Source: Myxococcota bacterium
Lineage (GTDB): Bacteria > Myxococcota_A > SURF-8 > G963663525
DNA length: 64,000 nucleotides
NCBI GenBank assembly: GCA_963676915.2
Contig: CAXXVK010000033.1
Location: 1-64,000, forward strand
Reading direction: 5' to 3'
The number at the start of each line of letters is the position of its first letter. The first letter of the stretch is position 1. This document shows positions 1 through 64,000 of the stretch, one piece after another. The position numbers were made by a program, and so were the translations under genes. Below the pieces are notes generated by a model. It was not told the DNA's origin. It was given only the letters and a program-made list of their open reading frames with translations, and searched no databases.

Positions 1-541
1 GAGTTGGAGGGCGGTGTACACGTCAAGCCGTATAGCGTGCTCGAAGGTAGCCGTTTTCAGACCGGTGCGGAGGTCGGACCGTTCGCGCACGTTCGGCCGG
101 GATCGTTTGTTGGAAACGATTGCCATATCGGCAATTTTGTAGAGTTGAAGAAAACGACGATGGACGCCGGAGCCAAGGCGAACCATTTATCCTATCTCGG
201 AGACGCCGATATCGGCAAGCGAACCAATGTAGGTGCGGGAACGATTACCTGTAATTACGATGGTGTAGGCAAGTACCGCACGGAAATTGCGGATGACGTC
301 TTTATTGGCTCGGATACACAGTTGGTTTGCGCCGGTTAAATTGGGTGCGAAATCCTTTATTGCTGCCGGTACGACGGTTTCCGAGGATGTTCCAGCCGGA
401 GCGCTGGCACTGACTCGTCCGGAACAAATCACGGTCAAAGGCTGGGGACGCAAGAAGTTTGAAAGATTCTTGAGCGTCGCAAAGCCAAAGCCGCTGCAGC
501 CAAAAAGAAGAAAGCTACGAAAAAATAACGACATTTCTTAG
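1..541 (+). CDS. glmU: Bifunctional UDP-GlcNAc pyrophosphorylase/acetyltransferase GlmU, C-terminal part (5' truncated; apparent frameshift near 327)
   Basis: [25 protein letters not shown] and [11 protein letters not shown] motifs, then FIGSDTQLV; continues as [17 protein letters not shown] in ORF 287..541; directly upstream of glmS. Confidence 0.95.
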
Positions 542-550
542 GAGTTCTCT

Positions 551-2380
<1,830 letters not shown>

Positions 2381-2404
2381 CAGTAAGAAATGTTTGAGGT
2401 TTTT

Positions 2405-2439
2405 AATGGGTCGGGTGATCTTTCACTCGACCCATTTTT
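2405..2439 (+). terminator. Rho-independent terminator of glmS
   Basis: AATGGGTCGGGTGA / TCACTCGACCCATT stem (one G-U pair) ending in a T run. Confidence 0.75.
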
Positions 2440-2448
2440 AATCTTAAC

Positions 2449-2477
2449 GATGGAGCAGGATACAATCCTGCTCCATC
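2449..2477. repeat. Perfect 13-bp inverted repeat (terminator or REP-like hairpin)
   Basis: GATGGAGCAGGAT-ACA-ATCCTGCTCCATC between convergent genes. Confidence 0.6.
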
Positions 2478-2510
2478 TCAGGCTTGAAAAGGAACTTGTG
2501 AGAGAATTCT

Positions 2511-3571
2511 TCAGCGTTCGAGGGCTTCCAGCGTACAGACCACGGGTTTGTGGTCGAAGTAGATAGCGTCGATGATGTCCGGGTGGCCTTCTGTCACGCC
2601 TGCCGCCCAGCACGTACCGGTGAATGAATCGCTAAGGACGTGATCGATGTTGAAAAGCGTTGCGTAGGTGGCGGGTGCGTCTTCACCGATATCCGTAATA
2701 AAATCAAACGGTTTGTTTTCTCCGGCGAAATCTAGAACGCGAGCTGCACTGGCATCGGATTCTGCCAAGCGGCCCGGATCGGTGTTGAAATCGCCCATAA
2801 CCAGATTACGGCTTCCGTTCGCACCGGGTTGGCCGTCACCTAGATCTACGAAGACTTGTTCGAACTGCTTGACGCGGCACTCCTTGACATCCTCTTCGAA
2901 TCCAGAAGAACCATGAACGTTGACCAACGTAAGTTCTCCACCGTTCACGAGTTCGATGGTTCCCCGTCCGATTCGTGCGCCCTTGCCGCAGTCTTCAACT
3001 CGATAGCCTTCCAGACCTTCCAAGCAGAAGTCGTCGTCGCAATCCTTGAACGAGCCGAAATTCCGGTTGACGGCGGCGCATTTATCCGGTTTTCCCGGTT
3101 GGCACATGACCTGCCAGCCTTCACCCAGAATGTATTGAGCGACGGTCGGTTGCTCTTCCTGCCAGGTTTCACAATAAAAATCCTTATGGGCGTCTTCGGG
3201 AATCGCGGGACAATCTCCGCATAGAAAATCTCCTGAAACACCACGACATCGGCTTCAACTTGCTCGAAAAACTGCCGTGCGGCTTCTACGGCAGGTGTCC
3301 AGGCAAGACCGTCGCCGTACCATTCATCGGAAATCTCGGCGTGTTCTCCGGTGTAACCGTCATCAGGCAGAGAATCGTGTCCCATGGATTCAGAGGTTCC
3401 CGTATTAAAAGTGACGGCGACGAACGACGTTTTCTGCACGGTTTCTTCCGATTCGTCATTTTCGTAAAAATCCATATCGCTATTGGATTCGGGGCGGGTA
3501 TCATCATCACCGCAGGCGTGAAAAAGCAGAGAAAAACCAACCAGAATCATGTACGGCCATACGTGTTTCAC
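2511..3571 (-). CDS. Endonuclease/exonuclease/phosphatase (EEP) family lipoprotein (apparent frameshift near 3215)
   Basis: Lipobox FHAC followed by GDDD; TFNTG, DVVVFQEI, NVHG, MGDFN, IDHV and FDHKPV motifs split over ORFs 2945..3628 and 2511..3107. Confidence 0.75.
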
Positions 3572-3578
3572 GTTGATG

Positions 3579-6500
3579 TTACCTTTTTTCCTTCGTTTTT
3601 TGGAAAGATTTTCGGCGAAGAAAGGCAAGCAGCAATCCCAAAATCAGGAGATCTCCGAGGATCGGCCAGACGATATCGCCAGTGTTGCGGCAGCCTTTGC
3701 CACCTTTGGACTTTTCGGTTTCCGATAGATTTTCATCGACATCGTTTTCCATCTCCTGTTCGGGGGCGATGTCGTCTTCCTCGTCCATATCGCCATCTTC
3801 TACGATGGGTACGAAGGTTCCGGGTTCTCCTACGGCGGTGACGGTTCGAGTGTCGCTTGTTTCGAAGGACGAAGAGGTTAATGTTTTTTGGACAATATAT
3901 TCGCCGGGCAGGTCGGTGGTAAACATTACGGAATCTTCTCCGGTAGCTTCGAGCGTAGCTTGCGAAAGCTCCGGTTTACGTACCCATTCCCATTGACTTT
4001 TGTACGGTGTTTTCCATTTCCTGCCGGGTTGGACAATTGGCCATGGCATCTTCCAGAAGTACGCTACGTCCCGTTTCTACTGTTTGCGGTCGATGCAATT
4101 CCAGTAGGGGAGAGTCGGTTTCGTCGGCAAGACGTGCGACGACGCGAACCGGCGGATTTGTTCGCTTTGTGCCGTAAGTCGGAACGGATAGTCGGGGATG
4201 CTCGAAAGGGTCGTGCCTTGATCCGATGTTTGAAAATCGCAAACGTTTTCACCGGATATATTTTCGGAGAAATCGAATTGCAATTCCCTGAACGAGTGTT
4301 TCGGACGAGTTGTCGGTGGAAAGCATCAGGCTCCCCAATATCGTGTCTCAGTGTCACGCTCGATCCAGAAAGACACCGGATCGCTTGGAGCGGTGAATCG
4401 CGAATGCTCCAGCGTGACGGATTTTACGTCTACTCCAAACAATGCACGTAGTTTTTGATTGTCATTCACCGACCATGCGGCCATTGTTGCGTTTACTGTG
4501 TTGGAATCACTGGAGAAACCGTTATCGGCCAAGAGAGCCATCAGGTATTTTCATCCTGTGCCCAACGAAATCCTATGGCTCGATTTTGATTGTCCGTAAG
4601 TACGTTGGCCTTGGCTTCGTTTTTCGAAGTTTCGTCGTTTGGGAAGGGAACGACCAGCGCCAGGAAACGTCCGGTTTCATTAGCCGGTACCGTGATCGTT
4701 GCATCTAAGGCGGTATGGCGTTCTTTAACTCGAGTGCCGGTGTCGATGGAATCATGCTCTGCAACTCGTGGATTGTACGTGATATCCCGATCCGAGATTA
4801 CCTGCCCGTGTATCCCAGCTTTCTCGCGCAGCCAGGTGCCGCCGAAATCAGTGCTTTCAAATGTGCCGGTTGTGAGGCCGCTTCCACCATGACCATGAAG
4901 CTGGAAGGTCAGTTCGTGCGGCTGACCGTCTAGAGGCGTGATTTCGTCGTAGATCAGCACGGCCCGGCTGTCGAGCAGGGCGACGCGACGGCGGATTTCC
5001 ACCGGAGCGGTGTTTTCGTGGTATTCGGTGAACAGATCCACATAGCGAAGTGCCGATGCCTGTTCCGTCGCGGTTTTGTAGTCCAGAATCCAGGCTTCAC
5101 CATCCCCTGGGTGACTGTATCCGCCTTCCACCGAAGGATCGGAGACGATCAGTTCTCCGTTTTCATCCATTGCCATAGGCGGAATCACCGCTTTAAAGGG
5201 GTTCGGACCTTTGCCGTCGATGAGAATCATCGAATGGTTGTTGGCATTGTTGACGCTTTCGTGTTCATCCCAACCCAGATAACCGGCATCGATGACAAGC
5301 GGTTCACCGTAGGCATAAAGAATGAAAGATCCGCCGTCGGCGTGCTCGTGTCCTGCGATGCCGCCGATGGATTGTCCCCAGCGTGTAAACGAATTGGCAG
5401 CAGCTTTGCCGTGTTCTGCGAGGACATGCAGATACACGGCGTCCGAGTTCCAATCCGAACGAAACACGGCAGCGCCATAGACCGTCATCACGGCGTCTGT
5501 TTCGAAAACTTCGCTGGGGTGGACCGCTGGGATGTCGGCGTCGAAAATGCCCATCATTTCGCATTCGTTCACAAGTTCACCGTAATATGGACCTTTCGAC
5601 CTGCTCTCCCAGATCCAGCGATACACACCTGCATGGGGGAACAGTTCATGAACGTAAAAGCCATAGAGAAACGATCGTAGTGGCGAGCAATCATCGGTCG
5701 GTGGTTGGGTACCGTCGGGTTGAGAGGTTTTTACAATCCCATCCGCCTGGGTTGCAAGCAATGGATCGAGCAGGAAGTCCCCGACGCTATACGGTTCGGT
5801 CTGGCCGCTTTGCATCATCGGCGGCATGTTCGGATCGAGAGCTTCGAGTTCCAAAGGAGCGCCGACATAGCGATGCCAGGCCCAGAAAAACGGAACGAAA
5901 TTGATGCCTGCGTAATCCAGGTAATTGTACGATTCCTGGTAGCCACCCTCCCAATCGCTCATCAGATCCATATGGCATTGGTCCATACTTCGCACAGCCA
6001 GCTTGATCCAGTTCTCGACGCTATAGCGGCCATCATCCTGTTTGGCTTCGAATTCCAAACCGTTGAGTACCATGGCTGCGATACCGAGAGCCGAAGCCAT
6101 TTTCGTTCGATGGTTATTGAGATAAGATCGTAAGGAGATCCAGTTGTTGATTTCCAAATCGGCGTAAAGATCGGCTGTAAAATCGGCGAGATTCTGAATG
6201 ATTTCGGTGCGGTGCCCACCGAAGTTCGAACCGGCACCCTCCAGCAGATCGAGTGCATGAGCGTAGCACATCATTTCTTGGGCGGTATGAATGCCGTTGT
6301 TGGGTTGTACACCTTTGGCGCGGCTTTCGGTGATCATACGTTGTAGATAGAGTGCCGCTTTTTCCTCGTAAGCGTCGCGTTCTTCCTCTGTCAACTCGAC
6401 GGCTCCTTCGGTCGCGTCGTATTTCAGACCGAGATAAACCAGAAACGCGGCGGCTTTGGCGGTCTTGGCGCGGTTGATTTCGGTGCCAAGTTCGTGATCT

Positions 6501-6778
6501 TCAGAGTTTACGGTCCTGTTCGCACGGTTTTGAATGTTGGCCATCATCGTTTTGTATTCACTTCGATGAGCGCGGGTGCGTACGGTGTCGAGCAGGTCAG
6601 GAGTCAAAACGGTGCGGGGATGCGGACCGGCCTCCGTCATACCCTGGCCCAACCAAGTATCCGCTTGAGCCGTACCGTTGGATAAAACAAAAAACAAAAA
6701 ACAAACGAGAAACCAGCGGTTGAAAATCGTACGTTGCTTTTTGAAAAAAGAATCATTCGAGGAGGCGAGGGCGTTCAT
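3579..6778 (-). CDS. Secreted heparinase II/III-like (polysaccharide lyase) protein with PKD-like domain and C-terminal membrane sorting tail; 3' part broken by several frameshifts
   Basis: Signal peptide; NNH and EGGYQESYNY motifs in a helical domain; GHEHADGGSFILYAYGEPLVIDAG and NHSMILIDG motifs; fragments 4326..4541, 4077..4283, 3976..4242 and 3579..4049 end in WEWVRKP..PGEYIV and GGKGC-TM-RRK. Confidence 0.7.
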
Positions 6779-6939
6779 GTATTTATCCTAAAATTGTTTT
6801 CAAGCCATTCGCTGGTTTCGATTATAAGCGAAATCTCGTCGGAAAGACGAGCCTATGACTCATCTTTCACCATTTTTTGCGGTTTGGTATAGTTGTGATC
6901 AATGGAATGAGTTCCTGAAAACGACTGAGGCAGAAACGA

Positions 6940-6976
6940 AAAACGGGAGCAAGCACCTCTTGCTCGCTCCCGTTTT
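6940..6976. terminator. Rho-independent terminator (possibly bidirectional) after the gene ending at 7006
   Basis: AAAACGGGAGC-A-AGCA / TGCT-C-GCTCCCGTTTT inverted repeat with A and T flanks. Confidence 0.75.
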
Positions 6977-7005
6977 ATTTTTAAGTAATTTGATATTTCT
7001 GCCGG

Positions 7006-8751
7006 TTATTCACCCCAACGGCTGGGATCGATAACTACGCTACAATCCACAAGCTTTGCACCAGCTTCATTTCGTAGCGGCGAGTAGCAGTATTCCATCA
7101 GATGCAGGATTTCCGTGATGCGCACGGCACAGTAGCGTTCGCCGGTTTCCGAATTCGTCGAGCAGCGTTCCGGTTTGTAGTTGAATTTCCCTTCCAACCC
7201 TTCTGCGTTCCAGGGATCCCAGTAAGGATAGTCGGCGTAGTAATCGGCGGAGTAGCTGTATACATCGTGAATCAGACGGGCTTCGTGGTCGGTTAGCGGA
7301 AGGCCGGTAGCTGCGGCGGCTAAAAGGAAGGACGAAAGGTCGCCGCCCCACTCGTCAGCTTCCTGTATCCATTTTTCCTCGTTGTTGATATCCCGACGCG
7401 CTCTTTGACCGATGCCGATGAGAATTTGTTTGGCGACATCGTATTCTCCAGCCATCAGGGCATTGTAAGCGGCGGCAACGTGGAAAATCCGGATGATGTG
7501 CGTGTTGAAATAATGCTGTTCCGTAGCAAGAGGTTCATATCCTTCGCTGATGCCTGCCCCACAGTCGTTATCCATTGTTTCTCCGTAGGCGATCAGGGAA
7601 GAACCCAGTTTCGCGTTGCATTCTGCGATCGGATCGAAAAATTCGAACAACACAAAGCTGGCAAGGTCTTTGATCTCGGCGCAACCCTCTGCTTCCGCGC
7701 AGGAAAGAGAGCAATCCGGATGTCGGGTGCATTCGGTATCGTCTACGAGGCATTGGTCTTTGCATGTTGTGTCATCTTCGTCACACGGAGGGTAGGAATC
7801 ATCCGCTACGCTTGGAACGATGGCGTCGCCGCAACGGTTGACGCTTCGAATCGTATATTCGTGATCCACGACGTCTTTGGCGAATCCTTCGATGTACTCC
7901 AGCGCTTCGGCTGCAGCCTCGCGTACACTATCATCTTTGGCATCCTCTACGACGCGTTTCAGCATGGGCACGGAACGATAGAAGTGAGGGACATCATCTT
8001 TGCTGCGGAACGTTCGAAGCCATATTTCTCCAAAGTAGGGATTTTCTGGATTCGGGATCGTATGAGCGTTCCAGGAGTAGATGTATTTCTTTTTGACTTC
8101 GTCGTATTCGACCTTGACCTTACGGCCTCCCTCGTACTCGAATTCGTGGTTGTGCGTGAAAATAGCTCGGGCTTGAAGGTATTTGGCCGGTTCGCCTTCG
8201 CCACCCCATTCCATACCTTTGGACAACGCTACGATGCCTTTCGAGTAGGCTTCGACAATTCGTCCAAACTGTTCCTCACCGGTGAGCAGGTAGGCCGCCG
8301 AGACATTGTTCAGGATTTTGCAGGTTCTGAGCAAGAGGTTGTCTGCGCCGCCGGTATGGCTGAAACGCAGCACGCCGTCTTCCATATACGATTGTGTATC
8401 CTGCCACCAGAGCTTGTAATCCGGCATGGTGGCATCGTAGGAAGCATCCAATCCATGGGAGGTCCACCAGACCCAGTTCAAAAAGCCCGAATTCTTCCAG
8501 AACCCCGTGATTTTTTTCGTGAATTCGGTGATTTCCTGCTCGGTCAGTGGTTCACCTTCAGCTTCGCGAGTCAGTTCGAAGGGAAGGGCACTGGGATATT
8601 TTTCTACAATGGATTCTTCCTGCTCGGCTTCCAATTCGACTTCCGAATCCCCTTCCTGTTGGGTGGGCTCGTTGTCGTCATCGCTTCCACAGGCTAAAGG
8701 CAGGAAACACAAGGCTGACAGCACAAAAGGAAGGAATTGTTTACGTTTCAT
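7006..8751 (-). CDS. Uncharacterised lipoprotein with internal Cys-rich insert
   Basis: RBS AGGAG; MKRKQFLPFVLSALCFLPLA-C-GSDDD lipobox; long ORF; no family recognised. Confidence 0.8.
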   Translation of the reverse strand: MKRKQFLPFVLSALCFLPLACGSDDDNEPTQQEGDSEVELEAEQEESIVEKYPSALPFELTREAEGEPLTEQEITEFTKKITGFWKNSGFLNWVWWTSHGLDASYDATMPDYKLWWQDTQSYMEDGVLRFSHTGGADNLLLRTCKILNNVSAAYLLTGEEQFGRIVEAYSKGIVALSKGMEWGGEGEPAKYLQARAIFTHNHEFEYEGGRKVKVEYDEVKKKYIYSWNAHTIPNPENPYFGEIWLRTFRSKDDVPHFYRSVPMLKRVVEDAKDDSVREAAAEALEYIEGFAKDVVDHEYTIRSVNRCGDAIVPSVADDSYPPCDEDDTTCKDQCLVDDTECTRHPDCSLSCAEAEGCAEIKDLASFVLFEFFDPIAECNAKLGSSLIAYGETMDNDCGAGISEGYEPLATEQHYFNTHIIRIFHVAAAYNALMAGEYDVAKQILIGIGQRARRDINNEEKWIQEADEWGGDLSSFLLAAAATGLPLTDHEARLIHDVYSYSADYYADYPYWDPWNAEGLEGKFNYKPERCSTNSETGERYCAVRITEILHLMEYCYSPLRNEAGAKLVDCSVVIDPSRWGE

Positions 8752-8860
8752 GTCATGCACTCCTGAAAGCAAGTGTTTGAATTGTGTAAGGATACGGTTG
8801 GTTGCCGATCCACGGCAACAGATTTTTCCTGAAAATTCCGTTTTTTCGTGTCATTTCGTT

Positions 8861-8897
8861 AAAAAAACGCCCCGGCTAGTAGAAAAACCGAGGCGTT
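8861..8897 (-). terminator. Rho-independent terminator of secF
   Basis: Minus strand reads AACGCCTCGGTT..AGCCGGGGCGTT followed by a T run. Confidence 0.75.
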
Positions 8898-8920
8898 GAA
8901 AATCTAAGAAATGGGTTGAT

Positions 8921-10069
8921 TTACGCTTTGTTGGCCGCTTCGCGTTCTTTTATCCAGCCATCGATGAAAATCATCACCGGCGAGGCGATGTACACCGAAG
9001 AATAGGTTCCGACCAACACGCCGATCAACAGGGCCAGCGCGAAATCGTGAATGATTCCGCCACCGAAAACGAACAGGCAAACCACCACAACGAGAGTTGT
9101 CAACGAGGTGAGCAAGGTTCTCGACAGAGTTTGATTGATCGACTCGTTGACGACATCCGCCAAGCTGCGAGTTTTTGTTTTGGACAGATTCTCGCGGATG
9201 CGGTCGTAGACGACGATGGTATCGTTTAATGAATAACCCACAATGGTCAACAAAGCCGCAATCGTAGGAATGGTGAACTGCACACCCAGGATAACGAATA
9301 CGCCAACAGTGATCAGTACGTCATGAATCAAGGCAACAACGGCACCCGGAGCAAATACGAGATTGAATCGGAAGCCGATGTAGGCCAGAATCATCACGAG
9401 AGCGAACAGGATGGATTTCAGTCCTTTTTGTTTGAGTTCCGCACCGACTTTCGGACCGACGGAGTCTTCACGTAGCAATTCTGTGCTACCTGCACCGAAT
9501 TTTTCGGAAAGCATCCGGAGGACTTCACCGCTGAGTCCGGCCAGTTGGATTTTATGAATCCAGCGGCCTTCTGCACCTTCAACACTCATGTTGTTGATTG
9601 TGATGTTGTAGGATTCCATTTTCTTGTGCAGTTTTTCCGTATCAACCTTTTTGTCGGTGACGAATTCAAGAAAATCGCCGCCAACGGTTCGGTGACCGAA
9701 GTTACGTAGGTTTTCGGTACTGAACTCGGCTTTGAGGTCCGATTCGATTTTCGTGGCCATTTCGTCGGAAACGAAAGAAATGTTGGATAGTTTGATCAGG
9801 TATTCGTGTTTTCCGTCCACCATTCCGAAATGTTGCACTTCCGGTTCGGGTTTCAATCCGGCAAGGGCGTCGCGGATTTCCGCGCCGCTTACCTCGGCTT
9901 TTTCGAAACGGATCTGCAATTCCGTACCGCCGGAAAAGTCGATTCCGTATTTGAGTCCGACGATCAGCCATAACAGCAGGCTGATACCGACCAGCACAAC
10001 CGATACGATGGCGAACTGCCGTACGTATTTGATGAAGGGAATGTTTAAGTCCGCAGGAACGATCTGCAT
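8921..10069 (-). CDS. secF: Protein translocase subunit SecF
   Basis: GIDFSGG, SVGPKVG, HDVLIT, GYSLNDTIVVYDRIRE and GTYSS motifs. Confidence 0.97.
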   Translation of the reverse strand: MQIVPADLNIPFIKYVRQFAIVSVVLVGISLLLWLIVGLKYGIDFSGGTELQIRFEKAEVSGAEIRDALAGLKPEPEVQHFGMVDGKHEYLIKLSNISFVSDEMATKIESDLKAEFSTENLRNFGHRTVGGDFLEFVTDKKVDTEKLHKKMESYNITINNMSVEGAEGRWIHKIQLAGLSGEVLRMLSEKFGAGSTELLREDSVGPKVGAELKQKGLKSILFALVMILAYIGFRFNLVFAPGAVVALIHDVLITVGVFVILGVQFTIPTIAALLTIVGYSLNDTIVVYDRIRENLSKTKTRSLADVVNESINQTLSRTLLTSLTTLVVVVCLFVFGGGIIHDFALALLIGVLVGTYSSVYIASPVMIFIDGWIKEREAANKA

Positions 10070-10095
10070 TGGGGTCACTCCTTATAAAAACCGCG

Positions 10096-12093
10096 CTAGA
10101 TGCTCAACTTGGCGGGTTTGAATTTAACGATGACGTAATCGATGAACAGCCGTGTAATCACGATGGCGCTGAACATCGAGGAGATGATGCCGACCAGCAG
10201 GGTTACGGCGAATCCCTTGACGGGGCCGGTACCGTAGGTCCACAGAATGAAGCCTGCCAGGGCCGTCGTGACGTTGGCGTCGAAGATGGTCCAGAACGCT
10301 CGGTCATACCCGGATTCCACACTGGCTCTCGGGGTCTTGTTGATGCGCTGTTCCTCGCGGACACGTTCGTTGATGATCACGTTGGCGTCAACGGCCATAC
10401 CTAATGTCAACACGATACCGGCCATGCCGGGGAGTGTCAGGGTGGCTTCGAAGAAGGCCAGCACCGCCATAAGGAAGATCATGTTGCAGACGAGGGCGAC
10501 GTCGGCGAAGATACCCGCCACCCGGTAGTAGATCAGCATGAAAAACACGACCAGCACGAAACCGGCGATAATCGAAATCTTTCCGGATTCGATGGAGTCT
10601 TTACCCAACGTCGGACCGACGGTGCGGATTTCCTCGATTTTTACCGGAGCCTGCAAAGCACCGGCGCGAAGTACGATCGCCAGATCCTGTGCTTCTTCCA
10701 TCAGTTCTCGGTAAGGACGAAGCGCATTCAGCGTGATTTGGGCGCGTCCACCGCCGATTCGGGATTGAATCACCGGGGCCGACTGGACTTTGTTATCCAG
10801 CACGATAGCCATGCGTTCGTGGATGTGATCGCCTGTAACCTGCTCGAATTGCTTGGCTCCCTGGCGGTCGAAGGTCATCGAAACGTAGGGGCGGTTCTGT
10901 CGTTGATCGATATTGACGCGGGCATCGACGATGGTTTCGCCGGTCATGGCCGTCTTACGATCCACAACGTAGGAACGCCAGCGAACGTCCTGACCGATGT
11001 TCGCCTTCTTGATGACTTCTTCCTCAAAAAGCACTTCTTTGTCCGGTCCGACTTTGCCTTTGACCCATTCGCGAATCACGCGGATATTCTTGTTTTCGGG
11101 GTCTTTGACAGCGGTCAGATAAGGAACCGTGGTCAAGCCGCCCTTGGCGTTTCGGGCGCTTTCGCTCTTCAGTTCCCAACCTTCGGGGACTTCGTTTTTG
11201 TGTTGGAACAGCTCGGTGTTGGTGTCGTCGACGATCTTGAATACCAGATGCGCCGTACGGCCGATCAATTCCATGGCGCGTTCGGGGTCTTTGACACCGG
11301 GAATCTGCACCAGAATCGAGCGATCGCCTTGCTTGGCAACCAACGCTTCGCGAACGGCCATTTCGTCGATACGATTACGCAGAGTCTTCAAAACCTGCTC
11401 GACCGCATGATTTTTGCGGTAGGTCTGCAAGTCTTCCGACATCTCGAATGCGATGGTGAAATCCTTATCGGTAGGATTGGGAATCTCCACCATATCGCCG
11501 AAGAATTTGGAAATTTTTTCCTTGGCGGAATCCAGCGTTTCCTTATCGGGGAAGGAAATCGTCATCGCCGGTTTGCCCTCGATTACCCGGATTTCCTTGC
11601 AACCGAGTTTCTCGTCTTCGCAGTAGCGATCCACTTCCTCGGTCATCCGGTCCACGATGTCCACAAGGGCTTTTTCCACCTCGACACCCAATACAAGGTG
11701 AATACCACCTTGGAGGTCGAGACCCAGACTTATTTTCTTGGCATAAAGGCTTTTATACCACGAAGGCAAGATATCCGGCAGACTGAATGCCAGGGTTGTC
11801 TGTCCCGTGGGAATCGTCGGTTCACCCAGGGAAAGTTCCTGGGTCAGCGACTCGCGAGCTTCTTCCATTTTATCGCTGGCCGAAAACGGAACCCGCAGTT
11901 TGCCGTCCGCTTCCGTATACAAAATGGTTCCGCAATCCAAGCCTTTTTCGGTGCAAAAGCTTCCCGCCTGAGCGATTTTCTCGTTGACCTGCTGAGTGTG
12001 GAACCACCCAACGACGGTCGGCACGAGTCCGAAAATCGATAGGACGAGCAACGCTATTACGAGTGCGCTACGCCACCACCATTCACGCGCCAT
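10096..12093 (-). CDS. secD: Protein translocase subunit SecD
   Basis: LGLDLQGG, LRAGAL, VGPTLG, TLPGMAG and GMAVDANVIINERVREE motifs. Confidence 0.97.
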   Translation of the reverse strand: MAREWWWRSALVIALLVLSIFGLVPTVVGWFHTQQVNEKIAQAGSFCTEKGLDCGTILYTEADGKLRVPFSASDKMEEARESLTQELSLGEPTIPTGQTTLAFSLPDILPSWYKSLYAKKISLGLDLQGGIHLVLGVEVEKALVDIVDRMTEEVDRYCEDEKLGCKEIRVIEGKPAMTISFPDKETLDSAKEKISKFFGDMVEIPNPTDKDFTIAFEMSEDLQTYRKNHAVEQVLKTLRNRIDEMAVREALVAKQGDRSILVQIPGVKDPERAMELIGRTAHLVFKIVDDTNTELFQHKNEVPEGWELKSESARNAKGGLTTVPYLTAVKDPENKNIRVIREWVKGKVGPDKEVLFEEEVIKKANIGQDVRWRSYVVDRKTAMTGETIVDARVNIDQRQNRPYVSMTFDRQGAKQFEQVTGDHIHERMAIVLDNKVQSAPVIQSRIGGGRAQITLNALRPYRELMEEAQDLAIVLRAGALQAPVKIEEIRTVGPTLGKDSIESGKISIIAGFVLVVFFMLIYYRVAGIFADVALVCNMIFLMAVLAFFEATLTLPGMAGIVLTLGMAVDANVIINERVREEQRINKTPRASVESGYDRAFWTIFDANVTTALAGFILWTYGTGPVKGFAVTLLVGIISSMFSAIVITRLFIDYVIVKFKPAKLSI

Positions 12094-12156
12094 GTCTGGT
12101 ACTCCTTGCTGCTTTGCCGATACGATCCGCGAAAAGAGAATAACCTCGCGGATTTA

Positions 12157-12498
12157 TTATTTCTTTTCTTCTTTTACCGCAGGATTTTTCAGTCCGGCGA
12201 TGGCCGATCTAGCCAACTTGACCCGCACGTTCTGAGCTACTTCCAGGGTTACGACCTGCTCGGTGAGGTTGGTTACTTTTCCGTACATACCGCCGGTGGT
12301 AATCACTTCATCATCGTGCTTGATCGAGGCCAACATAGCCTGACGTTCTTTTTCTTTTTTCTGCTGAGGTCGAATCAAAAGAAAATAGAAAATGAACAAA
12401 ATGACCACGAAAGGAAGCAAAGAACTCCATAAACTTGGGGTTTGTTGTCCCTGTGCGGCTTGGGCGATTGCCTGTTGAATGAGTGGCAAGAATGACAC
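12157..12498 (-). CDS. yajC: Preprotein translocase subunit YajC
   Basis: FYFLLIRPQQK and DEVITTGGMYG motifs; upstream of secD. Confidence 0.95.
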   Translation of the reverse strand: MSFLPLIQQAIAQAAQGQQTPSLWSSLLPFVVILFIFYFLLIRPQQKKEKERQAMLASIKHDDEVITTGGMYGKVTNLTEQVVTLEVAQNVRVKLARSAIAGLKNPAVKEEKK

Positions 12499-12992
12499 TA
12501 CATCCTCCTAACTCCGTGAAATAACTAATTTTTATTGCCATACGCCTATTTTGAAACGTTGACTCTTCTACCAGAAAAGGCTTGGAGGGTCAATAAAATA
12601 AACAGTTAGCTCCATTGGCGCGTTTTACACAAGAGAAGAAAAGAAATAACAGTATCGCAACACTCCGATTTTTAAGTGGATTCTTTCGTTTGACCGTTCT
12701 GGGAACCTGCGTTTTTTTATATTAGGAGTTGAGTGCTGAAATAGCGGCTTTTTCCTACGGTTGGCACGACGTACATTGTTGCATTGCAAGGGTGGCATGA
12801 AATTTCTCTGGAATTTTCGATACTTTCCACGATCGATGGCTTTTGCGATCCTTTCTTGACATTAGTAAGGCGCTTCCATAAGCTTGTATCAACGCTATGT
12901 ATCCTAAAAAAACATCGATTCGGGCACGGTTTTCCGCTCCGGTTCAAGTATAAGTACCAATTAGTAAATGTTCTGGGGAAGAGAGGAAAAGA

Positions 12993-15731
12993 ATGGCGAA
13001 GGACAAGAAGGCTTCCAGCGGCTTTTTCGATAACGCGCCTGTGGAGAAATTGTACGAGCAAACCACGGAGATCGATTCGAAAACTGGAAAATCCGTAAAG
13101 AAGAGTGAAGATCCTGAAATTCTTGGAGAAATTTCTATCTCAAAATCTTCTTCCTCTCAAAGTTCCCCACCTCCCACTCCCAATGAAAACGCTTCATCAT
13201 CGCATGGCGGCACTGTGGAAACGGAAGTGGATGATGCGCTGGATTTTGCCGAAAACTCGTCAAAAACATCCGACTCTCGCTATTTCAACGAAAAAAACGA
13301 AAACTCATTGGCCGACGAACCTACGCATATTCTGGATCTCGAAGAAATCCAGAGCATGCCGGAGATTAAAAGCGCCAAACTCTCTGTGGTCGATGGTCCG
13401 GAGCGCGGCAAGGAATTTCTGGTATCTTATAATGAAATGTTCGGTGGACGCAGTATCGAAAACGATTTCGTGATCTCCGACCTTGCGATTTCCAGGCGAC
13501 ATTTTAGAATCACCCGCCGGATGGAAGATTATATCCTTACCGATATGCAAAGCGGGAACGGAACGTATCTCAATGGCGTTCGTACCCATCAGCAGGTATT
13601 GACAAATAATGACATGATTGTCGTCGGAAAAAGCGTGATTCGATTTACCAATGAACCGACCGATCAACCTGCCGAGGTGAAGAAGTCAGCCAATGAGCAA
13701 GGATTTCCGCCGCCGCCGCAGACTTCCGAAGCGACAGCTCCACCACCGGCTCCAACATCTCCAACACCTCCTCCGGTCGCTAACCAGGCAACTGAGGAAT
13801 CTGCTAGTGGGAAAAAGACCTTGGAAATGGAGTCGTTGGACAGCGGGGAGAAATCTCAACCAGCGGAGCCTAAAAAGACCGAACAGAAGAAAACCTCGCC
13901 AGATCCAGCCAAGGTCGAGGCGAAGCCTGAACCCAAGAAAACCCAAGAAATGGGGAGTATGGAGCTTGAAAAGAAGGATGTGGTTCCTCCAAAGACCGAT
14001 CTTCCTCCTGCTCCGCCTCCAATGAAGGATGAACCGAAAAAAACACTGGATATGAATCGTATCGAGGATAGTCAGCCGACGCCTGACGTTTCAAACGTAA
14101 CGCCTCCTCCATCCTATAAAAAGAAAACGAAGGGGACCAAGGTTTCAGAAAAGCCGAAGATTAAGCGGACAAAAACCCAGGAAGAATTCGTACGATCGTT
14201 GGAGCAAGAGACTCTCAATGCCGTGGATACTGCTCCCGCTGAAATCAGTTTAAAAACCTCGGTTCCTCCCCAAAGAGCCGAGGAAAAGAAACCTCTACCA
14301 AAGTCTTCAGAAGAACCGACCTTTGTGCAGACTCGCAGTCCCCGCCAACCGGTGACGCCGGGCACTAAGCCGGAGAAAGAAGGGTCGGGTGGCTTGATTA
14401 TTGCCGTGGTTGTGGCGTTGGTTGCCGTGATTTCTGTAGGTGCTATCGTTCTGCTCAACCAGCAGAAAAGTGCACCGAAACCGGCCCCCATTGCGGAAGA
14501 AGCCGCACCGAAAGTCGATCCTACAGAGGCAAAAGTCAAAACCCTGATGGAGCAAGCGCGAATTCAGTTGAAAAACGATATGTTCGATCGCGCTATTGCG
14601 AAATGCGAGCAAGCTCTCCAGTTGTCCGCCAATAACACGGATGTGCTTCAGCTCAAATCGTGGATCGCCAAGGAACAGCGTTTCAAGGAAATCGTCGAAA
14701 CTGCCGAAACCCGGCTGGCGGCAAGTGATCCGCAGGATAGTTACGAGGCATTGAAAGAAATTTCTAACGAATCCAAATATCACGGACAGGCTGTTGAGTT
14801 GATCGCCAAGTTCGATTCGTTAGCGTGGCAAAAACAGGTGGATGAAGCCGATAAACTGATGAACCGGCGGAAATACAACGAAGCGCTTGAAATCGTTAAC
14901 AGCGTTCTTGTCCAAAAACCGGGACATATTCAGGCTCAGAGGATCAAAATCATCTGCGAGGCGAAGCTTGCCAACAAAATTGTGGTGGCGGCCCCTTCGA
15001 AACATGCCGAACCGGAACCTGCCCAAGAACCGACACCCCCGAAGCCTGCGTCACCGCCTCCCGCAAAAACCGAACCGGCCAGTCCTCCTCCTGCACCGAA
15101 ACCCGTTGCCTCTGCTCCTCCCAAGGAAAATCGTGACGGTATGCACGTTACAGGTCAATCGGATCTGAGAATGCCGATTCGGAGTTTCCGCAAGCAGAAA
15201 ATCAGCGATGCAATCGACGAAGCTCGTGCAATTTCAACTGGTTGGGGACATCAACCGACCATTCGTGAGGCGTCGAGCCTATTGAAAAAACTGGAATCTT
15301 TCAAAAGAGACTGGAATACAGGACGAAATGCCGCCGACGACAGCAACGCCAACAAGGCGATTCCTGCATTGAAAAGTGCTTGGGCTACCGCACGGGAGAT
15401 TTCGAAAGACTCCGAGTATGAAAAAGATATTCGGAAAATGCTTGGAAACATGTACTACACCCTCGGCAAAGGTTTCGAAGACCAGAAAGAGTGGAGTAAA
15501 GCGGCCAAATCGTACAAACGAGCGTTAACGGCCAATCCGGGGCACGTGCGTGCTTCCAGAGCGATGGAAGAGTTGGAAATCACGGCGAAAAAGCTGTACT
15601 ATAAAGGTTTAGCTGCCAAAAACAGCGACCCGGACGAAGCCAAAACCCATTGGCGGACCGTCAAGCAACTCGTGTCGAAGAAAAGCAAGTGGTATCGCAA
15701 AGCCGATGAAGGGCTGAAAAAGCTGGAGTGA
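12993..15731 (+). CDS. FHA domain, Pro/Lys-rich linker, single TM and TPR repeat protein
   Basis: FHA motifs GRSIEND..ISRRH..SGNGTYLNG; low-complexity linker; TM IIAVVVALVAVISVGAIVLL; C-terminal TPR-like helices. Confidence 0.85.
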   Translation: MAKDKKASSGFFDNAPVEKLYEQTTEIDSKTGKSVKKSEDPEILGEISISKSSSSQSSPPPTPNENASSSHGGTVETEVDDALDFAENSSKTSDSRYFNEKNENSLADEPTHILDLEEIQSMPEIKSAKLSVVDGPERGKEFLVSYNEMFGGRSIENDFVISDLAISRRHFRITRRMEDYILTDMQSGNGTYLNGVRTHQQVLTNNDMIVVGKSVIRFTNEPTDQPAEVKKSANEQGFPPPPQTSEATAPPPAPTSPTPPPVANQATEESASGKKTLEMESLDSGEKSQPAEPKKTEQKKTSPDPAKVEAKPEPKKTQEMGSMELEKKDVVPPKTDLPPAPPPMKDEPKKTLDMNRIEDSQPTPDVSNVTPPPSYKKKTKGTKVSEKPKIKRTKTQEEFVRSLEQETLNAVDTAPAEISLKTSVPPQRAEEKKPLPKSSEEPTFVQTRSPRQPVTPGTKPEKEGSGGLIIAVVVALVAVISVGAIVLLNQQKSAPKPAPIAEEAAPKVDPTEAKVKTLMEQARIQLKNDMFDRAIAKCEQALQLSANNTDVLQLKSWIAKEQRFKEIVETAETRLAASDPQDSYEALKEISNESKYHGQAVELIAKFDSLAWQKQVDEADKLMNRRKYNEALEIVNSVLVQKPGHIQAQRIKIICEAKLANKIVVAAPSKHAEPEPAQEPTPPKPASPPPAKTEPASPPPAPKPVASAPPKENRDGMHVTGQSDLRMPIRSFRKQKISDAIDEARAISTGWGHQPTIREASSLLKKLESFKRDWNTGRNAADDSNANKAIPALKSAWATAREISKDSEYEKDIRKMLGNMYYTLGKGFEDQKEWSKAAKSYKRALTANPGHVRASRAMEELEITAKKLYYKGLAAKNSDPDEAKTHWRTVKQLVSKKSKWYRKADEGLKKLE

Positions 15732-15761
15732 TACGAGGTCGCCTGACCGATCGATCGCAGA

Positions 15762-16253
15762 TTAGTTTTCTTTGGCCGGATGATTCGATAGTTGCACGTC
15801 TGTCAAGCGCAGTTCTCGTGTCTTTTCATCCCAGAAACCTTCTTTTGCCTGCAAAGCGATTTCCTGGTTTGAATAGGTGATTTCCTGCATTTGCACTTGT
15901 TCAATATCCGTGGTTTCCAAGCGATTGACGTGCATTTCCCCGTTGGAATTGTCGATACGAATGACTCCCTCCAGAATCCAATGACCGTTTTTCATTTTTG
16001 CATGGTTTGCTGAGATCCGCTGTTGTTTGGCCGATTCGAACCGGGGATCGTTGAGGTGCCAGGTGTTTTCCTGTACCTCGGCCGAACGTGCTTCGAAGTG
16101 CAACGGTTCATCAACCGTAAGAAGGAGGCCCCGTAACCCTTCGATGTGAATTCCGGGGTGGGTATCGTTCGAAATTGCTTGGGGTTCGGCCATACAGCCA
16201 ACTACGAAAAGAAAAGCCGCAAGCAGGAATTCGCTTCGAAGTTGGTTTTTCAT
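15762..16253 (-). CDS. Small lipoprotein, possibly LptC/OstA-like beta-jellyroll
   Basis: Lipobox VVGC; repeated short beta-strand pattern (ISANHAKM, LQAKEGFWD); family call is tentative. Confidence 0.5.
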   Translation of the reverse strand: MKNQLRSEFLLAAFLFVVGCMAEPQAISNDTHPGIHIEGLRGLLLTVDEPLHFEARSAEVQENTWHLNDPRFESAKQQRISANHAKMKNGHWILEGVIRIDNSNGEMHVNRLETTDIEQVQMQEITYSNQEIALQAKEGFWDEKTRELRLTDVQLSNHPAKEN

Positions 16254-16265
16254 AATTATTTCAGA

Positions 16266-16877
16266 TCAATTCGTGAAATAAAGAATCAAAGCAACCACGC
16301 CAGCGAGAATCAAAGCCAGAACCAGACGTTCGGCGATTTTCAAACCTTTATTCTCTGGCGCTTTCTTTTTAGATGTTTTTGTAGTTTTTACAGGTCGAGA
16401 TATCCGTTCGACATCCTTTTGATGTTCGAGGATAACGGTTGCTTCTTTTTCCTCTTTGGATACTTCTTCATCGCTGTCTTTTAGGGTTTGATCGTCACCA
16501 GGGCTCGCGTTTTCAAGTTTCGGCGGTGTGTTCTCCGGAACGTCGAACTCTGCCGTTTCTTCATCCGAGAGAGTCGATTCTTCTTCCGATAAATGACGGA
16601 TCTCGATTTCGTAATCTCCGATACCAAGGACATCGTGTTCACGCACAAGAGTTTTGCGAACCACACGGTCCCCGTTGACGAAAACACCCCGGTAACTATC
16701 CTGATCGACGACGTATACTTCGTCTTTTTCTTTCAGCAATTGCGCGTGGTAGCGGGAAATGTTCCGTTCCATGAATTGAATGAGGTTGTCGCTGGACCGA
16801 CCGATGGTCAACACATCGTAAAGAAAGGGAATGTTTCGGATGTTTCCCTCGCTGTCGGTAATCACAATTTGAATCAT
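16266..16877 (-). CDS. FHA domain protein with C-terminal TM anchor
   Basis: IGRSSDN..NISRYHA..SYRGVFVNG FHA motifs; acidic linker; C-terminal hydrophobic helix. Confidence 0.85.
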   Translation of the reverse strand: MIQIVITDSEGNIRNIPFLYDVLTIGRSSDNLIQFMERNISRYHAQLLKEKDEVYVVDQDSYRGVFVNGDRVVRKTLVREHDVLGIGDYEIEIRHLSEEESTLSDEETAEFDVPENTPPKLENASPGDDQTLKDSDEEVSKEEKEATVILEHQKDVERISRPVKTTKTSKKKAPENKGLKIAERLVLALILAGVVALILYFTN

Positions 16878-17021
16878 GGTTTTTTACTGCCTCGAAACAC
16901 GAAGTATTTTGATTCAATGTATGGATTTTTTAACGAAAATGCAACAACATGAACCAAAACAACGATTGGATTTACAAGAAGTCCGTCGCATCGTACCGTA
17001 TCACTCAAAAGAGTTAATCGA

Positions 17022-17037
17022 TGGCAGGAATTTTGCA
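17022..17037 (+). promoter_or_regulatory. Putative sigma54 (-24/-12) promoter upstream of the radical SAM gene
   Basis: TGGCAGGAATTTTGCA, GG-N10-GC spacing, in the intergenic region. Confidence 0.55.
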
Positions 17038-17299
17038 ACATTATATACTGGATTTTTAGTAAAGGCGTTTTTCCTGATCGATTGAATGTTTGATTGGTGT
17101 GATTGTCGTAACGCGAAACATCGTGAAATTTTCAGTGGTTGCGACGAAGCTTTGTTTCTGGACTGAGCCATCGTTTTGTTGGTATTGCTTTTTTACGTAG
17201 GACAGAACGCCAGTTTACTCCGTCAACGAGAAGAAAAAACTGTGAAGTAAACCTGACGATCGAGTAATTTGTCAGTTTATCTTGACATTTCAGGTGAAC

Positions 17300-18432
17300 A
17301 TGAAAGCGATATTGCACCTAACACAACAATGTAACTTACGATGTCGGTACTGTTATGCGGCAAAAGGGAACCGCCCTTCGATGTCGATGGAAACCGCACG
17401 TAAGGCCATTGATCTTGCGATTAAAAGTGGAAAAAATTCGGCTTGTATTTCCTATTTCGGCGGAGAACCACTGCTCGCTTTCGATAAAATCCGTACGCTG
17501 ACCGACTATGCCAAGCAGCAAGGTCGAAAAGCCGGAAAAAAGATGTATTTTCGCCTGTCTACGAATGGTACGCTACTTAACGAGGAAATTCTTCAATTTT
17601 GTCGCGACAACGAAATACTTTTCGCTCTTTCTCTCGATGGAGATCAAGAAGCCCACGACGCCCAACGCCCCACTGCTGAAGGAACGGGGAGTTTTGAAGC
17701 CATCGATTCGAAACTGGACATGATTCTCTCGCTGAATCCCTATACGGTGTTTGTTTCGGTGATCACGCCTCGCAACGCCGGGCGGCTGTTGTCTTCCGTC
17801 GAATACATGTGGGAACGAGGGATTCGCTACATGGTGCATCAGACCGCATTTTCCGACCCGAGTTGGGATAGGGAATCGTTCGAAATCCTGCGCCAAAGCT
17901 ACGTTGAGTTGGCGAAATGGTATATCGATGCCACGAGGAGCGGAGAGCCGTTTTTCCTGCATATGTTCGACGACAAAATCAAAACCCATGCTCATGCGCC
18001 GGTGAAACTGGACAAGTCTGCGATTTCGGGTTGAGGAAGTTTTCTGTCGCGCCGGATGGTCGTTGTTTTCCCTGTGTGCAATTCGTTTCCGATAAAAAAG
18101 AAGCCGAGGACTACTGCATCGGTCATGTGGATACAGGGTTTACTAAGCGTCGGGAAGAGTTGATCGCAGAAAACCGCAAGCCGCGAGAATCTTGCAAAGG
18201 TTGTGTGTTTCAGGGACGTTGCGCAAACTATTGCGGCTGTATGAACTGGCAGACCACCGGGAGCGTAACCGGGGTTTCTCCGCTCTTGTGCGAGCACGAA
18301 CGAATGGTGATTCCCATTGCCGACGAGATCGGGAATCTCCTGTGGAAAGAAAAAACTCCATTGTTTATTGATAAGCATTACAAATATATCGGAACTTATT
18401 TGGAGGAAATCTCGGCCTACGGGATCGATTGA
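17300..18432 (+). CDS. Radical SAM protein with C-terminal SPASM domain (apparent frameshift near 18010)
   Basis: CNLRCRYC, GGEPLL, TNGTLL and SLDG..AHD motifs; SPASM CDFG..DGRCFPC..CKGC-x5-C-x3-CGC..C in ORF 17917..18432; restoring one G at CTG-GGA-CAA joins the frames. Confidence 0.9.
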
Positions 18433-18493
18433 CCTTTTCGATTGTCCCGAAACGCTGGAAATTTCCAGGATCGAAATGGAAGGAAGGTACAAA

Positions 18494-19621
18494 ATGTCGT
18501 CAAATTCTCCCTTCAAGCTCGAACCCGTCAAAAGGTATCGAAACGCGGTGTATGCCTCGGAATCCGGGGAAAGCATTATCGGACGCGCCTGTTGGCTGGC
18601 CTGGACGTTTCCTCGGAAAATCGTCAAGGGGGCGGTGACCTTGCTATTGGCGGCTGGCTTGGCGTTGGGAACGGGCTGCATGGAGAATGACGCCGCTGTG
18701 AGCTATCAACCGGACCAGGGAGATGAAGACACGGAGCTTGAAGAATCAATCGAAGCGGATGACGACTATTGGTACCCAGAGACGGCGGGAGTGGAATACG
18801 AATGTTCTTCCGGCGACTTTTACTGTATCGAGAATCGATCCGTAGCCATTTGCGAGGGCGGCACATACCTACAATATGAATGCGATGCTTTTTGCGAAAG
18901 CGCCTATGGGGAAGGCTATGTTTCCGATGGCTGCAACGCGCAAGATCCCGACGATTTCTGCTCCTGTGTGGAAAAAAATTGTATTGAAGACGGTCCGGTG
19001 GCTTGTGACGAAGACGGACAGTTGGTAACCTGTGAAGAGGGTGAACTCAAGACGGTTTCCTGCTGGAACGAGTGCCCGCCGTACCCGGAAGAAGATTATT
19101 CTTTGGCTCTCGTCGATGCGTATTGCGATGACGATGCGGAAGGTCTGTGTGTCTGTGAATACGATACTTTCGACGGTGGAATGTACGAATGCTATCCTGA
19201 AGATAAACAGTGCAAAGACTCAAATACCCTGTTGGTCTGCAACGATGATTTTTACTATGAGGAAATCTCCTGCGAAGACTACTGTGCTCAGGAGTTTGGA
19301 CCGGAATATTTCTCCTGGGGTTGCGATATCGAGGCTGAAGACCCCTGCCAGTGCGAATACGGTATGACGCCCGGAATCATCGCTTCTTGCACACCCGGAG
19401 AAGTCTATTGTCCCAGCCTTCAGCATGTGGCGATTTGCGAAGCGGGAATGGATGCGCACATGATCTTTACCTGCGAGGAATACTGCGTTCGGTATTTCGG
19501 TGAGGACGCTTATCCCACAGAAGCATGTGACGAGACGAATTCCTCGAACGTATGTAGTTGTGAGACAGGAATGATCGATGGAGACATGGCGCGGGTGCTG
19601 CCCTCGGACCTGAAAAAATAA
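18494..19621 (+). CDS. Cys-rich, acidic repeat lipoprotein with long N-terminal leader; candidate substrate of the adjacent rSAM/SPASM enzyme
   Basis: RBS GGAAGG; about 40-aa extension before the hydrophobic helix; lipobox-like LGTG-C62; four 8-Cys repeats. Confidence 0.85.
   Translation: MSSNSPFKLEPVKRYRNAVYASESGESIIGRACWLAWTFPRKIVKGAVTLLLAAGLALGTGCMENDAAVSYQPDQGDEDTELEESIEADDDYWYPETAGVEYECSSGDFYCIENRSVAICEGGTYLQYECDAFCESAYGEGYVSDGCNAQDPDDFCSCVEKNCIEDGPVACDEDGQLVTCEEGELKTVSCWNECPPYPEEDYSLALVDAYCDDDAEGLCVCEYDTFDGGMYECYPEDKQCKDSNTLLVCNDDFYYEEISCEDYCAQEFGPEYFSWGCDIEAEDPCQCEYGMTPGIIASCTPGEVYCPSLQHVAICEAGMDAHMIFTCEEYCVRYFGEDAYPTEACDETNSSNVCSCETGMIDGDMARVLPSDLKK
18803..19561 (+). repeat. Four tandem protein-level repeats of about 60-70 aa, 8 Cys each
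   Basis: C-x6/7-C-x8-C-x9/11-C-x3-C-x12/16-C-x7/8-C-x-C pattern counted four times in the translation. Confidence 0.85.
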
Positions 19622-19951
19622 AACGCTTACGGTAAGCCTAGCTTATTCTAAAGGGGGAGATTTCGGTCATTTTTGCAAAATGGTCTGTGATTCTCTGCAT
19701 TTCTGCGTCAATTCTCATAATCGGTAGGGCTGTTCACCAAAACATAAAATCTCAATTCTTATATCAAATCGTACTTTCTTGCGTGTAGTACGCAATATCC
19801 GAATTGAAATGCAAGCCAAAGTATGGTACACCTTATTTGTAGGGTGAATATCAAGGTTTCGTGGTGTTTGGTAAAATAAACGAAGGCATCGTTTTCGTCT
19901 GCTGGGGGGACTAGCAAACCCGGCGACGTTTTTCTTTTTGAAGGTTTTTAT

Positions 19952-21091
19952 ATGAAAATGAAACAGCCGTTTTCCGTTAGTGCCAACGGTACGATGATCG
20001 GGCTGGCCCTCTTTTTTTCGTTGCTGGTCATGTTTGCTTTGTGGCAACTGGATTCTCCGAAAGAGAAGGAATCTCCTTCCTCCGATACGGTTTCCTCTAC
20101 GTCCACTCCTAAAAAAGAGGATTGGTTCGAGTATAAAAAAAGCCTGTACCACGGAATTCCTTCTCGGATTCTGTTTCGTTTCGAACATCGAGACGAAGCA
20201 CGGGCGACGGAGTTGTCCCGAAAAGCTTGGGAAGAGTTCGAGCGGATCGGCCAGGTATTCAATCCTTTCGATCCCCAAAGTGAAACCGGAAAACTGAACC
20301 GAAGGACATCTTCGAAAGGCGTTCGTGTCTCGGAGGATGTTCAAAAGGTTTTGCAGGATATCGCGACGCTTTACAAGGCATCGGAAGGAGCTTTCGATCC
20401 TACGTTGTGGCCGATCAAACGTTTATGGAGAGATGCCGTAGAAAGGCAAAGAATTCCCAAGGACGAAGAACTGGCCGAAGCGGTCGAGAAAACGGGATTC
20501 GACAAGGTTCACGTATACGAGGAAGGATTCCCGAAACTCGATCTCGATCGGGATGACTTGACGTTCGATTTCGGAGGAATCGCCAAGGGATACGCCGTGG
20601 ATCGCGTTCGTAACCTGCTTAAAGCCGAAGGCGCTGGGGCGGGGCTTGTGCAGTGTGGTGGGGAAATTGCCACATTCGGTGAAAAATCCGATGGCTCCTG
20701 GGTGATTGGCGTACAGCATCCCAAAGATTTACGTGCCTTGTGGGGAACGGTGAATTCCAAGACGGAGTTGCGTGTCTCCACCAGCGGAAACTATCGACAG
20801 CCGTTGTTGATTGGTGAAAAACGTTTTTACCACATTTTCGATCCAAGAAATGGTCGTCCCGTGCAGGAGAAAATCGCAGGGGTGACGGTCGCCAGTTTCG
20901 ACGCGAACGTTTCCAACGCTCTGCTCGATGCATTGGCAACCTCCATAACAGTGCTTGGATCGAAAAAAGGTTTGGAATTGGCGAAGCATTTCGGCGTGGA
21001 AGCCCTGATTCTCGTAAACGACGGAGATAGCCTCGTGGAAGTCGTCAGCGACGGTTTCGCCAGCCATTTCCGAAAAAGGAAGCATTCCTGA
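19952..21091 (+). CDS. apbE: FAD:protein FMN transferase ApbE
   Basis: GAFDPT, DFGGIAKGYAVD, GGEI, STSGNY, YHIFDP and DALAT motifs; N-terminal TM. Confidence 0.93.
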   Translation: MKMKQPFSVSANGTMIGLALFFSLLVMFALWQLDSPKEKESPSSDTVSSTSTPKKEDWFEYKKSLYHGIPSRILFRFEHRDEARATELSRKAWEEFERIGQVFNPFDPQSETGKLNRRTSSKGVRVSEDVQKVLQDIATLYKASEGAFDPTLWPIKRLWRDAVERQRIPKDEELAEAVEKTGFDKVHVYEEGFPKLDLDRDDLTFDFGGIAKGYAVDRVRNLLKAEGAGAGLVQCGGEIATFGEKSDGSWVIGVQHPKDLRALWGTVNSKTELRVSTSGNYRQPLLIGEKRFYHIFDPRNGRPVQEKIAGVTVASFDANVSNALLDALATSITVLGSKKGLELAKHFGVEALILVNDGDSLVEVVSDGFASHFRKRKHS

Positions 21092-21552
21092 TGATCGCCA
21101 AAGGAAAAGTCATAGCTCATAGTGGGGAGTTGGCGACGATCAAGGTTTGCCATGGGGAATATTGCGTAGGTTGCGGGATGCACGATCCGACCCAGACCCA
21201 TGTAGAATTCGAAGCGGAAGATCCTATTGGCGTCGAAGTGGGGCAGCATGTGGAGTTCGAAGCCAAAAAAGGGCGAATGTTCTTTGCCGTCTTGCTGGTT
21301 TTCTGGCTGCCGCTTTTGTTTCTGGCTTTGGGAGCCGGAATCGGGTATGGATTCGCGTCGGCGCTGGAAATGACGAATAGTTGGTTGCCGATAATCTTCA
21401 CGGCTGTGTTTTTCGTACTGGGGATCGTGATTGTATATTTCGTGGGGAAAAAGACCAAGGCTGGAGCGGGAATGGTCGTGCTGCGTGTTGTACCCGCCGG
21501 ATCGGCCTGTCATCATAAAACAGGGGAACGCGAAACCGAGGCTGCAACGTAA
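21091..21552 (+). CDS. rseC: RseC/MucC-like membrane protein
   Basis: C..YCVGCG cluster, G-x-x-V-G-Q-x-V motif, two TM helices; position between apbE and rnfC. Confidence 0.75.
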   Translation: MIAKGKVIAHSGELATIKVCHGEYCVGCGMHDPTQTHVEFEAEDPIGVEVGQHVEFEAKKGRMFFAVLLVFWLPLLFLALGAGIGYGFASALEMTNSWLPIIFTAVFFVLGIVIVYFVGKKTKAGAGMVVLRVVPAGSACHHKTGERETEAAT

Positions 21553-21597
21553 CGTCTTGGAATCGTAGCACTTCGACCATCGCGGAAGGATGGTTCT

Positions 21598-22920
21598 ATG
21601 GCTCATACATTCAGAGGTGGGGCGAGCGTAAAGCACGAAAAACATCGGACCGAGGGTAAACCCATTGAACGGATGCCCTGTCCGTCGTTGCTGATGATTC
21701 ATACCGTGCAACATATCGGAGCGCCCAATCAGCCCCTTGTTGAAAAAGGGGACGAAGTGAAAAAGGGGCAGAAACTCGCGGGAGCCGAGGCTTTCGTTTC
21801 TGCGCCCGTGCATGCTCCGAGTTCGGGAATCATTAAGGAAATCAAGGATGTGGTGCATCCCGTACTTGGAAAGGGCAGGGCGATCATCCTGGAAACCGAT
21901 GGTCGTGACGAATGGGCCGAAGGTCTTCCCGCCGATCGGGATTGGAAAACGATGGACGCCCAAGCGCTTCGGGATGCTGTGAAAGAAGCCGGAATCGTCG
22001 GTTTGGGTGGAGCGACGTTTCCCACACACGTTAAAATCACACCGCCGGAAGACATGACCATCGAGCATCTGTTGATCAACGGGGCCGAATGCGAGCCTTA
22101 TTTGACCAGCGATGACGCTATTATGCGGGAGCGTTCGGAAGATATCGTTATCGGGATCGAAATCCTTCAAAAAGTACTCGGTGCGAAAGACGTGGCGGTG
22201 GGTATCGAAAACAACAAGCCCCATGCCATCGATATCATGACCAAAGCATGTAAAAGACTGCCCGATTGCCGGGTTGTAGCGCTGCCGTCCAGATATCCGC
22301 AAGGTGCGGAACGAAGCCTGATCAAAGCACTGATCGGTAAGTGGCTTCCTGGAGGAAAACTGCCGATGTCCATCGGTGTCGTGGTGCAGAATACGACGAC
22401 CTGTGCCTCTATCGCCGATGCGGTGATACGTGGAATTCCAATCCTTGAAAAAGTGGTAACCGTCTCTGGCGAATGTGTGACCGAGCCGAAAAATGTGCTT
22501 GCGCCCATCGGAGCGACCTGGAAAGACCTGCTCGATTTTTGCGGTGGGCTTAAAGAAGAACTCGGTCGCCTTGTCATGGGTGGTCCCATGATGGGAATTT
22601 CTCAGAACGGATTCGATATCCCATTGGTCAAAGGGACCAGCGGTCTGCTGGCCTTGTCTAAAAAGGAAATCGAACGAAAAGAGGAAGGCCCGTGCATTCG
22701 TTGCGGCAATTGCGTCAAATCCTGCCCTATGGGATTGGAACCGCTGGACTGGCCGGTATTGGCTCGCAAGCGAAAATGGACGGAAGCAGAGGAAAAACGG
22801 GTGCTTGAATGTGTGGAGTGCGGTAGCTGCGAGTATGTATGTCCGGCGAATCGCCACATCTTGCAGTCCGTAAAACTGCTCAAAACGAGCGTTCGGGATA
22901 TGCAGCGAGAGAAAAAATAA
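21598..22920 (+). CDS. rnfC: Rnf electron transport complex subunit C
   Basis: QHIGAP, GIVGLGGATFPTHVK, NGAECEPYLTSD, YPQGAE, MGGPMMG and two CxxCxxCxxxCP clusters. Confidence 0.96.
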   Translation: MAHTFRGGASVKHEKHRTEGKPIERMPCPSLLMIHTVQHIGAPNQPLVEKGDEVKKGQKLAGAEAFVSAPVHAPSSGIIKEIKDVVHPVLGKGRAIILETDGRDEWAEGLPADRDWKTMDAQALRDAVKEAGIVGLGGATFPTHVKITPPEDMTIEHLLINGAECEPYLTSDDAIMRERSEDIVIGIEILQKVLGAKDVAVGIENNKPHAIDIMTKACKRLPDCRVVALPSRYPQGAERSLIKALIGKWLPGGKLPMSIGVVVQNTTTCASIADAVIRGIPILEKVVTVSGECVTEPKNVLAPIGATWKDLLDFCGGLKEELGRLVMGGPMMGISQNGFDIPLVKGTSGLLALSKKEIERKEEGPCIRCGNCVKSCPMGLEPLDWPVLARKRKWTEAEEKRVLECVECGSCEYVCPANRHILQSVKLLKTSVRDMQREKK

Positions 22921-23009
22921 TACGAGTGTGTCCTTGTTGAGTGTGTCGGACTTTACGATTCGAGGTAGTTCGGCTGTTTTATCCAATTTTGGATCAAAAA
23001 GGAGGAGTG

Positions 23010-23507
23010 ATGAAAACGAAATGGTGGATGATGATGTTGGTGCTGTTCTCGGTTCTGGCGTTGGCCGTGGGTTGCGGCGACGATGACGACGACGAACCGG
23101 GTGGAGATACCGATCAGGTCGTGGGCGATGAGGACAACACGACCGGTGGTGACGAAGATGTAACGGCAGGTGATGAGGATGAAGTCACCGAAGAGGCTAC
23201 CGAAGAGGAAGCCGAAGAGCAAGGCGAGCCGTTGCAGTGTTCCGATCCCCTGATCATGGACGGTGGTTATGGCGGTCTGATGGAAACCGACTGCGATACC
23301 ATCGTTGGTGCCTGCGAGAACGCATTGACCGATGGCGATGCTTATTATCCCTGCGTGGATGATCCCGACTGTTGTTGCAATCCCGATGGAACCTCGTTCG
23401 ATATCGGTGGCGGCACGATGGCTTATCCCTGCGAAAACGATTCCTGCACGGATGATGGCTACTGCGATTCGACCTGCCCGGATACCGTCGATCCGGACTG
23501 TCAATAA
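23010..23507 (+). CDS. Asp/Cys-rich lipoprotein inserted between rnfC and rnfD
   Basis: Strong RBS AAGGAGG; lipobox LAVG-C followed by GDDDDD; GDED repeats; 12 further Cys including CCC and DGYCDSTC..DPDC. Confidence 0.85.
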   Translation: MKTKWWMMMLVLFSVLALAVGCGDDDDDEPGGDTDQVVGDEDNTTGGDEDVTAGDEDEVTEEATEEEAEEQGEPLQCSDPLIMDGGYGGLMETDCDTIVGACENALTDGDAYYPCVDDPDCCCNPDGTSFDIGGGTMAYPCENDSCTDDGYCDSTCPDTVDPDCQ

Positions 23508-23518
23508 GCTTGGACCGT

Positions 23519-23550
23519 TTCCGGGTGGGAACGTTGTTTCCCACCCGGAA
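23519..23550 (+). terminator. Perfect 13-bp hairpin inside the rnf operon (attenuator or mRNA stabiliser)
   Basis: TTCCGGGTGGGAA-CGTTGT-TTCCCACCCGGAA followed by only TTT. Confidence 0.6.
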
Positions 23551-23573
23551 TTTCCAACGGAAAGGGGCATTTC

Positions 23574-24602
23574 ATGGCGGAACCGACCCCCGTTGCCGCG
23601 CAGCACGAGGACAGGCTGTATGCTTCGTTGCTGACCGTCGCGAGCGCTCCCCATGTCAAGGCGAAGGAAACGATTCCAAAAATCATGTGGACCGTTAATG
23701 CCACCCTGTTGCCTGTGGCAGCTTGGGCGGTGTATGTGTTCGGTCTGCGTGCGCTATGGCAGATGCTGCTTTGCACGGCTACGGCGATGGCGACCGAAGC
23801 TGTTATCCAGAGAATACGTGGAATGAAGCGAAGTTGGTGGGATGGCAGCGCCTTCTTGACCGGCTTGCTGCTGGCCATGTGCATTCCCGTGGGGTTGCCG
23901 TTCTGGATGTCGGTGTTGGGTGTCGTGTTTGCCATTTCCATTGTCAAACATGTTTTCGGAGGGTTGGGGCAGAACATTTTCAACCCCGCTCATGCCGGAC
24001 GGGCGTTTTTGTTGGCTTCGTTCCCGGTGCAGATGACCACATGGTCAGTGATGACCTCGAAAGCCGCCGGAGCTGTTGACGGCGTGACGACCGCGACTCC
24101 GTTAGGTATTTGGGGCGAGCACGGCATGAAAGCGCTGCTCGATACGATGGGTAGCCGAAGCGAATTGTATGCTTCCCTGTTTTTCGGTCAGGTCAATGGT
24201 TCCATCGGCGAAGTGTCGGCGTTGCTGATTTTGCTCGGTGGAGCAGTGTTGATTTTCAAACGCTATATTTTCTGGCAGGGACCGGTGTTTTACATCGGTA
24301 CTGTCGCTCTTTTAGGTTGGATTCTAGGTGGTCCCGGTTGGTTTGACGGCGATCCGCTGTTTCATGTCCTGTCCGGTGGCCTGATGATCGGTGCGTTCTA
24401 CATGCTTACCGATATGGTGACCTCACCGGTAACGGCTCGGGGGCAGATCATTTTTGCCGTCGGTGCGGGAATTCTGGTGATTCTGATTCGGCGTTTCGGT
24501 GGGTATCCCGAGGGGGTGTGTTACTCGATTTTGTTGATGAACGCCGTTACTCCGCTGATCGATCGTTTTATCAAGCCTGCCCAGTTCAAGGAGGAATCAT
24601 GA
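23574..24602 (+). CDS. rnfD: Rnf complex subunit D
   Basis: FGGLGQNIFNPA, FMN site DGVTTATPL, GSIGEVS, TDMVTSP and YPEGV motifs. Confidence 0.96.
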   Translation: MAEPTPVAAQHEDRLYASLLTVASAPHVKAKETIPKIMWTVNATLLPVAAWAVYVFGLRALWQMLLCTATAMATEAVIQRIRGMKRSWWDGSAFLTGLLLAMCIPVGLPFWMSVLGVVFAISIVKHVFGGLGQNIFNPAHAGRAFLLASFPVQMTTWSVMTSKAAGAVDGVTTATPLGIWGEHGMKALLDTMGSRSELYASLFFGQVNGSIGEVSALLILLGGAVLIFKRYIFWQGPVFYIGTVALLGWILGGPGWFDGDPLFHVLSGGLMIGAFYMLTDMVTSPVTARGQIIFAVGAGILVILIRRFGGYPEGVCYSILLMNAVTPLIDRFIKPAQFKEES

Positions 24603-25225
24603 GCGCCGAAGCCCATGCAAGTCATGCTCCGCAGGATGAGGCGGGGATACTCCGAATTGCTCTCAATCTGGGGGCAGCGGGAATGCTGGCCGGGGTGATT
24701 CTGGCCACTGTGAATTATTTTACACAGCCGATTCGGCTGGAAAACGAGCGTATCGCTCAGGAAAATGCCCGCAAAACCGTGTTGCCTGCCGCCGAAACGT
24801 TTCAGGTTATCGAAGGTCTGAACGGCTGGTTTTATGGTCTGGACGCCAAAGGCAACAGTGTGGGGTACGTGCTACCCGTTGTCCAACGTGGGTACGACGG
24901 AAACATCCACATGACCCTCGGTGTAGACAAGGCGTTTTCGGTGGTGGACTACAAGATCCTTAAGGATCGTGAGACCCCCGGGCTTGGGGCGAAGGCCAAA
25001 GAACCGTTTTTCCGCGAGCGTTTCAAGGGAAAAACAAAGGATCAACTCGATGTCGACAAAGTACCGGTAGAGGGCAAAATCCTGGCGATTACCGGGGCGA
25101 CGATCACATCCCGTGCCATTGCCAACGGCATCAAGAGCAACCTCGAAACGTTGGAAAAACTGGCGTCGGAGGATTTCAAAAACATTCCGGCTGAGATGAA
25201 AAAGGGAGGGGGAACGCATGAGTGA
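24599..25225 (+). CDS. rnfG: Rnf complex subunit G
   Basis: GYDG, ETPGLG and FMN site AITGATITS; ATGA overlap with rnfD. Confidence 0.93.
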   Translation: MSAEAHASHAPQDEAGILRIALNLGAAGMLAGVILATVNYFTQPIRLENERIAQENARKTVLPAAETFQVIEGLNGWFYGLDAKGNSVGYVLPVVQRGYDGNIHMTLGVDKAFSVVDYKILKDRETPGLGAKAKEPFFRERFKGKTKDQLDVDKVPVEGKILAITGATITSRAIANGIKSNLETLEKLASEDFKNIPAEMKKGGGTHE

Positions 25226-25940
25226 GTTGCAAACCCTGAACCCCGTAACCCAGGAAACCTTGCCTTTCCGTGGTTCGAGACAGACCACGTTGAGAGGATT
25301 GGTACGGGACGGCATTTTAAGCAAAAATCCCGTGTTCGTGCTGGCGCTTTCGCTTTGTCCTGCCGTGGCGGTGACAAGTGAAGTGAAGACCGCTTTCGGC
25401 ATGGGTGTGGCGGTGCTTTTCGTTATTAGTTTCAATAACTTGTTTACGTCGATTTTCCGCAACGTGATTCATCCGAAGGTCAAGGTTCCGGCTTATATTT
25501 CGATCATCGCTACGCTGGTGACGCTTTCTCAGCTATTCATGTCGGCCTTTTTTCCAGGCTTGTATGCCGATCTCGGGGTTTATCTGGCTTTGATCGTCGT
25601 GTTCGCCATCATCCTGGCTCGTGCCGAGGTCTTCGCTTCGAAAAATACCCCGCTTCCGGCCTTTATGGATGGGTTGGGGATGGGCTTGGGCTTTTTAACG
25701 GCCATGGTGATTACCGGTGGTATTCGGGAACTTCTCGGAACCGGCACGTTTTTAGGTTATCCCGTGTTCGGTGAACACTACCAGCCGATTTTGATGGTGA
25801 TTCTCGCTCCCGGCGGATTCATTACCATCGGGTTGTTGATCGGTCTGTTTCGGACGTTGGGAGATTGGCTGGACAAGCGAAAGGTTGCGGCAACGGTTCA
25901 ACGGGAAACCGCAAGCGGCGAGGAGGTGAGCCATGGGTGA
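25218..25940 (+). CDS. rnfE: Rnf complex subunit E
   Basis: NPVFVLALSLCPAVAVT, RAEVFA and IRELLGTG motifs. Confidence 0.93.
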   Translation: MSELQTLNPVTQETLPFRGSRQTTLRGLVRDGILSKNPVFVLALSLCPAVAVTSEVKTAFGMGVAVLFVISFNNLFTSIFRNVIHPKVKVPAYISIIATLVTLSQLFMSAFFPGLYADLGVYLALIVVFAIILARAEVFASKNTPLPAFMDGLGMGLGFLTAMVITGGIRELLGTGTFLGYPVFGEHYQPILMVILAPGGFITIGLLIGLFRTLGDWLDKRKVAATVQRETASGEEVSHG

Positions 25941-26526
25941 GGCATTTCTCGAATATGCGGCGCTGTTTTTGTCGGCTGTGTTGATCAACAATTTCGTTTT
26001 GACGCGCTTTTTGGGGCTTTGCATCTTTTTTGGCGTGTCGAAAAGTTTCGATGCCAGTGCGGGAATGGGAATCGCGGTCACGGCGGTGATGGTTATTGCT
26101 TCTCTGTTGGGGTGGCTCGTTTACTATATGGTGCTGATTCCGCTGGAGTTGGAGTTTTTCACGACGATCTGTTTCGTGATCATCGTGGCATCCACCGTCC
26201 AGATGCTGGATATCGTGACACGAAAATTCGTACCGACATTGCACGCCATGTGGGGAATTTACCTGATGTTGATCGCCACCAACTGCGTGGTGCTGGCCAT
26301 TCCGCTGATCAATGTCGAGAACGGTTTTTCCTTTTTCAAATCCCTGGTTAACAGTGTGGGTGCGGGTGTCGGTTTTGCGCTGGCGATGATCCTGATGTCC
26401 AGCATTCGCGAAAAACTGCAATACAGCGACGTTCCCAAACCTTTCGAAGGTTTGGGGATCGCTTTTGTGACGGCCGGGCTTTTGTCATTGGCCTTTCTGG
26501 GCTTTTCCGGCATGATTGCCGTATGA
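25933..26526 (+). CDS. rnfA: Rnf complex subunit A
   Basis: NNFVLTRFLGLC, LIATNC, IREKL and LAFLGFSG motifs. Confidence 0.94.
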   Translation: MGEAFLEYAALFLSAVLINNFVLTRFLGLCIFFGVSKSFDASAGMGIAVTAVMVIASLLGWLVYYMVLIPLELEFFTTICFVIIVASTVQMLDIVTRKFVPTLHAMWGIYLMLIATNCVVLAIPLINVENGFSFFKSLVNSVGAGVGFALAMILMSSIREKLQYSDVPKPFEGLGIAFVTAGLLSLAFLGFSGMIAV

Positions 26527-26596
26527 ATTTCGTTTCGTAAGTTTTTTCAAGAACTTGTCGAAACGGAACGACGAACGGGTAACGTAGGAGATCGAC

Positions 26597-27505
26597 ATGC
26601 TACATGCGGCAGGGTTGATATTGGTGCTGGCTGGAATCGCGACTGCGCTGGGGCTGTTGTTGGCTCTGGCGGATAAAAAACTGGCGGTTCCCTATGATCC
26701 GCTGATCGACGAGGTGGAAGAGGAACTTCCGAAAGGTCAGTGCGGAAACTGCGGTTTCGCCGGATGCCGTCAATATGCCGAAGCGGTGGTATCTCGCGAT
26801 GACGTTCCGGCCAACCTCTGCATTCCGGGTGGTCCCGATGTGGCGGCGATTGTCGGTAAACTGACCGGCAAGGATGCGGGTGAGATGGTGAGGCAAGTGG
26901 CGGTGGTGTTCTGTCAGGGGGCATTGGACGACACGGCCCGCCGGACGCATCTATACGACGGACTGGACGACTGCGCCGCTGCCGATATGCTCTATGCAGG
27001 TGAAAAGGCCTGTGAATACGGTTGTTTGGGTCTTGGAAACTGTGCGCGTGCATGTCCCGAAAACGCCATTACGATGAATGCACAACGTTTGCCGGAAGTT
27101 CATCCCGAACGCTGTATCGGTTGCGGAATCTGCGTTAGAACCTGTCCTCGGGGCGTTATTGGCTTGCTGCCGGAGACCAGTCTTGCAGTTGTGAAATGTC
27201 GCAATCACGAATTGGGCAAGAATACGCGGACACAATGCGACCGTGGGTGCATCGGATGTCGGCTGTGCATTCGTACCTGTCCGCACGAGGCGATTTCTTT
27301 GCAAAAGAACCTCGCCGTGGTCGATAGCGCCGTGTGTAAGACCTGCGAACTGCCGGTTTGTCTCGTTGTTCGCTGTCGCCCGAACGCGATTCAACCGTAT
27401 TACGGCGTAGATGTCCCCGACATCGAGCCGCCCAAACCGCGATCGATCAAAAAGAAAAAGAAAACGGAAGAATCCCCGAATACCGAGGCTGTGCAGGAAT
27501 CTTAG
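26597..27505 (+). CDS. rnfB: Rnf complex subunit B (polyferredoxin)
   Basis: N-terminal TM, LPKGQCGNCGFAGC, CEYGCLGLGNC and several CxxCxxCxxxCP motifs. Confidence 0.94.
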   Translation: MLHAAGLILVLAGIATALGLLLALADKKLAVPYDPLIDEVEEELPKGQCGNCGFAGCRQYAEAVVSRDDVPANLCIPGGPDVAAIVGKLTGKDAGEMVRQVAVVFCQGALDDTARRTHLYDGLDDCAAADMLYAGEKACEYGCLGLGNCARACPENAITMNAQRLPEVHPERCIGCGICVRTCPRGVIGLLPETSLAVVKCRNHELGKNTRTQCDRGCIGCRLCIRTCPHEAISLQKNLAVVDSAVCKTCELPVCLVVRCRPNAIQPYYGVDVPDIEPPKPRSIKKKKKTEESPNTEAVQES

Positions 27506-27547
27506 CATAGAGATTCGAGGAACAAACCCGAACCGGATGAGGCATTC

Positions 27548-28585
27548 ATGCCGATTCATGAGTTTCCATTGACCGAGGCTTTTCCTCGTCTCGGAGTCGT
27601 TCCGCGAATTCCGCTGATGGCGCGTGAAACGAGGGTGGAGTCTGCCCCGGAACTGGGAAAAGAGTTGGGATGTCAAGACTTCTGGGTCAAGCGTGATGAC
27701 CGCAGCCATCCGACGTACGGTGGCAACAAAGTCCGCAAGCTTGAATTTCTGCTTGCCGATGCGCTGGAACGCGGGGCGAAAGGTGTCGTGACACTCGGAG
27801 GCATCGGCACCAACCATGGATTGGCGACGGCGGTTTTTGCGGGCAAAGCCGGTTTGGCTTGTCATCTGGTGTTGTTCGACCAGCCGGAGACGGAGCACGT
27901 TCGACGAAGTTTGCAGCTTTTCGAACATTTTGGAGCCAAAGTGCATAGAACTCGCGCCGTTCCCCGAGCACTGCTCGATTCCTACCGAAAGGTATGGTTC
28001 TCTCACCGAGACAAACGGCTCGTTCGTATTCCCGGTGGGGGAAGTTCGCCGTTGGGCTGTCTCGGGTTCGTCAATGCGGCTTTCGAATTGAAACGCCAGA
28101 TCGAGGAAGGACGCCTTCCTTGTCCCGAAGCGATTTTCTGTCCGGTGGGTACCTGTGGGACGCTGGTTGGCTTGACCTTGGGCGTTCGCCTAGCGGAATT
28201 GCCGACAAAGGTGGTCGGCGTGCGGGTGGTCGAGAAAGTTTTGGCGAATTCCATTACCTCTGCAATTTTGGCCAACCGCACTTTGAACCTGATGCGGTGC
28301 TATGGTGCTTCGTTGCCTTTTGATTCCATGAGTTGGAGGGATTTTACCATATTGGACGGTTTTCTCGGACGTTGTTACGGCGATCCCACGTCGGAGTCTC
28401 TTCGTTGTGTAGACATCGCCGAACGTCACGGATACCGTTTGGAAACGACATACACCGGAAAAACGTTGGCGGGTTTGCAAGCCTACGTAGCGCGTCACGG
28501 CTTGTCTGAAAAGACCGTATTGTACTGGAATACGTTCAATTCTCGGGATTTCAATGACATCTTGACAGAAGCTTCAAGTCATTGA
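27548..28585 (+). CDS. PLP-dependent D-cysteine desulfhydrase / ACC deaminase family enzyme
   Basis: VKRDD..GGNKVRKLEF, TNH, IPGGGSS and GTCGT motifs; YTGK (Thr variant, desulfhydrase-like rather than ACC deaminase YEGK). Confidence 0.85.
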   Translation: MPIHEFPLTEAFPRLGVVPRIPLMARETRVESAPELGKELGCQDFWVKRDDRSHPTYGGNKVRKLEFLLADALERGAKGVVTLGGIGTNHGLATAVFAGKAGLACHLVLFDQPETEHVRRSLQLFEHFGAKVHRTRAVPRALLDSYRKVWFSHRDKRLVRIPGGGSSPLGCLGFVNAAFELKRQIEEGRLPCPEAIFCPVGTCGTLVGLTLGVRLAELPTKVVGVRVVEKVLANSITSAILANRTLNLMRCYGASLPFDSMSWRDFTILDGFLGRCYGDPTSESLRCVDIAERHGYRLETTYTGKTLAGLQAYVARHGLSEKTVLYWNTFNSRDFNDILTEASSH

Positions 28586-28685
28586 AGTCCGGTTTTCTCC
28601 CATCCTCTCCTCCGTGTATCTGTTGCGGAAAAAAACGAAAAAGGCTAGAGTGGCTTCGTCGTAATTATATGTGGAGCGGGGCTAA

Positions 28686-29336
28686 ATGAAATCCTATCCC
28701 CTACCGTTGGTTTGTTGGGTAATCGTGCTGGTATCGGTCTTTTTTTTCGCTCCGGTGAATTCCGAAGAGCTGGAGGCCATTGCCGTCGGTACACCGGAAC
28801 CGTTTCAATCGGAAGCGGACGGCCAGACCTTGCACTCCGATCACGCTTCCTTGTCGCTCGAAACCGGTTATCCCTATACTTCCGCGCAGTTTTTGGCAGC
28901 ACCGGTGACGTATTTCAACGTGGGTATCCGGTTGGATATCGACTATCGACCCGCCTTCGATTTCAGGGTGCCGTTGATTGTCCAAATGTTGGAAACCTCC
29001 GACGAACGGTTCAATTTGGCTCTGGAATTTCGTCCGGGAATGTTTTTCAATTTCGGCAGCACCACGTCCATGGAAGTTCCACTGAGCGCAGGAACCCGCT
29101 TCGGCTATCGTTTTAAGGAAACGGCGACCTATTTTACGCAGCTTTTGTATACAACCGATTTCGGGATTTCTTACGGCTATTTCGATCATTACCCACAAAT
29201 CAAGACCGGTTTTGAAATCCGTCTGTCGGAAACATTCAACCTGCTTGTGTCCGGTCTGGCGGAGTTTAAACGTTACGAACCCGAGAAATTCAACTACGGG
29301 GGCCAAATCGGCTTTGTTTACTTGATGATTCCATGA
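28686..29336 (+). CDS. Exported hypothetical protein, probable outer-membrane beta-barrel
   Basis: Signal peptide; alternating aromatic/Gly beta-strands. Confidence 0.6.
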   Translation: MKSYPLPLVCWVIVLVSVFFFAPVNSEELEAIAVGTPEPFQSEADGQTLHSDHASLSLETGYPYTSAQFLAAPVTYFNVGIRLDIDYRPAFDFRVPLIVQMLETSDERFNLALEFRPGMFFNFGSTTSMEVPLSAGTRFGYRFKETATYFTQLLYTTDFGISYGYFDHYPQIKTGFEIRLSETFNLLVSGLAEFKRYEPEKFNYGGQIGFVYLMIP

Positions 29337-30268
29337 AAATTACCAGAATCATTGCTGTTTTACTTTTTTTATTGCCATTCGGCGTGGCGATGGCCCGACC
29401 GGTTGTGGAGGAAAAACCACGTTGGGACCGGTTAACGCCTGACGAGGCGAATCGGGAGTTGATGGACATTTCCACACGGCTGTCGTTCGAGCAACGCTTA
29501 ATGGAAATTTCAGAACGATTTCTAGGGGTTGCGTACAAACTCGATCCGTTAGGAGAGGGCAGGGGAGAAGATACGGACCCGACATTTCGCCTCGACGCCT
29601 TCGATTGTCTGACCTTTGTGGAAACCGTGCTTGCCATGGCCGGTGCAAGGCATATGGACGAAGCCGAAGCGACGTTGCAGAAAATTCGTTATAAGCATGG
29701 CCGGATTGGCTGGAGGTTCCGGCATCATCTGACTTGGGGGCAGTGGCTTGTCGAAAACGTACAGGCGCGACGGGTGGAAATTTCTACGCGACGCATTGCC
29801 GGAGACGCTGCTCGGCTGAGTAAGAAAACCTACAAAACCAATTGTAATTATTCGGAAAAATGGAAGTCCTGGTGCGAGAAACTAGGGGATTCGGCTCCCT
29901 TGGGTGATGTGACGTTTCCTATCGTAGATGTTTCATGGGCGATGGCGCACGTCAAAAACATTCCCGAAGGCACCTTGCTGTTTGTGGTTATGAAAGATCG
30001 TCCCTGGCTTCCCTACAGAGTCAAGCATGTGGGAATGGTGGCCAAACGAAAAGGAAAACCAGTATTCCGTCATGCGACGAAGACCCACGGAAAGGTCAAA
30101 GATGTTTCCTTGTGGGGGTATTTGAAAACGCTTTTGGAATACGAAACATGGCCGGTTGAAGGGCTGTTGTTCGCTACGCCGTTAAAGCAGATCGACACCG
30201 ACCGTGTATGGCGGCTCGATGATCGCAAATATCCGCCAATACCCCTGAAGCCGAACCAGCCTCGCTAA
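29333..30268 (+). CDS. DUF1460 / NlpC-P60-like N-acetylmuramoyl-L-alanine amidase-like protein
   Basis: FLGVAY..LGEG, FDCLTFVETVLA (catalytic Cys), RHH, HVG and FRHA motifs; signal peptide. Confidence 0.82.
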   Translation: MKITRIIAVLLFLLPFGVAMARPVVEEKPRWDRLTPDEANRELMDISTRLSFEQRLMEISERFLGVAYKLDPLGEGRGEDTDPTFRLDAFDCLTFVETVLAMAGARHMDEAEATLQKIRYKHGRIGWRFRHHLTWGQWLVENVQARRVEISTRRIAGDAARLSKKTYKTNCNYSEKWKSWCEKLGDSAPLGDVTFPIVDVSWAMAHVKNIPEGTLLFVVMKDRPWLPYRVKHVGMVAKRKGKPVFRHATKTHGKVKDVSLWGYLKTLLEYETWPVEGLLFATPLKQIDTDRVWRLDDRKYPPIPLKPNQPR

Positions 30269-30805
30269 AGTAACGATCACTTCCTCGTTATCGATCAACA
30301 GTCGGATTTCAGAGCCAACCAGCTGATTCAAAGACATTAGGGCAAGGTTGTCGCCTTCTGCTATGGGTTGCAGAACTCCGGGTTCGAAGCCTTGCCATTC
30401 GGCGTGCTCCCAGTCGAAAATTCGGCTGGTTTCGATCCAGTCGGTTTCCAGTTTGTTGTACCTCGAATCAATGTAATCGTTGACGCGAGGGTCGGTGTAA
30501 TCGACCTCTCCGATGTCGAATCCGTAGGTCAGATCACGGGGTGTAGGTACGACCTGCACGTAAGCATCGAAGTCTTGGGTTTGAAAACTCGTGAAAATCT
30601 TCATCGCTACATTTTCAGCAGACTCGTAGTGCTCCAGTTCTTCGGATTCCAGACAAATCTTGTCACGGCAGATACGCCCATATTTGCAGTCGTCGTCCTC
30701 GAGGCATCCGCCTTGTCTGGCATCGGTTTCGACGGAACAACCGTAAATGGAAAGCCAAAAAACGAAGATAAATGCGCCAAAGAGGAATTTTTTAAGGAAA
30801 AACAT
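30182..30805 (-). CDS. Hypothetical lipoprotein with small 4-Cys motif
   Basis: Lipobox IYGC; CLEDDDCKYGRICRDKIC. Confidence 0.7.
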   Translation of the reverse strand: MFFLKKFLFGAFIFVFWLSIYGCSVETDARQGGCLEDDDCKYGRICRDKICLESEELEHYESAENVAMKIFTSFQTQDFDAYVQVVPTPRDLTYGFDIGEVDYTDPRVNDYIDSRYNKLETDWIETSRIFDWEHAEWQGFEPGVLQPIAEGDNLALMSLNQLVGSEIRLLIDNEEVIVTLARLVRLQGYWRIFAIIEPPYTVGVDLL

Positions 30806-30924
30806 GTTTTATTCTTATGCCCGAGAGTTTTCGGCTATGATCATCGCCGAAAAGTTTATCAGATTGTTCCGGCGACGTAAAATGCACCGGATTCATAGTC
30901 TGCCTTGATGGCAACGAGGTCATA

Positions 30925-31884
30925 ATGCGTCCGATCCTTGTTTCTTTCACTTTGCCTCTCATCGATTACCCCATAACCATTTACGGCTACGGAGTCATGC
31001 TTGGTCTGAGCTTCGTGCTGGGTTGGTATTTGACGCTATATCTTGCGTCTCGCAGGAAGCTGGACGACAATCCTTTGTACATCGCAATGACGCTCGCCGC
31101 CTTTGGCTCGCTGGTTGGGGCGAGACTCGTGTATGTGTTGGCAAATCCCGAGGAAAGCTGGTCACTTGCCGACTTCTTCAATTTCCAGCGGGGGGGGATG
31201 GTCGCTTATGGCGGATACCTGGGCGGTATTGCCTGCGGCGTTCTGTACGTTGCGTGGAAAAAGCTGGATTACTGGACCTATCTCGATTGCGCCACCCCGG
31301 CTTTGGCTCTGGGATTAGGGCTGACTCGAATCGGTTGTTTTCTCAACGGTTGTTGCTATGGAGAGCGAACCGATTTTCTCACTGGGCTTTCGTTTCCCAA
31401 AGAAAGCCTTTGTTTCAAGCAGCATATCGAGCGTGGATTACCACTGCTGGACGAAGCCCACACACTGCCGGTGCATCCGACACAATTGTATGAATCTACT
31501 TTCGGGTTCGTGCTGTTTTTTGCATTGTTGTGGTTGACAAGCAGAACGTGGATTTCGGCGAAGGCGTTACAGGAAGATCCGACGGCTGATTCCTTCGAAG
31601 GAGGCACTCCACCCCGAACCGGTGGGAAAATATTCTTTGTATTTGCAGGAGCTTACGCTATTTGGCGTTTTCTCATCGAATTCGTACGGGACGACATGCA
31701 CCGGGGCGGATTCATCGGCATTTCAACGTCCCAGTGGATCAGTCTGCTGGCCTTCGGCTTTACGCTGTTTATGGTGCTGCACTGGCTTCCGCGTCATCCC
31801 TGGCAGCCGCCGAAAAAACGTAAAACCGCTTCCTCCAACAAGCAACGTTCCCAAAAACGCTCGAAAAAGAACCGGAAAAAATGA
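30925..31884 (+). CDS. lgt: Prolipoprotein diacylglyceryl transferase
   Basis: YGVM, GARLVY, GGMVAYGG, RIGCFLNGCCYG, HPTQLYE and RFLIEFVR motifs. Confidence 0.93.
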   Translation: MRPILVSFTLPLIDYPITIYGYGVMLGLSFVLGWYLTLYLASRRKLDDNPLYIAMTLAAFGSLVGARLVYVLANPEESWSLADFFNFQRGGMVAYGGYLGGIACGVLYVAWKKLDYWTYLDCATPALALGLGLTRIGCFLNGCCYGERTDFLTGLSFPKESLCFKQHIERGLPLLDEAHTLPVHPTQLYESTFGFVLFFALLWLTSRTWISAKALQEDPTADSFEGGTPPRTGGKIFFVFAGAYAIWRFLIEFVRDDMHRGGFIGISTSQWISLLAFGFTLFMVLHWLPRHPWQPPKKRKTASSNKQRSQKRSKKNRKK

Positions 31885-31885
31885 T

Positions 31886-31910
31886 AGGACGGGGATGTAA
31901 TCCCTGTCCT
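31886..31910. terminator. Hairpin between convergent lgt and the flagellar operon
   Basis: AGGACGGGGAT-GTA-ATCCCTGTCCT. Confidence 0.55.
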
Positions 31911-31969
31911 TCAAAATCGGAAATCTGTAGAGATGCGAATTTGGCTTTTGGTTGAATTGCTGTTTTGTG

Positions 31970-32335
31970 TCAGATGCGACCGTCGAGAATTTTTGTGTTT
32001 TTTCCTGTGGGTTGCAAAAAGGCGTTGCGTACTTTGTTTCCGGCTTTGAAGGACGCGAGGAATTTCCCAAGATCGCCTTTCAGACCATCGAGACACAAAG
32101 AAACTTCTTTTTCCCACTCGTTGATTTTTTCAAGGCGCTTCCGTCGTTCGTTCAGGGGGAGTGGTTCGCTTTTGAAAACCCCTTTTTGCGCGGCTTTTAG
32201 CAGCTTTGCTCGAAGTTGCACGAGTTGTACGATGGCTTCGATGTCCGGTTCGGCCTGCTGCATGGCGGACATCAGCTTGCGGGTGGTCCGCTCCCAGTTG
32301 TCGCACCAGTCCTGATCAAATGGAAGTGGATGCAT
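31970..32335 (-). CDS. Small helical flagellar-operon protein, FliT-like
   Basis: About 120-aa helical ORF overlapping the fliW end; LVQLRAKLL pattern and C-terminal ILDGRI; family call tentative. Confidence 0.5.
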   Translation of the reverse strand: MHPLPFDQDWCDNWERTTRKLMSAMQQAEPDIEAIVQLVQLRAKLLKAAQKGVFKSEPLPLNERRKRLEKINEWEKEVSLCLDGLKGDLGKFLASFKAGNKVRNAFLQPTGKNTKILDGRI

Positions 32336-32831
32336 CGTTCGCTCGTTTGTTTTTCGGGGACTCCGCCATGTCGCCGACATCCTCGCGATTTTTTATCGGG
32401 ACGGGATGTCGGATGGAATAATTGCAGCGCACCAGCGGTAATTGCATTCCCAGTTTTGTGCTGAGATTGATCAGCAACGGTGCTCGCAGATTGGCGTTGA
32501 GCTGGCCGGTCGAGGCGTCGGCGCTGAGAACTACACGCATCACCACTTGCGGTTCCTCCTCGGACAACTCATCCGGGTTGACACCGATCGGGCTGAGTTC
32601 TCTGGCATCCACGGATACATCGTAGTTTTGAAACAACGCTTCCGGGTCGGCGATGATCAAAGCGATCGATCCGTCTTCCATGGATTGTATCCAATTGATC
32701 GACAGCAGGTTCTCTGGATTGAGCAGACACCATTTCCGTAAATGGGTGAATCCGGGGATTCCGTAGGGAAAATGGATGATTTTTTCGTCGGGAATATTCA
32801 GTTCTCCGAAACGGGTCGTTTGTGCGATCAT
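32316..32831 (-). CDS. fliW: Flagellar assembly factor FliW
   Basis: [17 protein letters not shown] and [10 protein letters not shown] motifs; next to csrA. Confidence 0.93.
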
Positions 32832-33103
32832 CGATTTCCCTCCTGGGAGCTGTCGTTGGCTTCGTCTTGTTTGGGAGCGGGTTTGGCAAACATTTCAAGT
32901 ACGGATTGGGTAACGCTTTCGGGCATCAGGGATTCCCTGTTGGCCTGTGTCATAGCTTCGAAAATTTCCTCCCGATAGACTGGAATATCATTGGGGGCTT
33001 CGATGCCCAACCGCACCTGCCGTCCGTTGACGGCTTTAACCGTAATCAGTACGTCATTTCCGATTCGAATCGCTTCGCCCGGTTTTCTCGTTAATATCAG
33101 CAT
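32828..33103 (-). CDS. csrA: Carbon storage regulator CsrA
   Basis: [28 protein letters not shown]. Confidence 0.96.
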
Positions 33104-33171
33104 TTTTTGCCCTCCTAGGCTTTTCCGGCTTCCTGCCCATGTTCACGTTTGTCATGGTTTCTCTCCTACGA

Positions 33172-34059
33172 TCAACCAAGCAAACTTGCCAAACTGAGTC
33201 CGCTCATTTGTGTGGCGGCGGATAGCGCTGCTTGCAGCCCCAGTGTCAATTCCTGCAAATGGATGCTGGCATCGATGAAATCGGTATCCCGAGTTTCCAA
33301 TAACGCGAGGTCCGCTGCAAGATCGATGTTGTCCAGCGCGGTTCGTGCGCCTTCCAGTCGGACCATCGAGTGGCCGACATTCTGTTCTACGCGTGAAACA
33401 CGAGTTCCCGCCGTCAGCAGCTTTTCATGAACTGCCTTGATCTGGTCGGAGTCGTTCGATCCCAACGCTTGGTCAAGTTCATCGAGTAACTCGAAGATGC
33501 CGTTTCCGTTTCCCGTAGAATCGAGGAACGGTTCTCCTCCGGCTACCGTGGCATCGATCGTCACACCATCGCCGATACGTACCGAGAGTTTTTCGGTATC
33601 TCCGCTGAACGTGCCGTCGGCGGCGAACGGTTGACCGCTGCTTCCCAAACCGCCGAAAATGTATCGTCCGCCCACCTGGCTGTTTCCGAGATCCACCAGC
33701 GTCTGGCGCAGGTGAGAAACGCTGACCTGCGCGGCAATCCGGTCATCCTGGTTGTAAGTGTCGTTGGACATGCGCAACGCAAGTTCCTGGGCTTCCTGGA
33801 CGCTGCTGGTGATGCTCATCATAATGCTGTCGGTGGAGTTGAGCATCTGCTCGGCTTCGTCCACATTGCGGTTGTAGCCTTCCACTTGTCGTTTGGTGGA
33901 TAGATCCTGCAATACGAGTCTTGCTGCGGCGGGATCGTCTCCCAAGCCGCTGAGCTTCTGCCCTGTCGTGATCTGTTGCTGCACCTTGAGCATTTCGCTC
34001 TGTTGATCGGAAATGCCTTTTTGAAAGGTGCTGTAAAATTGTTGGGTTGAAACTCTCAT
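33172..34059 (-). CDS. flgL: Flagellar hook-associated protein 3 FlgL
   Basis: MRVST start, TGQK..DDP, GRYIFGG and C-terminal LSL; follows flgK. Confidence 0.92.
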   Translation of the reverse strand: MRVSTQQFYSTFQKGISDQQSEMLKVQQQITTGQKLSGLGDDPAAARLVLQDLSTKRQVEGYNRNVDEAEQMLNSTDSIMMSITSSVQEAQELALRMSNDTYNQDDRIAAQVSVSHLRQTLVDLGNSQVGGRYIFGGLGSSGQPFAADGTFSGDTEKLSVRIGDGVTIDATVAGGEPFLDSTGNGNGIFELLDELDQALGSNDSDQIKAVHEKLLTAGTRVSRVEQNVGHSMVRLEGARTALDNIDLAADLALLETRDTDFIDASIHLQELTLGLQAALSAATQMSGLSLASLLG

Positions 34060-34076
34060 AATCGGTTTTGAAACCT

Positions 34077-35465
34077 TTAACGCTTCAGATCGATAATGCT
34101 ACTAACCATTTCATCGGCCACTTGAATGATTTTTGAAGCCGCATCGAACATTTGTTTCCATTCCAAGAGCGACATCAGTTCTTCATCGAGGGAAACGCCG
34201 GAGATGGATTGCTGTAATTGGGTCATGGCCGCTTCACTACTCGCTGAAACTTCTGCTGTATTTTCAGCTTGTTGCACTCGGTCGCCGAAGTTTGTCAGTA
34301 CGGATCGGACGGCGGCGAGCGGATTTTGACCGTCACTCATCGCCTCGTCTCTCAAATCGGCTAAAAGGACGGCGTTTCGGTTATCGCCGGGAACCATGGT
34401 CGGGTCTGTGGCGGCAGCGATTTTGTCGGGATCGGCGAGGATATCGGCATCGATCGTTATGGCTTTCGCCGCCCCCGAAACTTCCGTGAGTTCCGTAAAG
34501 AAATTGCGGTCTTTCTGGCTATCCAGGCCGTAGCCTTCCCGATGAACCCCATTGACCGCTTCCGCGAAATTGAAAGCGAAGGCGTCGAGTTCGTCTTGCA
34601 TTGCCTTGAGATCCTGATCTCTGGCTACAAGAGTACCACCCAATTCGCCTTCACTGATCGAATCGGTCAGATCGGTGGTGCCGCTTGTTAACGAACCGTG
34701 CACCCGCATCAGGCCGTCAGCGTCTTCGGTGGCAAGCAATTCGTGGGAAGATCCCTGATTGACCAGCGTGTAGCCGTTTTCCGTTTGAACCAACACACTG
34801 CCGTTGTTTTCGGTTGTCGTATGAATACCGATGACCTGCGCCAACTCTCCGAGAATCTGGTCTCGTCGATCCAGCAAATCGGTCGGTGTTTCATGAGAAC
34901 CAGAAATCAACGTATTCAACTCGGAGATCTGACCGGTCAAGCTATTGATTTCGTTGACGTTCGCGGTGATTCCGACGTTCAGTTCCTGGCGTACCTGTTC
35001 AATTCCCAAAGCATAAGTATTTAACTGACTCGTCAGGCTTTCCGCAGCGAATGTGACCTGATTTCGAATCGTGGCGTCCTGGGGTTGGGTAGACAGAGAT
35101 TCGAAAGCGTTGAACAACTCGTCCAGTGCAGGACTAAGTCCTTCTTCGTTCAAATCACCGAACAATGCGTCTGCTTGAGTCAGAATATTGGTTCGAGCTT
35201 CCGCCCCCGAGTTCTTCGATTTGGATTCCCTGAGGCGAAGTTCTACGGTTTCGTTGACGATACGATCCACTCCTGCGATATGCACGCCGAGATTGGCGGT
35301 AGGAGCGCTGGTCAGGTACGTGTCGGTGGATTGTAGCTGAAGGCGTTGTGCGTGATACCCTGGAGTCGAAGCGTTGGCGATGTTGTCACTGACATTCTGG
35401 ATACCGGCCCGAGCCGCTTCAAGAGCGTTTCGCCCAACATACATGATGTCGAGGTTTCCAGACAT
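34077..35465 (-). CDS. flgK: Flagellar hook-associated protein 1 FlgK
   Basis: NIANASTPGY, DLLDRRD, GDNRNA and SGVSLDEE motifs. Confidence 0.94.
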   Translation of the reverse strand: MSGNLDIMYVGRNALEAARAGIQNVSDNIANASTPGYHAQRLQLQSTDTYLTSAPTANLGVHIAGVDRIVNETVELRLRESKSKNSGAEARTNILTQADALFGDLNEEGLSPALDELFNAFESLSTQPQDATIRNQVTFAAESLTSQLNTYALGIEQVRQELNVGITANVNEINSLTGQISELNTLISGSHETPTDLLDRRDQILGELAQVIGIHTTTENNGSVLVQTENGYTLVNQGSSHELLATEDADGLMRVHGSLTSGTTDLTDSISEGELGGTLVARDQDLKAMQDELDAFAFNFAEAVNGVHREGYGLDSQKDRNFFTELTEVSGAAKAITIDADILADPDKIAAATDPTMVPGDNRNAVLLADLRDEAMSDGQNPLAAVRSVLTNFGDRVQQAENTAEVSASSEAAMTQLQQSISGVSLDEELMSLLEWKQMFDAASKIIQVADEMVSSIIDLKR

Positions 35466-35484
35466 GAAGGTTCCTGATGAGTGT

Positions 35485-35982
35485 TTAGGTATTGGTCGAG
35501 AAACAAATGGCTACAGCGCCGGATTTTCCTGTACCCCGCTGGTTGTATGTCACGGTTTGAGTACCCTTTGACACGGCTTTCAGCGTGCTGTCCACCGTGG
35601 CTAGAGCCGTTTGGAAAAATTCCCGATTGATGGCCACCTGTCTGTTGGCTTGTTCTATGGCTCTTGTGTATTCGTGCAGAACATTTATGATGCTCTCGTG
35701 TCGGTCCGCCGGGTTGGCTTCCAAAAGCAACGTGGGTAAATCACCGGGTTTTCGTTGGGTTTTCTCGATTTGAGAGGCTCGAAACGACCGGAATCTCTCG
35801 ATTTGTGCGATCAATTTTTCCTGCTGAGATACCAACTCGTGGATTTCCTTGGTTCGTCGTTCCACTGCCGCACGTCGAGTTCCTGCCGCCAGGGCCGATA
35901 GCTGTTCGAGCAGTTTCGTTTCCTGTTCGAGCTGAGCCGTAATTTCCCTTGCGGGGAATGCTTCGAACGCACCGTTTTTCAT
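35485..35982 (-). CDS. flgN: Flagellar export chaperone FlgN
   Basis: Helical protein between flgM and flgK; C-terminal TYNQRG. Confidence 0.75.
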   Translation of the reverse strand: MKNGAFEAFPAREITAQLEQETKLLEQLSALAAGTRRAAVERRTKEIHELVSQQEKLIAQIERFRSFRASQIEKTQRKPGDLPTLLLEANPADRHESIINVLHEYTRAIEQANRQVAINREFFQTALATVDSTLKAVSKGTQTVTYNQRGTGKSGAVAICFSTNT

Positions 35983-35984
35983 GG

Positions 35985-36278
35985 CTAATCCTCTAATCCG
36001 AGGTCGCCGAGCATTCGTCGGGCGATTTCATCGACGTTGGGTTCGTATTCGCCGCTGGCGATTTTAGCTCTCATTTCCTCGACACGATTCGAGAAAACGG
36101 CTTCGACTTCCTGCGCGACTTTGGAATACAGCTTGTGCATTTCTCCGGCTTTGCGCTCGAATTGCACGGCTTCGACCATCGGTGTTGCACCCTTTTGTTT
36201 TGTTTTCGCGGTGACGGCTTCATCCTTTTCCATTTGAGGAATTTTGAATGAAGACTCGGTGGGGCTGATTTTTGTCAT
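35985..36278 (-). CDS. flgM: Anti-sigma28 factor FlgM
   Basis: RVEEMRAKIASGEYEPNVDEIARRML C-terminal motif. Confidence 0.88.
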   Translation of the reverse strand: MTKISPTESSFKIPQMEKDEAVTAKTKQKGATPMVEAVQFERKAGEMHKLYSKVAQEVEAVFSNRVEEMRAKIASGEYEPNVDEIARRMLGDLGLED

Positions 36279-36314
36279 CGGATCACCTCTGGATCTCTGT
36301 TTTCTCTAAAACAC

Positions 36315-36341
36315 TAATCGGTCTTTTGAAAGGATTCTGAA
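36315..36341 (-). promoter_or_regulatory. Possible sigma28 promoter for flgM
   Basis: Minus strand TTCAGAAT-N11-ACCGATTA resembles TAAAGTTT-N11-GCCGATAA. Confidence 0.4.
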
Positions 36342-36381
36342 ATCCTAAATGCCGATTTCGTTTTCTTAGAATACCTATCGG

Positions 36382-37167
36382 TTATTCGTCACCAAGGTTT
36401 AATATTTTCTTTGGATTTGTTGGTTTTCCTTGATGATAAAGAGAGAAATGGAGGTGGGGACCGGTGCTTTGACCGGTGTTTCCAGAGTATGCAACGATTT
36501 GTCCCGCACGGACGTGTTGGCCGATTTTTACAGTGATATCACTATTGTGTGCGTATCCTGTGGTGTGTCCGTCGGGGTGTTCGATCTTCACCGTCAAGCC
36601 GCCTCGGGAGTTTTCGGTAACTTCCGAAACAACCCCGGACCAGGGAGAATGTATCGGAGTTCCGACAGGTACTGCGATATCGACACCATTGTGGAAGTGG
36701 CTTTCGCCGGTAATCGGGTGGATTCGCTCGCCGAAATCCGAAGTAATACGACCTGTAAGGGGCTGAATCGGCATTTCTCGCTCGGGGCGTTCCAACGATG
36801 CCGGTGCATAGGCGCGTTCGATCTGTCCTGCCGACGGCGAGATGTTGCCTACGGAACGATAGGCTAGGTCGCTCAATCCCACACCGCCGGAAGAAGCCCA
36901 CTGCTTGGCGACTTCCTTGCGGAACCATTCCTGATACATCTCGTTTCCCGGTGTGGCTGGAAACAAGCCTCCGGACGTATCCACCGTTTTTCCCATTTCT
37001 TCAAGCATCATTCCCAAAAACACGGCTTCGAGTTGCTGGGCAGCTTCTTTCAGTTGGGATGCGTCGCCGCTTTTTTGCGCGTACCGAGCACGTTCCATCG
37101 CTTTCATAGCCTGGGCGTCGCTGGCTTTGGCGTTGGGAAGAGCGGTTGTTGGTGCGAGTTTATCCAT
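36382..37167 (-). CDS. flgJ: FlgJ rod-binding domain fused to M23 peptidase
   Basis: LKEAAQQLEAVFLGMMLEEM..GVGLSD rod-binding motif; HNGVD, YAH and STGPHLHF M23 zinc motifs; follows flgI. Confidence 0.85.
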   Translation of the reverse strand: MDKLAPTTALPNAKASDAQAMKAMERARYAQKSGDASQLKEAAQQLEAVFLGMMLEEMGKTVDTSGGLFPATPGNEMYQEWFRKEVAKQWASSGGVGLSDLAYRSVGNISPSAGQIERAYAPASLERPEREMPIQPLTGRITSDFGERIHPITGESHFHNGVDIAVPVGTPIHSPWSGVVSEVTENSRGGLTVKIEHPDGHTTGYAHNSDITVKIGQHVRAGQIVAYSGNTGQSTGPHLHFSLYHQGKPTNPKKILNLGDE

Positions 37168-37209
37168 TATAAACCGTGTGTGTTCGGCTTTTGACGTTTC
37201 GTCGTATCA

Positions 37210-38346
37210 TTAGAGAACCTTCAGTTCCCCATTCAATGCTCCGGTAGCTTTGAGCGCTTGAAGAATGGCGATCAAATCTCTCGGTGAGGCTCCGATGGCG
37301 TTGAGCGCTTTTACGAGGTCATCCACCGTGGAGGTTTGTGGGACTTTGTACAGTTGATTGGAACCTTCCTCGACTTTGAGCGTTTTGTTCTCCGAGGTTT
37401 CCGTATTTCCGTAGGAAAGCGCAGCCGGTTGACTGATTTCCGTAGCGGTTTGAATCGCTACATCGAGGTTGCCGTGGGCAACGGCTGCCGGTCCCAACGT
37501 AACGTTTCCTCCAACCACAACCGTGCCTGTGCGTTCGTTGACGACGATACGCGCCGGATGATCGGGTACGACTTCCAGACTTTCGATTTTCGCCAGCAAT
37601 GCAACGGGCGACAACTCGCCGCCTTCTTGAGCTTCTATATAGATCGTACCGGAATTGGCTGCCTCGGCGCGTTTGTCGCCCAAGGCTTCATTGATGGCAC
37701 CGGCGATTCTGTCAGCAGTGGTGAAGTCGGATTCTTTTAACGATAACAATATCTTGCCGTCATTGACGAAGGTAGTATTGACCGTCTTTTCGATCATCGC
37801 GCCTTGGGGGATTCTTCCGACGGTAGGAACATTGCGCTTGAGGTTCGATGAACCGCGTCCGTGATCGAAACCGCCGACGATGATCGGTCCCTGCGCCAGC
37901 GCGTAGACACTGCCGTCCGCACCTTTGAGAGGAGTCATCAGCAGGGTTCCGCCTTCGAGACTGCGTGCATTGCCGAGGGCGCTGACCAGAACGTCCATGC
38001 GGTCGCCGGTGGCCTGAAACGGTTCCAATTCGGCGGTGACCATCACGGCCGCCGTGTTGGTTACGTCCAGTTTGTCCGGCTTGATGTTCAAGCCCATTCG
38101 TTTCAACAGTGAACTGAGCGATTGCGCCGTGAACGCGCTGCGCCGGGTATCGCCACTCTGCGCGAGTCCGACAACCAAGCCGTACCCAACGAGAGGATTC
38201 GACCGAACCCCTTGAATTTCCACCAGTTCCTTGATTCTCGCGGCCTGTGCCGGAGCGAAGCCCGGCAGAAGGAACGCCAGTACGATGGCGAACAGTAGAA
38301 ACGGAGCGGATAGGGTTTTGATCTTCATCGTTTGTTTCCCATTCAA
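37210..38346 (-). CDS. flgI: Flagellar P-ring protein FlgI
   Basis: RIKE..GVRSNPLVGYGLVVGL, SLEGGTLLMTPL and NERTGTVV motifs. Confidence 0.97.
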   Translation of the reverse strand: MNGKQTMKIKTLSAPFLLFAIVLAFLLPGFAPAQAARIKELVEIQGVRSNPLVGYGLVVGLAQSGDTRRSAFTAQSLSSLLKRMGLNIKPDKLDVTNTAAVMVTAELEPFQATGDRMDVLVSALGNARSLEGGTLLMTPLKGADGSVYALAQGPIIVGGFDHGRGSSNLKRNVPTVGRIPQGAMIEKTVNTTFVNDGKILLSLKESDFTTADRIAGAINEALGDKRAEAANSGTIYIEAQEGGELSPVALLAKIESLEVVPDHPARIVVNERTGTVVVGGNVTLGPAAVAHGNLDVAIQTATEISQPAALSYGNTETSENKTLKVEEGSNQLYKVPQTSTVDDLVKALNAIGASPRDLIAILQALKATGALNGELKVL

Positions 38347-38356
38347 GGGTTTCTGA

Positions 38357-39058
38357 TCAGAACGGAGAGGCGTAGTTCATGGCACGAGTAAGCCAGCCGG
38401 GATCTTGTCCTTCGCTGATGACTCCCCGACCGGTGAACTCGACCTGAGCATCGGCCAGTTTGAACGAGACGATGGAGTTGTCTCGTTCGATGTCCTGCGG
38501 ACGCGCAACGCCGCTGATGTAAAAATGATGTTCTTCACTATTCACCAGCACCACCCGATGTCCCTCGATAAACAGATTTCCGTTGGGAAATACTCGTGTT
38601 ATCGTCGCGGCGATTGTGAATTCCACTTCGTCCTTTCGGCTCGTCTTTCCATTGGCGGCGAAATCGGTCATCGAGCGTCCGGTAACCAGTTTCATCGGAT
38701 CTCCCGCGAGATTTCGTCCCAGAATTCCATTTACGTCGCCACCGACCTCCACACCTCCATCGTGATCGGTAGAGGTCGAGGTTTTACGATCTGCACTGGC
38801 GACTTCCTGAATTTGTATCGTCACAATATCGTTAACCTTGAAAGCTCGAACGTCGGTGAACAACGTGCCGCCTTCGCCGCGATCCTGCCAAAGCGACCCT
38901 TTTGCTTCACGAGCTTGTTCGGATTGTTCGAACGGTACGGGAGGTTCGTATTTTCTACGTTTGACTTCGTAAGGCTTGATATGTTTGACACAGGCCAGGC
39001 CTGACATTCCGAAGCATGTGAGGATTAGAAGAAGAAAGACTTTTGAAAGAATCTTCAT
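38357..39058 (-). CDS. flgH: Flagellar L-ring protein FlgH
   Basis: Lipobox GLAC, GSLW, LFTD, PNGNLFIEG and ISGVARPQDI motifs. Confidence 0.95.
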   Translation of the reverse strand: MKILSKVFLLLILTCFGMSGLACVKHIKPYEVKRRKYEPPVPFEQSEQAREAKGSLWQDRGEGGTLFTDVRAFKVNDIVTIQIQEVASADRKTSTSTDHDGGVEVGGDVNGILGRNLAGDPMKLVTGRSMTDFAANGKTSRKDEVEFTIAATITRVFPNGNLFIEGHRVVLVNSEEHHFYISGVARPQDIERDNSIVSFKLADAQVEFTGRGVISEGQDPGWLTRAMNYASPF

Positions 39059-39747
39059 TATTGCATCTCCATCATCGCCTGTCCGGGACCAGTCATTTCT
39101 GCTGTGAAACTACGTCCCGAGCGGGGATTGACGATCCGGACGCGCTGCCCGACAACACCGTCTTCCAGGGATTTTCCGGTCATTTGCACGACCATTTGAC
39201 CGCTACGGATCGAAACCGTGATTTTTTCGCCTCTTTTTACGGCCAAAGGCTGTTGAAGATGTCGAAGTTCGATGGCACGTCCCGCCACAAGGCGGACTTT
39301 CGCTGTGGACCCGTAAACTTGTCCCAAACACGTTGCGTAGCGGTTTCTATACGGCTTTCCCCGGACGGCAGATAGTTGGACGAGGCCGTCGTTGATGATT
39401 TCGCCGGGTTGAATATCGCGGCGTGGAACCACGCGAACCTGTGTATTGTTACGAGCAAAAACCAGCGTTCGACTGGCGACCGGACGACCATCCTTTTTTA
39501 CCTGAACCTCAACGGGGAAGTTGCGAGCACCAGGATCTTCCCCCAAAGGACGTGCCGTGTACACAATGCCTCGTCCCGGATCGGGAAGGGCGGCGAGCTT
39601 TTCTTTGGTCACGACGAAACTGGAACCCGCGTTTCGGGTCGCGCTTCGTAGCGCATCCCGCACCGCTTGAACCGGATCGCTGGACGTAAACGCCGGTTGG
39701 GCGCCTGCCGCGATCCATAACACTAAAATGGAGAAGAAGGAAGACAT
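39058..39747 (-). CDS. flgA: Flagellar P-ring chaperone FlgA
   Basis: SAF-like region, VKRGEKI, EDGVVGQRVRIVN; between flgG and flgH. Confidence 0.88.
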   Translation of the reverse strand: MSSFFSILVLWIAAGAQPAFTSSDPVQAVRDALRSATRNAGSSFVVTKEKLAALPDPGRGIVYTARPLGEDPGARNFPVEVQVKKDGRPVASRTLVFARNNTQVRVVPRRDIQPGEIINDGLVQLSAVRGKPYRNRYATCLGQVYGSTAKVRLVAGRAIELRHLQQPLAVKRGEKITVSIRSGQMVVQMTGKSLEDGVVGQRVRIVNPRSGRSFTAEMTGPGQAMMEMQ

Positions 39748-39751
39748 GGCT

Positions 39752-40537
39752 CTACCTCAGGCGGTTGGTTTCCTCTAGCATCTGGTCGGATGCCTTGATG
39801 ATTTTCGAACTGGCCTCGTAGGCACGCTGGCCCGCGATCATTTGGATCATTTCCTCGACGACACGGACGTTGCTGGACTCCAGAAAGCCCTGTGCGATGG
39901 TGCCGAAACCGTCGTATCCCGGATTCGAAACTTTGATGGCTCCCGGATCTCCGGTGATGCGATAGAGGTTACGTCCCATCGCTTCGAAAGCTCCGGTATT
40001 GACGATGTTGGCCAACTCGATTTTTCCCAGCTCGATAGGAGTTTCGCGGCTGGCTGGAGTGGCCGTGACCAGTCCGTCCGAACCGACAGTGACGCCCACC
40101 GCGTCTTCCGGGACGATAATCGCCGGTTCCAATGGATATCCATCTCCGGTGCAGAGTTGTCCTCGGCTGTCAAGCTTGAAGTTTCCGGCACGGGTATAGG
40201 CGATTTCACCACCCGGCATGCGAACCTGGAACAATCCCGAGCCTTCAATCGCCAAATCCAATTGATTCTCGGTGTTTACCAGATCTCCGGTGCTGAAATT
40301 GCGTTCAGTCGAGACGGCGCGAGTACCGTGGCCGATCTGCAAGCCGGAAGGAACCTCGGTTTCACTGGAACTGTTGACGCCGGAAACGCGAATGTTCTGG
40401 TATAAAAGATCTTGAAATTCCACCCGAGTCCGTTTGAACCCTGTGGTGTTGACGTTGGCCAGGTTGTTGGCGATAGCGTCGATTTTCAATTGCTGCGCAT
40501 GCATTCCCGTGGCAGCGGTGTGCAAGGCTCTGGGCAT
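39752..40537 (-). CDS. flgG: Flagellar basal-body rod protein FlgG
   Basis: NNLANVNTTGFK, FQDLLYQ, YTRAGNF and LESSNV..EEM motifs. Confidence 0.97.
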   Translation of the reverse strand: MPRALHTAATGMHAQQLKIDAIANNLANVNTTGFKRTRVEFQDLLYQNIRVSGVNSSSETEVPSGLQIGHGTRAVSTERNFSTGDLVNTENQLDLAIEGSGLFQVRMPGGEIAYTRAGNFKLDSRGQLCTGDGYPLEPAIIVPEDAVGVTVGSDGLVTATPASRETPIELGKIELANIVNTGAFEAMGRNLYRITGDPGAIKVSNPGYDGFGTIAQGFLESSNVRVVEEMIQMIAGQRAYEASSKIIKASDQMLEETNRLR

Positions 40538-40560
40538 GATCGTTCTCCTTTATGGGGCGG

Positions 40561-41277
40561 TTAGCCCTTGGCAATGACACCGATCAGTCGTTCGTCGGCT
40601 TCCTTGTAACTCTGGACCGCTCGGATCAACGTCTGGAAATCTCTTTGCAATTCAATAAGTTCCACCATGTTTTCCACCGGGTTTACGTTGGAACCTTCCA
40701 GGTGACCACTCAATACCTTCGCTTCGACTTCCACCGGATCGCCGGATTCTTCGTTGGGCTTGTAGGTTGTTGAACCCACCGGCTCCAGGAACGTAGGCTC
40801 GGCGACCGTAACGATTTTTAGTTTTGCAACTTCCATGCCGTCTTGGATGACTCGCCCGTGACCATCCACCTCGAAAGGTACGGTCAGATCGATGGTGATA
40901 TCTCCCGATGACCCCTCGAGCCGATATCCCTGCTGATTTCGCAGGTTTCCCTCCTTATCGACTTCCAGCGAAGCACAACGAACGAGCAATTCCTCGTCGT
41001 TTTCGTTGGTCACCATGAAAAAGCTGTTATCGCCAAGGGCGACGTCTTTCTCGTTGCCGGTGTCGATCAAGGCTCCAGGAACCTGAGAAACCCCGATGCT
41101 ATACGTTTCGACGTTGGAAGATTGTTTCTGATTTTCTTGGGCCAGAACCAGGCTGAAAGCGGTACGTTGGGCCATATAACCCGAGGTTGTGGAGTTCGCG
41201 ACGTTGTTCGCAACGATATCCACTTGCTTTTGTCTCGCGTTAGCTCCCGCTGCGGCGATGTAGATTCCTGAAGGCAT
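40561..41277 (-). CDS. flgF: Flagellar basal-body rod protein FlgF
   Basis: ANNVANSTTSGY and LEGSNVNPV motifs; precedes flgG. Confidence 0.88.
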   Translation of the reverse strand: MPSGIYIAAAGANARQKQVDIVANNVANSTTSGYMAQRTAFSLVLAQENQKQSSNVETYSIGVSQVPGALIDTGNEKDVALGDNSFFMVTNENDEELLVRCASLEVDKEGNLRNQQGYRLEGSSGDITIDLTVPFEVDGHGRVIQDGMEVAKLKIVTVAEPTFLEPVGSTTYKPNEESGDPVEVEAKVLSGHLEGSNVNPVENMVELIELQRDFQTLIRAVQSYKEADERLIGVIAKG

Positions 41278-41422
41278 GATTCCTCCTTCTGTCGAGGAGG
41301 CTTTTCGACGCTTTGTCGGTTTTTCGTCTGCTTTCTTTATCGCTGTCGTTTTCTTCTGTTACACTGATGAGGTATGATTATCTTGTGAAAAGAAGAATTG
41401 CCGACACGATGAGGTGCGCCGG

Positions 41423-41855
41423 ATGGCCGGACTTTCCAGTTTGAAAAAGCTCGTGGATATTCGTCAGAAAGAAAAGCAGCGTGCTCAAAAGGAGTTGGCG
41501 CGGCTTCTTCAACGACGCGAGCAGTTGGAAAAGGAACTGGAGAGTCTCCGGGAAAGGCTGTACCACATGGAGCAAGATCCCTCGGTACAACGTCTTCGTC
41601 TCGAATTCGAGAGGCGAAATGTCCTTCGTGAGGACGAAGTTGCGACTACTCGAAGAAATCCGCAAGCTTGACGAAGAGACGATTCCACCTTCCCGCGATC
41701 GTGCGACCCGAGCTGAGCAGCAGGTTCGAATGGTCGAACTACTGCTTGAGCGCAAAAAGAAGGAACTCATCAAAGAGGAGTTTCGTCAGGAAACGAAACA
41801 ACTCGACGAAGCTGGGCGCAGTCGCTGGTTGAGGAACCGTAAACCGGAGTCCTGA
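41423..41855 (+). CDS. FliJ-like coiled-coil protein on the opposite strand (apparent frameshift near 41600-41660)
   Basis: RBS GAGGTG; LKKLVDIRQKEKQRAQKELA N-terminus and EFRQETKQLDE C-terminus typical of FliJ/YscO; ORFs 41414..41671 and 41481..41855. Confidence 0.6.
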
Positions 41856-41929
41856 AAGCGAGTGCGAGAAACCATCAAAAGTGTCAAAGAGCCGATTCTA
41901 AGCCGCCGTGCCGATCCATCCGTTGAGTC

Positions 41930-42599
41930 TTAGCCGAACTGCTTGAGCAGTTCATCGACGAGGTTTTGCCGGGAAACTCCTTCCTGGCTTTCTTTCAGGC
42001 GTTCCAGGCCGGAAAGGTGAACTTTTCCGGACTCGGTTTCTTCCGTGGTTTCTCCCAAGGTGACCAACAAGGAGAGAATGCGTTCCTCGACTTCGTTGAT
42101 CATCTTGCCAATCTTGACGATGGTTTGGCTTGTGAGATCCTGGAAAGACAAAAGGGTCATCAACTCCGTCAACGATGCCGACCGGTCGAAGTGAGCCTGT
42201 TCCAGCTTCTTCATTGCTTCGATGGTTGGTTCCGAACCGCTTTTTTTCCAGATATTCGGTGACGGTTTTCACGGAAGATTCCAACTCGTCATCGGTATCC
42301 AGCAGGTTTTCGACGATCGACAGGATGTTATGCGTTGCCACCTCGGTGGTGTTGCAGATGTCCTGAAGGGTGTCGAACGCGTTGGGGAGATTGTCGGCAG
42401 CGTAACTCAACTCGGGACGCATACCGGCAAGCATCTTGCGCGTTTCGTTGATGTAGCGCGCCAGAGAAGACAGCTCTCCCTTGAGCACGGTGTTGACTTC
42501 GCGGTCGTAGTTGCCTTCGCTGATGGCTTTGACGCCTTCGACCAGTTCCTTGAGATCAGGGTCTTTTACTTGATCGTCTCGTTCTATATCCGTCGTCAC
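41930..42599 (-). CDS. cheZ: CheZ-like phosphatase with N-terminal HAMP-like segment (frameshift in A7 run near 42245)
   Basis: TEVATHNIL, SFQDLTSQTIVKI (DxxxQ) and C-terminal QNLVDELLKQFG motifs. Confidence 0.82.
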
Positions 42600-42674
42600 T
42601 GGAGCCCCCTTTCACGCCACACGGCTAGGTTAGAAATCGGCTTATTTAGATTCATCGACCGTGGGCGCGACATC

Positions 42675-43406
42675 TTAAGCAATCTTTTCCATTATTTCGT
42701 CCCGCAGCAACTCTGCGGTTTTCCGAAGAATCTGGCTGGCTCTCGATTCTGTGACTCCGAGAACCTGACCGATTTCGTTCAACGTCATTTCGGCTTCGTA
42801 ATACATTCCAACCACCAACCGGTTTCGTTCGGGAAGATTGGCCAGCGCTTTGGAAAGCAGCCTAACCCGTTCATTTTTCTCAAGTTTTTCCAAAGCGTTC
42901 AACGGCTGGTTCCACAGGGTGGGCAGATCCATCATGTCCATCGTGGAAGGATCGACCACTGCCGGAGGCGTGTGCTTTGCAACGCTTTCCTGAACTTCAC
43001 TGATCGACATGCCGGTGTCGGCGGCGACATCCGCTTGACTGACCGGCTCGCCGGTTTCCTTTTCGATCTTTTTGATCGAATCGCTGACCGATTTTGCTCG
43101 GCTGCGCATCCGTCGCGTAAGATGGTCGAGATTGCGCAATTCATCGAGGATCGACCCTCGTACGCGAATGCGGGCGTAAGCTTCGAAAGCGATGCCGCGA
43201 TCCGGGTTGAATTTGCTCAAAGCGTCGAGCAGACCGACCATGCCCGCGCTGAAGAGATCTTCGCGGTCTACCGTGGGCGGGATTTTTTCGCCGACCTGTC
43301 GAACCACACGGTATACGAGTTGAGCATATTCCTGGATTTTCTCGTTTTGAGAATCCTTCGGGTCCGCTTTGCGGTAGGTTTCGTAGGCTTTGAGCATATT
43401 ATGCAT
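42675..43406 (-). CDS. fliA: Flagellar sigma factor FliA (sigma28)
   Basis: DLFSAGMVGL, YARIRVRGSILDELR and LNEIGQVLGVTESRASQ motifs. Confidence 0.95.
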   Translation of the reverse strand: MHNMLKAYETYRKADPKDSQNEKIQEYAQLVYRVVRQVGEKIPPTVDREDLFSAGMVGLLDALSKFNPDRGIAFEAYARIRVRGSILDELRNLDHLTRRMRSRAKSVSDSIKKIEKETGEPVSQADVAADTGMSISEVQESVAKHTPPAVVDPSTMDMMDLPTLWNQPLNALEKLEKNERVRLLSKALANLPERNRLVVGMYYEAEMTLNEIGQVLGVTESRASQILRKTAELLRDEIMEKIA

Positions 43407-43433
43407 GATCAGCATCCTTTCCAATCATTCCGA

Positions 43434-44249
43434 TCAATGAATCCTGTTTTCAACGAAGGTTTTTTCCAGTCCTTCGGATAGTTTCTTGGCAAGGTTTTCC
43501 ACACAGCGGGCTGCCGGAGTGTCCGGGAAAAGCTCGATGAACGGTTTTTGCGAGCGAAGCGCTTTTTCCACGGCGTTGTCGCGATAGATGTATCCGGCAA
43601 ATTCGAGGCTGAAGCTGAGAAACGTTCGTGCGGCCTTGTTGATACTGGTGAACATTTCGCGGGCCTGCTCGGCCATTTTCACGTTGTTGACGAGTACCCG
43701 GAAATTCGTGGCGCGATTGGCTGCCCGACTGACTTTTACGAGCGCGTAGGCATCGGTCAGAGACGTGATTTCGGGATTCATCATCACGAGTACTTCATGG
43801 GCCAGACTGACGGCCAGTCGGACGTTTCCACCGATGCCCGCCGCCGAATCGATGATGACGAAATCGTAAGGACGATTCGCCAGATCGAGCGTTTTCAGCA
43901 AGCGGACCTGGGAGGAAATATCCAACTCCGAAAGTTGTGCCAGAGCCGTTCCCGCAGGAAGAATGTCCAGTCCGTTGACGTGGGTCAGCACGTCTTCGAA
44001 CGAATGCGTACCATTGAGGAGGTGCGAAGCATTTCGTTCCGGGTTGACGCCTAAAAGGACATTCACGTTGGCCAGTCCCAAATCACCGTCGATCAACAAC
44101 ACCCGATATTTCATTTCGACCAGTTTCGTTGCGAGATTGACCGAAAAATGGGTTTTGCCGACACCGCCTTTTCCGCTGGCTACGGTGATGATGTGCGGTC
44201 CCGTTTGTATTTGCGCCGTCATGGCGGGATTTTGTTCCATTTGAACCAT
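43434..44249 (-). CDS. flhG: Flagellar number regulator FlhG/FleN (MinD-like ATPase)
   Basis: SGKGGVGKT, DGDLGLAN, DSAAGI and PEITSLTDAYALVK motifs. Confidence 0.93.
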   Translation of the reverse strand: MVQMEQNPAMTAQIQTGPHIITVASGKGGVGKTHFSVNLATKLVEMKYRVLLIDGDLGLANVNVLLGVNPERNASHLLNGTHSFEDVLTHVNGLDILPAGTALAQLSELDISSQVRLLKTLDLANRPYDFVIIDSAAGIGGNVRLAVSLAHEVLVMMNPEITSLTDAYALVKVSRAANRATNFRVLVNNVKMAEQAREMFTSINKAARTFLSFSLEFAGYIYRDNAVEKALRSQKPFIELFPDTPAARCVENLAKKLSEGLEKTFVENRIH

Positions 44250-44259
44250 CTCGTTTACC

Positions 44260-45400
44260 TTACAGAGCTGCAATGTTCTGCCTCTGGAAAACCGCATCGA
44301 TCATCGAATCCAGCTTGGGTCGAATGAGATCGTCCGGGATGTTGGGTCCACGGGAAAGGTAGCCGATCGCCATGCCCGAGCGTGACGCCGTAGCCAGAAC
44401 GCGACCGACGTAAGGTGCTTCGTCCAGGCGGGTCACGGCAAGGCGGCTCGAACCGGCTTCGGAAAACGCCTGTGTAGCCGTGTCAAGATCGAGCTGGCTG
44501 TGGCTGGCCGGGACGACGGTGTGGATTTCCGCCGGGCCGTCGATCCATAGCTTGTCTTTAAGTTGTTGAATTTCATTGGGATTGTGGGGGTTGATCGCCC
44601 CGGAATCCAGAATGATCGGAGTATGTTCCGCCCGTTCTGCCAGAAGGTCGAGTTCGTGACGCGTTTTTGCCGTTACAAAGTCCAGGCCCAGGGCATCGGC
44701 GGTGCTTTTCAGGAAATCACGCCCGGTTTTTTTGACAGGTTCCAACACACCAAGCACCGGTTTGAAATCACCGGAAAGTGTAAGGTCTGCCGCGAGTTTT
44801 GCCGTAAGGCTGGTTTTGCCTACTCCGGAAGCTCCGACGAACAGCACGAGCCGTGGGCGAATACGTTCGCGAGCCGGAGCCATGGAAACCTGCATTTCGA
44901 TGATTCTTTTCGTGCCTTGCTGCACTCGAATGAATTCGATGGTTTCATCGGGTCGGATTTCGTCCATGACTTTACGAAGGAATGGACAGTGTGTCGGACT
45001 CGGGGAAACCTGCGGCGTGCAATCGATGCATCAGAGGGAGGCATTCCGGAGGAAGATTTTCGTTGGAAACAAGGCTGTCCAGCAGTTCGTGCTCACGGCG
45101 AGCGAGTTGAGCGGCACGACGTACGGCGGCTTCCATTCTAGGAGAGGAGGCTTCGTTTGTTCTGGAAAGCAGTGCTTTGGCTTCATCGAAATCGAAATTG
45201 CCGGAGACGGGTTGCCTGGGAGGATACGACAGGTTTCCCTCGTCGGTTTCCTGACCGATGACCGCTTCCCAGACGAATCCGATTCCGTCGGGATTACGAA
45301 CTTTTCCCGCTCTGAGGATCAGAGCGTTTTCACCGAAACGATGCCGGGTTTGTGCCAGCATTTTCGCTCGGGTATGGGCGCGTACGACGTGAACCTGCAT
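44260..45400 (-). CDS. flhF: Flagellar SRP-family GTPase FlhF, divergent (apparent frameshift near 44980)
   Basis: N-terminal region ending FGENALIL; GASGVGKTSLTAKLAA, TRLDE and GPNIPDDL motifs; between flhA and flhG. Confidence 0.82.
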
Positions 45401-45406
45401 AACTTA

Positions 45407-47485
45407 TTAGGCTCCTTGTGGACTCAGATGAGAAATACGGCCAACCACCGAAAGTTGCGCTTGGGGATCGATTTCCCTCAGGGCTACCACCGGAAGATCG
45501 GGCATGCTGATGCTCAACAGATCGCGAAGAGGCTTGCGGATATCATCCGGGGCGAGCAGGCACGGCGAATGGCCGTCCTGTCCCAATCGGGCGGCGATAT
45601 CCTGAATCTGACGAGCGATGCTTTCGAAGATTTTCGGGTCCGGCGCAATCTGGCCGGAAGGACTCATGGAATTGCGAAGCACCTGTTCGGTTTTCGGATC
45701 GACGGTAAGGGCGAAGATCGAACCGTTTTCGTTGCTGATCATGGAGGTGATTTGTCGCCAGAGCGCAGCTCGTGCCGCATCGATCAGAATGCGCAACTCT
45801 TTGGTATGCGGCGAAATCGTCGCCAGGGCTTCGAGGATCAGCTTGAGGTTGCGAACCGAAATCCTTTCGGAAAGCAAAGACTTAAGGACGGCGTGGACTT
45901 CACCGAGAGAAAGTTGGGTCGGGACGAGTTCCTCGACCAGTTTCGGAGATTCTCGCTTGACGAAAGCCAGCAGTTCGTCCACTTGATCGCGTGTAATGAG
46001 ATTGTCTGCGTTTTTACGAAGTTCTTCGGCCAGGTGTGTAACCATCACCGTGGTTGGATCTACCACGGCCAGGCCACGAGCTTCTGCCCGGTTGCGGTCT
46101 TCGTTGAGAATCCAAAAAGCTTTCAATCCGAAAACCGGTTCTTTGGTTTCGATGCCACCCGGAAAATCCTGTAACCCCGCCGAATCGATGGCCAATTGGC
46201 GGTCGGTCATAATTTCGGCTCGTGCGACTTCGAAACCATGCAGCTTGATGGCATATTCGCCCGGTTTAAGGTCGAGATTGTCGATGACACGAACGGGCGG
46301 GATGATCAAGCCCAGTTCCTGAGCCAATTGATGACGAAGTTTTTTGACGCGCTCGGGAATCTCGCCGCCTCGTGTGTGATCGACGAGCTGAAGCAGCCCG
46401 TATCCGACTTCGAGGCTCAAAGTATCGACATGGAGCAGGTCTTCCATCGAAGGTTCCGGCGGAGGCTCGTAGGCCGGTTTTTCCTCTTCTTCCGATGGCT
46501 TGGCGTCTTTTTTACTCTGACGAAAGGCGATGCCTCCCAAAACCATGGAAAGAAGGAAAAACGGGAAGAAGGGCAGGCCGGGAACCAGACCCAAAAGGAA
46601 CAGAAACAGAGCGGTGAGGTTCATGACCTGGTTTCCGGTGGTCAACTGCAGTACCATCTGCTCACCGAATTCCATTTTTCCCGAGGCACGGCTGATAACC
46701 AGACCGGCTGCCGTGGAAAGAACGAGGGCGGGCATCTGGGAAACGAGGCCGTCGCCAATGGTTAATATGGAATAACTGCTGATGGCCGTGGCAAAATCGA
46801 GCTCCTGTTGAAGCATTCCGATCGCCAGCCCGCCCAGCAGGTTGATCGCGGTAATAACGATACCGGCGATGGCGTCGCCGCTGACGAACTTGCTGGCTCC
46901 GTCCATCGAACCGTAAAAGTCCGCTTGATCTTCGATTTGGGTGCGGCGTGTTTTGGCTTCCTGGTCGTTGATGGCACCGGCGTTGAGTTCGGCATCGATA
47001 GCCATTTGCTTGCCGGGCATGGCATCCAGTGTGAAGCGGGCGGATACTTCGGCGATTCGTCCCGAACCTTTCGTAATAACTACGAAATTGATGGTAACCA
47101 GAACGAGAAACACAATCAGTCCGACACCGACGCTGCCACCCGCCACGAAGTTTCCGAATGCCTGGATGATCTCGCCCGCCGCTTCCGGTCCTTCATGACC
47201 GTGCAGGAGAATCAATCGCGTCGAGGCGATATTGAGGGAAAGCCGCATCAGGGTGGCGATCAGAAGCAATGTCGGGAAAATGGAAAAGTCCGCCGGACGT
47301 TCGGTGAATAGCGATGTCAGAAAAACGACTGCCGAGAGTCCGATACTGATAGCCAGAAACAAGTCGAGCAGCACCGGCGGAAGCGGAATGATCAGCAGCG
47401 CAACGATTCCCAAAAAACCGGCCCCAACGAGATTCGCGTTTGAAAATACGCGTCGAAGGTTGCTGGTTTGGGATATGGCGGCCAT
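45407..47485 (-). CDS. flhA: Flagellar export gate protein FlhA
   Basis: RIAEVSARFTLDAMPGKQMAIDA, FYGSMDGASKFV and TIGDGLVSQ motifs. Confidence 0.98.
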   Translation of the reverse strand: MAAISQTSNLRRVFSNANLVGAGFLGIVALLIIPLPPVLLDLFLAISIGLSAVVFLTSLFTERPADFSIFPTLLLIATLMRLSLNIASTRLILLHGHEGPEAAGEIIQAFGNFVAGGSVGVGLIVFLVLVTINFVVITKGSGRIAEVSARFTLDAMPGKQMAIDAELNAGAINDQEAKTRRTQIEDQADFYGSMDGASKFVSGDAIAGIVITAINLLGGLAIGMLQQELDFATAISSYSILTIGDGLVSQMPALVLSTAAGLVISRASGKMEFGEQMVLQLTTGNQVMNLTALFLFLLGLVPGLPFFPFFLLSMVLGGIAFRQSKKDAKPSEEEEKPAYEPPPEPSMEDLLHVDTLSLEVGYGLLQLVDHTRGGEIPERVKKLRHQLAQELGLIIPPVRVIDNLDLKPGEYAIKLHGFEVARAEIMTDRQLAIDSAGLQDFPGGIETKEPVFGLKAFWILNEDRNRAEARGLAVVDPTTVMVTHLAEELRKNADNLITRDQVDELLAFVKRESPKLVEELVPTQLSLGEVHAVLKSLLSERISVRNLKLILEALATISPHTKELRILIDAARAALWRQITSMISNENGSIFALTVDPKTEQVLRNSMSPSGQIAPDPKIFESIARQIQDIAARLGQDGHSPCLLAPDDIRKPLRDLLSISMPDLPVVALREIDPQAQLSVVGRISHLSPQGA

Positions 47486-48559
47486 TTATCTTCCTCTTGC
47501 CTTTTGCTGTTGCTTGTAGACTTTCGCTAATAATTGAGCGACGGCCCGGTAAAGTTCCACGGGGATCGTTCGCCCGATACGTACAGATGAATACAAAGTT
47601 CGTGCCAGAGGTCTGTTTTCTACGGTCGGAATTTCGTATTTTTTTGCAAGTTCCCGAATTTTCAGGGCTTTAAAGCCTCGGCCTTTTGCCACAACGCGGG
47701 GTGTCGGATCTTTTGAGTGGTCGTAACGAAGCGCTACGGCGAAATGTGTCGGGTTCGTGACGACGACTGTCGCCTCCTTGACATTGTCCGATAGTCGGCC
47801 CATCGCCAGTTCTCTGGCACGTTGTCGGCGTGCCATTTTTATGAGAGGGTCGCCTTCGGCGTTCTTCATCTCGTCCTTTACTTCCTGCTTGGTCATACGG
47901 AGCTTTTTGGCATGTCGAAAACGGGTCCATAGCACGTCGAGCAATGCCAGCACCAAAAGAGCCGCAGCCACGCGGGAAAACACGGTAAATGCCATTCCCT
48001 GCAATTTCAGTCCGAAATCTTCTATGGGTAAAAATGTCAGTTTCCAAAGGCGTGTCGGTTCATCGCGCAATCCGTAGGCGGCAATCGCTACAACGCCCAT
48101 TCCTTTAAGAATCGATTTGATCAGGGAGATGGGAAAATCCATCGAAAACGTGCGTTTGAAAAAATTGAGGGGGTTGATGCGGTTGCCCTTGGGCTTGACG
48201 AGGCTCATGTTGAACATCACGCCGATCTGCATCAGGTTTGCCAGCACGCCGATAACCATCGTAACCGCCGCAACCGGCATAGCGATGGCGAATACCTGCC
48301 GCCCTACGCTTTGTATCGCCTCGCTGGCACGTTCAATGGTTAGCGAATCCCAATGTTCGAATTTGAAAGCCTGTCGTAACGTGCCGATGAATTCGGGAAC
48401 GGTCGAAGCGAACCACCAAGAGATAACTCCGGCAACGACCAGCATGGCCAAAGCGCCGGAAACCTCCTGTGATTTCGCCAGGTCACCTTCTTTGCGCGCC
48501 TTTCGTTTGCGTTGTTGAGTCGCTGGCTCGGTTCTTTCGGCGGCACTTTGATTCGACAT
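47486..48559 (-). CDS. flhB: Flagellar export switch protein FlhB
   Basis: ERTEPAT, MTKQEVKDE..EGDP and NPTH autocleavage motifs. Confidence 0.97.
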   Translation of the reverse strand: MSNQSAAERTEPATQQRKRKARKEGDLAKSQEVSGALAMLVVAGVISWWFASTVPEFIGTLRQAFKFEHWDSLTIERASEAIQSVGRQVFAIAMPVAAVTMVIGVLANLMQIGVMFNMSLVKPKGNRINPLNFFKRTFSMDFPISLIKSILKGMGVVAIAAYGLRDEPTRLWKLTFLPIEDFGLKLQGMAFTVFSRVAAALLVLALLDVLWTRFRHAKKLRMTKQEVKDEMKNAEGDPLIKMARRQRARELAMGRLSDNVKEATVVVTNPTHFAVALRYDHSKDPTPRVVAKGRGFKALKIRELAKKYEIPTVENRPLARTLYSSVRIGRTIPVELYRAVAQLLAKVYKQQQKARGR

Positions 48560-48604
48560 CGGTTCGACTCTGCAAAGAAGTTAAAAAAATCGGTACGTTC
48601 CACG

Positions 48605-49363
48605 TCAATGTGGAAACAGCACGGTGGCCATGAATTCGAAAATGTGGATGAAAATGTCCGAACTCATCGGAACCAGGGTATGGGCGGCAGCGATCAGGCC
48701 GAGAATGCCGGTCGAAACCGTCAACGCCGGACCCTCGATGAACATATTGAGACTCGGTACCGCCTTGGACAGCACCATCAGCAGCAGTTGAGCGCCGAAT
48801 ACCGAAGCCATGATCGGAGAAGCGACGCGTAATCCGAGTTGAAACAACTCGGCTCCACCTTGTTGGGACACTTGCAGACCGTTGACGGAGGCGAACCAGC
48901 CGCCGGGCGGAATGACTTCGACGGATCGGAAGAGGAAAGCCAACAGGTTTTCGACACCACCGCTGAAAACGAACAAACCCAGTGCGGTGAACGAGAAAAC
49001 CCGACCCATAACATTGAGTTGAGCGGGAAGGTTGGGGTCGATGAACCCCGGCGTAGCGAGTCCCATCTGAGTTCCCGCGATTTCACCGGCTGTAGCGAAA
49101 GTATGCAGCGCCAAGGTCAATAGAAAACCGGCGGCAAGGCCGAAAACTACTTCCAGAACCAGACCGGCTACCAATTCAACCATGCTGCCCGAGAACGTTG
49201 GTTGAGTGCCTACGGCCCAAGTGAGTCCAGCAGCCAGAATGATACGTGCCATTGCCGGAGCGCTGGCCCCTGGAAACGGAGAGGATACGAAAAACGCGGT
49301 AAATCGGAAAAACACCAGCAGCGTGCCTAAAGAAAACTGGCTCCACTGGACCAGTGTGTCCAT
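48605..49363 (-). CDS. fliR: Flagellar export protein FliR
   Basis: Hydrophobic; AGEIAGTQMGL and KAVPSLNMF motifs; between fliQ and flhB. Confidence 0.92.
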   Translation of the reverse strand: MDTLVQWSQFSLGTLLVFFRFTAFFVSSPFPGASAPAMARIILAAGLTWAVGTQPTFSGSMVELVAGLVLEVVFGLAAGFLLTLALHTFATAGEIAGTQMGLATPGFIDPNLPAQLNVMGRVFSFTALGLFVFSGGVENLLAFLFRSVEVIPPGGWFASVNGLQVSQQGGAELFQLGLRVASPIMASVFGAQLLLMVLSKAVPSLNMFIEGPALTVSTGILGLIAAAHTLVPMSSDIFIHIFEFMATVLFPH

Positions 49364-49641
49364 TACTGCACCGTTACTAAGGAGATTTTATCGACGACGA
49401 ATTGGAAAATGAGGACAAAGCGATCGAGCAGCCAAGGAAGAAGAAGTCCCCCCATTGCACCAACGCCGATGACTTTCGGAACGAAGGTCAGGGTGGGTTC
49501 GTTGACCTGTGTAGCGCTTTGCAATACGCCGACACTGATACCGATGGCCAGACCCGTCATGATGATCGGAGCCATGACCATTGCTCCCATTCCCAGTGTG
49601 TGTGTCAGAATCGCAATGATGGTATCGGCTTCCATGGTCAA
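49363..49641 (-). CDS. fliQ: Flagellar export protein FliQ
   Basis: QSATQVNEPTLTFVPK motif. Confidence 0.95.
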   Translation of the reverse strand: MTMEADTIIAILTHTLGMGAMVMAPIIMTGLAIGISVGVLQSATQVNEPTLTFVPKVIGVGAMGGLLLPWLLDRFVLIFQFVVDKISLVTVQ

Positions 49642-50279
49642 CTCCCGAAACTTCTCACCAATGCCCCGACGATCATTGCCCAGCCGTCCGCAAGCACGAA
49701 CAGAAGTAGTTTGAAGGGCATGGATATCAGGGTTGGCGGTAGCATGATCATTCCGAGTGCGTTGAGCAGCGCGGCAATGGAAAGGTCAACAATCAAAAAC
49801 GGAATGAACAGCAGAAACCCAATTGCGAACGCCGCACGAAGCTCACTGATGACAAATGCCGGAACCAACACACGAATGGGGACATCCTGCAACGTCGTAA
49901 AAGGCTTTATCTTGGCAAGGTTGCTCATCAATACGAGATCTTCTTGGCGGGTTTGAGCCAGCATGAAGCGTTTCATCGGCATGACACCCCTATTGTAAGC
50001 TTCCTCCGGCTGGATTTGATCCTCCATCAATGGCTTGATTGAGTCCACATAAACCTGTTCCATGGCGGAACCCATTACGAAATACGTAAGAAAGATGGAT
50101 AATCCGATGATGACCTGATTGGGAGGAACCTGTTGCAGTCCCATAGCCGAGCGAATGAATCCCAGTACCAGAACGATCCGCAAAAAGGCCGTCATCGAGA
50201 TCACGATTCCCGGCAACATCGTCAGAACCGTGAACAGGATCAAAATTTTCAATGGGGCGGATGTTGCGGCTTCTGTCAT
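49638..50279 (-). CDS. fliP: Flagellar export protein FliP
   Basis: MTAFLRI, QQVPPNQ, PAFVISEL and PFKLLLFVLADGW motifs. Confidence 0.96.
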   Translation of the reverse strand: MTEAATSAPLKILILFTVLTMLPGIVISMTAFLRIVLVLGFIRSAMGLQQVPPNQVIIGLSIFLTYFVMGSAMEQVYVDSIKPLMEDQIQPEEAYNRGVMPMKRFMLAQTRQEDLVLMSNLAKIKPFTTLQDVPIRVLVPAFVISELRAAFAIGFLLFIPFLIVDLSIAALLNALGMIMLPPTLISMPFKLLLFVLADGWAMIVGALVRSFGS

Positions 50280-50315
50280 TGGGTTTCGCCTCGGTTAAAG
50301 GTGAAAAGGTATGAA

Positions 50316-51002
50316 TTACAGGGAGTTGAGCCGATGCAACACATCCTGCAATTTTCGACTCGATAACGGATTGGCCGAGCGAGTTTCCTGTTTCAGCATG
50401 TTTTCGAAGGTGTTGGAGGTTTTCAGCTCAGGTTCGACCGATTTTTTAGGCTCGTTTGTATTTTGGGTTGTTTTCGCGCTTTCGTCATCCAGCACGGCGA
50501 GGGTGCTCAATCCTTGACTGGATGATCCAAGCACCAGGCGTTGATCTCCGGCGCGAACGACCATCAGTCTCAATCCGCGAGCCACCCACAAGGAATCGAG
50601 CAATTGAAGATCCCCGCGTGTCTTTGCTGAAAGCAAACTGGAACCTGATGCACGATATCTGCGGATTAAAAATGCCAGCCCGAAAATCGATGCGGCTGCA
50701 AGAATGGTCATGGTAGCCAGCGAAACGGCGGAACCAATGCCGTTACCCATGGATTTCGATGTATTTGCTTTCTGATTCAAAGCTACCGGAGGGGGAGGGG
50801 AAGGAATGCCGGAACGATTCCCATTGACGTTGGCTCCTGCGGTTTGTGCCGAGCGAACGTGATTCTGAGGTGTTTGCGCGCTACGGAGTGCGGCGATCAA
50901 CGATTGCTCGTCGGTGATGTTCGGAAGCAGATCGTTCGTCGGAGCTTCGAAGGAAGCGGCGAGCGTCATGGCGAGAGCGAGAGTGATGCCGGTCAAAGAC
51001 AT
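50316..51002 (-). CDS. fliO: Flagellar biogenesis protein FliO-like
   Basis: TM followed by LQLLDSL..LMVVRAGDQRLVLG; between fliN and fliP. Confidence 0.8.
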   Translation of the reverse strand: MSLTGITLALAMTLAASFEAPTNDLLPNITDEQSLIAALRSAQTPQNHVRSAQTAGANVNGNRSGIPSPPPPVALNQKANTSKSMGNGIGSAVSLATMTILAAASIFGLAFLIRRYRASGSSLLSAKTRGDLQLLDSLWVARGLRLMVVRAGDQRLVLGSSSQGLSTLAVLDDESAKTTQNTNEPKKSVEPELKTSNTFENMLKQETRSANPLSSRKLQDVLHRLNSL

Positions 51003-51032
51003 GAGAGTCCTCCTGTCGGATGGTTGTGTCGG

Positions 51033-51368
51033 TTAGCGCACCAGGCTTTGGATGCGTTCGGTGGGGCTTACGATATCCGTCAATCGGATGCCGAACTGGT
51101 CATTGACCACGACCGCTTCTCCTCGGGCCACGAGCTTTCCATGGACCAGAACGTCCAGCGGTTCGCCTGCGAGCTTGGTCAGTTCGATGACCGAGCCTTG
51201 GGAAAATTGCAGCAGGTCGCTGATCGGAACTTTGGAACGGCCCAACTCGACAGAGATGGTCAATGGGATGTCCATCACGCGGTCGAGGTTGTTACTGTCT
51301 GTGAGGATCTGTTCGTCAATATCCTGTGGAGTCTTGGGATTCTGCGTTGGTTGAGAGGGCTCGCTCAT
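51033..51368 (-). CDS. fliN: Flagellar motor switch protein FliN
   Basis: DIPLTISVELG, LAGEPLD and GEAVVVNDQFGIR motifs. Confidence 0.96.
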   Translation of the reverse strand: MSEPSQPTQNPKTPQDIDEQILTDSNNLDRVMDIPLTISVELGRSKVPISDLLQFSQGSVIELTKLAGEPLDVLVHGKLVARGEAVVVNDQFGIRLTDIVSPTERIQSLVR

Positions 51369-52392
51369 GGCTTTGTCCTTTGGTGAGAATGTTGGGTTTT
51401 TTTATAGGTTTCATGTTTTTGCCGATGGCGTCATCCAGCTTGACCGCCAGTTTTCCTCGGCTGGTGACAGGATGGCCTGTGGCTTTGTTTATTCCACTAA
51501 CATTGATGTTCAAAGGTGAGTTTGCATCCGTATCGAGTGGAAGTGTGTCGCCGACTTTCAAATTCATCAGATCGCTGACGGTGATTTCGCCATTGCCTAG
51601 CAATACAAGAAAATCGACGCTTACACCCATGATCGTGTCTCGGATGATGCCGTGCCATGTATTGTCGGTGAGATCCTGTTCGGTTTGCACCGCAGACGAC
51701 AATTGCTGACGGATCGGTTCGATCACCGAATAGGGAATAACGAGATCCATATGCCCTTTTTCCGAGGCTTCGATTTCGAATTCGAACGAAACGTTGATAA
51801 TGACATCGGATGGTGAAGCGATCGTGGCAAATTGCGGATTGACTTCCGTACGGATGAACTCGGGATTGATTTCGATAATCGGGTTCCAGGACTTTTGCAT
51901 GTCGTCTAGGACATCGCGAACCACCCGTCGGATAACCTGGAGTTCGATCGTGCTGTATTCGCGACCTTCTACCCGGTACCGTCCACCATTTCCACCGAAG
52001 AGATGGTCTACGAGGCCGAACATCAGGTTGGCATCCATTGCCAGCAAACACATATTGCGTAACGGAGGAATGCGGAAAATGTTCAAACAGGCAGGAACCG
52101 CGATGGTTACCAGCCAGTCCGAAAATTTGATCAATTGCATCTGCTGTTGAACCACTTCCACAGGTTTACGCAAAAGGTTGAAAAATGAAGCACGCATGTA
52201 ACGGGCAAGTCGTTCGTTGATAATGTCCAGGGTCGGCATACGGCCACGGATAATGCGGTCGTTGCTGGTAAGGTCGTAGGAGCGGAAGTCTTTTTTTGGT
52301 TCCGCTCCGCTATGTTCCTCGACCTCGACATCTCCTGAGTCCACCGCGTTAAGCAGTGCGTTTATTTCATTTTGGCTTAATACGTCGTCCAT
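51316..52392 (-). CDS. fliM: Flagellar motor switch protein FliM
   Basis: LSQNEINALL, RIIRGRMPTL, FGGNG and EVNPQF motifs. Confidence 0.96.
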   Translation of the reverse strand: MDDVLSQNEINALLNAVDSGDVEVEEHSGAEPKKDFRSYDLTSNDRIIRGRMPTLDIINERLARYMRASFFNLLRKPVEVVQQQMQLIKFSDWLVTIAVPACLNIFRIPPLRNMCLLAMDANLMFGLVDHLFGGNGGRYRVEGREYSTIELQVIRRVVRDVLDDMQKSWNPIIEINPEFIRTEVNPQFATIASPSDVIINVSFEFEIEASEKGHMDLVIPYSVIEPIRQQLSSAVQTEQDLTDNTWHGIIRDTIMGVSVDFLVLLGNGEITVSDLMNLKVGDTLPLDTDANSPLNINVSGINKATGHPVTSRGKLAVKLDDAIGKNMKPIKKPNILTKGQSHERALSTNAESQDSTGY

Positions 52393-52445
52393 AATTCCCT
52401 ACGTTTGAAAAAGGTGAAAACCACCGAAGAAACGATAGGTTATCG

Positions 52446-52994
52446 CTATTGGATAACGAATTCCGTCAGATAGACGTGTTGCAGTTTGCCCGTCTTGAGT
52501 ACATTGTTCAGGCGTTGGAGGATATTGTTCCGAATATCTTCCTTGGCTAGCAAACCTTGTGTTTGACGAACGTTGAGGCTGGAGAGGTACGCAATCACCA
52601 TATCCCTAAACTGGGGTTCGCGTTTGCGAAGTTCGTCTTTAACGCTTTCGTTCTCCAGGCCGATCTTGATCGTTGCTTTGAGGTATCTCGGTGAACCCGG
52701 TTCGTTGAGGTTGACCACAAACGAACCTAACGTTTCGGTTGGTCCGAGATCGCTGATCACGACAGCTTCCCCTTCATTAGCGGATTTTTCCGCTTCATGA
52801 CCATTTTCTTCTTCGGCCTTGGCTTCGTGCTCAGGGGCTTCAACCGGTTCCACTGGTGCAGGGTTACGCAACATGGCGAATGCACCCATTCCTCCCAATG
52901 CCAACATGTTGAATACTACAAGCACGATGATCAACATCTTGTTGCTACCACCACTTTTTTCCTGGGCTTCCGTTCCCTTGTTTTCCTCAGCCAT
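52446..52994 (-). CDS. fliL: Flagellar basal-body protein FliL
   Basis: N-terminal TM, FVVNL, YLK and VYLTEFVIQ; start set at MAEENK downstream of the sigma54 site. Confidence 0.92.
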   Translation of the reverse strand: MAEENKGTEAQEKSGGSNKMLIIVLVVFNMLALGGMGAFAMLRNPAPVEPVEAPEHEAKAEEENGHEAEKSANEGEAVVISDLGPTETLGSFVVNLNEPGSPRYLKATIKIGLENESVKDELRKREPQFRDMVIAYLSSLNVRQTQGLLAKEDIRNNILQRLNNVLKTGKLQHVYLTEFVIQ

Positions 52995-53040
52995 TTTTTT
53001 CCCTCTTGAGTGACAATTGAATTCAACTGCGGACAGGAAT

Positions 53041-53056
53041 TGCATTTGATGTGCCA
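53041..53056 (-). promoter_or_regulatory. Sigma54 (-24/-12) promoter of the fliL operon
   Basis: Minus strand TGGCACATCAAATGCA, GG-N10-GC, about 47 nt upstream of the fliL ATG. Confidence 0.7.
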
Positions 53057-53421
53057 GACTGACGGATAAACGTAAAAACAAGTTTTTTGCCAAATGTAAC
53101 CGAGGTTTCGGGGTATCGTTCGTTCGTCGATCAGGGGAAATCGATAGTGACAATCCGACAGTTTCTCGACATTCGTCGGGAATTTATCGGTTTGGGTGGC
53201 GGAGAATCGGCAATTTTACGTTGTTGATGTTGTCGAGGTGTCAAAACGTCGGAGAAACGCATTGCGTCTCGGAATGGGTCATGTTATAAATTAAGGAATT
53301 GAGGGATTCTGCTATTCGCGTGTGCAGATGATTTGTGTGGGGCAAGGTTCAGTTTTGTGCGGGTGGCGGAATATCGGCGGGCGAAGGAATCATTCAATCG
53401 AATGGGATTATAGAGGGACCG

Positions 53422-54861
53422 GTGGATTATAAAGTTCTTTTCGTCGATGATAACGAAGCGATCCGACGATCGGCCGAAAAGGGTCTGCTTCGGGCGGGAT
53501 TTCACGTTACACTTGGAGAAGGTGGCGAGCAAGCTCTCGAACTTCTTCGGGAAAACCTCTACGACATCGTGGTTTGCGATCTTCGTATGCCAGACGTTGA
53601 TGGCTTGGACGTGTTGCGTTTTTCTCGTTCGTTAGCGCCTCCGCCGGCGTTTATCGTGATGACGGCTTATGCTTCCGTTCAGGTTGCTGTAAAAGCCATG
53701 AAATACGGCGCTGAGGATTTTATAGAGAAGCCGATTGGAATGGACGAACTCTGTGCGACCATTCATGCTGTTCTGAGGAGGAGGAGCGAGGAAGAAGACA
53801 GTGAAAACAGGGAGGTAGATAAACTTCCGGAAGGACTCGTAGGTGACAAAGCCTGGTTGGAGCCGTTTACCCAAACGATTCAGAGGATATCTCGAACAGA
53901 TTCAACAGTGCTAATCGAAGGAGAAACCGGTACGGGAAAAAGTGCCACTGCGCGTTCGATTTGGCAGTTTTCACCGCGATCCGAAGGCCCTCTTGTAGAG
54001 GTCAACTGTGCCGCCATTCCCGAACATTTGTTGGAAAGTGAACTTTTCGGTCATGTCAAAGGTTCGTTTACCGGAGCTACGACCAATCGTGTCGGAAAAG
54101 TGGAACTGGCCAATGGGGGAACGCTTTTCCTGGATGAAATCGCAGAGTTAAAACCCGATCTGCAAAGCAAGTTGCTTCATCTGTTGCAGGATAGAAGCTA
54201 TCAGCAGGTAGGGTCATCTCATACGCGGCAAGCAGATGTTCGTTTCATTGCTGCCACCAATCGAAATCTTGCAGAGGAAGTTGAACATAGGCGTTTCCGG
54301 GCCGATCTGTATTATAGAATCAATGTTTTAAGTCTCAGAATTCCTCCACTGCGGGAACGTCCGGCAGATGTGCCGATTTTAATCGATTTCTTTTCTCGCA
54401 GAGTAGCCAAACGACTTAAATCTAAACCTGTAGTTTTTTCATCGGAAACTATTGAGATTCTTAAGGAATATTCGTGGCCGGGGAACGTTCGGGAGTTGTT
54501 GAACCTCGTCGAACGAATGGCTGTAATGTACCCCGAGTCCACCATTGTCCCCGAACATCTGAGCGAACGTATTCGTTACTCGGTTGCTCCGTTGCCGGTG
54601 CCGTATCATGCCGAGTTGCAGTCGATTCAGAAATCTCCCAAACCCTTTGAAATTCCCAAAGAACCTCGTGCAGAGGATGTGTTTTCGAGTTCCGGTTCGG
54701 ACGATGGTATCAACCTAAGTGAAGCCGTGCGAAATTATGAAGAAAGCTTGATTCGTCAGGCTTTGAAAGAAGCCGATGGCAACAAGAGTCAAGCGGCCAG
54801 AATGCTGAACATGAAACGCACAACTCTGATCGACAAATGTAAAAAACTTGGGATCGCCTGA
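53422..54861 (+). CDS. Sigma54-dependent response regulator (REC-AAA+-Fis HTH), probable flagellar regulator
   Basis: VDD..DLRMP..K receiver; GETGTGKS, ESELFGH, GSFTGA, GTLFLDEI, FRADLYYR and WPGNVREL; HTH NKSQAARML. Confidence 0.93.
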   Translation: MDYKVLFVDDNEAIRRSAEKGLLRAGFHVTLGEGGEQALELLRENLYDIVVCDLRMPDVDGLDVLRFSRSLAPPPAFIVMTAYASVQVAVKAMKYGAEDFIEKPIGMDELCATIHAVLRRRSEEEDSENREVDKLPEGLVGDKAWLEPFTQTIQRISRTDSTVLIEGETGTGKSATARSIWQFSPRSEGPLVEVNCAAIPEHLLESELFGHVKGSFTGATTNRVGKVELANGGTLFLDEIAELKPDLQSKLLHLLQDRSYQQVGSSHTRQADVRFIAATNRNLAEEVEHRRFRADLYYRINVLSLRIPPLRERPADVPILIDFFSRRVAKRLKSKPVVFSSETIEILKEYSWPGNVRELLNLVERMAVMYPESTIVPEHLSERIRYSVAPLPVPYHAELQSIQKSPKPFEIPKEPRAEDVFSSSGSDDGINLSEAVRNYEESLIRQALKEADGNKSQAARMLNMKRTTLIDKCKKLGIA

Positions 54862-54879
54862 TTACTGACCTGAATTCCC

Positions 54880-54944
54880 TCGACATTTTGACGTTCGACG
54901 ATTTTACGGCGTCGATAACCGACAGTACCTGTCAATATCCTGAC
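54880..54944. promoter_or_regulatory. Cluster of GTC-Nx-GAC palindromes, putative enhancer-binding-protein sites
   Basis: GTCGATAACCGAC (54911-54923), GTCAATATCCTGAC (54931-54944) and CGACATTTTGAC (54881-54892). Confidence 0.4.
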
Positions 54945-55227
54945 GAACATGGCGTATTTCCGATGGGTTTCCAACACCAAAATTAAATTCCGCCAGTTGG
55001 AATTTTCCGTGCGTGGGGTTTTCGTCACATTTTTTCCGAGCACTGAATTACGCAAGTATTTTCCCTCTCGACCATTCCGGATAAACGGCAACACGCCCCA
55101 GATACCACCTGCACACAAATTGGCGCGATTCTGTTTACGTGAGTTTGCAGGTCTCGAAAAACCTCATCGAGGAGTTCTTCGGTAAAACATGAAAACTTGG
55201 CATCGTTCTTGAAACACCTTTCGAGGC

Positions 55228-57644
55228 ATGAGAACGAAAAGCTACAAAACGGCGGTCAGCCTCATCACCTTTTTCTTGATTTCATGGACGGCGTACGCCG
55301 AAGAATCCAAGGTGATTCCCGGCTTGCAGGGGGAGCAGTACGTTATCCTTCGTTTGTCCCAGGATTCTGTGGCCAATGTGGAGCACTACACGGGAGATGA
55401 CGAAGCAACACTCATCGTAAAACATCCTGTTCCCAATACCATTGATATGTTGTCTTCCCAGGTTGGGAGCCTGATGATAAAAGTTAGGCGCAAAAGCCTG
55501 ATCGGTGATGAACTTCGTGTGGGACTTCGATTATCTCGTTCCGATATTCGTATACAGATCAAACAGTTGGAGCATCCTCGTTCGTTGACGTTGGGTTTTT
55601 TCTCGTCGGTCAATCAAAGACTTCCAAGTCTCAAGGAAATGCTATTGCTGTTGCCTTCGGCTTATCCTGAGGGATCCTCCACCATGGTTTTGCCACCTCG
55701 ACCGGCAAAGCGTCCATGCTCGGGTTTGCAGGGAATCGATAAAACTATTGATGCAGCTCGTGAAGGTACTCGCTTGAGCGATAAATACCTGAAATATGCC
55801 GAGAAATACGTGCAGGATCAGGTGTGCCGAGAATATATCCACGCGCTGAACGCAGAGGCGATTTTGCATTCGGGAACAAACGTTGTCGATGCGGAAAAAT
55901 GGGCTTTTGCAATGTCTGAAGCTCCCCAGTGGGACAACTATCGTGAATCGTATGAATATCATGCGCTTGTCGCAGCCAATGTATTGATTGATCTAAGCCT
56001 TTTCCCTGAAGCTGAACTGTTGTTGGAGAAATTGGGTCAGGCTGCTACGTCAGCGATGATGCCGTATGTCAAGCTTGGACAATCTCGATTTTATATGAAA
56101 CAGCAAAAGTACTCGGAAGCTGCTATCGTATTGGAACGATTGCTGAAAAAGGCACGTAAAGGGGAATGGCGATATAGCGCATTTCTCAATTCGGCAATCA
56201 ATTATACTAAACTGAACGATCGCGAAAACACCCGAAATATTGCTTTGAAAGCCGAAAAGGTGTTGCGGGCCGATAAACGAGATGGTGGTGCGTTGTGGTT
56301 GATCGGTGCCGAGGCTGCTCTTGCACTGAACGACTATCGTGCTGCAGTCAAACTATATACCCGGACAACAAAAGTCGGCGGAAGGTGGGATAGTGCTTTT
56401 GCGGAAATGCGTCTTGGAGAACTGGCTACGATTCAGCAGCCTAACCTGGCCGGCCTAACCAAAGCCCACAAGCATTTCGACCGGGCACGAAAAAGCCAGC
56501 CCGATATTTATTTTACGCAGATCATACGATTCAAAGAAGAACTGATTTACGAAACACTTACCAAAGAAAAATTGGATTTGAGAAAAATCGAAGATGCTTT
56601 CTCAGATGCGTTCAAACAAAGCACGCAATTGGAAATTGCATATACCATGGTCCAAATTCATTTGGAGCAAGGGCATTCACAAAAAGCTCTTCAGTGGCTT
56701 CAGCCGCTTATCGATATCAAATCACCTGTGCGAGAAGAGAAAAAGGTTCTAGAGTCACTTACCCAGACGGTCAACGAAATTATTGGTCAATTCTATCGTT
56801 CCGGAAGATGGCTCGAAGTAGCGCGGTCGTATGAAGAAGAGCTCGAGCCGTTTAGGGGAAAACTGGACAACGAGTCTCTGCTGGCCGTTTCCGATGCCTA
56901 TTACCACTTGAGTCTGCCGAAAAACTCCGTTGAAATGTTGATGTGGATCATGAACACTCGGAATCCTTCTAAGCAAAGTGAAAACATCACGGTGAAACTC
57001 GCTTCAGCGTATGGGGCATTGAAGGATCATTTTCGCCTCGATATGGTAGTAAAATATTACCTTTCCCGATTTTCCAACTCTCCGAACAAATGGAAGGTTT
57101 TGTTGCTCAATATTCGATCTTTGCTGCAACAGAATCGTATCGATGAGGCAGATCAACGAGTTGCTTCGTTGAAAGAAAAAGTGCCTTCCGGTGACCCGAG
57201 AGCGGAAGTGGAACTGCTTTCTGACCGAGCTTCGGACGAGGCAGAATCGTTTCGAAGATGCCTCCGAGCATTTTATTCACGTTCTCGAATCGGGACTGCC
57301 AATGGATGTGGAAATCCAGCGGGTAGGTACGATGCTGATGTCGCCCTGCATGCAGAGCTGTTCTCCCGCCAAAGCACAGAAACTGTTGAAAGTGGCATCG
57401 GACTGGAAACGGGGGGAACTTGTGGACGAAGCCGTGCGTTTTTTTTGCAAAAATGCGCGAAGTTTCTAACCAGGACGTTCGTCCGGTTTCTACGACCGAA
57501 CCCAAAGAGCAAGAACGCCTAAAAAGGACCAAAAGAGAGAAAAGACACGACAAATTGTGGGAAGACCTTTTGGAATTGGCACCGGAATTGCCTGAACTAA
57601 AAGAGTTGGCCGAGAAAAAGCGAAATGAAAAAGTCGCCAACTGA
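55228..57644 (+). CDS. Exported tetratricopeptide-repeat protein (apparent frameshifts near 57220 and 57445)
   Basis: Signal peptide (AYA-E); multiple TPR-like helices; continues in ORFs 57191..57469 and 57420..57644. Confidence 0.75.
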
Positions 57645-57656
57645 CCTATAGGAACG

Positions 57657-58214
57657 ATGATCATGAAATCTGCGCAACCGAATTTACCTTCTTTGTTTTT
57701 ATCCATCAACGGCACGGGATTGGCCGAAGGACAACGGCCCGAACTGTGCGAGTTCGACCTTCCCCTACGTGGTGTGGCTATGGCGGATTCTCCCGTCCTT
57801 ATTGAAGGCGGTTATCCCGAGGATCGAGCACGGGTCAGCCATCGTCTCCACGAATTGGGGCGTAGAGCTGAACTACCGATTTCTCAGTGCAAAAACAAGC
57901 GTGAAGCAATCGAAGTGCTGGAAACGTTTGCGGAATCTTCATTCGACAAGCTTCCATCGGGAACGTGGATTTTCCACCGGGTGGAGGAATGGCCTCAGAA
58001 GCTTCAAATTAAGCTCGAATCCCTGCTCGGGGCGATTGACGAAAGCCGCTTAAAGGGCGAATCCCTGCACGAACGGATTCCGCGTATCCAAGTCGTTGTC
58101 GGAGACAAAACGGCTCGGGAGTCACTGATTCCCGATCTTCTGAGACGGTTGACATTCTTTCACATCGTTTTGGGAGAGAAAAAGGTCAAGATCAAAAAGG
58201 TAGGCAAACGATGA
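57657..58214 (+). CDS. Stand-alone degenerate sigma54-activator-type AAA+ domain
   Basis: SPVLIEG, GTWIFHRVEEWP..LQIKL and PDLLRRL align with the EBP core; Walker A, GAFTGA, receiver and HTH absent; ATGA overlap with flgB. Confidence 0.65.
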   Translation: MIMKSAQPNLPSLFLSINGTGLAEGQRPELCEFDLPLRGVAMADSPVLIEGGYPEDRARVSHRLHELGRRAELPISQCKNKREAIEVLETFAESSFDKLPSGTWIFHRVEEWPQKLQIKLESLLGAIDESRLKGESLHERIPRIQVVVGDKTARESLIPDLLRRLTFFHIVLGEKKVKIKKVGKR

Positions 58215-58573
58215 GTGAATTCAATGACAATATGCTTCCATGGCTGCGAACGGCATTGGATCTGAGCTATCGCCGTAGCACGCTGCTTGGAGCGAACATC
58301 TCGAACATCGACACTCCAGGCTATACCCCCAAAGATGTAAATTTCGAAACCTACCTAGAAAAGGAATTGACCGCTCATGAGCCGGGGAGTTCCGCGCTTC
58401 CCCCTACCGAGGCGCGTCGAAACGGCGAAGTCGGTCCCGACGGCAATTCCGTGGATTTAGAAGAGGAAATGGTGCAGTTCACTTCGAACCAGCTTTTCTA
58501 CGGGCTGGCTTCGGAAGTGCTGAACAGGAAACTGTCTCTGCTGCGCTATTCGATCGATGAAGGAGGACGTTGA
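58211..58573 (+). CDS. flgB: Flagellar rod protein FlgB
   Basis: NISNIDTPGYTPKD and DGNSVDLEEEM motifs. Confidence 0.94.
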   Translation: MSEFNDNMLPWLRTALDLSYRRSTLLGANISNIDTPGYTPKDVNFETYLEKELTAHEPGSSALPPTEARRNGEVGPDGNSVDLEEEMVQFTSNQLFYGLASEVLNRKLSLLRYSIDEGGR

Positions 58574-58575
58574 TT

Positions 58576-59025
58576 ATGCCGCTCAACACGTTTCAAATGA
58601 TGCAACTTGCCGGACGTAGCCTGTCGGTCCAACGGACACGGCTGGATGTCGTATCGAGCAACCTGGCCAACGCCCAGACCACCCGAACGCCGGAAGGCGG
58701 ACCCTACAAGAAACGTAGCGTCTATCTCGAAGAAGCTGCGTTGAGAGACCAATTCGGCAATGAATTGACCGAAGCCATGAACGATGGAGTTCGAGGTGTG
58801 GCGGTTGCCGGAGTCGAAGAGGACGAAAGCGCGCCTCGCATGGAATACGAACCCGGTCATCCCGATGCCGACGAAGACGGCTACGTGGCATATCCGAACG
58901 TCAACTCGATGGAGGAAATGGTGGATATGATCACCATTATGCGCTCCTACCAGGCGAATTTGCAGGTGTTTTCCGCCGCTCGTGAAATGGCGCAGCGTGC
59001 ACTGAATATGGGGAGGAATGGCTAA
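58576..59025 (+). CDS. flgC: Flagellar rod protein FlgC
   Basis: NLANAQTTRT..GPY, YEPGHPDADEDGYV and PNVN motifs. Confidence 0.96.
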   Translation: MPLNTFQMMQLAGRSLSVQRTRLDVVSSNLANAQTTRTPEGGPYKKRSVYLEEAALRDQFGNELTEAMNDGVRGVAVAGVEEDESAPRMEYEPGHPDADEDGYVAYPNVNSMEEMVDMITIMRSYQANLQVFSAAREMAQRALNMGRNG

Positions 59026-59318
59026 TGAATACCATCGACGGTCCCATTAAAATACAACCTATCGATACCGGAAACACTTCCGGTGCTGTGGAAGGCGATG
59101 GCGGTCAGTTTTCCAAAGACCTGGCCAAAGCGATCAACGATACCAACGAGGCCGCGATCAAAGCGGACGAAGAAGGTGTAAAAGCCTTGGTCGGCAACGG
59201 ATCTCCCCACCAAGCGATGATCGCCTTGACCGAAGCCGAATTGAAATTCCGCATGATGACCCAGGCTCGAAACAAGCTTGTCGAAGCCTACAAAGAAGTG
59301 ATGCGTATGAATATGTAA
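59025..59318 (+). CDS. fliE: Hook-basal body protein FliE
   Basis: RNKLVEAYKEVMRM C-terminal motif. Confidence 0.94.
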   Translation: MNTIDGPIKIQPIDTGNTSGAVEGDGGQFSKDLAKAINDTNEAAIKADEEGVKALVGNGSPHQAMIALTEAELKFRMMTQARNKLVEAYKEVMRMNM

Positions 59319-59372
59319 TTTGGCTCGATTTGAAGCCCTTTTGCATCGCAATCAATCACCGAGGCAGATCCC

Positions 59373-60959
59373 ATGAAGTGGATGGATATCCTAAAAAACT
59401 GGTGGACCGAAGCTAGCGCCGTGATGCGCTCGATGGTGGTTTTCGGCGTCGTCGGTACACTTTTGGCCGTAGGAATAATGCTTTCCGTAGATACCAATAC
59501 CGGCTTCGTTCCACTATTCACCAGGCTTTCGCCGGAAGACGCCGCCGATATCGCCGAAGAACTCAAGCAGCGAAAAATCCCATATGAATTGGCAGGGCAG
59601 GGTGGAACGATTCTTGTAGATCCCAAAGCCGTGCATCAAATTCGCTTGGATATTGCCTCTGCCGGGTTGCCGCGTGGTGGCGGTGTAGGGTTCGAGATCT
59701 TCGACCGTACCACGGTGATGATGACCAACTTCACTCAACGGGTCAATTTCACGAGGGCTTTACAGGGAGAATTATCCCGGACGATCACCCAGCTTCCGCA
59801 GGTCGAAAGTGCTCGGGTTCATTTGGCATTGCCAAAGGATTCGTTGTTTACTCGTGAAAAAAAGGAACCGTCTGCCAGCGTTTATGTCAAACTGATGCGT
59901 GGCAGGAAACTTACGGATCGCCAAATAGCTGGAATCACTCACCTTGTGTCCACTGCCATCGAAGGTATGAGCGCTGACCGTGTATCCGTGCTCGACGGCG
60001 AAGGCCGTCTGATGGGACCGCCCCCGGACGATGGAACGGGTAGCAGCGGTACCTCGCGGATGATGTCGTTTGTCCATTCACACGAATCCCGTTTGGAAAA
60101 TCGACTTGTCCAGCTTCTGGAACCGATCGTCGGTCATGGTAGGGTTGTGGCGCGGGTTTCCGCCGAAATGGATCTCGACCGCGTGGAAGCCACCGAGGAA
60201 AGCTTCGATCCCGACGGATTGGTCGTACGGAGCGAGAACAAAACCAGCGAAAGTAATTCTTCCTGCTACAACGAAGCGGGAGGAGCAAGTGGGGCGTCGG
60301 GAAACCTTCCCCAGCCTACGGGGGGAACACCGATACAGATCGGTGCGAAAGAAAACTCCTCGGCTCGCAGTACAACTAATGTTAACTACGCCGTGCCGAA
60401 AACCGTGAAACATATCAGCCGACCTCTAGGGTCCATCAAACGTCTTTCCGTAGCTATATTGATCGATTCGACGGTTCCCGAAAGCAAGAATGCCATTGGC
60501 GACGAGGAAATGGGCGAGGAAGGCGAAATCGAGCAGCCGAAAGCGAATCTCGATTTGAATCAGGCAATGGTTGCCGAACTGGTGAAAAGTGCCGTGGGTT
60601 TCAACAAAGCTCGTGGGGATCAGGTTGAGATCATGTTGACTCCCTTCTACAAGCCGGAAATCCCCGAAATGGCTGCACTTGAGGCTGAAAAGGGCTTAAT
60701 GAGTGGAGAATGGATGGCCATGGGCGGCGCAGGGGTTGCTCTTGTGGTGTTCCTGCTTGGTGGAACGCTGTTCCTGCATAGTCGTCGCAAAGCCAAACTC
60801 ATGGAACTGCTCCAAGAGCAACAAAGACGTGAAAAAGTACAAACGGATGTGGAAGCTCCGAAAGATCCGGCACAGGTTTTGCGAGAAAACGTACGTCAAC
60901 TGGCCCGCAACGATATCAAAGGAAGCGTGCAGTTGATGAAAGAATGGATTGCCGCGTAA
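59373..60959 (+). CDS. fliF: Flagellar MS-ring protein FliF
   Basis: GFEIFD, RALQGELSRTI, ARVHLALP, SASV, RLSVA and AVGFN..RGD motifs; two TM helices. Confidence 0.96.
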   Translation: MKWMDILKNWWTEASAVMRSMVVFGVVGTLLAVGIMLSVDTNTGFVPLFTRLSPEDAADIAEELKQRKIPYELAGQGGTILVDPKAVHQIRLDIASAGLPRGGGVGFEIFDRTTVMMTNFTQRVNFTRALQGELSRTITQLPQVESARVHLALPKDSLFTREKKEPSASVYVKLMRGRKLTDRQIAGITHLVSTAIEGMSADRVSVLDGEGRLMGPPPDDGTGSSGTSRMMSFVHSHESRLENRLVQLLEPIVGHGRVVARVSAEMDLDRVEATEESFDPDGLVVRSENKTSESNSSCYNEAGGASGASGNLPQPTGGTPIQIGAKENSSARSTTNVNYAVPKTVKHISRPLGSIKRLSVAILIDSTVPESKNAIGDEEMGEEGEIEQPKANLDLNQAMVAELVKSAVGFNKARGDQVEIMLTPFYKPEIPEMAALEAEKGLMSGEWMAMGGAGVALVVFLLGGTLFLHSRRKAKLMELLQEQQRREKVQTDVEAPKDPAQVLRENVRQLARNDIKGSVQLMKEWIAA

Positions 60960-60977
60960 ACGTCAACAGGTGAGATA

Positions 60978-62003
60978 ATGTCCGCTGCTACAAACAAACA
61001 ACAAAACCAGGGCGATGAAATCGATGGCGCGTTGAAAGCTGCCTTGTTGCTTGTCCACTTGAATGAAGACGATGCCGCCGAGATGTTCAGCATGATGACG
61101 CGACGAGAGATTCGGATGCTGTCGATGGCGGCACGGGATCTGAATAAAATTCCGCTGGATCAGGTGGAGGTGGTGCTCAACGAATTTGTGGATGAAATGT
61201 ACGTAGGTAACGCGGAATTGCGCGGCGGTGCGGAATATGTCGTGGAATTGGCCGAAAAAAGCCTTGGTGTCGAGAAGGCCAGGGAAGTCTTGCAGGAAAC
61301 GGAAAGCGATCTATTGCTCGATGCGTTGAGCGAACTGGATACCCGCACCTTGGGTAATTTGCTGCGCAAAGAGCATCCACAGACTGTAGCTTTGATTCTG
61401 TCGCACCTCGATCCGGTTCGAGCCGGTGAAGTGCTTGCCTTGCTGCCCGAGGAAAAACAACCCGAAATGTTACGGCGCGTCGCCAAGTTGGAGAGTGTCA
61501 GCCCGGACGTGATCAAACTGCTGGCCGATGCCTTCGTTCACGAAGTGCAGATCAGCGGTGGCAAAGGGATTTACAGCAAAGTCGGTGGAATCAACGTCGT
61601 AGCCGATATCATGAACTCCATGGAGAAAAGCAACGAACAGCAGTTGATGACCAACCTGGAGGATATCGACCAGACCCTTGCCGACGAAGTACGTCAGTTG
61701 ATGTTCGTCTTCGACGATATCGTTTATCTCGATGACCGGGGTATCCAGACGCTACTTAAGGAAATCGATCGTGAAACCTTGGTGTTGGCGCTCAAAGCTG
61801 CCGACGAAGAACTCAAGGAGCGCGTGTTCAAGAATCTTTCTTCTCGTGCGGTGGAAATGATCATCGACGATATGGAGGGCCGTGGTCCGGTACGTTTGAG
61901 TGATGTGGAGAAAGCACAAGCCGAAATCGTGCAAGTAGCGCTGAAACTGTCCGATACGGGGTTGATCGAGTTGACCAAGGGTGATGGGGATGACTTTGTT
62001 TGA
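60978..62003 (+). CDS. fliG: Flagellar motor switch protein FliG
   Basis: KAALLL, EHPQT, MFVFDD, NLSSRA and GPVRLSDVE motifs. Confidence 0.97.
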   Translation: MSAATNKQQNQGDEIDGALKAALLLVHLNEDDAAEMFSMMTRREIRMLSMAARDLNKIPLDQVEVVLNEFVDEMYVGNAELRGGAEYVVELAEKSLGVEKAREVLQETESDLLLDALSELDTRTLGNLLRKEHPQTVALILSHLDPVRAGEVLALLPEEKQPEMLRRVAKLESVSPDVIKLLADAFVHEVQISGGKGIYSKVGGINVVADIMNSMEKSNEQQLMTNLEDIDQTLADEVRQLMFVFDDIVYLDDRGIQTLLKEIDRETLVLALKAADEELKERVFKNLSSRAVEMIIDDMEGRGPVRLSDVEKAQAEIVQVALKLSDTGLIELTKGDGDDFV

Positions 62004-62721
62004 TACGGATAACAAATCCGGGGCGAAACCGGCTTCGATTTTTCCTGCCGAAAAGGAAAAACCGGCAGAAGAAGTCAGAGTATTTTGTTTTGATGATGTG
62101 ACTTCGGGAGCGTCGCAAAGTGCACCTCAACCCGAACCCGTTGATACGCCGCCGGAAACGGTGGAAACTCCCGAACCCGCCCAGGAAGAAGAAAAACAGG
62201 AATTGGCTCGGCAGCTTGAGGAAGTCGAAAGAGAATCCTATCGCCGAGGAATGGAAGATGCCCGTCGGGAAACCTATGCCGAATTGGAAAAGCTTTCTCA
62301 GCGTATGACGGGTGCTATTGCCTATTTACACAATGCCTTGTCGAAGGCCGAACAAGCGATGACGCACGAAGCGTTGACGTTGGCATTGATGGTGGCGGAA
62401 AAAGTCATTGCACGAAAAATCACCGACGATACGGACAGTTTGATTTCTACCGTTGTTGCCGCTTCCGAAGTTCTGGATGGCAACCAACCGTTGCGAATTG
62501 TGTGCAACACGAACAATGCCGAGCGCCTGCACGGAATTCTCGATGACCTGAGCGTTAATATCGGTGTCGAAGGAGTGGCCGTGGAGGAAGATCCCCGTAT
62601 GGAAAGCGGAGATTTCATGCTGTATCAAGGCGTATCGAATCTGGATGCTCGTATGAAAACGAGGCTGGCGCGTATCGAAAACGCCCTTTTCCGCGAACTC
62701 GGCTTGGAAGTCAAACGGTAA
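61990..62721 (+). CDS. fliH: Flagellar assembly protein FliH
   Basis: Between fliG and fliI; YRRGMED, EKVI and DPRMESGD..LDAR motifs. Confidence 0.85.
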   Translation: MTLFDTDNKSGAKPASIFPAEKEKPAEEVRVFCFDDVTSGASQSAPQPEPVDTPPETVETPEPAQEEEKQELARQLEEVERESYRRGMEDARRETYAELEKLSQRMTGAIAYLHNALSKAEQAMTHEALTLALMVAEKVIARKITDDTDSLISTVVAASEVLDGNQPLRIVCNTNNAERLHGILDDLSVNIGVEGVAVEEDPRMESGDFMLYQGVSNLDARMKTRLARIENALFRELGLEVKR

Positions 62722-62757
62722 ACCAATTTAAATCGATAATATTCAGGAGGGTTCGAC

Positions 62758-64000
62758 GTGCCTATTCTCGATCTCGAAGGCTGTCAGCGTGCATTGGCCG
62801 AACCGGATCTCATCAGTGGCGGTAGTGTTACGAGGGTTACCGGGGATACGATCGAAGCCTCTTTGGCTTGCGCACAGACTGGAGCGATTTACTGTATTCC
62901 CGGTGAAGGAAACCGAGAAGATCTTTTGACCGAAGTTATCGGATTTCGCAATGAAAACACAATCTTGGCTCCATTTGGGTCGCCACGGGGAATCGGGCCG
63001 GGAGATTCCGTGCTGCCCGAAGGTCTAACCGACGAGCAGGAAGTTTCCGACGCCGTAATGGGTCGAATTCTGGATGCCTTCGGTCGTCCGCTTGATGCTG
63101 GTCCGCCTCTGACCGGGAAACACCGTGTTCCTTTGTATCGACAAGCACCCAATCCATTACAAAGAGAGCCGATCAAAGAGGTTCTGGCGACCGGAATTGC
63201 AGCGCTGGATGGAATGATCACGGTTGGACGAGGTCAGCGCCTTGGAATTTTCGCTGGAGCCGGTGTGGGAAAAAGCACGCTTTTGGGCATGATTGCACGT
63301 TTCAGTGAAGCGGATGTCAACGTGATCTGCCTGGTTGGCGAGCGCGGGCGTGAGGTTCGGGGATTTATCGAGCAAGAACTGGGCGAAGAAGGTCTGGCTC
63401 GATCGGTCGTGTTGGTCGCGGCAGGTGATCAGGCACCGATTCTTCGAATGCGGGTCGCGTTTTTAGCAACAACGCTGGCGGAATATTTCCGGGATAAAGG
63501 ACGCAAGGTTCTGCTGCTGATGGATTCCATTACCCGATTGGCCCAGGCTATGCGGGAAATCGGCCTGTCCGCAGGCGAACCGCCGACGACTCGGGGCTAT
63601 ACGCCCTCGGTGTTCAGTACTCTTCCTAAATTGGTCGAACGAGCCGGAAATAGCGAGGGAAGGGGAACGATGACCGCTTTTTATACCGTTCTCGTGGACG
63701 GTGACGACATGACCGAACCGGTAGCCGACACCATGAGAGGATTGTTGGACGGTCACATCTTGTTATCTCGTCGCTTGGCAGAGGCGGGACATTTTCCGGC
63801 AATCGATATTTCCGGTTCGTTGTCCCGGTTGGCAGTGGAGATCATCGACAAGCCGCACATGGAACTTTCGCGTCGTGTTCGGGAGGTGTTCAACTTGCGA
63901 AATGAAGTGGCGGATTTGCTTCAGGTTGGGGCGTATCAGAAGGGTTCCGACCCGGAAACGGATCGCGCGATTCAACTTTTCCCAAAGCTGGCCGATTTCT
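62758..64000 (+). CDS. fliI: Flagellar export ATPase FliI (3' truncated; not in the ORF track)
   Basis: RBS AGGAGG with GTG start; manual translation gives GRGQRLGIFAGAGVGKS, GERGREV, DSITR, GEPPTTRGY and LDGHILLSR. Confidence 0.95.
   Translation, partial: MPILDLEGCQRALAEPDLISGGSVTRVTGDTIEASLACAQTGAIYCIPGEGNREDLLTEVIGFRNENTILAPFGSPRGIGPGDSVLPEGLTDEQEVSDAVMGRILDAFGRPLDAGPPLTGKHRVPLYRQAPNPLQREPIKEVLATGIAALDGMITVGRGQRLGIFAGAGVGKSTLLGMIARFSEADVNVICLVGERGREVRGFIEQELGEEGLARSVVLVAAGDQAPILRMRVAFLATTLAEYFRDKGRKVLLLMDSITRLAQAMREIGLSAGEPPTTRGYTPSVFSTLPKLVERAGNSEGRGTMTAFYTVLVDGDDMTEPVADTMRGLLDGHILLSRRLAEAGHFPAIDISGSLSRLAVEIIDKPHMELSRRVREVFNLRNEVADLLQVGAYQKGSDPETDRAIQLFPKLADF

Follow-up and report, generated by a model that had tools for sequence, protein, structure and literature searches.

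The window analyzed here, a 64,000-nucleotide stretch of DNA from a member of the Myxococcota, contains a gene for a radical SAM (rSAM) enzyme directly upstream of a gene for an exported repeat protein. The arrangement raises the question of whether the enzyme modifies its neighbor and, if so, by which feature it would recognize it. Maturases of the rSAM/SPASM type are known mostly for producing small peptide natural products and for locating their substrates via an RRE domain. All features described below are located on the forward strand.

The rSAM gene extends from an ATG at position 17300 to a stop codon at 18430–18432 and is split between two reading frames. The N-terminal part of the enzyme (17300–18010, frame 2) comprises the rSAM core with the CxxxCxxC motif (CNLRCRYC, residues 11–18, 17330–17353) and ends at a frameshift. 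The C-terminal part (18010–18432, frame 1) includes a SPASM domain with eight conserved cysteines and a C-terminal extension of approximately 45 residues. The cysteines encoded in frame 1 are arranged as C-x12-G-x4-C ... C-x2-C-x5-C-x3-C ... C, which agrees with the expected seven-cysteine SPASM motif (C-x9-15-G-x4-C ... C-x2-C-x5-C-x3-C ... C), and the SPASM cysteine columns are kept in all 27 enzymes of the clade described below. In Pfam scans the enzyme scores 61.2 bits for Radical_SAM (PF04055, cut-off 29.5); the score for the SPASM model TIGR04085 is 29.7 bits, above the cut-off of 27, and that for the Pfam SPASM model is 16.6 bits, below the cut-off of 21.5. An RRE is absent from the window enzyme, the chain of which begins with the rSAM core; its alignment to CteB (5wgg) starts at CteB residue 100. 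The domain scores and the CteB alignment thus bear out the initial annotation, which had described an rSAM enzyme with the CxxxCxxC motif, a set of SPASM cysteines, and no RRE. In Pfam and NCBIfam scans, no model covers the enzyme or its partner as a protein, and the partner has no matches at all.

The rSAM gene lacks an uninterrupted reading frame because of a one-nucleotide deletion at 18010–18011. In the DNA alignment with a same-genus orthologue, one G is lost from a G run (CTGGA in the window, CTG-GGA in the orthologue), and the protein alignment agrees; intact orthologues read ...PVKLGQ(I/V)CDFG... across the site. Therefore, the system is either switched off in the window organism or mis-assembled. 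It is plausible, if short of probable, that the enzyme gene has genuinely become a pseudogene, in which case the lipoprotein would be made without its maturase and the cassette would be decaying. The deletion breaks the open reading frame at residue 237, ahead of the first SPASM cysteine, a slippery heptamer is absent from the site, and the organism's own genome has one protein with the N-terminal handle described below, compared with two in the same-genus genome G001. However, the deletion is the sole lesion: the N-terminal and C-terminal halves are 78% and 82% identical, respectively, to the intact 377-residue orthologue P0002 and contain no further stops, and the open reading frame of the partner is intact. 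Furthermore, the deletion is positioned in a short G run, and the partner of locus L008 and the rSAM enzyme of locus L019, from other MAGs, are also frameshifted, as expected of assembly errors. A programmed frameshift was rejected, because there is no slippery heptamer at 18002–18012 and the orthologues are uninterrupted. In the Logan contigs of one public run (X1, which may be the source sample; 0.86 of sampled words, depth of approximately 3), positions 17985–18009 are uncovered and the frameshift site is not bridged.

A spacer of 61 base pairs (18433–18493), with GGAAGG (18482–18487) positioned 6 nucleotides ahead of the partner ATG, separates the enzyme gene from the partner gene (18494–19621). 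The latter encodes a 375-residue exported lipoprotein-like pre-protein, and its homologues are located directly downstream of the rSAM gene in six related genomes (L081–L086). A promoter and terminator scan returned nothing above chance, with fewer sites than in shuffled sequences. The hydrophobic core of the signal peptide (approximately residues 46–61) and Cys62 (18677–18679) are encoded at 18629–18679, and an AF2 model of the partner, with a mean pLDDT of 69.6 that reaches about 80 over the repeats, contains a helix at residues 41–58. Because the lipobox-like sequence L-G-T-G-C is non-canonical, with Gly at position −3 (expected [LVI][ASTVI][GAS]C), the window partner is referred to as a putative lipoprotein. 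The corresponding region reads V-S-A-C, L-I-A-C, V-M-A-C, V-A-A-C, and also S-P-S-C in orthologous partners, and a loose pattern finds a Cys past the hydrophobic segment in 93 of 147 representative partners.

The window partner contains 34 cysteines: Cys33, Cys62 past the hydrophobic segment, and another 32 that are grouped into four blocks. The positions and spacings of these 32 define four 8-Cys repeats: residues 104–158 (18803–18967; spacings 6,8,9,3,12,8,1), 163–221 (18980–19156; 7,8,9,3,16,7,1), 233–287 (19190–19354; 6,8,10,3,12,7,1), and 299–356 (19388–19561; 6,8,11,3,13,8,1). Asp and Glu make up 25.2% of the mature part and Tyr 7.6%, so that the earlier account of four 8-Cys repeats rich in Asp, Glu, and Tyr, in a lipoprotein-like gene product of 375 residues encoded 61 base pairs downstream of the enzyme, is upheld by the sequence. 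The four residues that follow the last C-x-C of a repeat most commonly start with EYG (18 of 56 repeats detected). A Foldseek search with the AF2 model gave no PDB match for the repeat fold at E ≤ 0.001, and the best VIA-align score of the window partner (Z 4.4) is on the N-terminal helices. A resemblance of the repeats to small disulfide domains of the chitin-binding-like kind (Der p 23, CBM14) was discarded, as its VIA-align scores of Z 3.7–3.9 are within noise.

The top NCBIfam matches of the enzyme are all peptide or protein maturases. The best-scoring named family is that of PapB and freyrasin-type ranthipeptide maturases (NF047865), the 330-position profile of which is aligned as a whole, from the rSAM core through SPASM. 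The family cut-off of 340 bits is missed: the halves of the window enzyme score 175.7 and 36.7 bits, intact orthologues 205.7–215, and seven further relatives 198–235. Judged by these scores, the enzyme appears to be PapB-like and outside the described families. Substrates of the PapB family have Cys donors next to Asp/Glu acceptors, and the window partner is rich in both types of residue; 114 of the 147 representative partners have at most two mature cysteines. Unlike the short peptide of PapB, window-type partners are exported proteins of 175–550 residues, most of them without a Cys donor, and their recognition is proposed to occur through an N-terminal handle ahead of the signal peptide. 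The closest solved structure is that of the SCIFF thioether maturase CteB (5wgg/5why; TIGR03974), which is matched with an E-value of 1.8e-35 and has the same rSAM and SPASM layout. However, CteB has a domain of approximately 100 residues, which we take to be its RRE, before the aligned part, whereas the window enzyme instead has approximately 45 extra residues at its C-terminus. PapB, the SCIFF maturase CteB, CcpM, and QhpD, the closest named relatives, form Cys thioethers.

The rSAM/SPASM enzymes anSME and QhpD also modify export-bound proteins, and anSME is of similar size and likewise lacks an RRE. By contrast, the scores are 95.9 bits for anSME (TIGR03942, cut-off 349) and 137.5 bits for QhpD (TIGR03906, cut-off 453), and the window contains neither a sulfatase nor a quinohemoprotein gene. 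In NCBIfam scoring the enzyme is thus set apart from anSME, QhpD, and the heme enzymes. The two PF00884 sulfatase matches of the genome are on contigs C10 and C68. The neighbors in the window are FHA-domain proteins, ApbE, RseC, and the Rnf operon, and Pfam and NCBIfam scans of the neighbors found no PQQ, mycofactocin, or quinohemoprotein families. The PF00884 search and the neighbor scans confirm the claim that genes of all four kinds are missing nearby. The splicease family is not among the 25 best matches of P0002, nor among the matches at E ≤ 1e-20 of seven relatives. With respect to the splicease-type X-Y-G motif, the Tyr of the handle is followed by Gly or Ala in the order of the window organism and by Pro in 130 of 147 representatives.

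Two systems described in the literature resemble the window pair in part. According to the passages of PMC13692751 that deal with it, the rSAM/SPASM enzyme CrpC puts ranthionine crosslinks into CrpA, a Cys-rich protein. As proposed for the window pair, the substrate is an adjacently encoded full-size repeat protein, and a conserved N-terminal region of the CrpA substrate aids its engagement (PMC13692751). Unlike the window enzyme, CrpC is described there as having an RRE and belongs to TIGR04463, the 525-bit cut-off of which is missed by the N-terminal half of the window enzyme (61.2 bits) and by its relative L005 (88.5 bits); the target motif is C-x-x-Q/D, and an export signal is unmentioned in the passages on CrpA (PMC13692751). 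DAG-RiPPs, which are RiPP–lipoprotein hybrids, combine a cytoplasmic modifying enzyme with a precursor bearing a lipoprotein signal peptide, the precursor being processed afterwards by the lipoprotein pathway (available text of PMC13056109); the layout predicted for the window system is similar. However, the DAG-RiPP enzyme is an MNIO and not an rSAM enzyme, and the words "radical" and "rSAM" are absent from that available text. Furthermore, DAG-RiPPs have a C-terminal recognition motif, and such hybrids are expected there to be leader-independent (PMC13056109), whereas the window type has a leader-like handle before the signal peptide. No published description of an rSAM enzyme with a handle-tagged exported partner was found among the papers listed for rSAM/SPASM enzymes with lipoproteins, lipoboxes, or signal peptides, for spliceases and ranthipeptides with lipoproteins, and for RRE-independent recognition; the accessible part of one further candidate, PMC8939145, has no content relevant to such a system.

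The pairing of enzyme and partner is conserved well beyond the Myxococcota. In a tree of 86 rSAM enzymes, 27 form one clade (SH-aLRT 97). A handle-bearing neighbor was identified for 21 of them at E < 1e-4 and for one by a weak match; inspection by eye and BLAST found the motif at four of the remaining five loci (L009, L021, L018, and L088), and the partner at L013 is cut by the contig end. No strong handle match is present beside any of the 59 rSAM enzymes outside the clade. Homologous enzymes are thus accompanied by signal-peptide proteins that share a leader, the pattern for which the initial annotation had proposed to look, and an adjacent partner is present for 27 of 27 clade enzymes. The tag recurs beside the same type of enzyme in numerous phyla of bacteria, among them Myxococcota and Bacillota, and a profile search at E ≤ 0.001 gave 423 representative partner clusters; P0257, a 2,656-residue Ig-repeat protein from the same search, was set aside as a chance match. 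In a sister clade from Verrucomicrobiota (Akkermansia MAGs) the tag is shorter, and a Fibrobacter clade likewise belongs to the PapB-like group without an RRE. A comparison of 20 loci, each with flanks of 6 kb, revealed no third conserved gene, and an apparent second neighbor cluster proved to be an antisense frame of the rSAM gene.

The handle of the window partner comprises residues 5–24, SPFKLEPVKRYRNAVYASES (18506–18565), as supported by a motif HMM, the alignment, and the predicted interface of residues 5–15 and 17–24. It precedes the hydrophobic core of the signal peptide and has the consensus F-K-φ-x-P-φ-K-R-Y-x-x-A/P-x-Y-P/G-S with one invariant Tyr. This residue, Tyr20 (18551–18553), is the sole invariant position in 25 aligned partner N-termini. 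Over the 147 representative partners, the core of the handle reads [P/A]-x-Y-P-[S/T], with Ser or Thr as the second residue after the Tyr in 103. When all frames of 96 loci were searched with the handle HMM, matches were confined to open reading frames adjoining the rSAM gene, and among 55,358 frames of at least 50 residues in the organism's own genome there is one match (E 6.5e-8), the next having an E-value of 0.1. A Tat signal was considered and dropped as a general feature: the sequence R-R-x-F-L follows the Tyr in some sister-clade partners and in only 6 of the 147 representatives. The genomes G001 and G004 each encode a second handle-bearing repeat lipoprotein, distant from any rSAM gene. 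These second proteins are compatible with action of the enzyme in trans, yet they weaken the rule that the partner is always adjacent.

The domains behind the handle fall into unrelated groups. They include Cys repeats, an alpha/beta domain ending in ...WLKxQGVI, a Saprospiraceae type, and acidic low-complexity sequences, and they share no motif. The ...WLKxQGVI domain was modeled with a pLDDT of 73.9; Foldseek gave a best E-value of 0.047, VIA a best Z of 5.8, with several PD-(D/E)XK nucleases at Z 4–6, below the meaningful level, and the top ESM Atlas matches are "hypothetical protein" clusters with no common Pfam family. At least ten mature cysteines are present in only 12 of the 147 representatives, some partners have none, and a repeat protein without a handle exists (P0133). 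Conversely, in the 682-residue protein P0281 the enzyme, handle, a transmembrane segment, and partner domain are fused in one chain. The element that links partner to enzyme is, judging from these alignments, the N-terminal handle and not the Cys repeats. The initial annotation had proposed that the two genes make a modified repeat lipoprotein rather than a small RiPP; the conserved two-gene unit stands, and a modified exported protein is the likeliest class of product, but the 8-Cys repeats are not what ties the two genes together.

Structure prediction places the handle on the enzyme. For P0002 and residues 1–46 of the partner, an ipSAE of 0.88 was obtained in three of three runs, compared with 0.00 for the best control; the ipSAE mark was attained in 116 of 157 solved complexes and in 2 of 215 mismatched pairs, a calibration that does not extend to the custom alignments and ligands used in the docking model, in which the pLDDT of the partner is 57–59. 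The contacts, at least 83% of which are shared between the runs, connect partner residues 5–15 and 17–24 with enzyme residues 189–194, 227–234, 298–304, 326–350, and 361. The handle is thereby predicted to dock on the SPASM face and the C-terminal extension. W189, E334, D342, L348, F356, and Y361 are kept in all 27 clade enzymes and, with the exception of L348, are mostly different in 31 other rSAM enzymes. In the model, Tyr20 contacts the C-terminal helix at residues 345, 346, and 349; these residues show no co-variation with the residue after the Tyr beyond phylogeny. The model would fit Tyr20 either as the target or as a binding residue only. The in silico analyses show that enzyme and partner are paired in a conserved manner, that the partners carry the handle, and that the handle is predicted to dock on the enzyme.

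On balance, and with moderate confidence, we propose that the two genes form a maturation cassette in which a RiPP-like maturase selects a pre-protein bound for export by means of a leader that precedes the export signal. The cytoplasmic, RRE-less rSAM/SPASM enzyme would recognize the pre-protein via the handle of approximately 20 residues at its extreme N-terminus, which would bind to the SPASM (AuxII) face and the clade-specific C-terminal extension in place of the missing RRE. A SAM-dependent radical modification, the occurrence, site, and chemistry of which are all conjectural, may then take place in the cytoplasm. Export would follow, and the handle would presumably depart with the signal peptide, by the action of signal peptidase II in partners that have a lipobox. 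As the conserved target, a site in or near the handle, namely the invariant Tyr of [P/A]-x-Y-[P/G/A]-[S/T], would be more likely than one in the cargo domain, and the four acidic 8-Cys repeats would be lineage-specific cargo, most simply with four disulfides per repeat outside the cell. A specific form of this proposal, which we put forward tentatively, is that the enzyme in fact targets the invariant Tyr of the cytoplasmic n-region, in a system spread over at least seven phyla, the Tyr being changed for example into a Tyr-x-Ser/Thr cyclophane or by other Tyr-centered radical chemistry. The modified signal peptide could then serve as an export checkpoint or a released product, and the cargo would be indifferent. 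We know of no precedent for a modification on the n-region of a signal peptide.

Against the handle as the target speaks that the closest named relatives make Cys thioethers, and the Cys, Asp, and Glu richness of the window partner fits, for its lineage, a reading in which the handle is a leader only and the chemistry occurs in the cargo. In the window partner, Cys-to-Asp/Glu thioethers (ranthionines) or Tyr-centered changes in the 8-Cys repeats would then give a cross-linked surface lipoprotein. The PapB ranthipeptide maturases are the best NCBIfam match, end to end and with 215 bits for an intact orthologue, the thioether-forming CteB is the closest solved structure (E 1.8e-35), the mature window partner offers 32 repeat cysteines and 25% Asp and Glu, and the docking model sets the handle on the enzyme surface, as would suit a leader. 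The CrpC/CrpA passages provide a precedent for rSAM/SPASM-made ranthionines in a Cys-rich protein (PMC13692751). However, with at most two mature cysteines in 114 of 147 representative partners, and none in some, Cys thioethers in the cargo cannot be the common chemistry of the family. The cargo domains have no common motif, each repeat has an even number of cysteines (eight), which is what disulfide formation in an exported protein would require, P0133 has repeats without a handle, and the score falls 125 bits short of the PapB cut-off. Cargo chemistry, with the handle as a leader only, is a doubtful reading. It is quite improbable that the partner is not modified at all and that the real substrate lies elsewhere. 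In that case the handle would tether or regulate the enzyme at the membrane, or else the pre-protein would be retained from export by the enzyme, much as signal peptides are by Tat chaperones. The modeled handle lies over the AuxII loops (298–304 and 326–335) and not visibly in the active site, and the AuxII side is usually assigned to electron transfer; in the fusion P0281 the enzyme would be membrane-anchored, and the 20 loci with 6-kb flanks hold no other conserved neighbor. By the same token, these loci offer no conserved gene for an alternative substrate, the nearest named families are all peptide or protein maturases, and a short conserved peptide with an invariant Tyr is what a site of recognition or modification typically looks like.

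An RRE-less enzyme family is thus paired with exported proteins in which a short conserved tag precedes the export signal, an arrangement that suggests a hitherto undescribed mechanism by which such proteins are marked for modification. If the enzyme modifies its partners, the docking of a leader on the SPASM face and the C-terminal extension would be a new mode of recognition, the removal of that leader by an ordinary signal peptidase would be a new logic, and the products would be a new class of modified cell-surface proteins, distributed from Myxococcota to Bacillota. The enzyme and its partner provide a testable system for possibly new radical chemistry on an invariant tyrosine.

The radical SAM/SPASM enzyme gene of the window (rSAM; 17300–18432, + strand) is followed 61 bp downstream by a partner gene (18494–19621, + strand) that has GGAAGG ahead of its start and encodes a lipoprotein-like protein of 375 amino acids. 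The partner consists of an N-terminal region of 45 residues, then a hydrophobic segment, Cys62 within the sequence L-G-T-G-C, an acidic linker, and four 8-Cys blocks with nearly identical spacing. Asp and Glu together make up 25.2% of the mature part, and Tyr 7.6%. The initial annotation described the pair as a frameshifted radical SAM enzyme beside a lipoprotein with four 8-Cys repeats; this description is correct, the frameshift included, with the single caveat that the lipobox is non-canonical.

The rSAM protein begins with MKAILHLTQQCNLRCRYCY, in which residues 11–18 form the CxxxCxxC motif, and matches the Pfam Radical_SAM model with 61.2 bits. Its reading frame is broken at 18010: frame 2 ends in ...HAPVKL at the frame change and meets a stop codon at 18032–18034, and frame 1 continues from 18010 as GQVCDFGLRKFSVAPDGRCFPC..., contains the complete SPASM cysteine set, and stops at 18432. 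Intact relatives read ...PVKLGQ(I/V)CDFG... at this site, and a DNA alignment with the same-genus orthologue (CTGGA in the window, CTG-GGA in the orthologue) reveals one G fewer in a short G run. The deletion, which may be real or an artefact of assembly, is the sole lesion of the cassette; the open reading frame of the partner is unbroken. The single public run found covers the region at a depth of about 3, and none of its contigs spans the site. The homologous rSAM of a Sedimentisphaerales MAG (L019, 6600–6800) is likewise split where a G run lacks one G, within the codon of that same conserved Gly just ahead of the first SPASM Cys, and the partner in a Phycisphaerae MAG (L008, 4790–6000) changes frame between the N-terminal motif and the hydrophobic segment. 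These recurrent breaks look more like assembly errors than biology; the coincidence between L019 and the window could be chance or a hot spot, either of shared error or of mutation.

The N-terminal half of the rSAM retrieved 635 relatives, of which the closest are 373–378 residues long, come from Myxococcota-type MAGs, and are annotated merely as "radical SAM protein" or nameless. The best family for the intact same-genus orthologue P0002 is that of the PapB ranthipeptide maturases, with an end-to-end alignment scoring 215 bits, below the cut-off of 340. P0002 also falls below every other curated cut-off (SCIFF, 156 of 425 bits; QhpD, 137 of 453; anSME, 96 of 349). Seven more distant relatives display the same pattern at 198–235 bits. 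The window rSAM has no N-terminal RRE: it starts directly at the radical SAM core, and its alignment to the solved structure of the SCIFF maturase CteB begins only at CteB residue 100. Judged from these profile scores, these enzymes form a family that resembles PapB, lacks an RRE, and has no NCBIfam model.

Orthologues of the rSAM (E ≤ 5e-95) are present in seven of nine same-genus or same-order genomes; the other two genomes are 79% and 86% complete. A homologue of the window lipoprotein lies directly 3′ of the rSAM in six of these genomes, and an additional match, beside a paralogous rSAM, is confined to the N-terminus (residues 5–68). The neighbours of more distant rSAMs were read at 80 loci from named MAGs, and the element common to them is this N-terminal piece. 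It contains a conserved motif before the hydrophobic core of the signal peptide (residues 5–24 in the window partner; hereafter the handle). A handle HMM run over all six frames of 96 loci matched only open reading frames adjoining the rSAM. A tree was built from 86 rSAM open reading frames; the two loci of the window itself, L094 (a duplicate), and matches covering less than 280 residues were omitted. The tree contains one clade of 27 rSAMs (SH-aLRT 97), 21 of which have a handle-bearing neighbour at E < 1e-4 and one a weak match. On inspection, the partners at L009 and L021 bear the motif (PVKCRKPPEYP; VKVQPVIYSKKPKYP), those at L018 and L088 have degenerate forms, and that at L013 is interrupted by the contig end. 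No strong handle match adjoins any of the 59 rSAMs outside the clade. A sister clade has a shorter P-x-Y-P tag right before the signal peptide in seven of ten inspected loci, including two Akkermansia MAGs. In the latter (L045, 5647–5973; L059, 5544–5933), a very short tag, K-x-x-x-P-x-Y-P, directly precedes the hydrophobic segment, and the cargo after it is Lys/Pro/Gln-rich and of low complexity.

An alignment of 25 partner N-termini has a single invariant residue, a Tyr (Tyr20 of the window partner; SPFKLEPVKRYRNAVY). A search of 1.84 billion representative proteins with the handle profile yielded 423 clusters at E ≤ 0.001, 51 of them at E ≤ 1e-10, and in nearly all of the 150 matches listed the handle is at or near the N-terminus. 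Among the 147 listed matches that have the handle core, the position two residues ahead of the Tyr holds Pro (111) or Ala (36), the position directly after it holds Pro in 130, and the one after that holds Ser or Thr in 103. The cargo behind the handle varies. The Cys-repeat type is rare, with 15 homologues in 5.8 billion clusters, and all of them except P0133 carry the handle. Most other partners have an unrelated alpha/beta domain ending in ...WLKxQGVI, a domain of Saprospiraceae type, or an acidic stretch of low complexity; 114 of the 147 listed partners have at most two Cys in the mature part, and no partner matched a Pfam or NCBIfam model.

The partner lies upstream or downstream of the rSAM depending on lineage; both genes share a strand in every case, and the partner frequently comes in two copies. 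No third conserved gene was found around the pair in 20 loci with 6-kb flanks. The 682-residue database protein P0281 unites in one chain an rSAM/SPASM enzyme, the handle, a transmembrane segment lacking a lipobox Cys, and a "...WARSQGGS" domain of the partner type; such an arrangement would put the enzyme at the membrane and the partner domain outside. Among 55,358 frames from the genome of the window, exactly one carries the handle, and no second handle-bearing copy was found. The same-genus genome G001 and the genome G004 each encode a second handle-bearing 8-Cys repeat lipoprotein remote from their single rSAM (G001, L097:5299–6618; G004, C2:1622030–1622215), that of G001 lying beside a TamB-like protein and membrane proteins, which suggests that one enzyme is able to serve several partners.

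Directly after the window cassette lie ApbE (an FMN transferase), a protein resembling RseC, and a complete Rnf cluster (RnfC, D, G, E, A, and B-like; 19952–27505, + strand), which are not kept beside the rSAM in other lineages. Between rnfC and rnfD, an acidic Cys-rich lipoprotein-like protein of 188 residues (22941–23507, + strand) has a signal ending in L-A-V-G-C followed by an Asp run, and neither a Pfam or NCBIfam match nor a handle. Upstream are two FHA-domain proteins (12993–15731, + strand; 16266–16877, − strand), one of which, 912 residues long, has TPR repeats, a transmembrane segment, and extended linkers rich in Pro and Lys, and farther upstream SecD and SecF (8921–12093). A different rSAM clade (L092, L093, and L096 from same-phylum genomes; L075, L077, L078) adjoins peptides of about 100 residues with the conserved core ...CC.SFAPGWEV...CPW...CYW..., and forms a system of its own, probably of RiPP type.

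Docking was modeled with P0002 and partner residues 1–46, including three 4Fe-4S clusters and SAM. The predicted complex reached an ipSAE of 0.88 in all three runs, compared with 0.00 for the highest-scoring of three controls; the runs share at least 83% of contacts, and the pLDDT of the partner is 57–59. In the calibration of the tool, this mark was reached by 116 of 157 solved complexes and two of 215 mismatched pairs, counts that apply only roughly here because our own alignments and ligands were used. The confident predicted interface on the partner is exactly the conserved handle (residues 5–15 and 17–24), which is predicted to contact the AuxII loops (298–304, 326–335), residues 189–194 and 227–234, and a helix C-terminal to the last SPASM Cys (339–350, 361). 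The PapB profile ends before this C-terminal stretch, which has a median length of 45 residues in the clade. The interface residues W189, E334, D342, L348, F356, and Y361 are conserved in all 27 clade enzymes and mostly differ in 31 unrelated rSAMs, except for L348 (19 of 31). The closest solved enzyme–peptide complex, that of CteB, uses an RRE; since this RRE is absent from the window enzyme, recall of the CteB complex is an unlikely source of the score.

Radical SAM superfamily enzymes need SAM and reduced Fe-S clusters, and the rSAM therefore acts in the cytoplasm. The handle, being N-terminal to the hydrophobic core of the export signal, would stay cytoplasmic and would be removed together with the signal peptide. 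The cassette is thus best read as a RiPP-like maturase that chooses an exported pre-protein by a leader in front of the export signal. The cargo domains are not related to one another, and the handle holds the sole invariant residue; a modification centred on Tyr, within the handle or adjacent to it, is therefore tentatively favoured. The Y-P-S/T core of the handle may resemble the aromatic-x-residue motifs on which cyclophane-forming SPASM enzymes act. The FxsB, YhhB, and GrrM models match P0002 with only 57–83 bits. That the handle is a leader only, with the modification placed in the cargo, is almost as likely, and binding of the partner without any modification is improbable. In the lineage of the window, the Cys/Asp/Glu-rich repeats may carry thioethers, for which CrpC/CrpA offers a 2026 precedent. 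Four disulfides are the simpler explanation for eight Cys in each repeat of a protein that is exported.

The general kind has precedents: anSME, QhpD, and CrpC are rSAM/SPASM enzymes with protein substrates, and RiPP–lipoprotein hybrids made by MNIO enzymes have been described as DAG-RiPPs, whose authors expect such hybrids to be leader-independent (PMC13056109). A literature search of main articles found no published description of the rSAM–handle–partner system. An rSAM family whose link to exported proteins is a leader preceding the signal peptide appears to be new, as do the predicted RRE-less docking on the SPASM face plus C-terminal extension and the single invariant Tyr.
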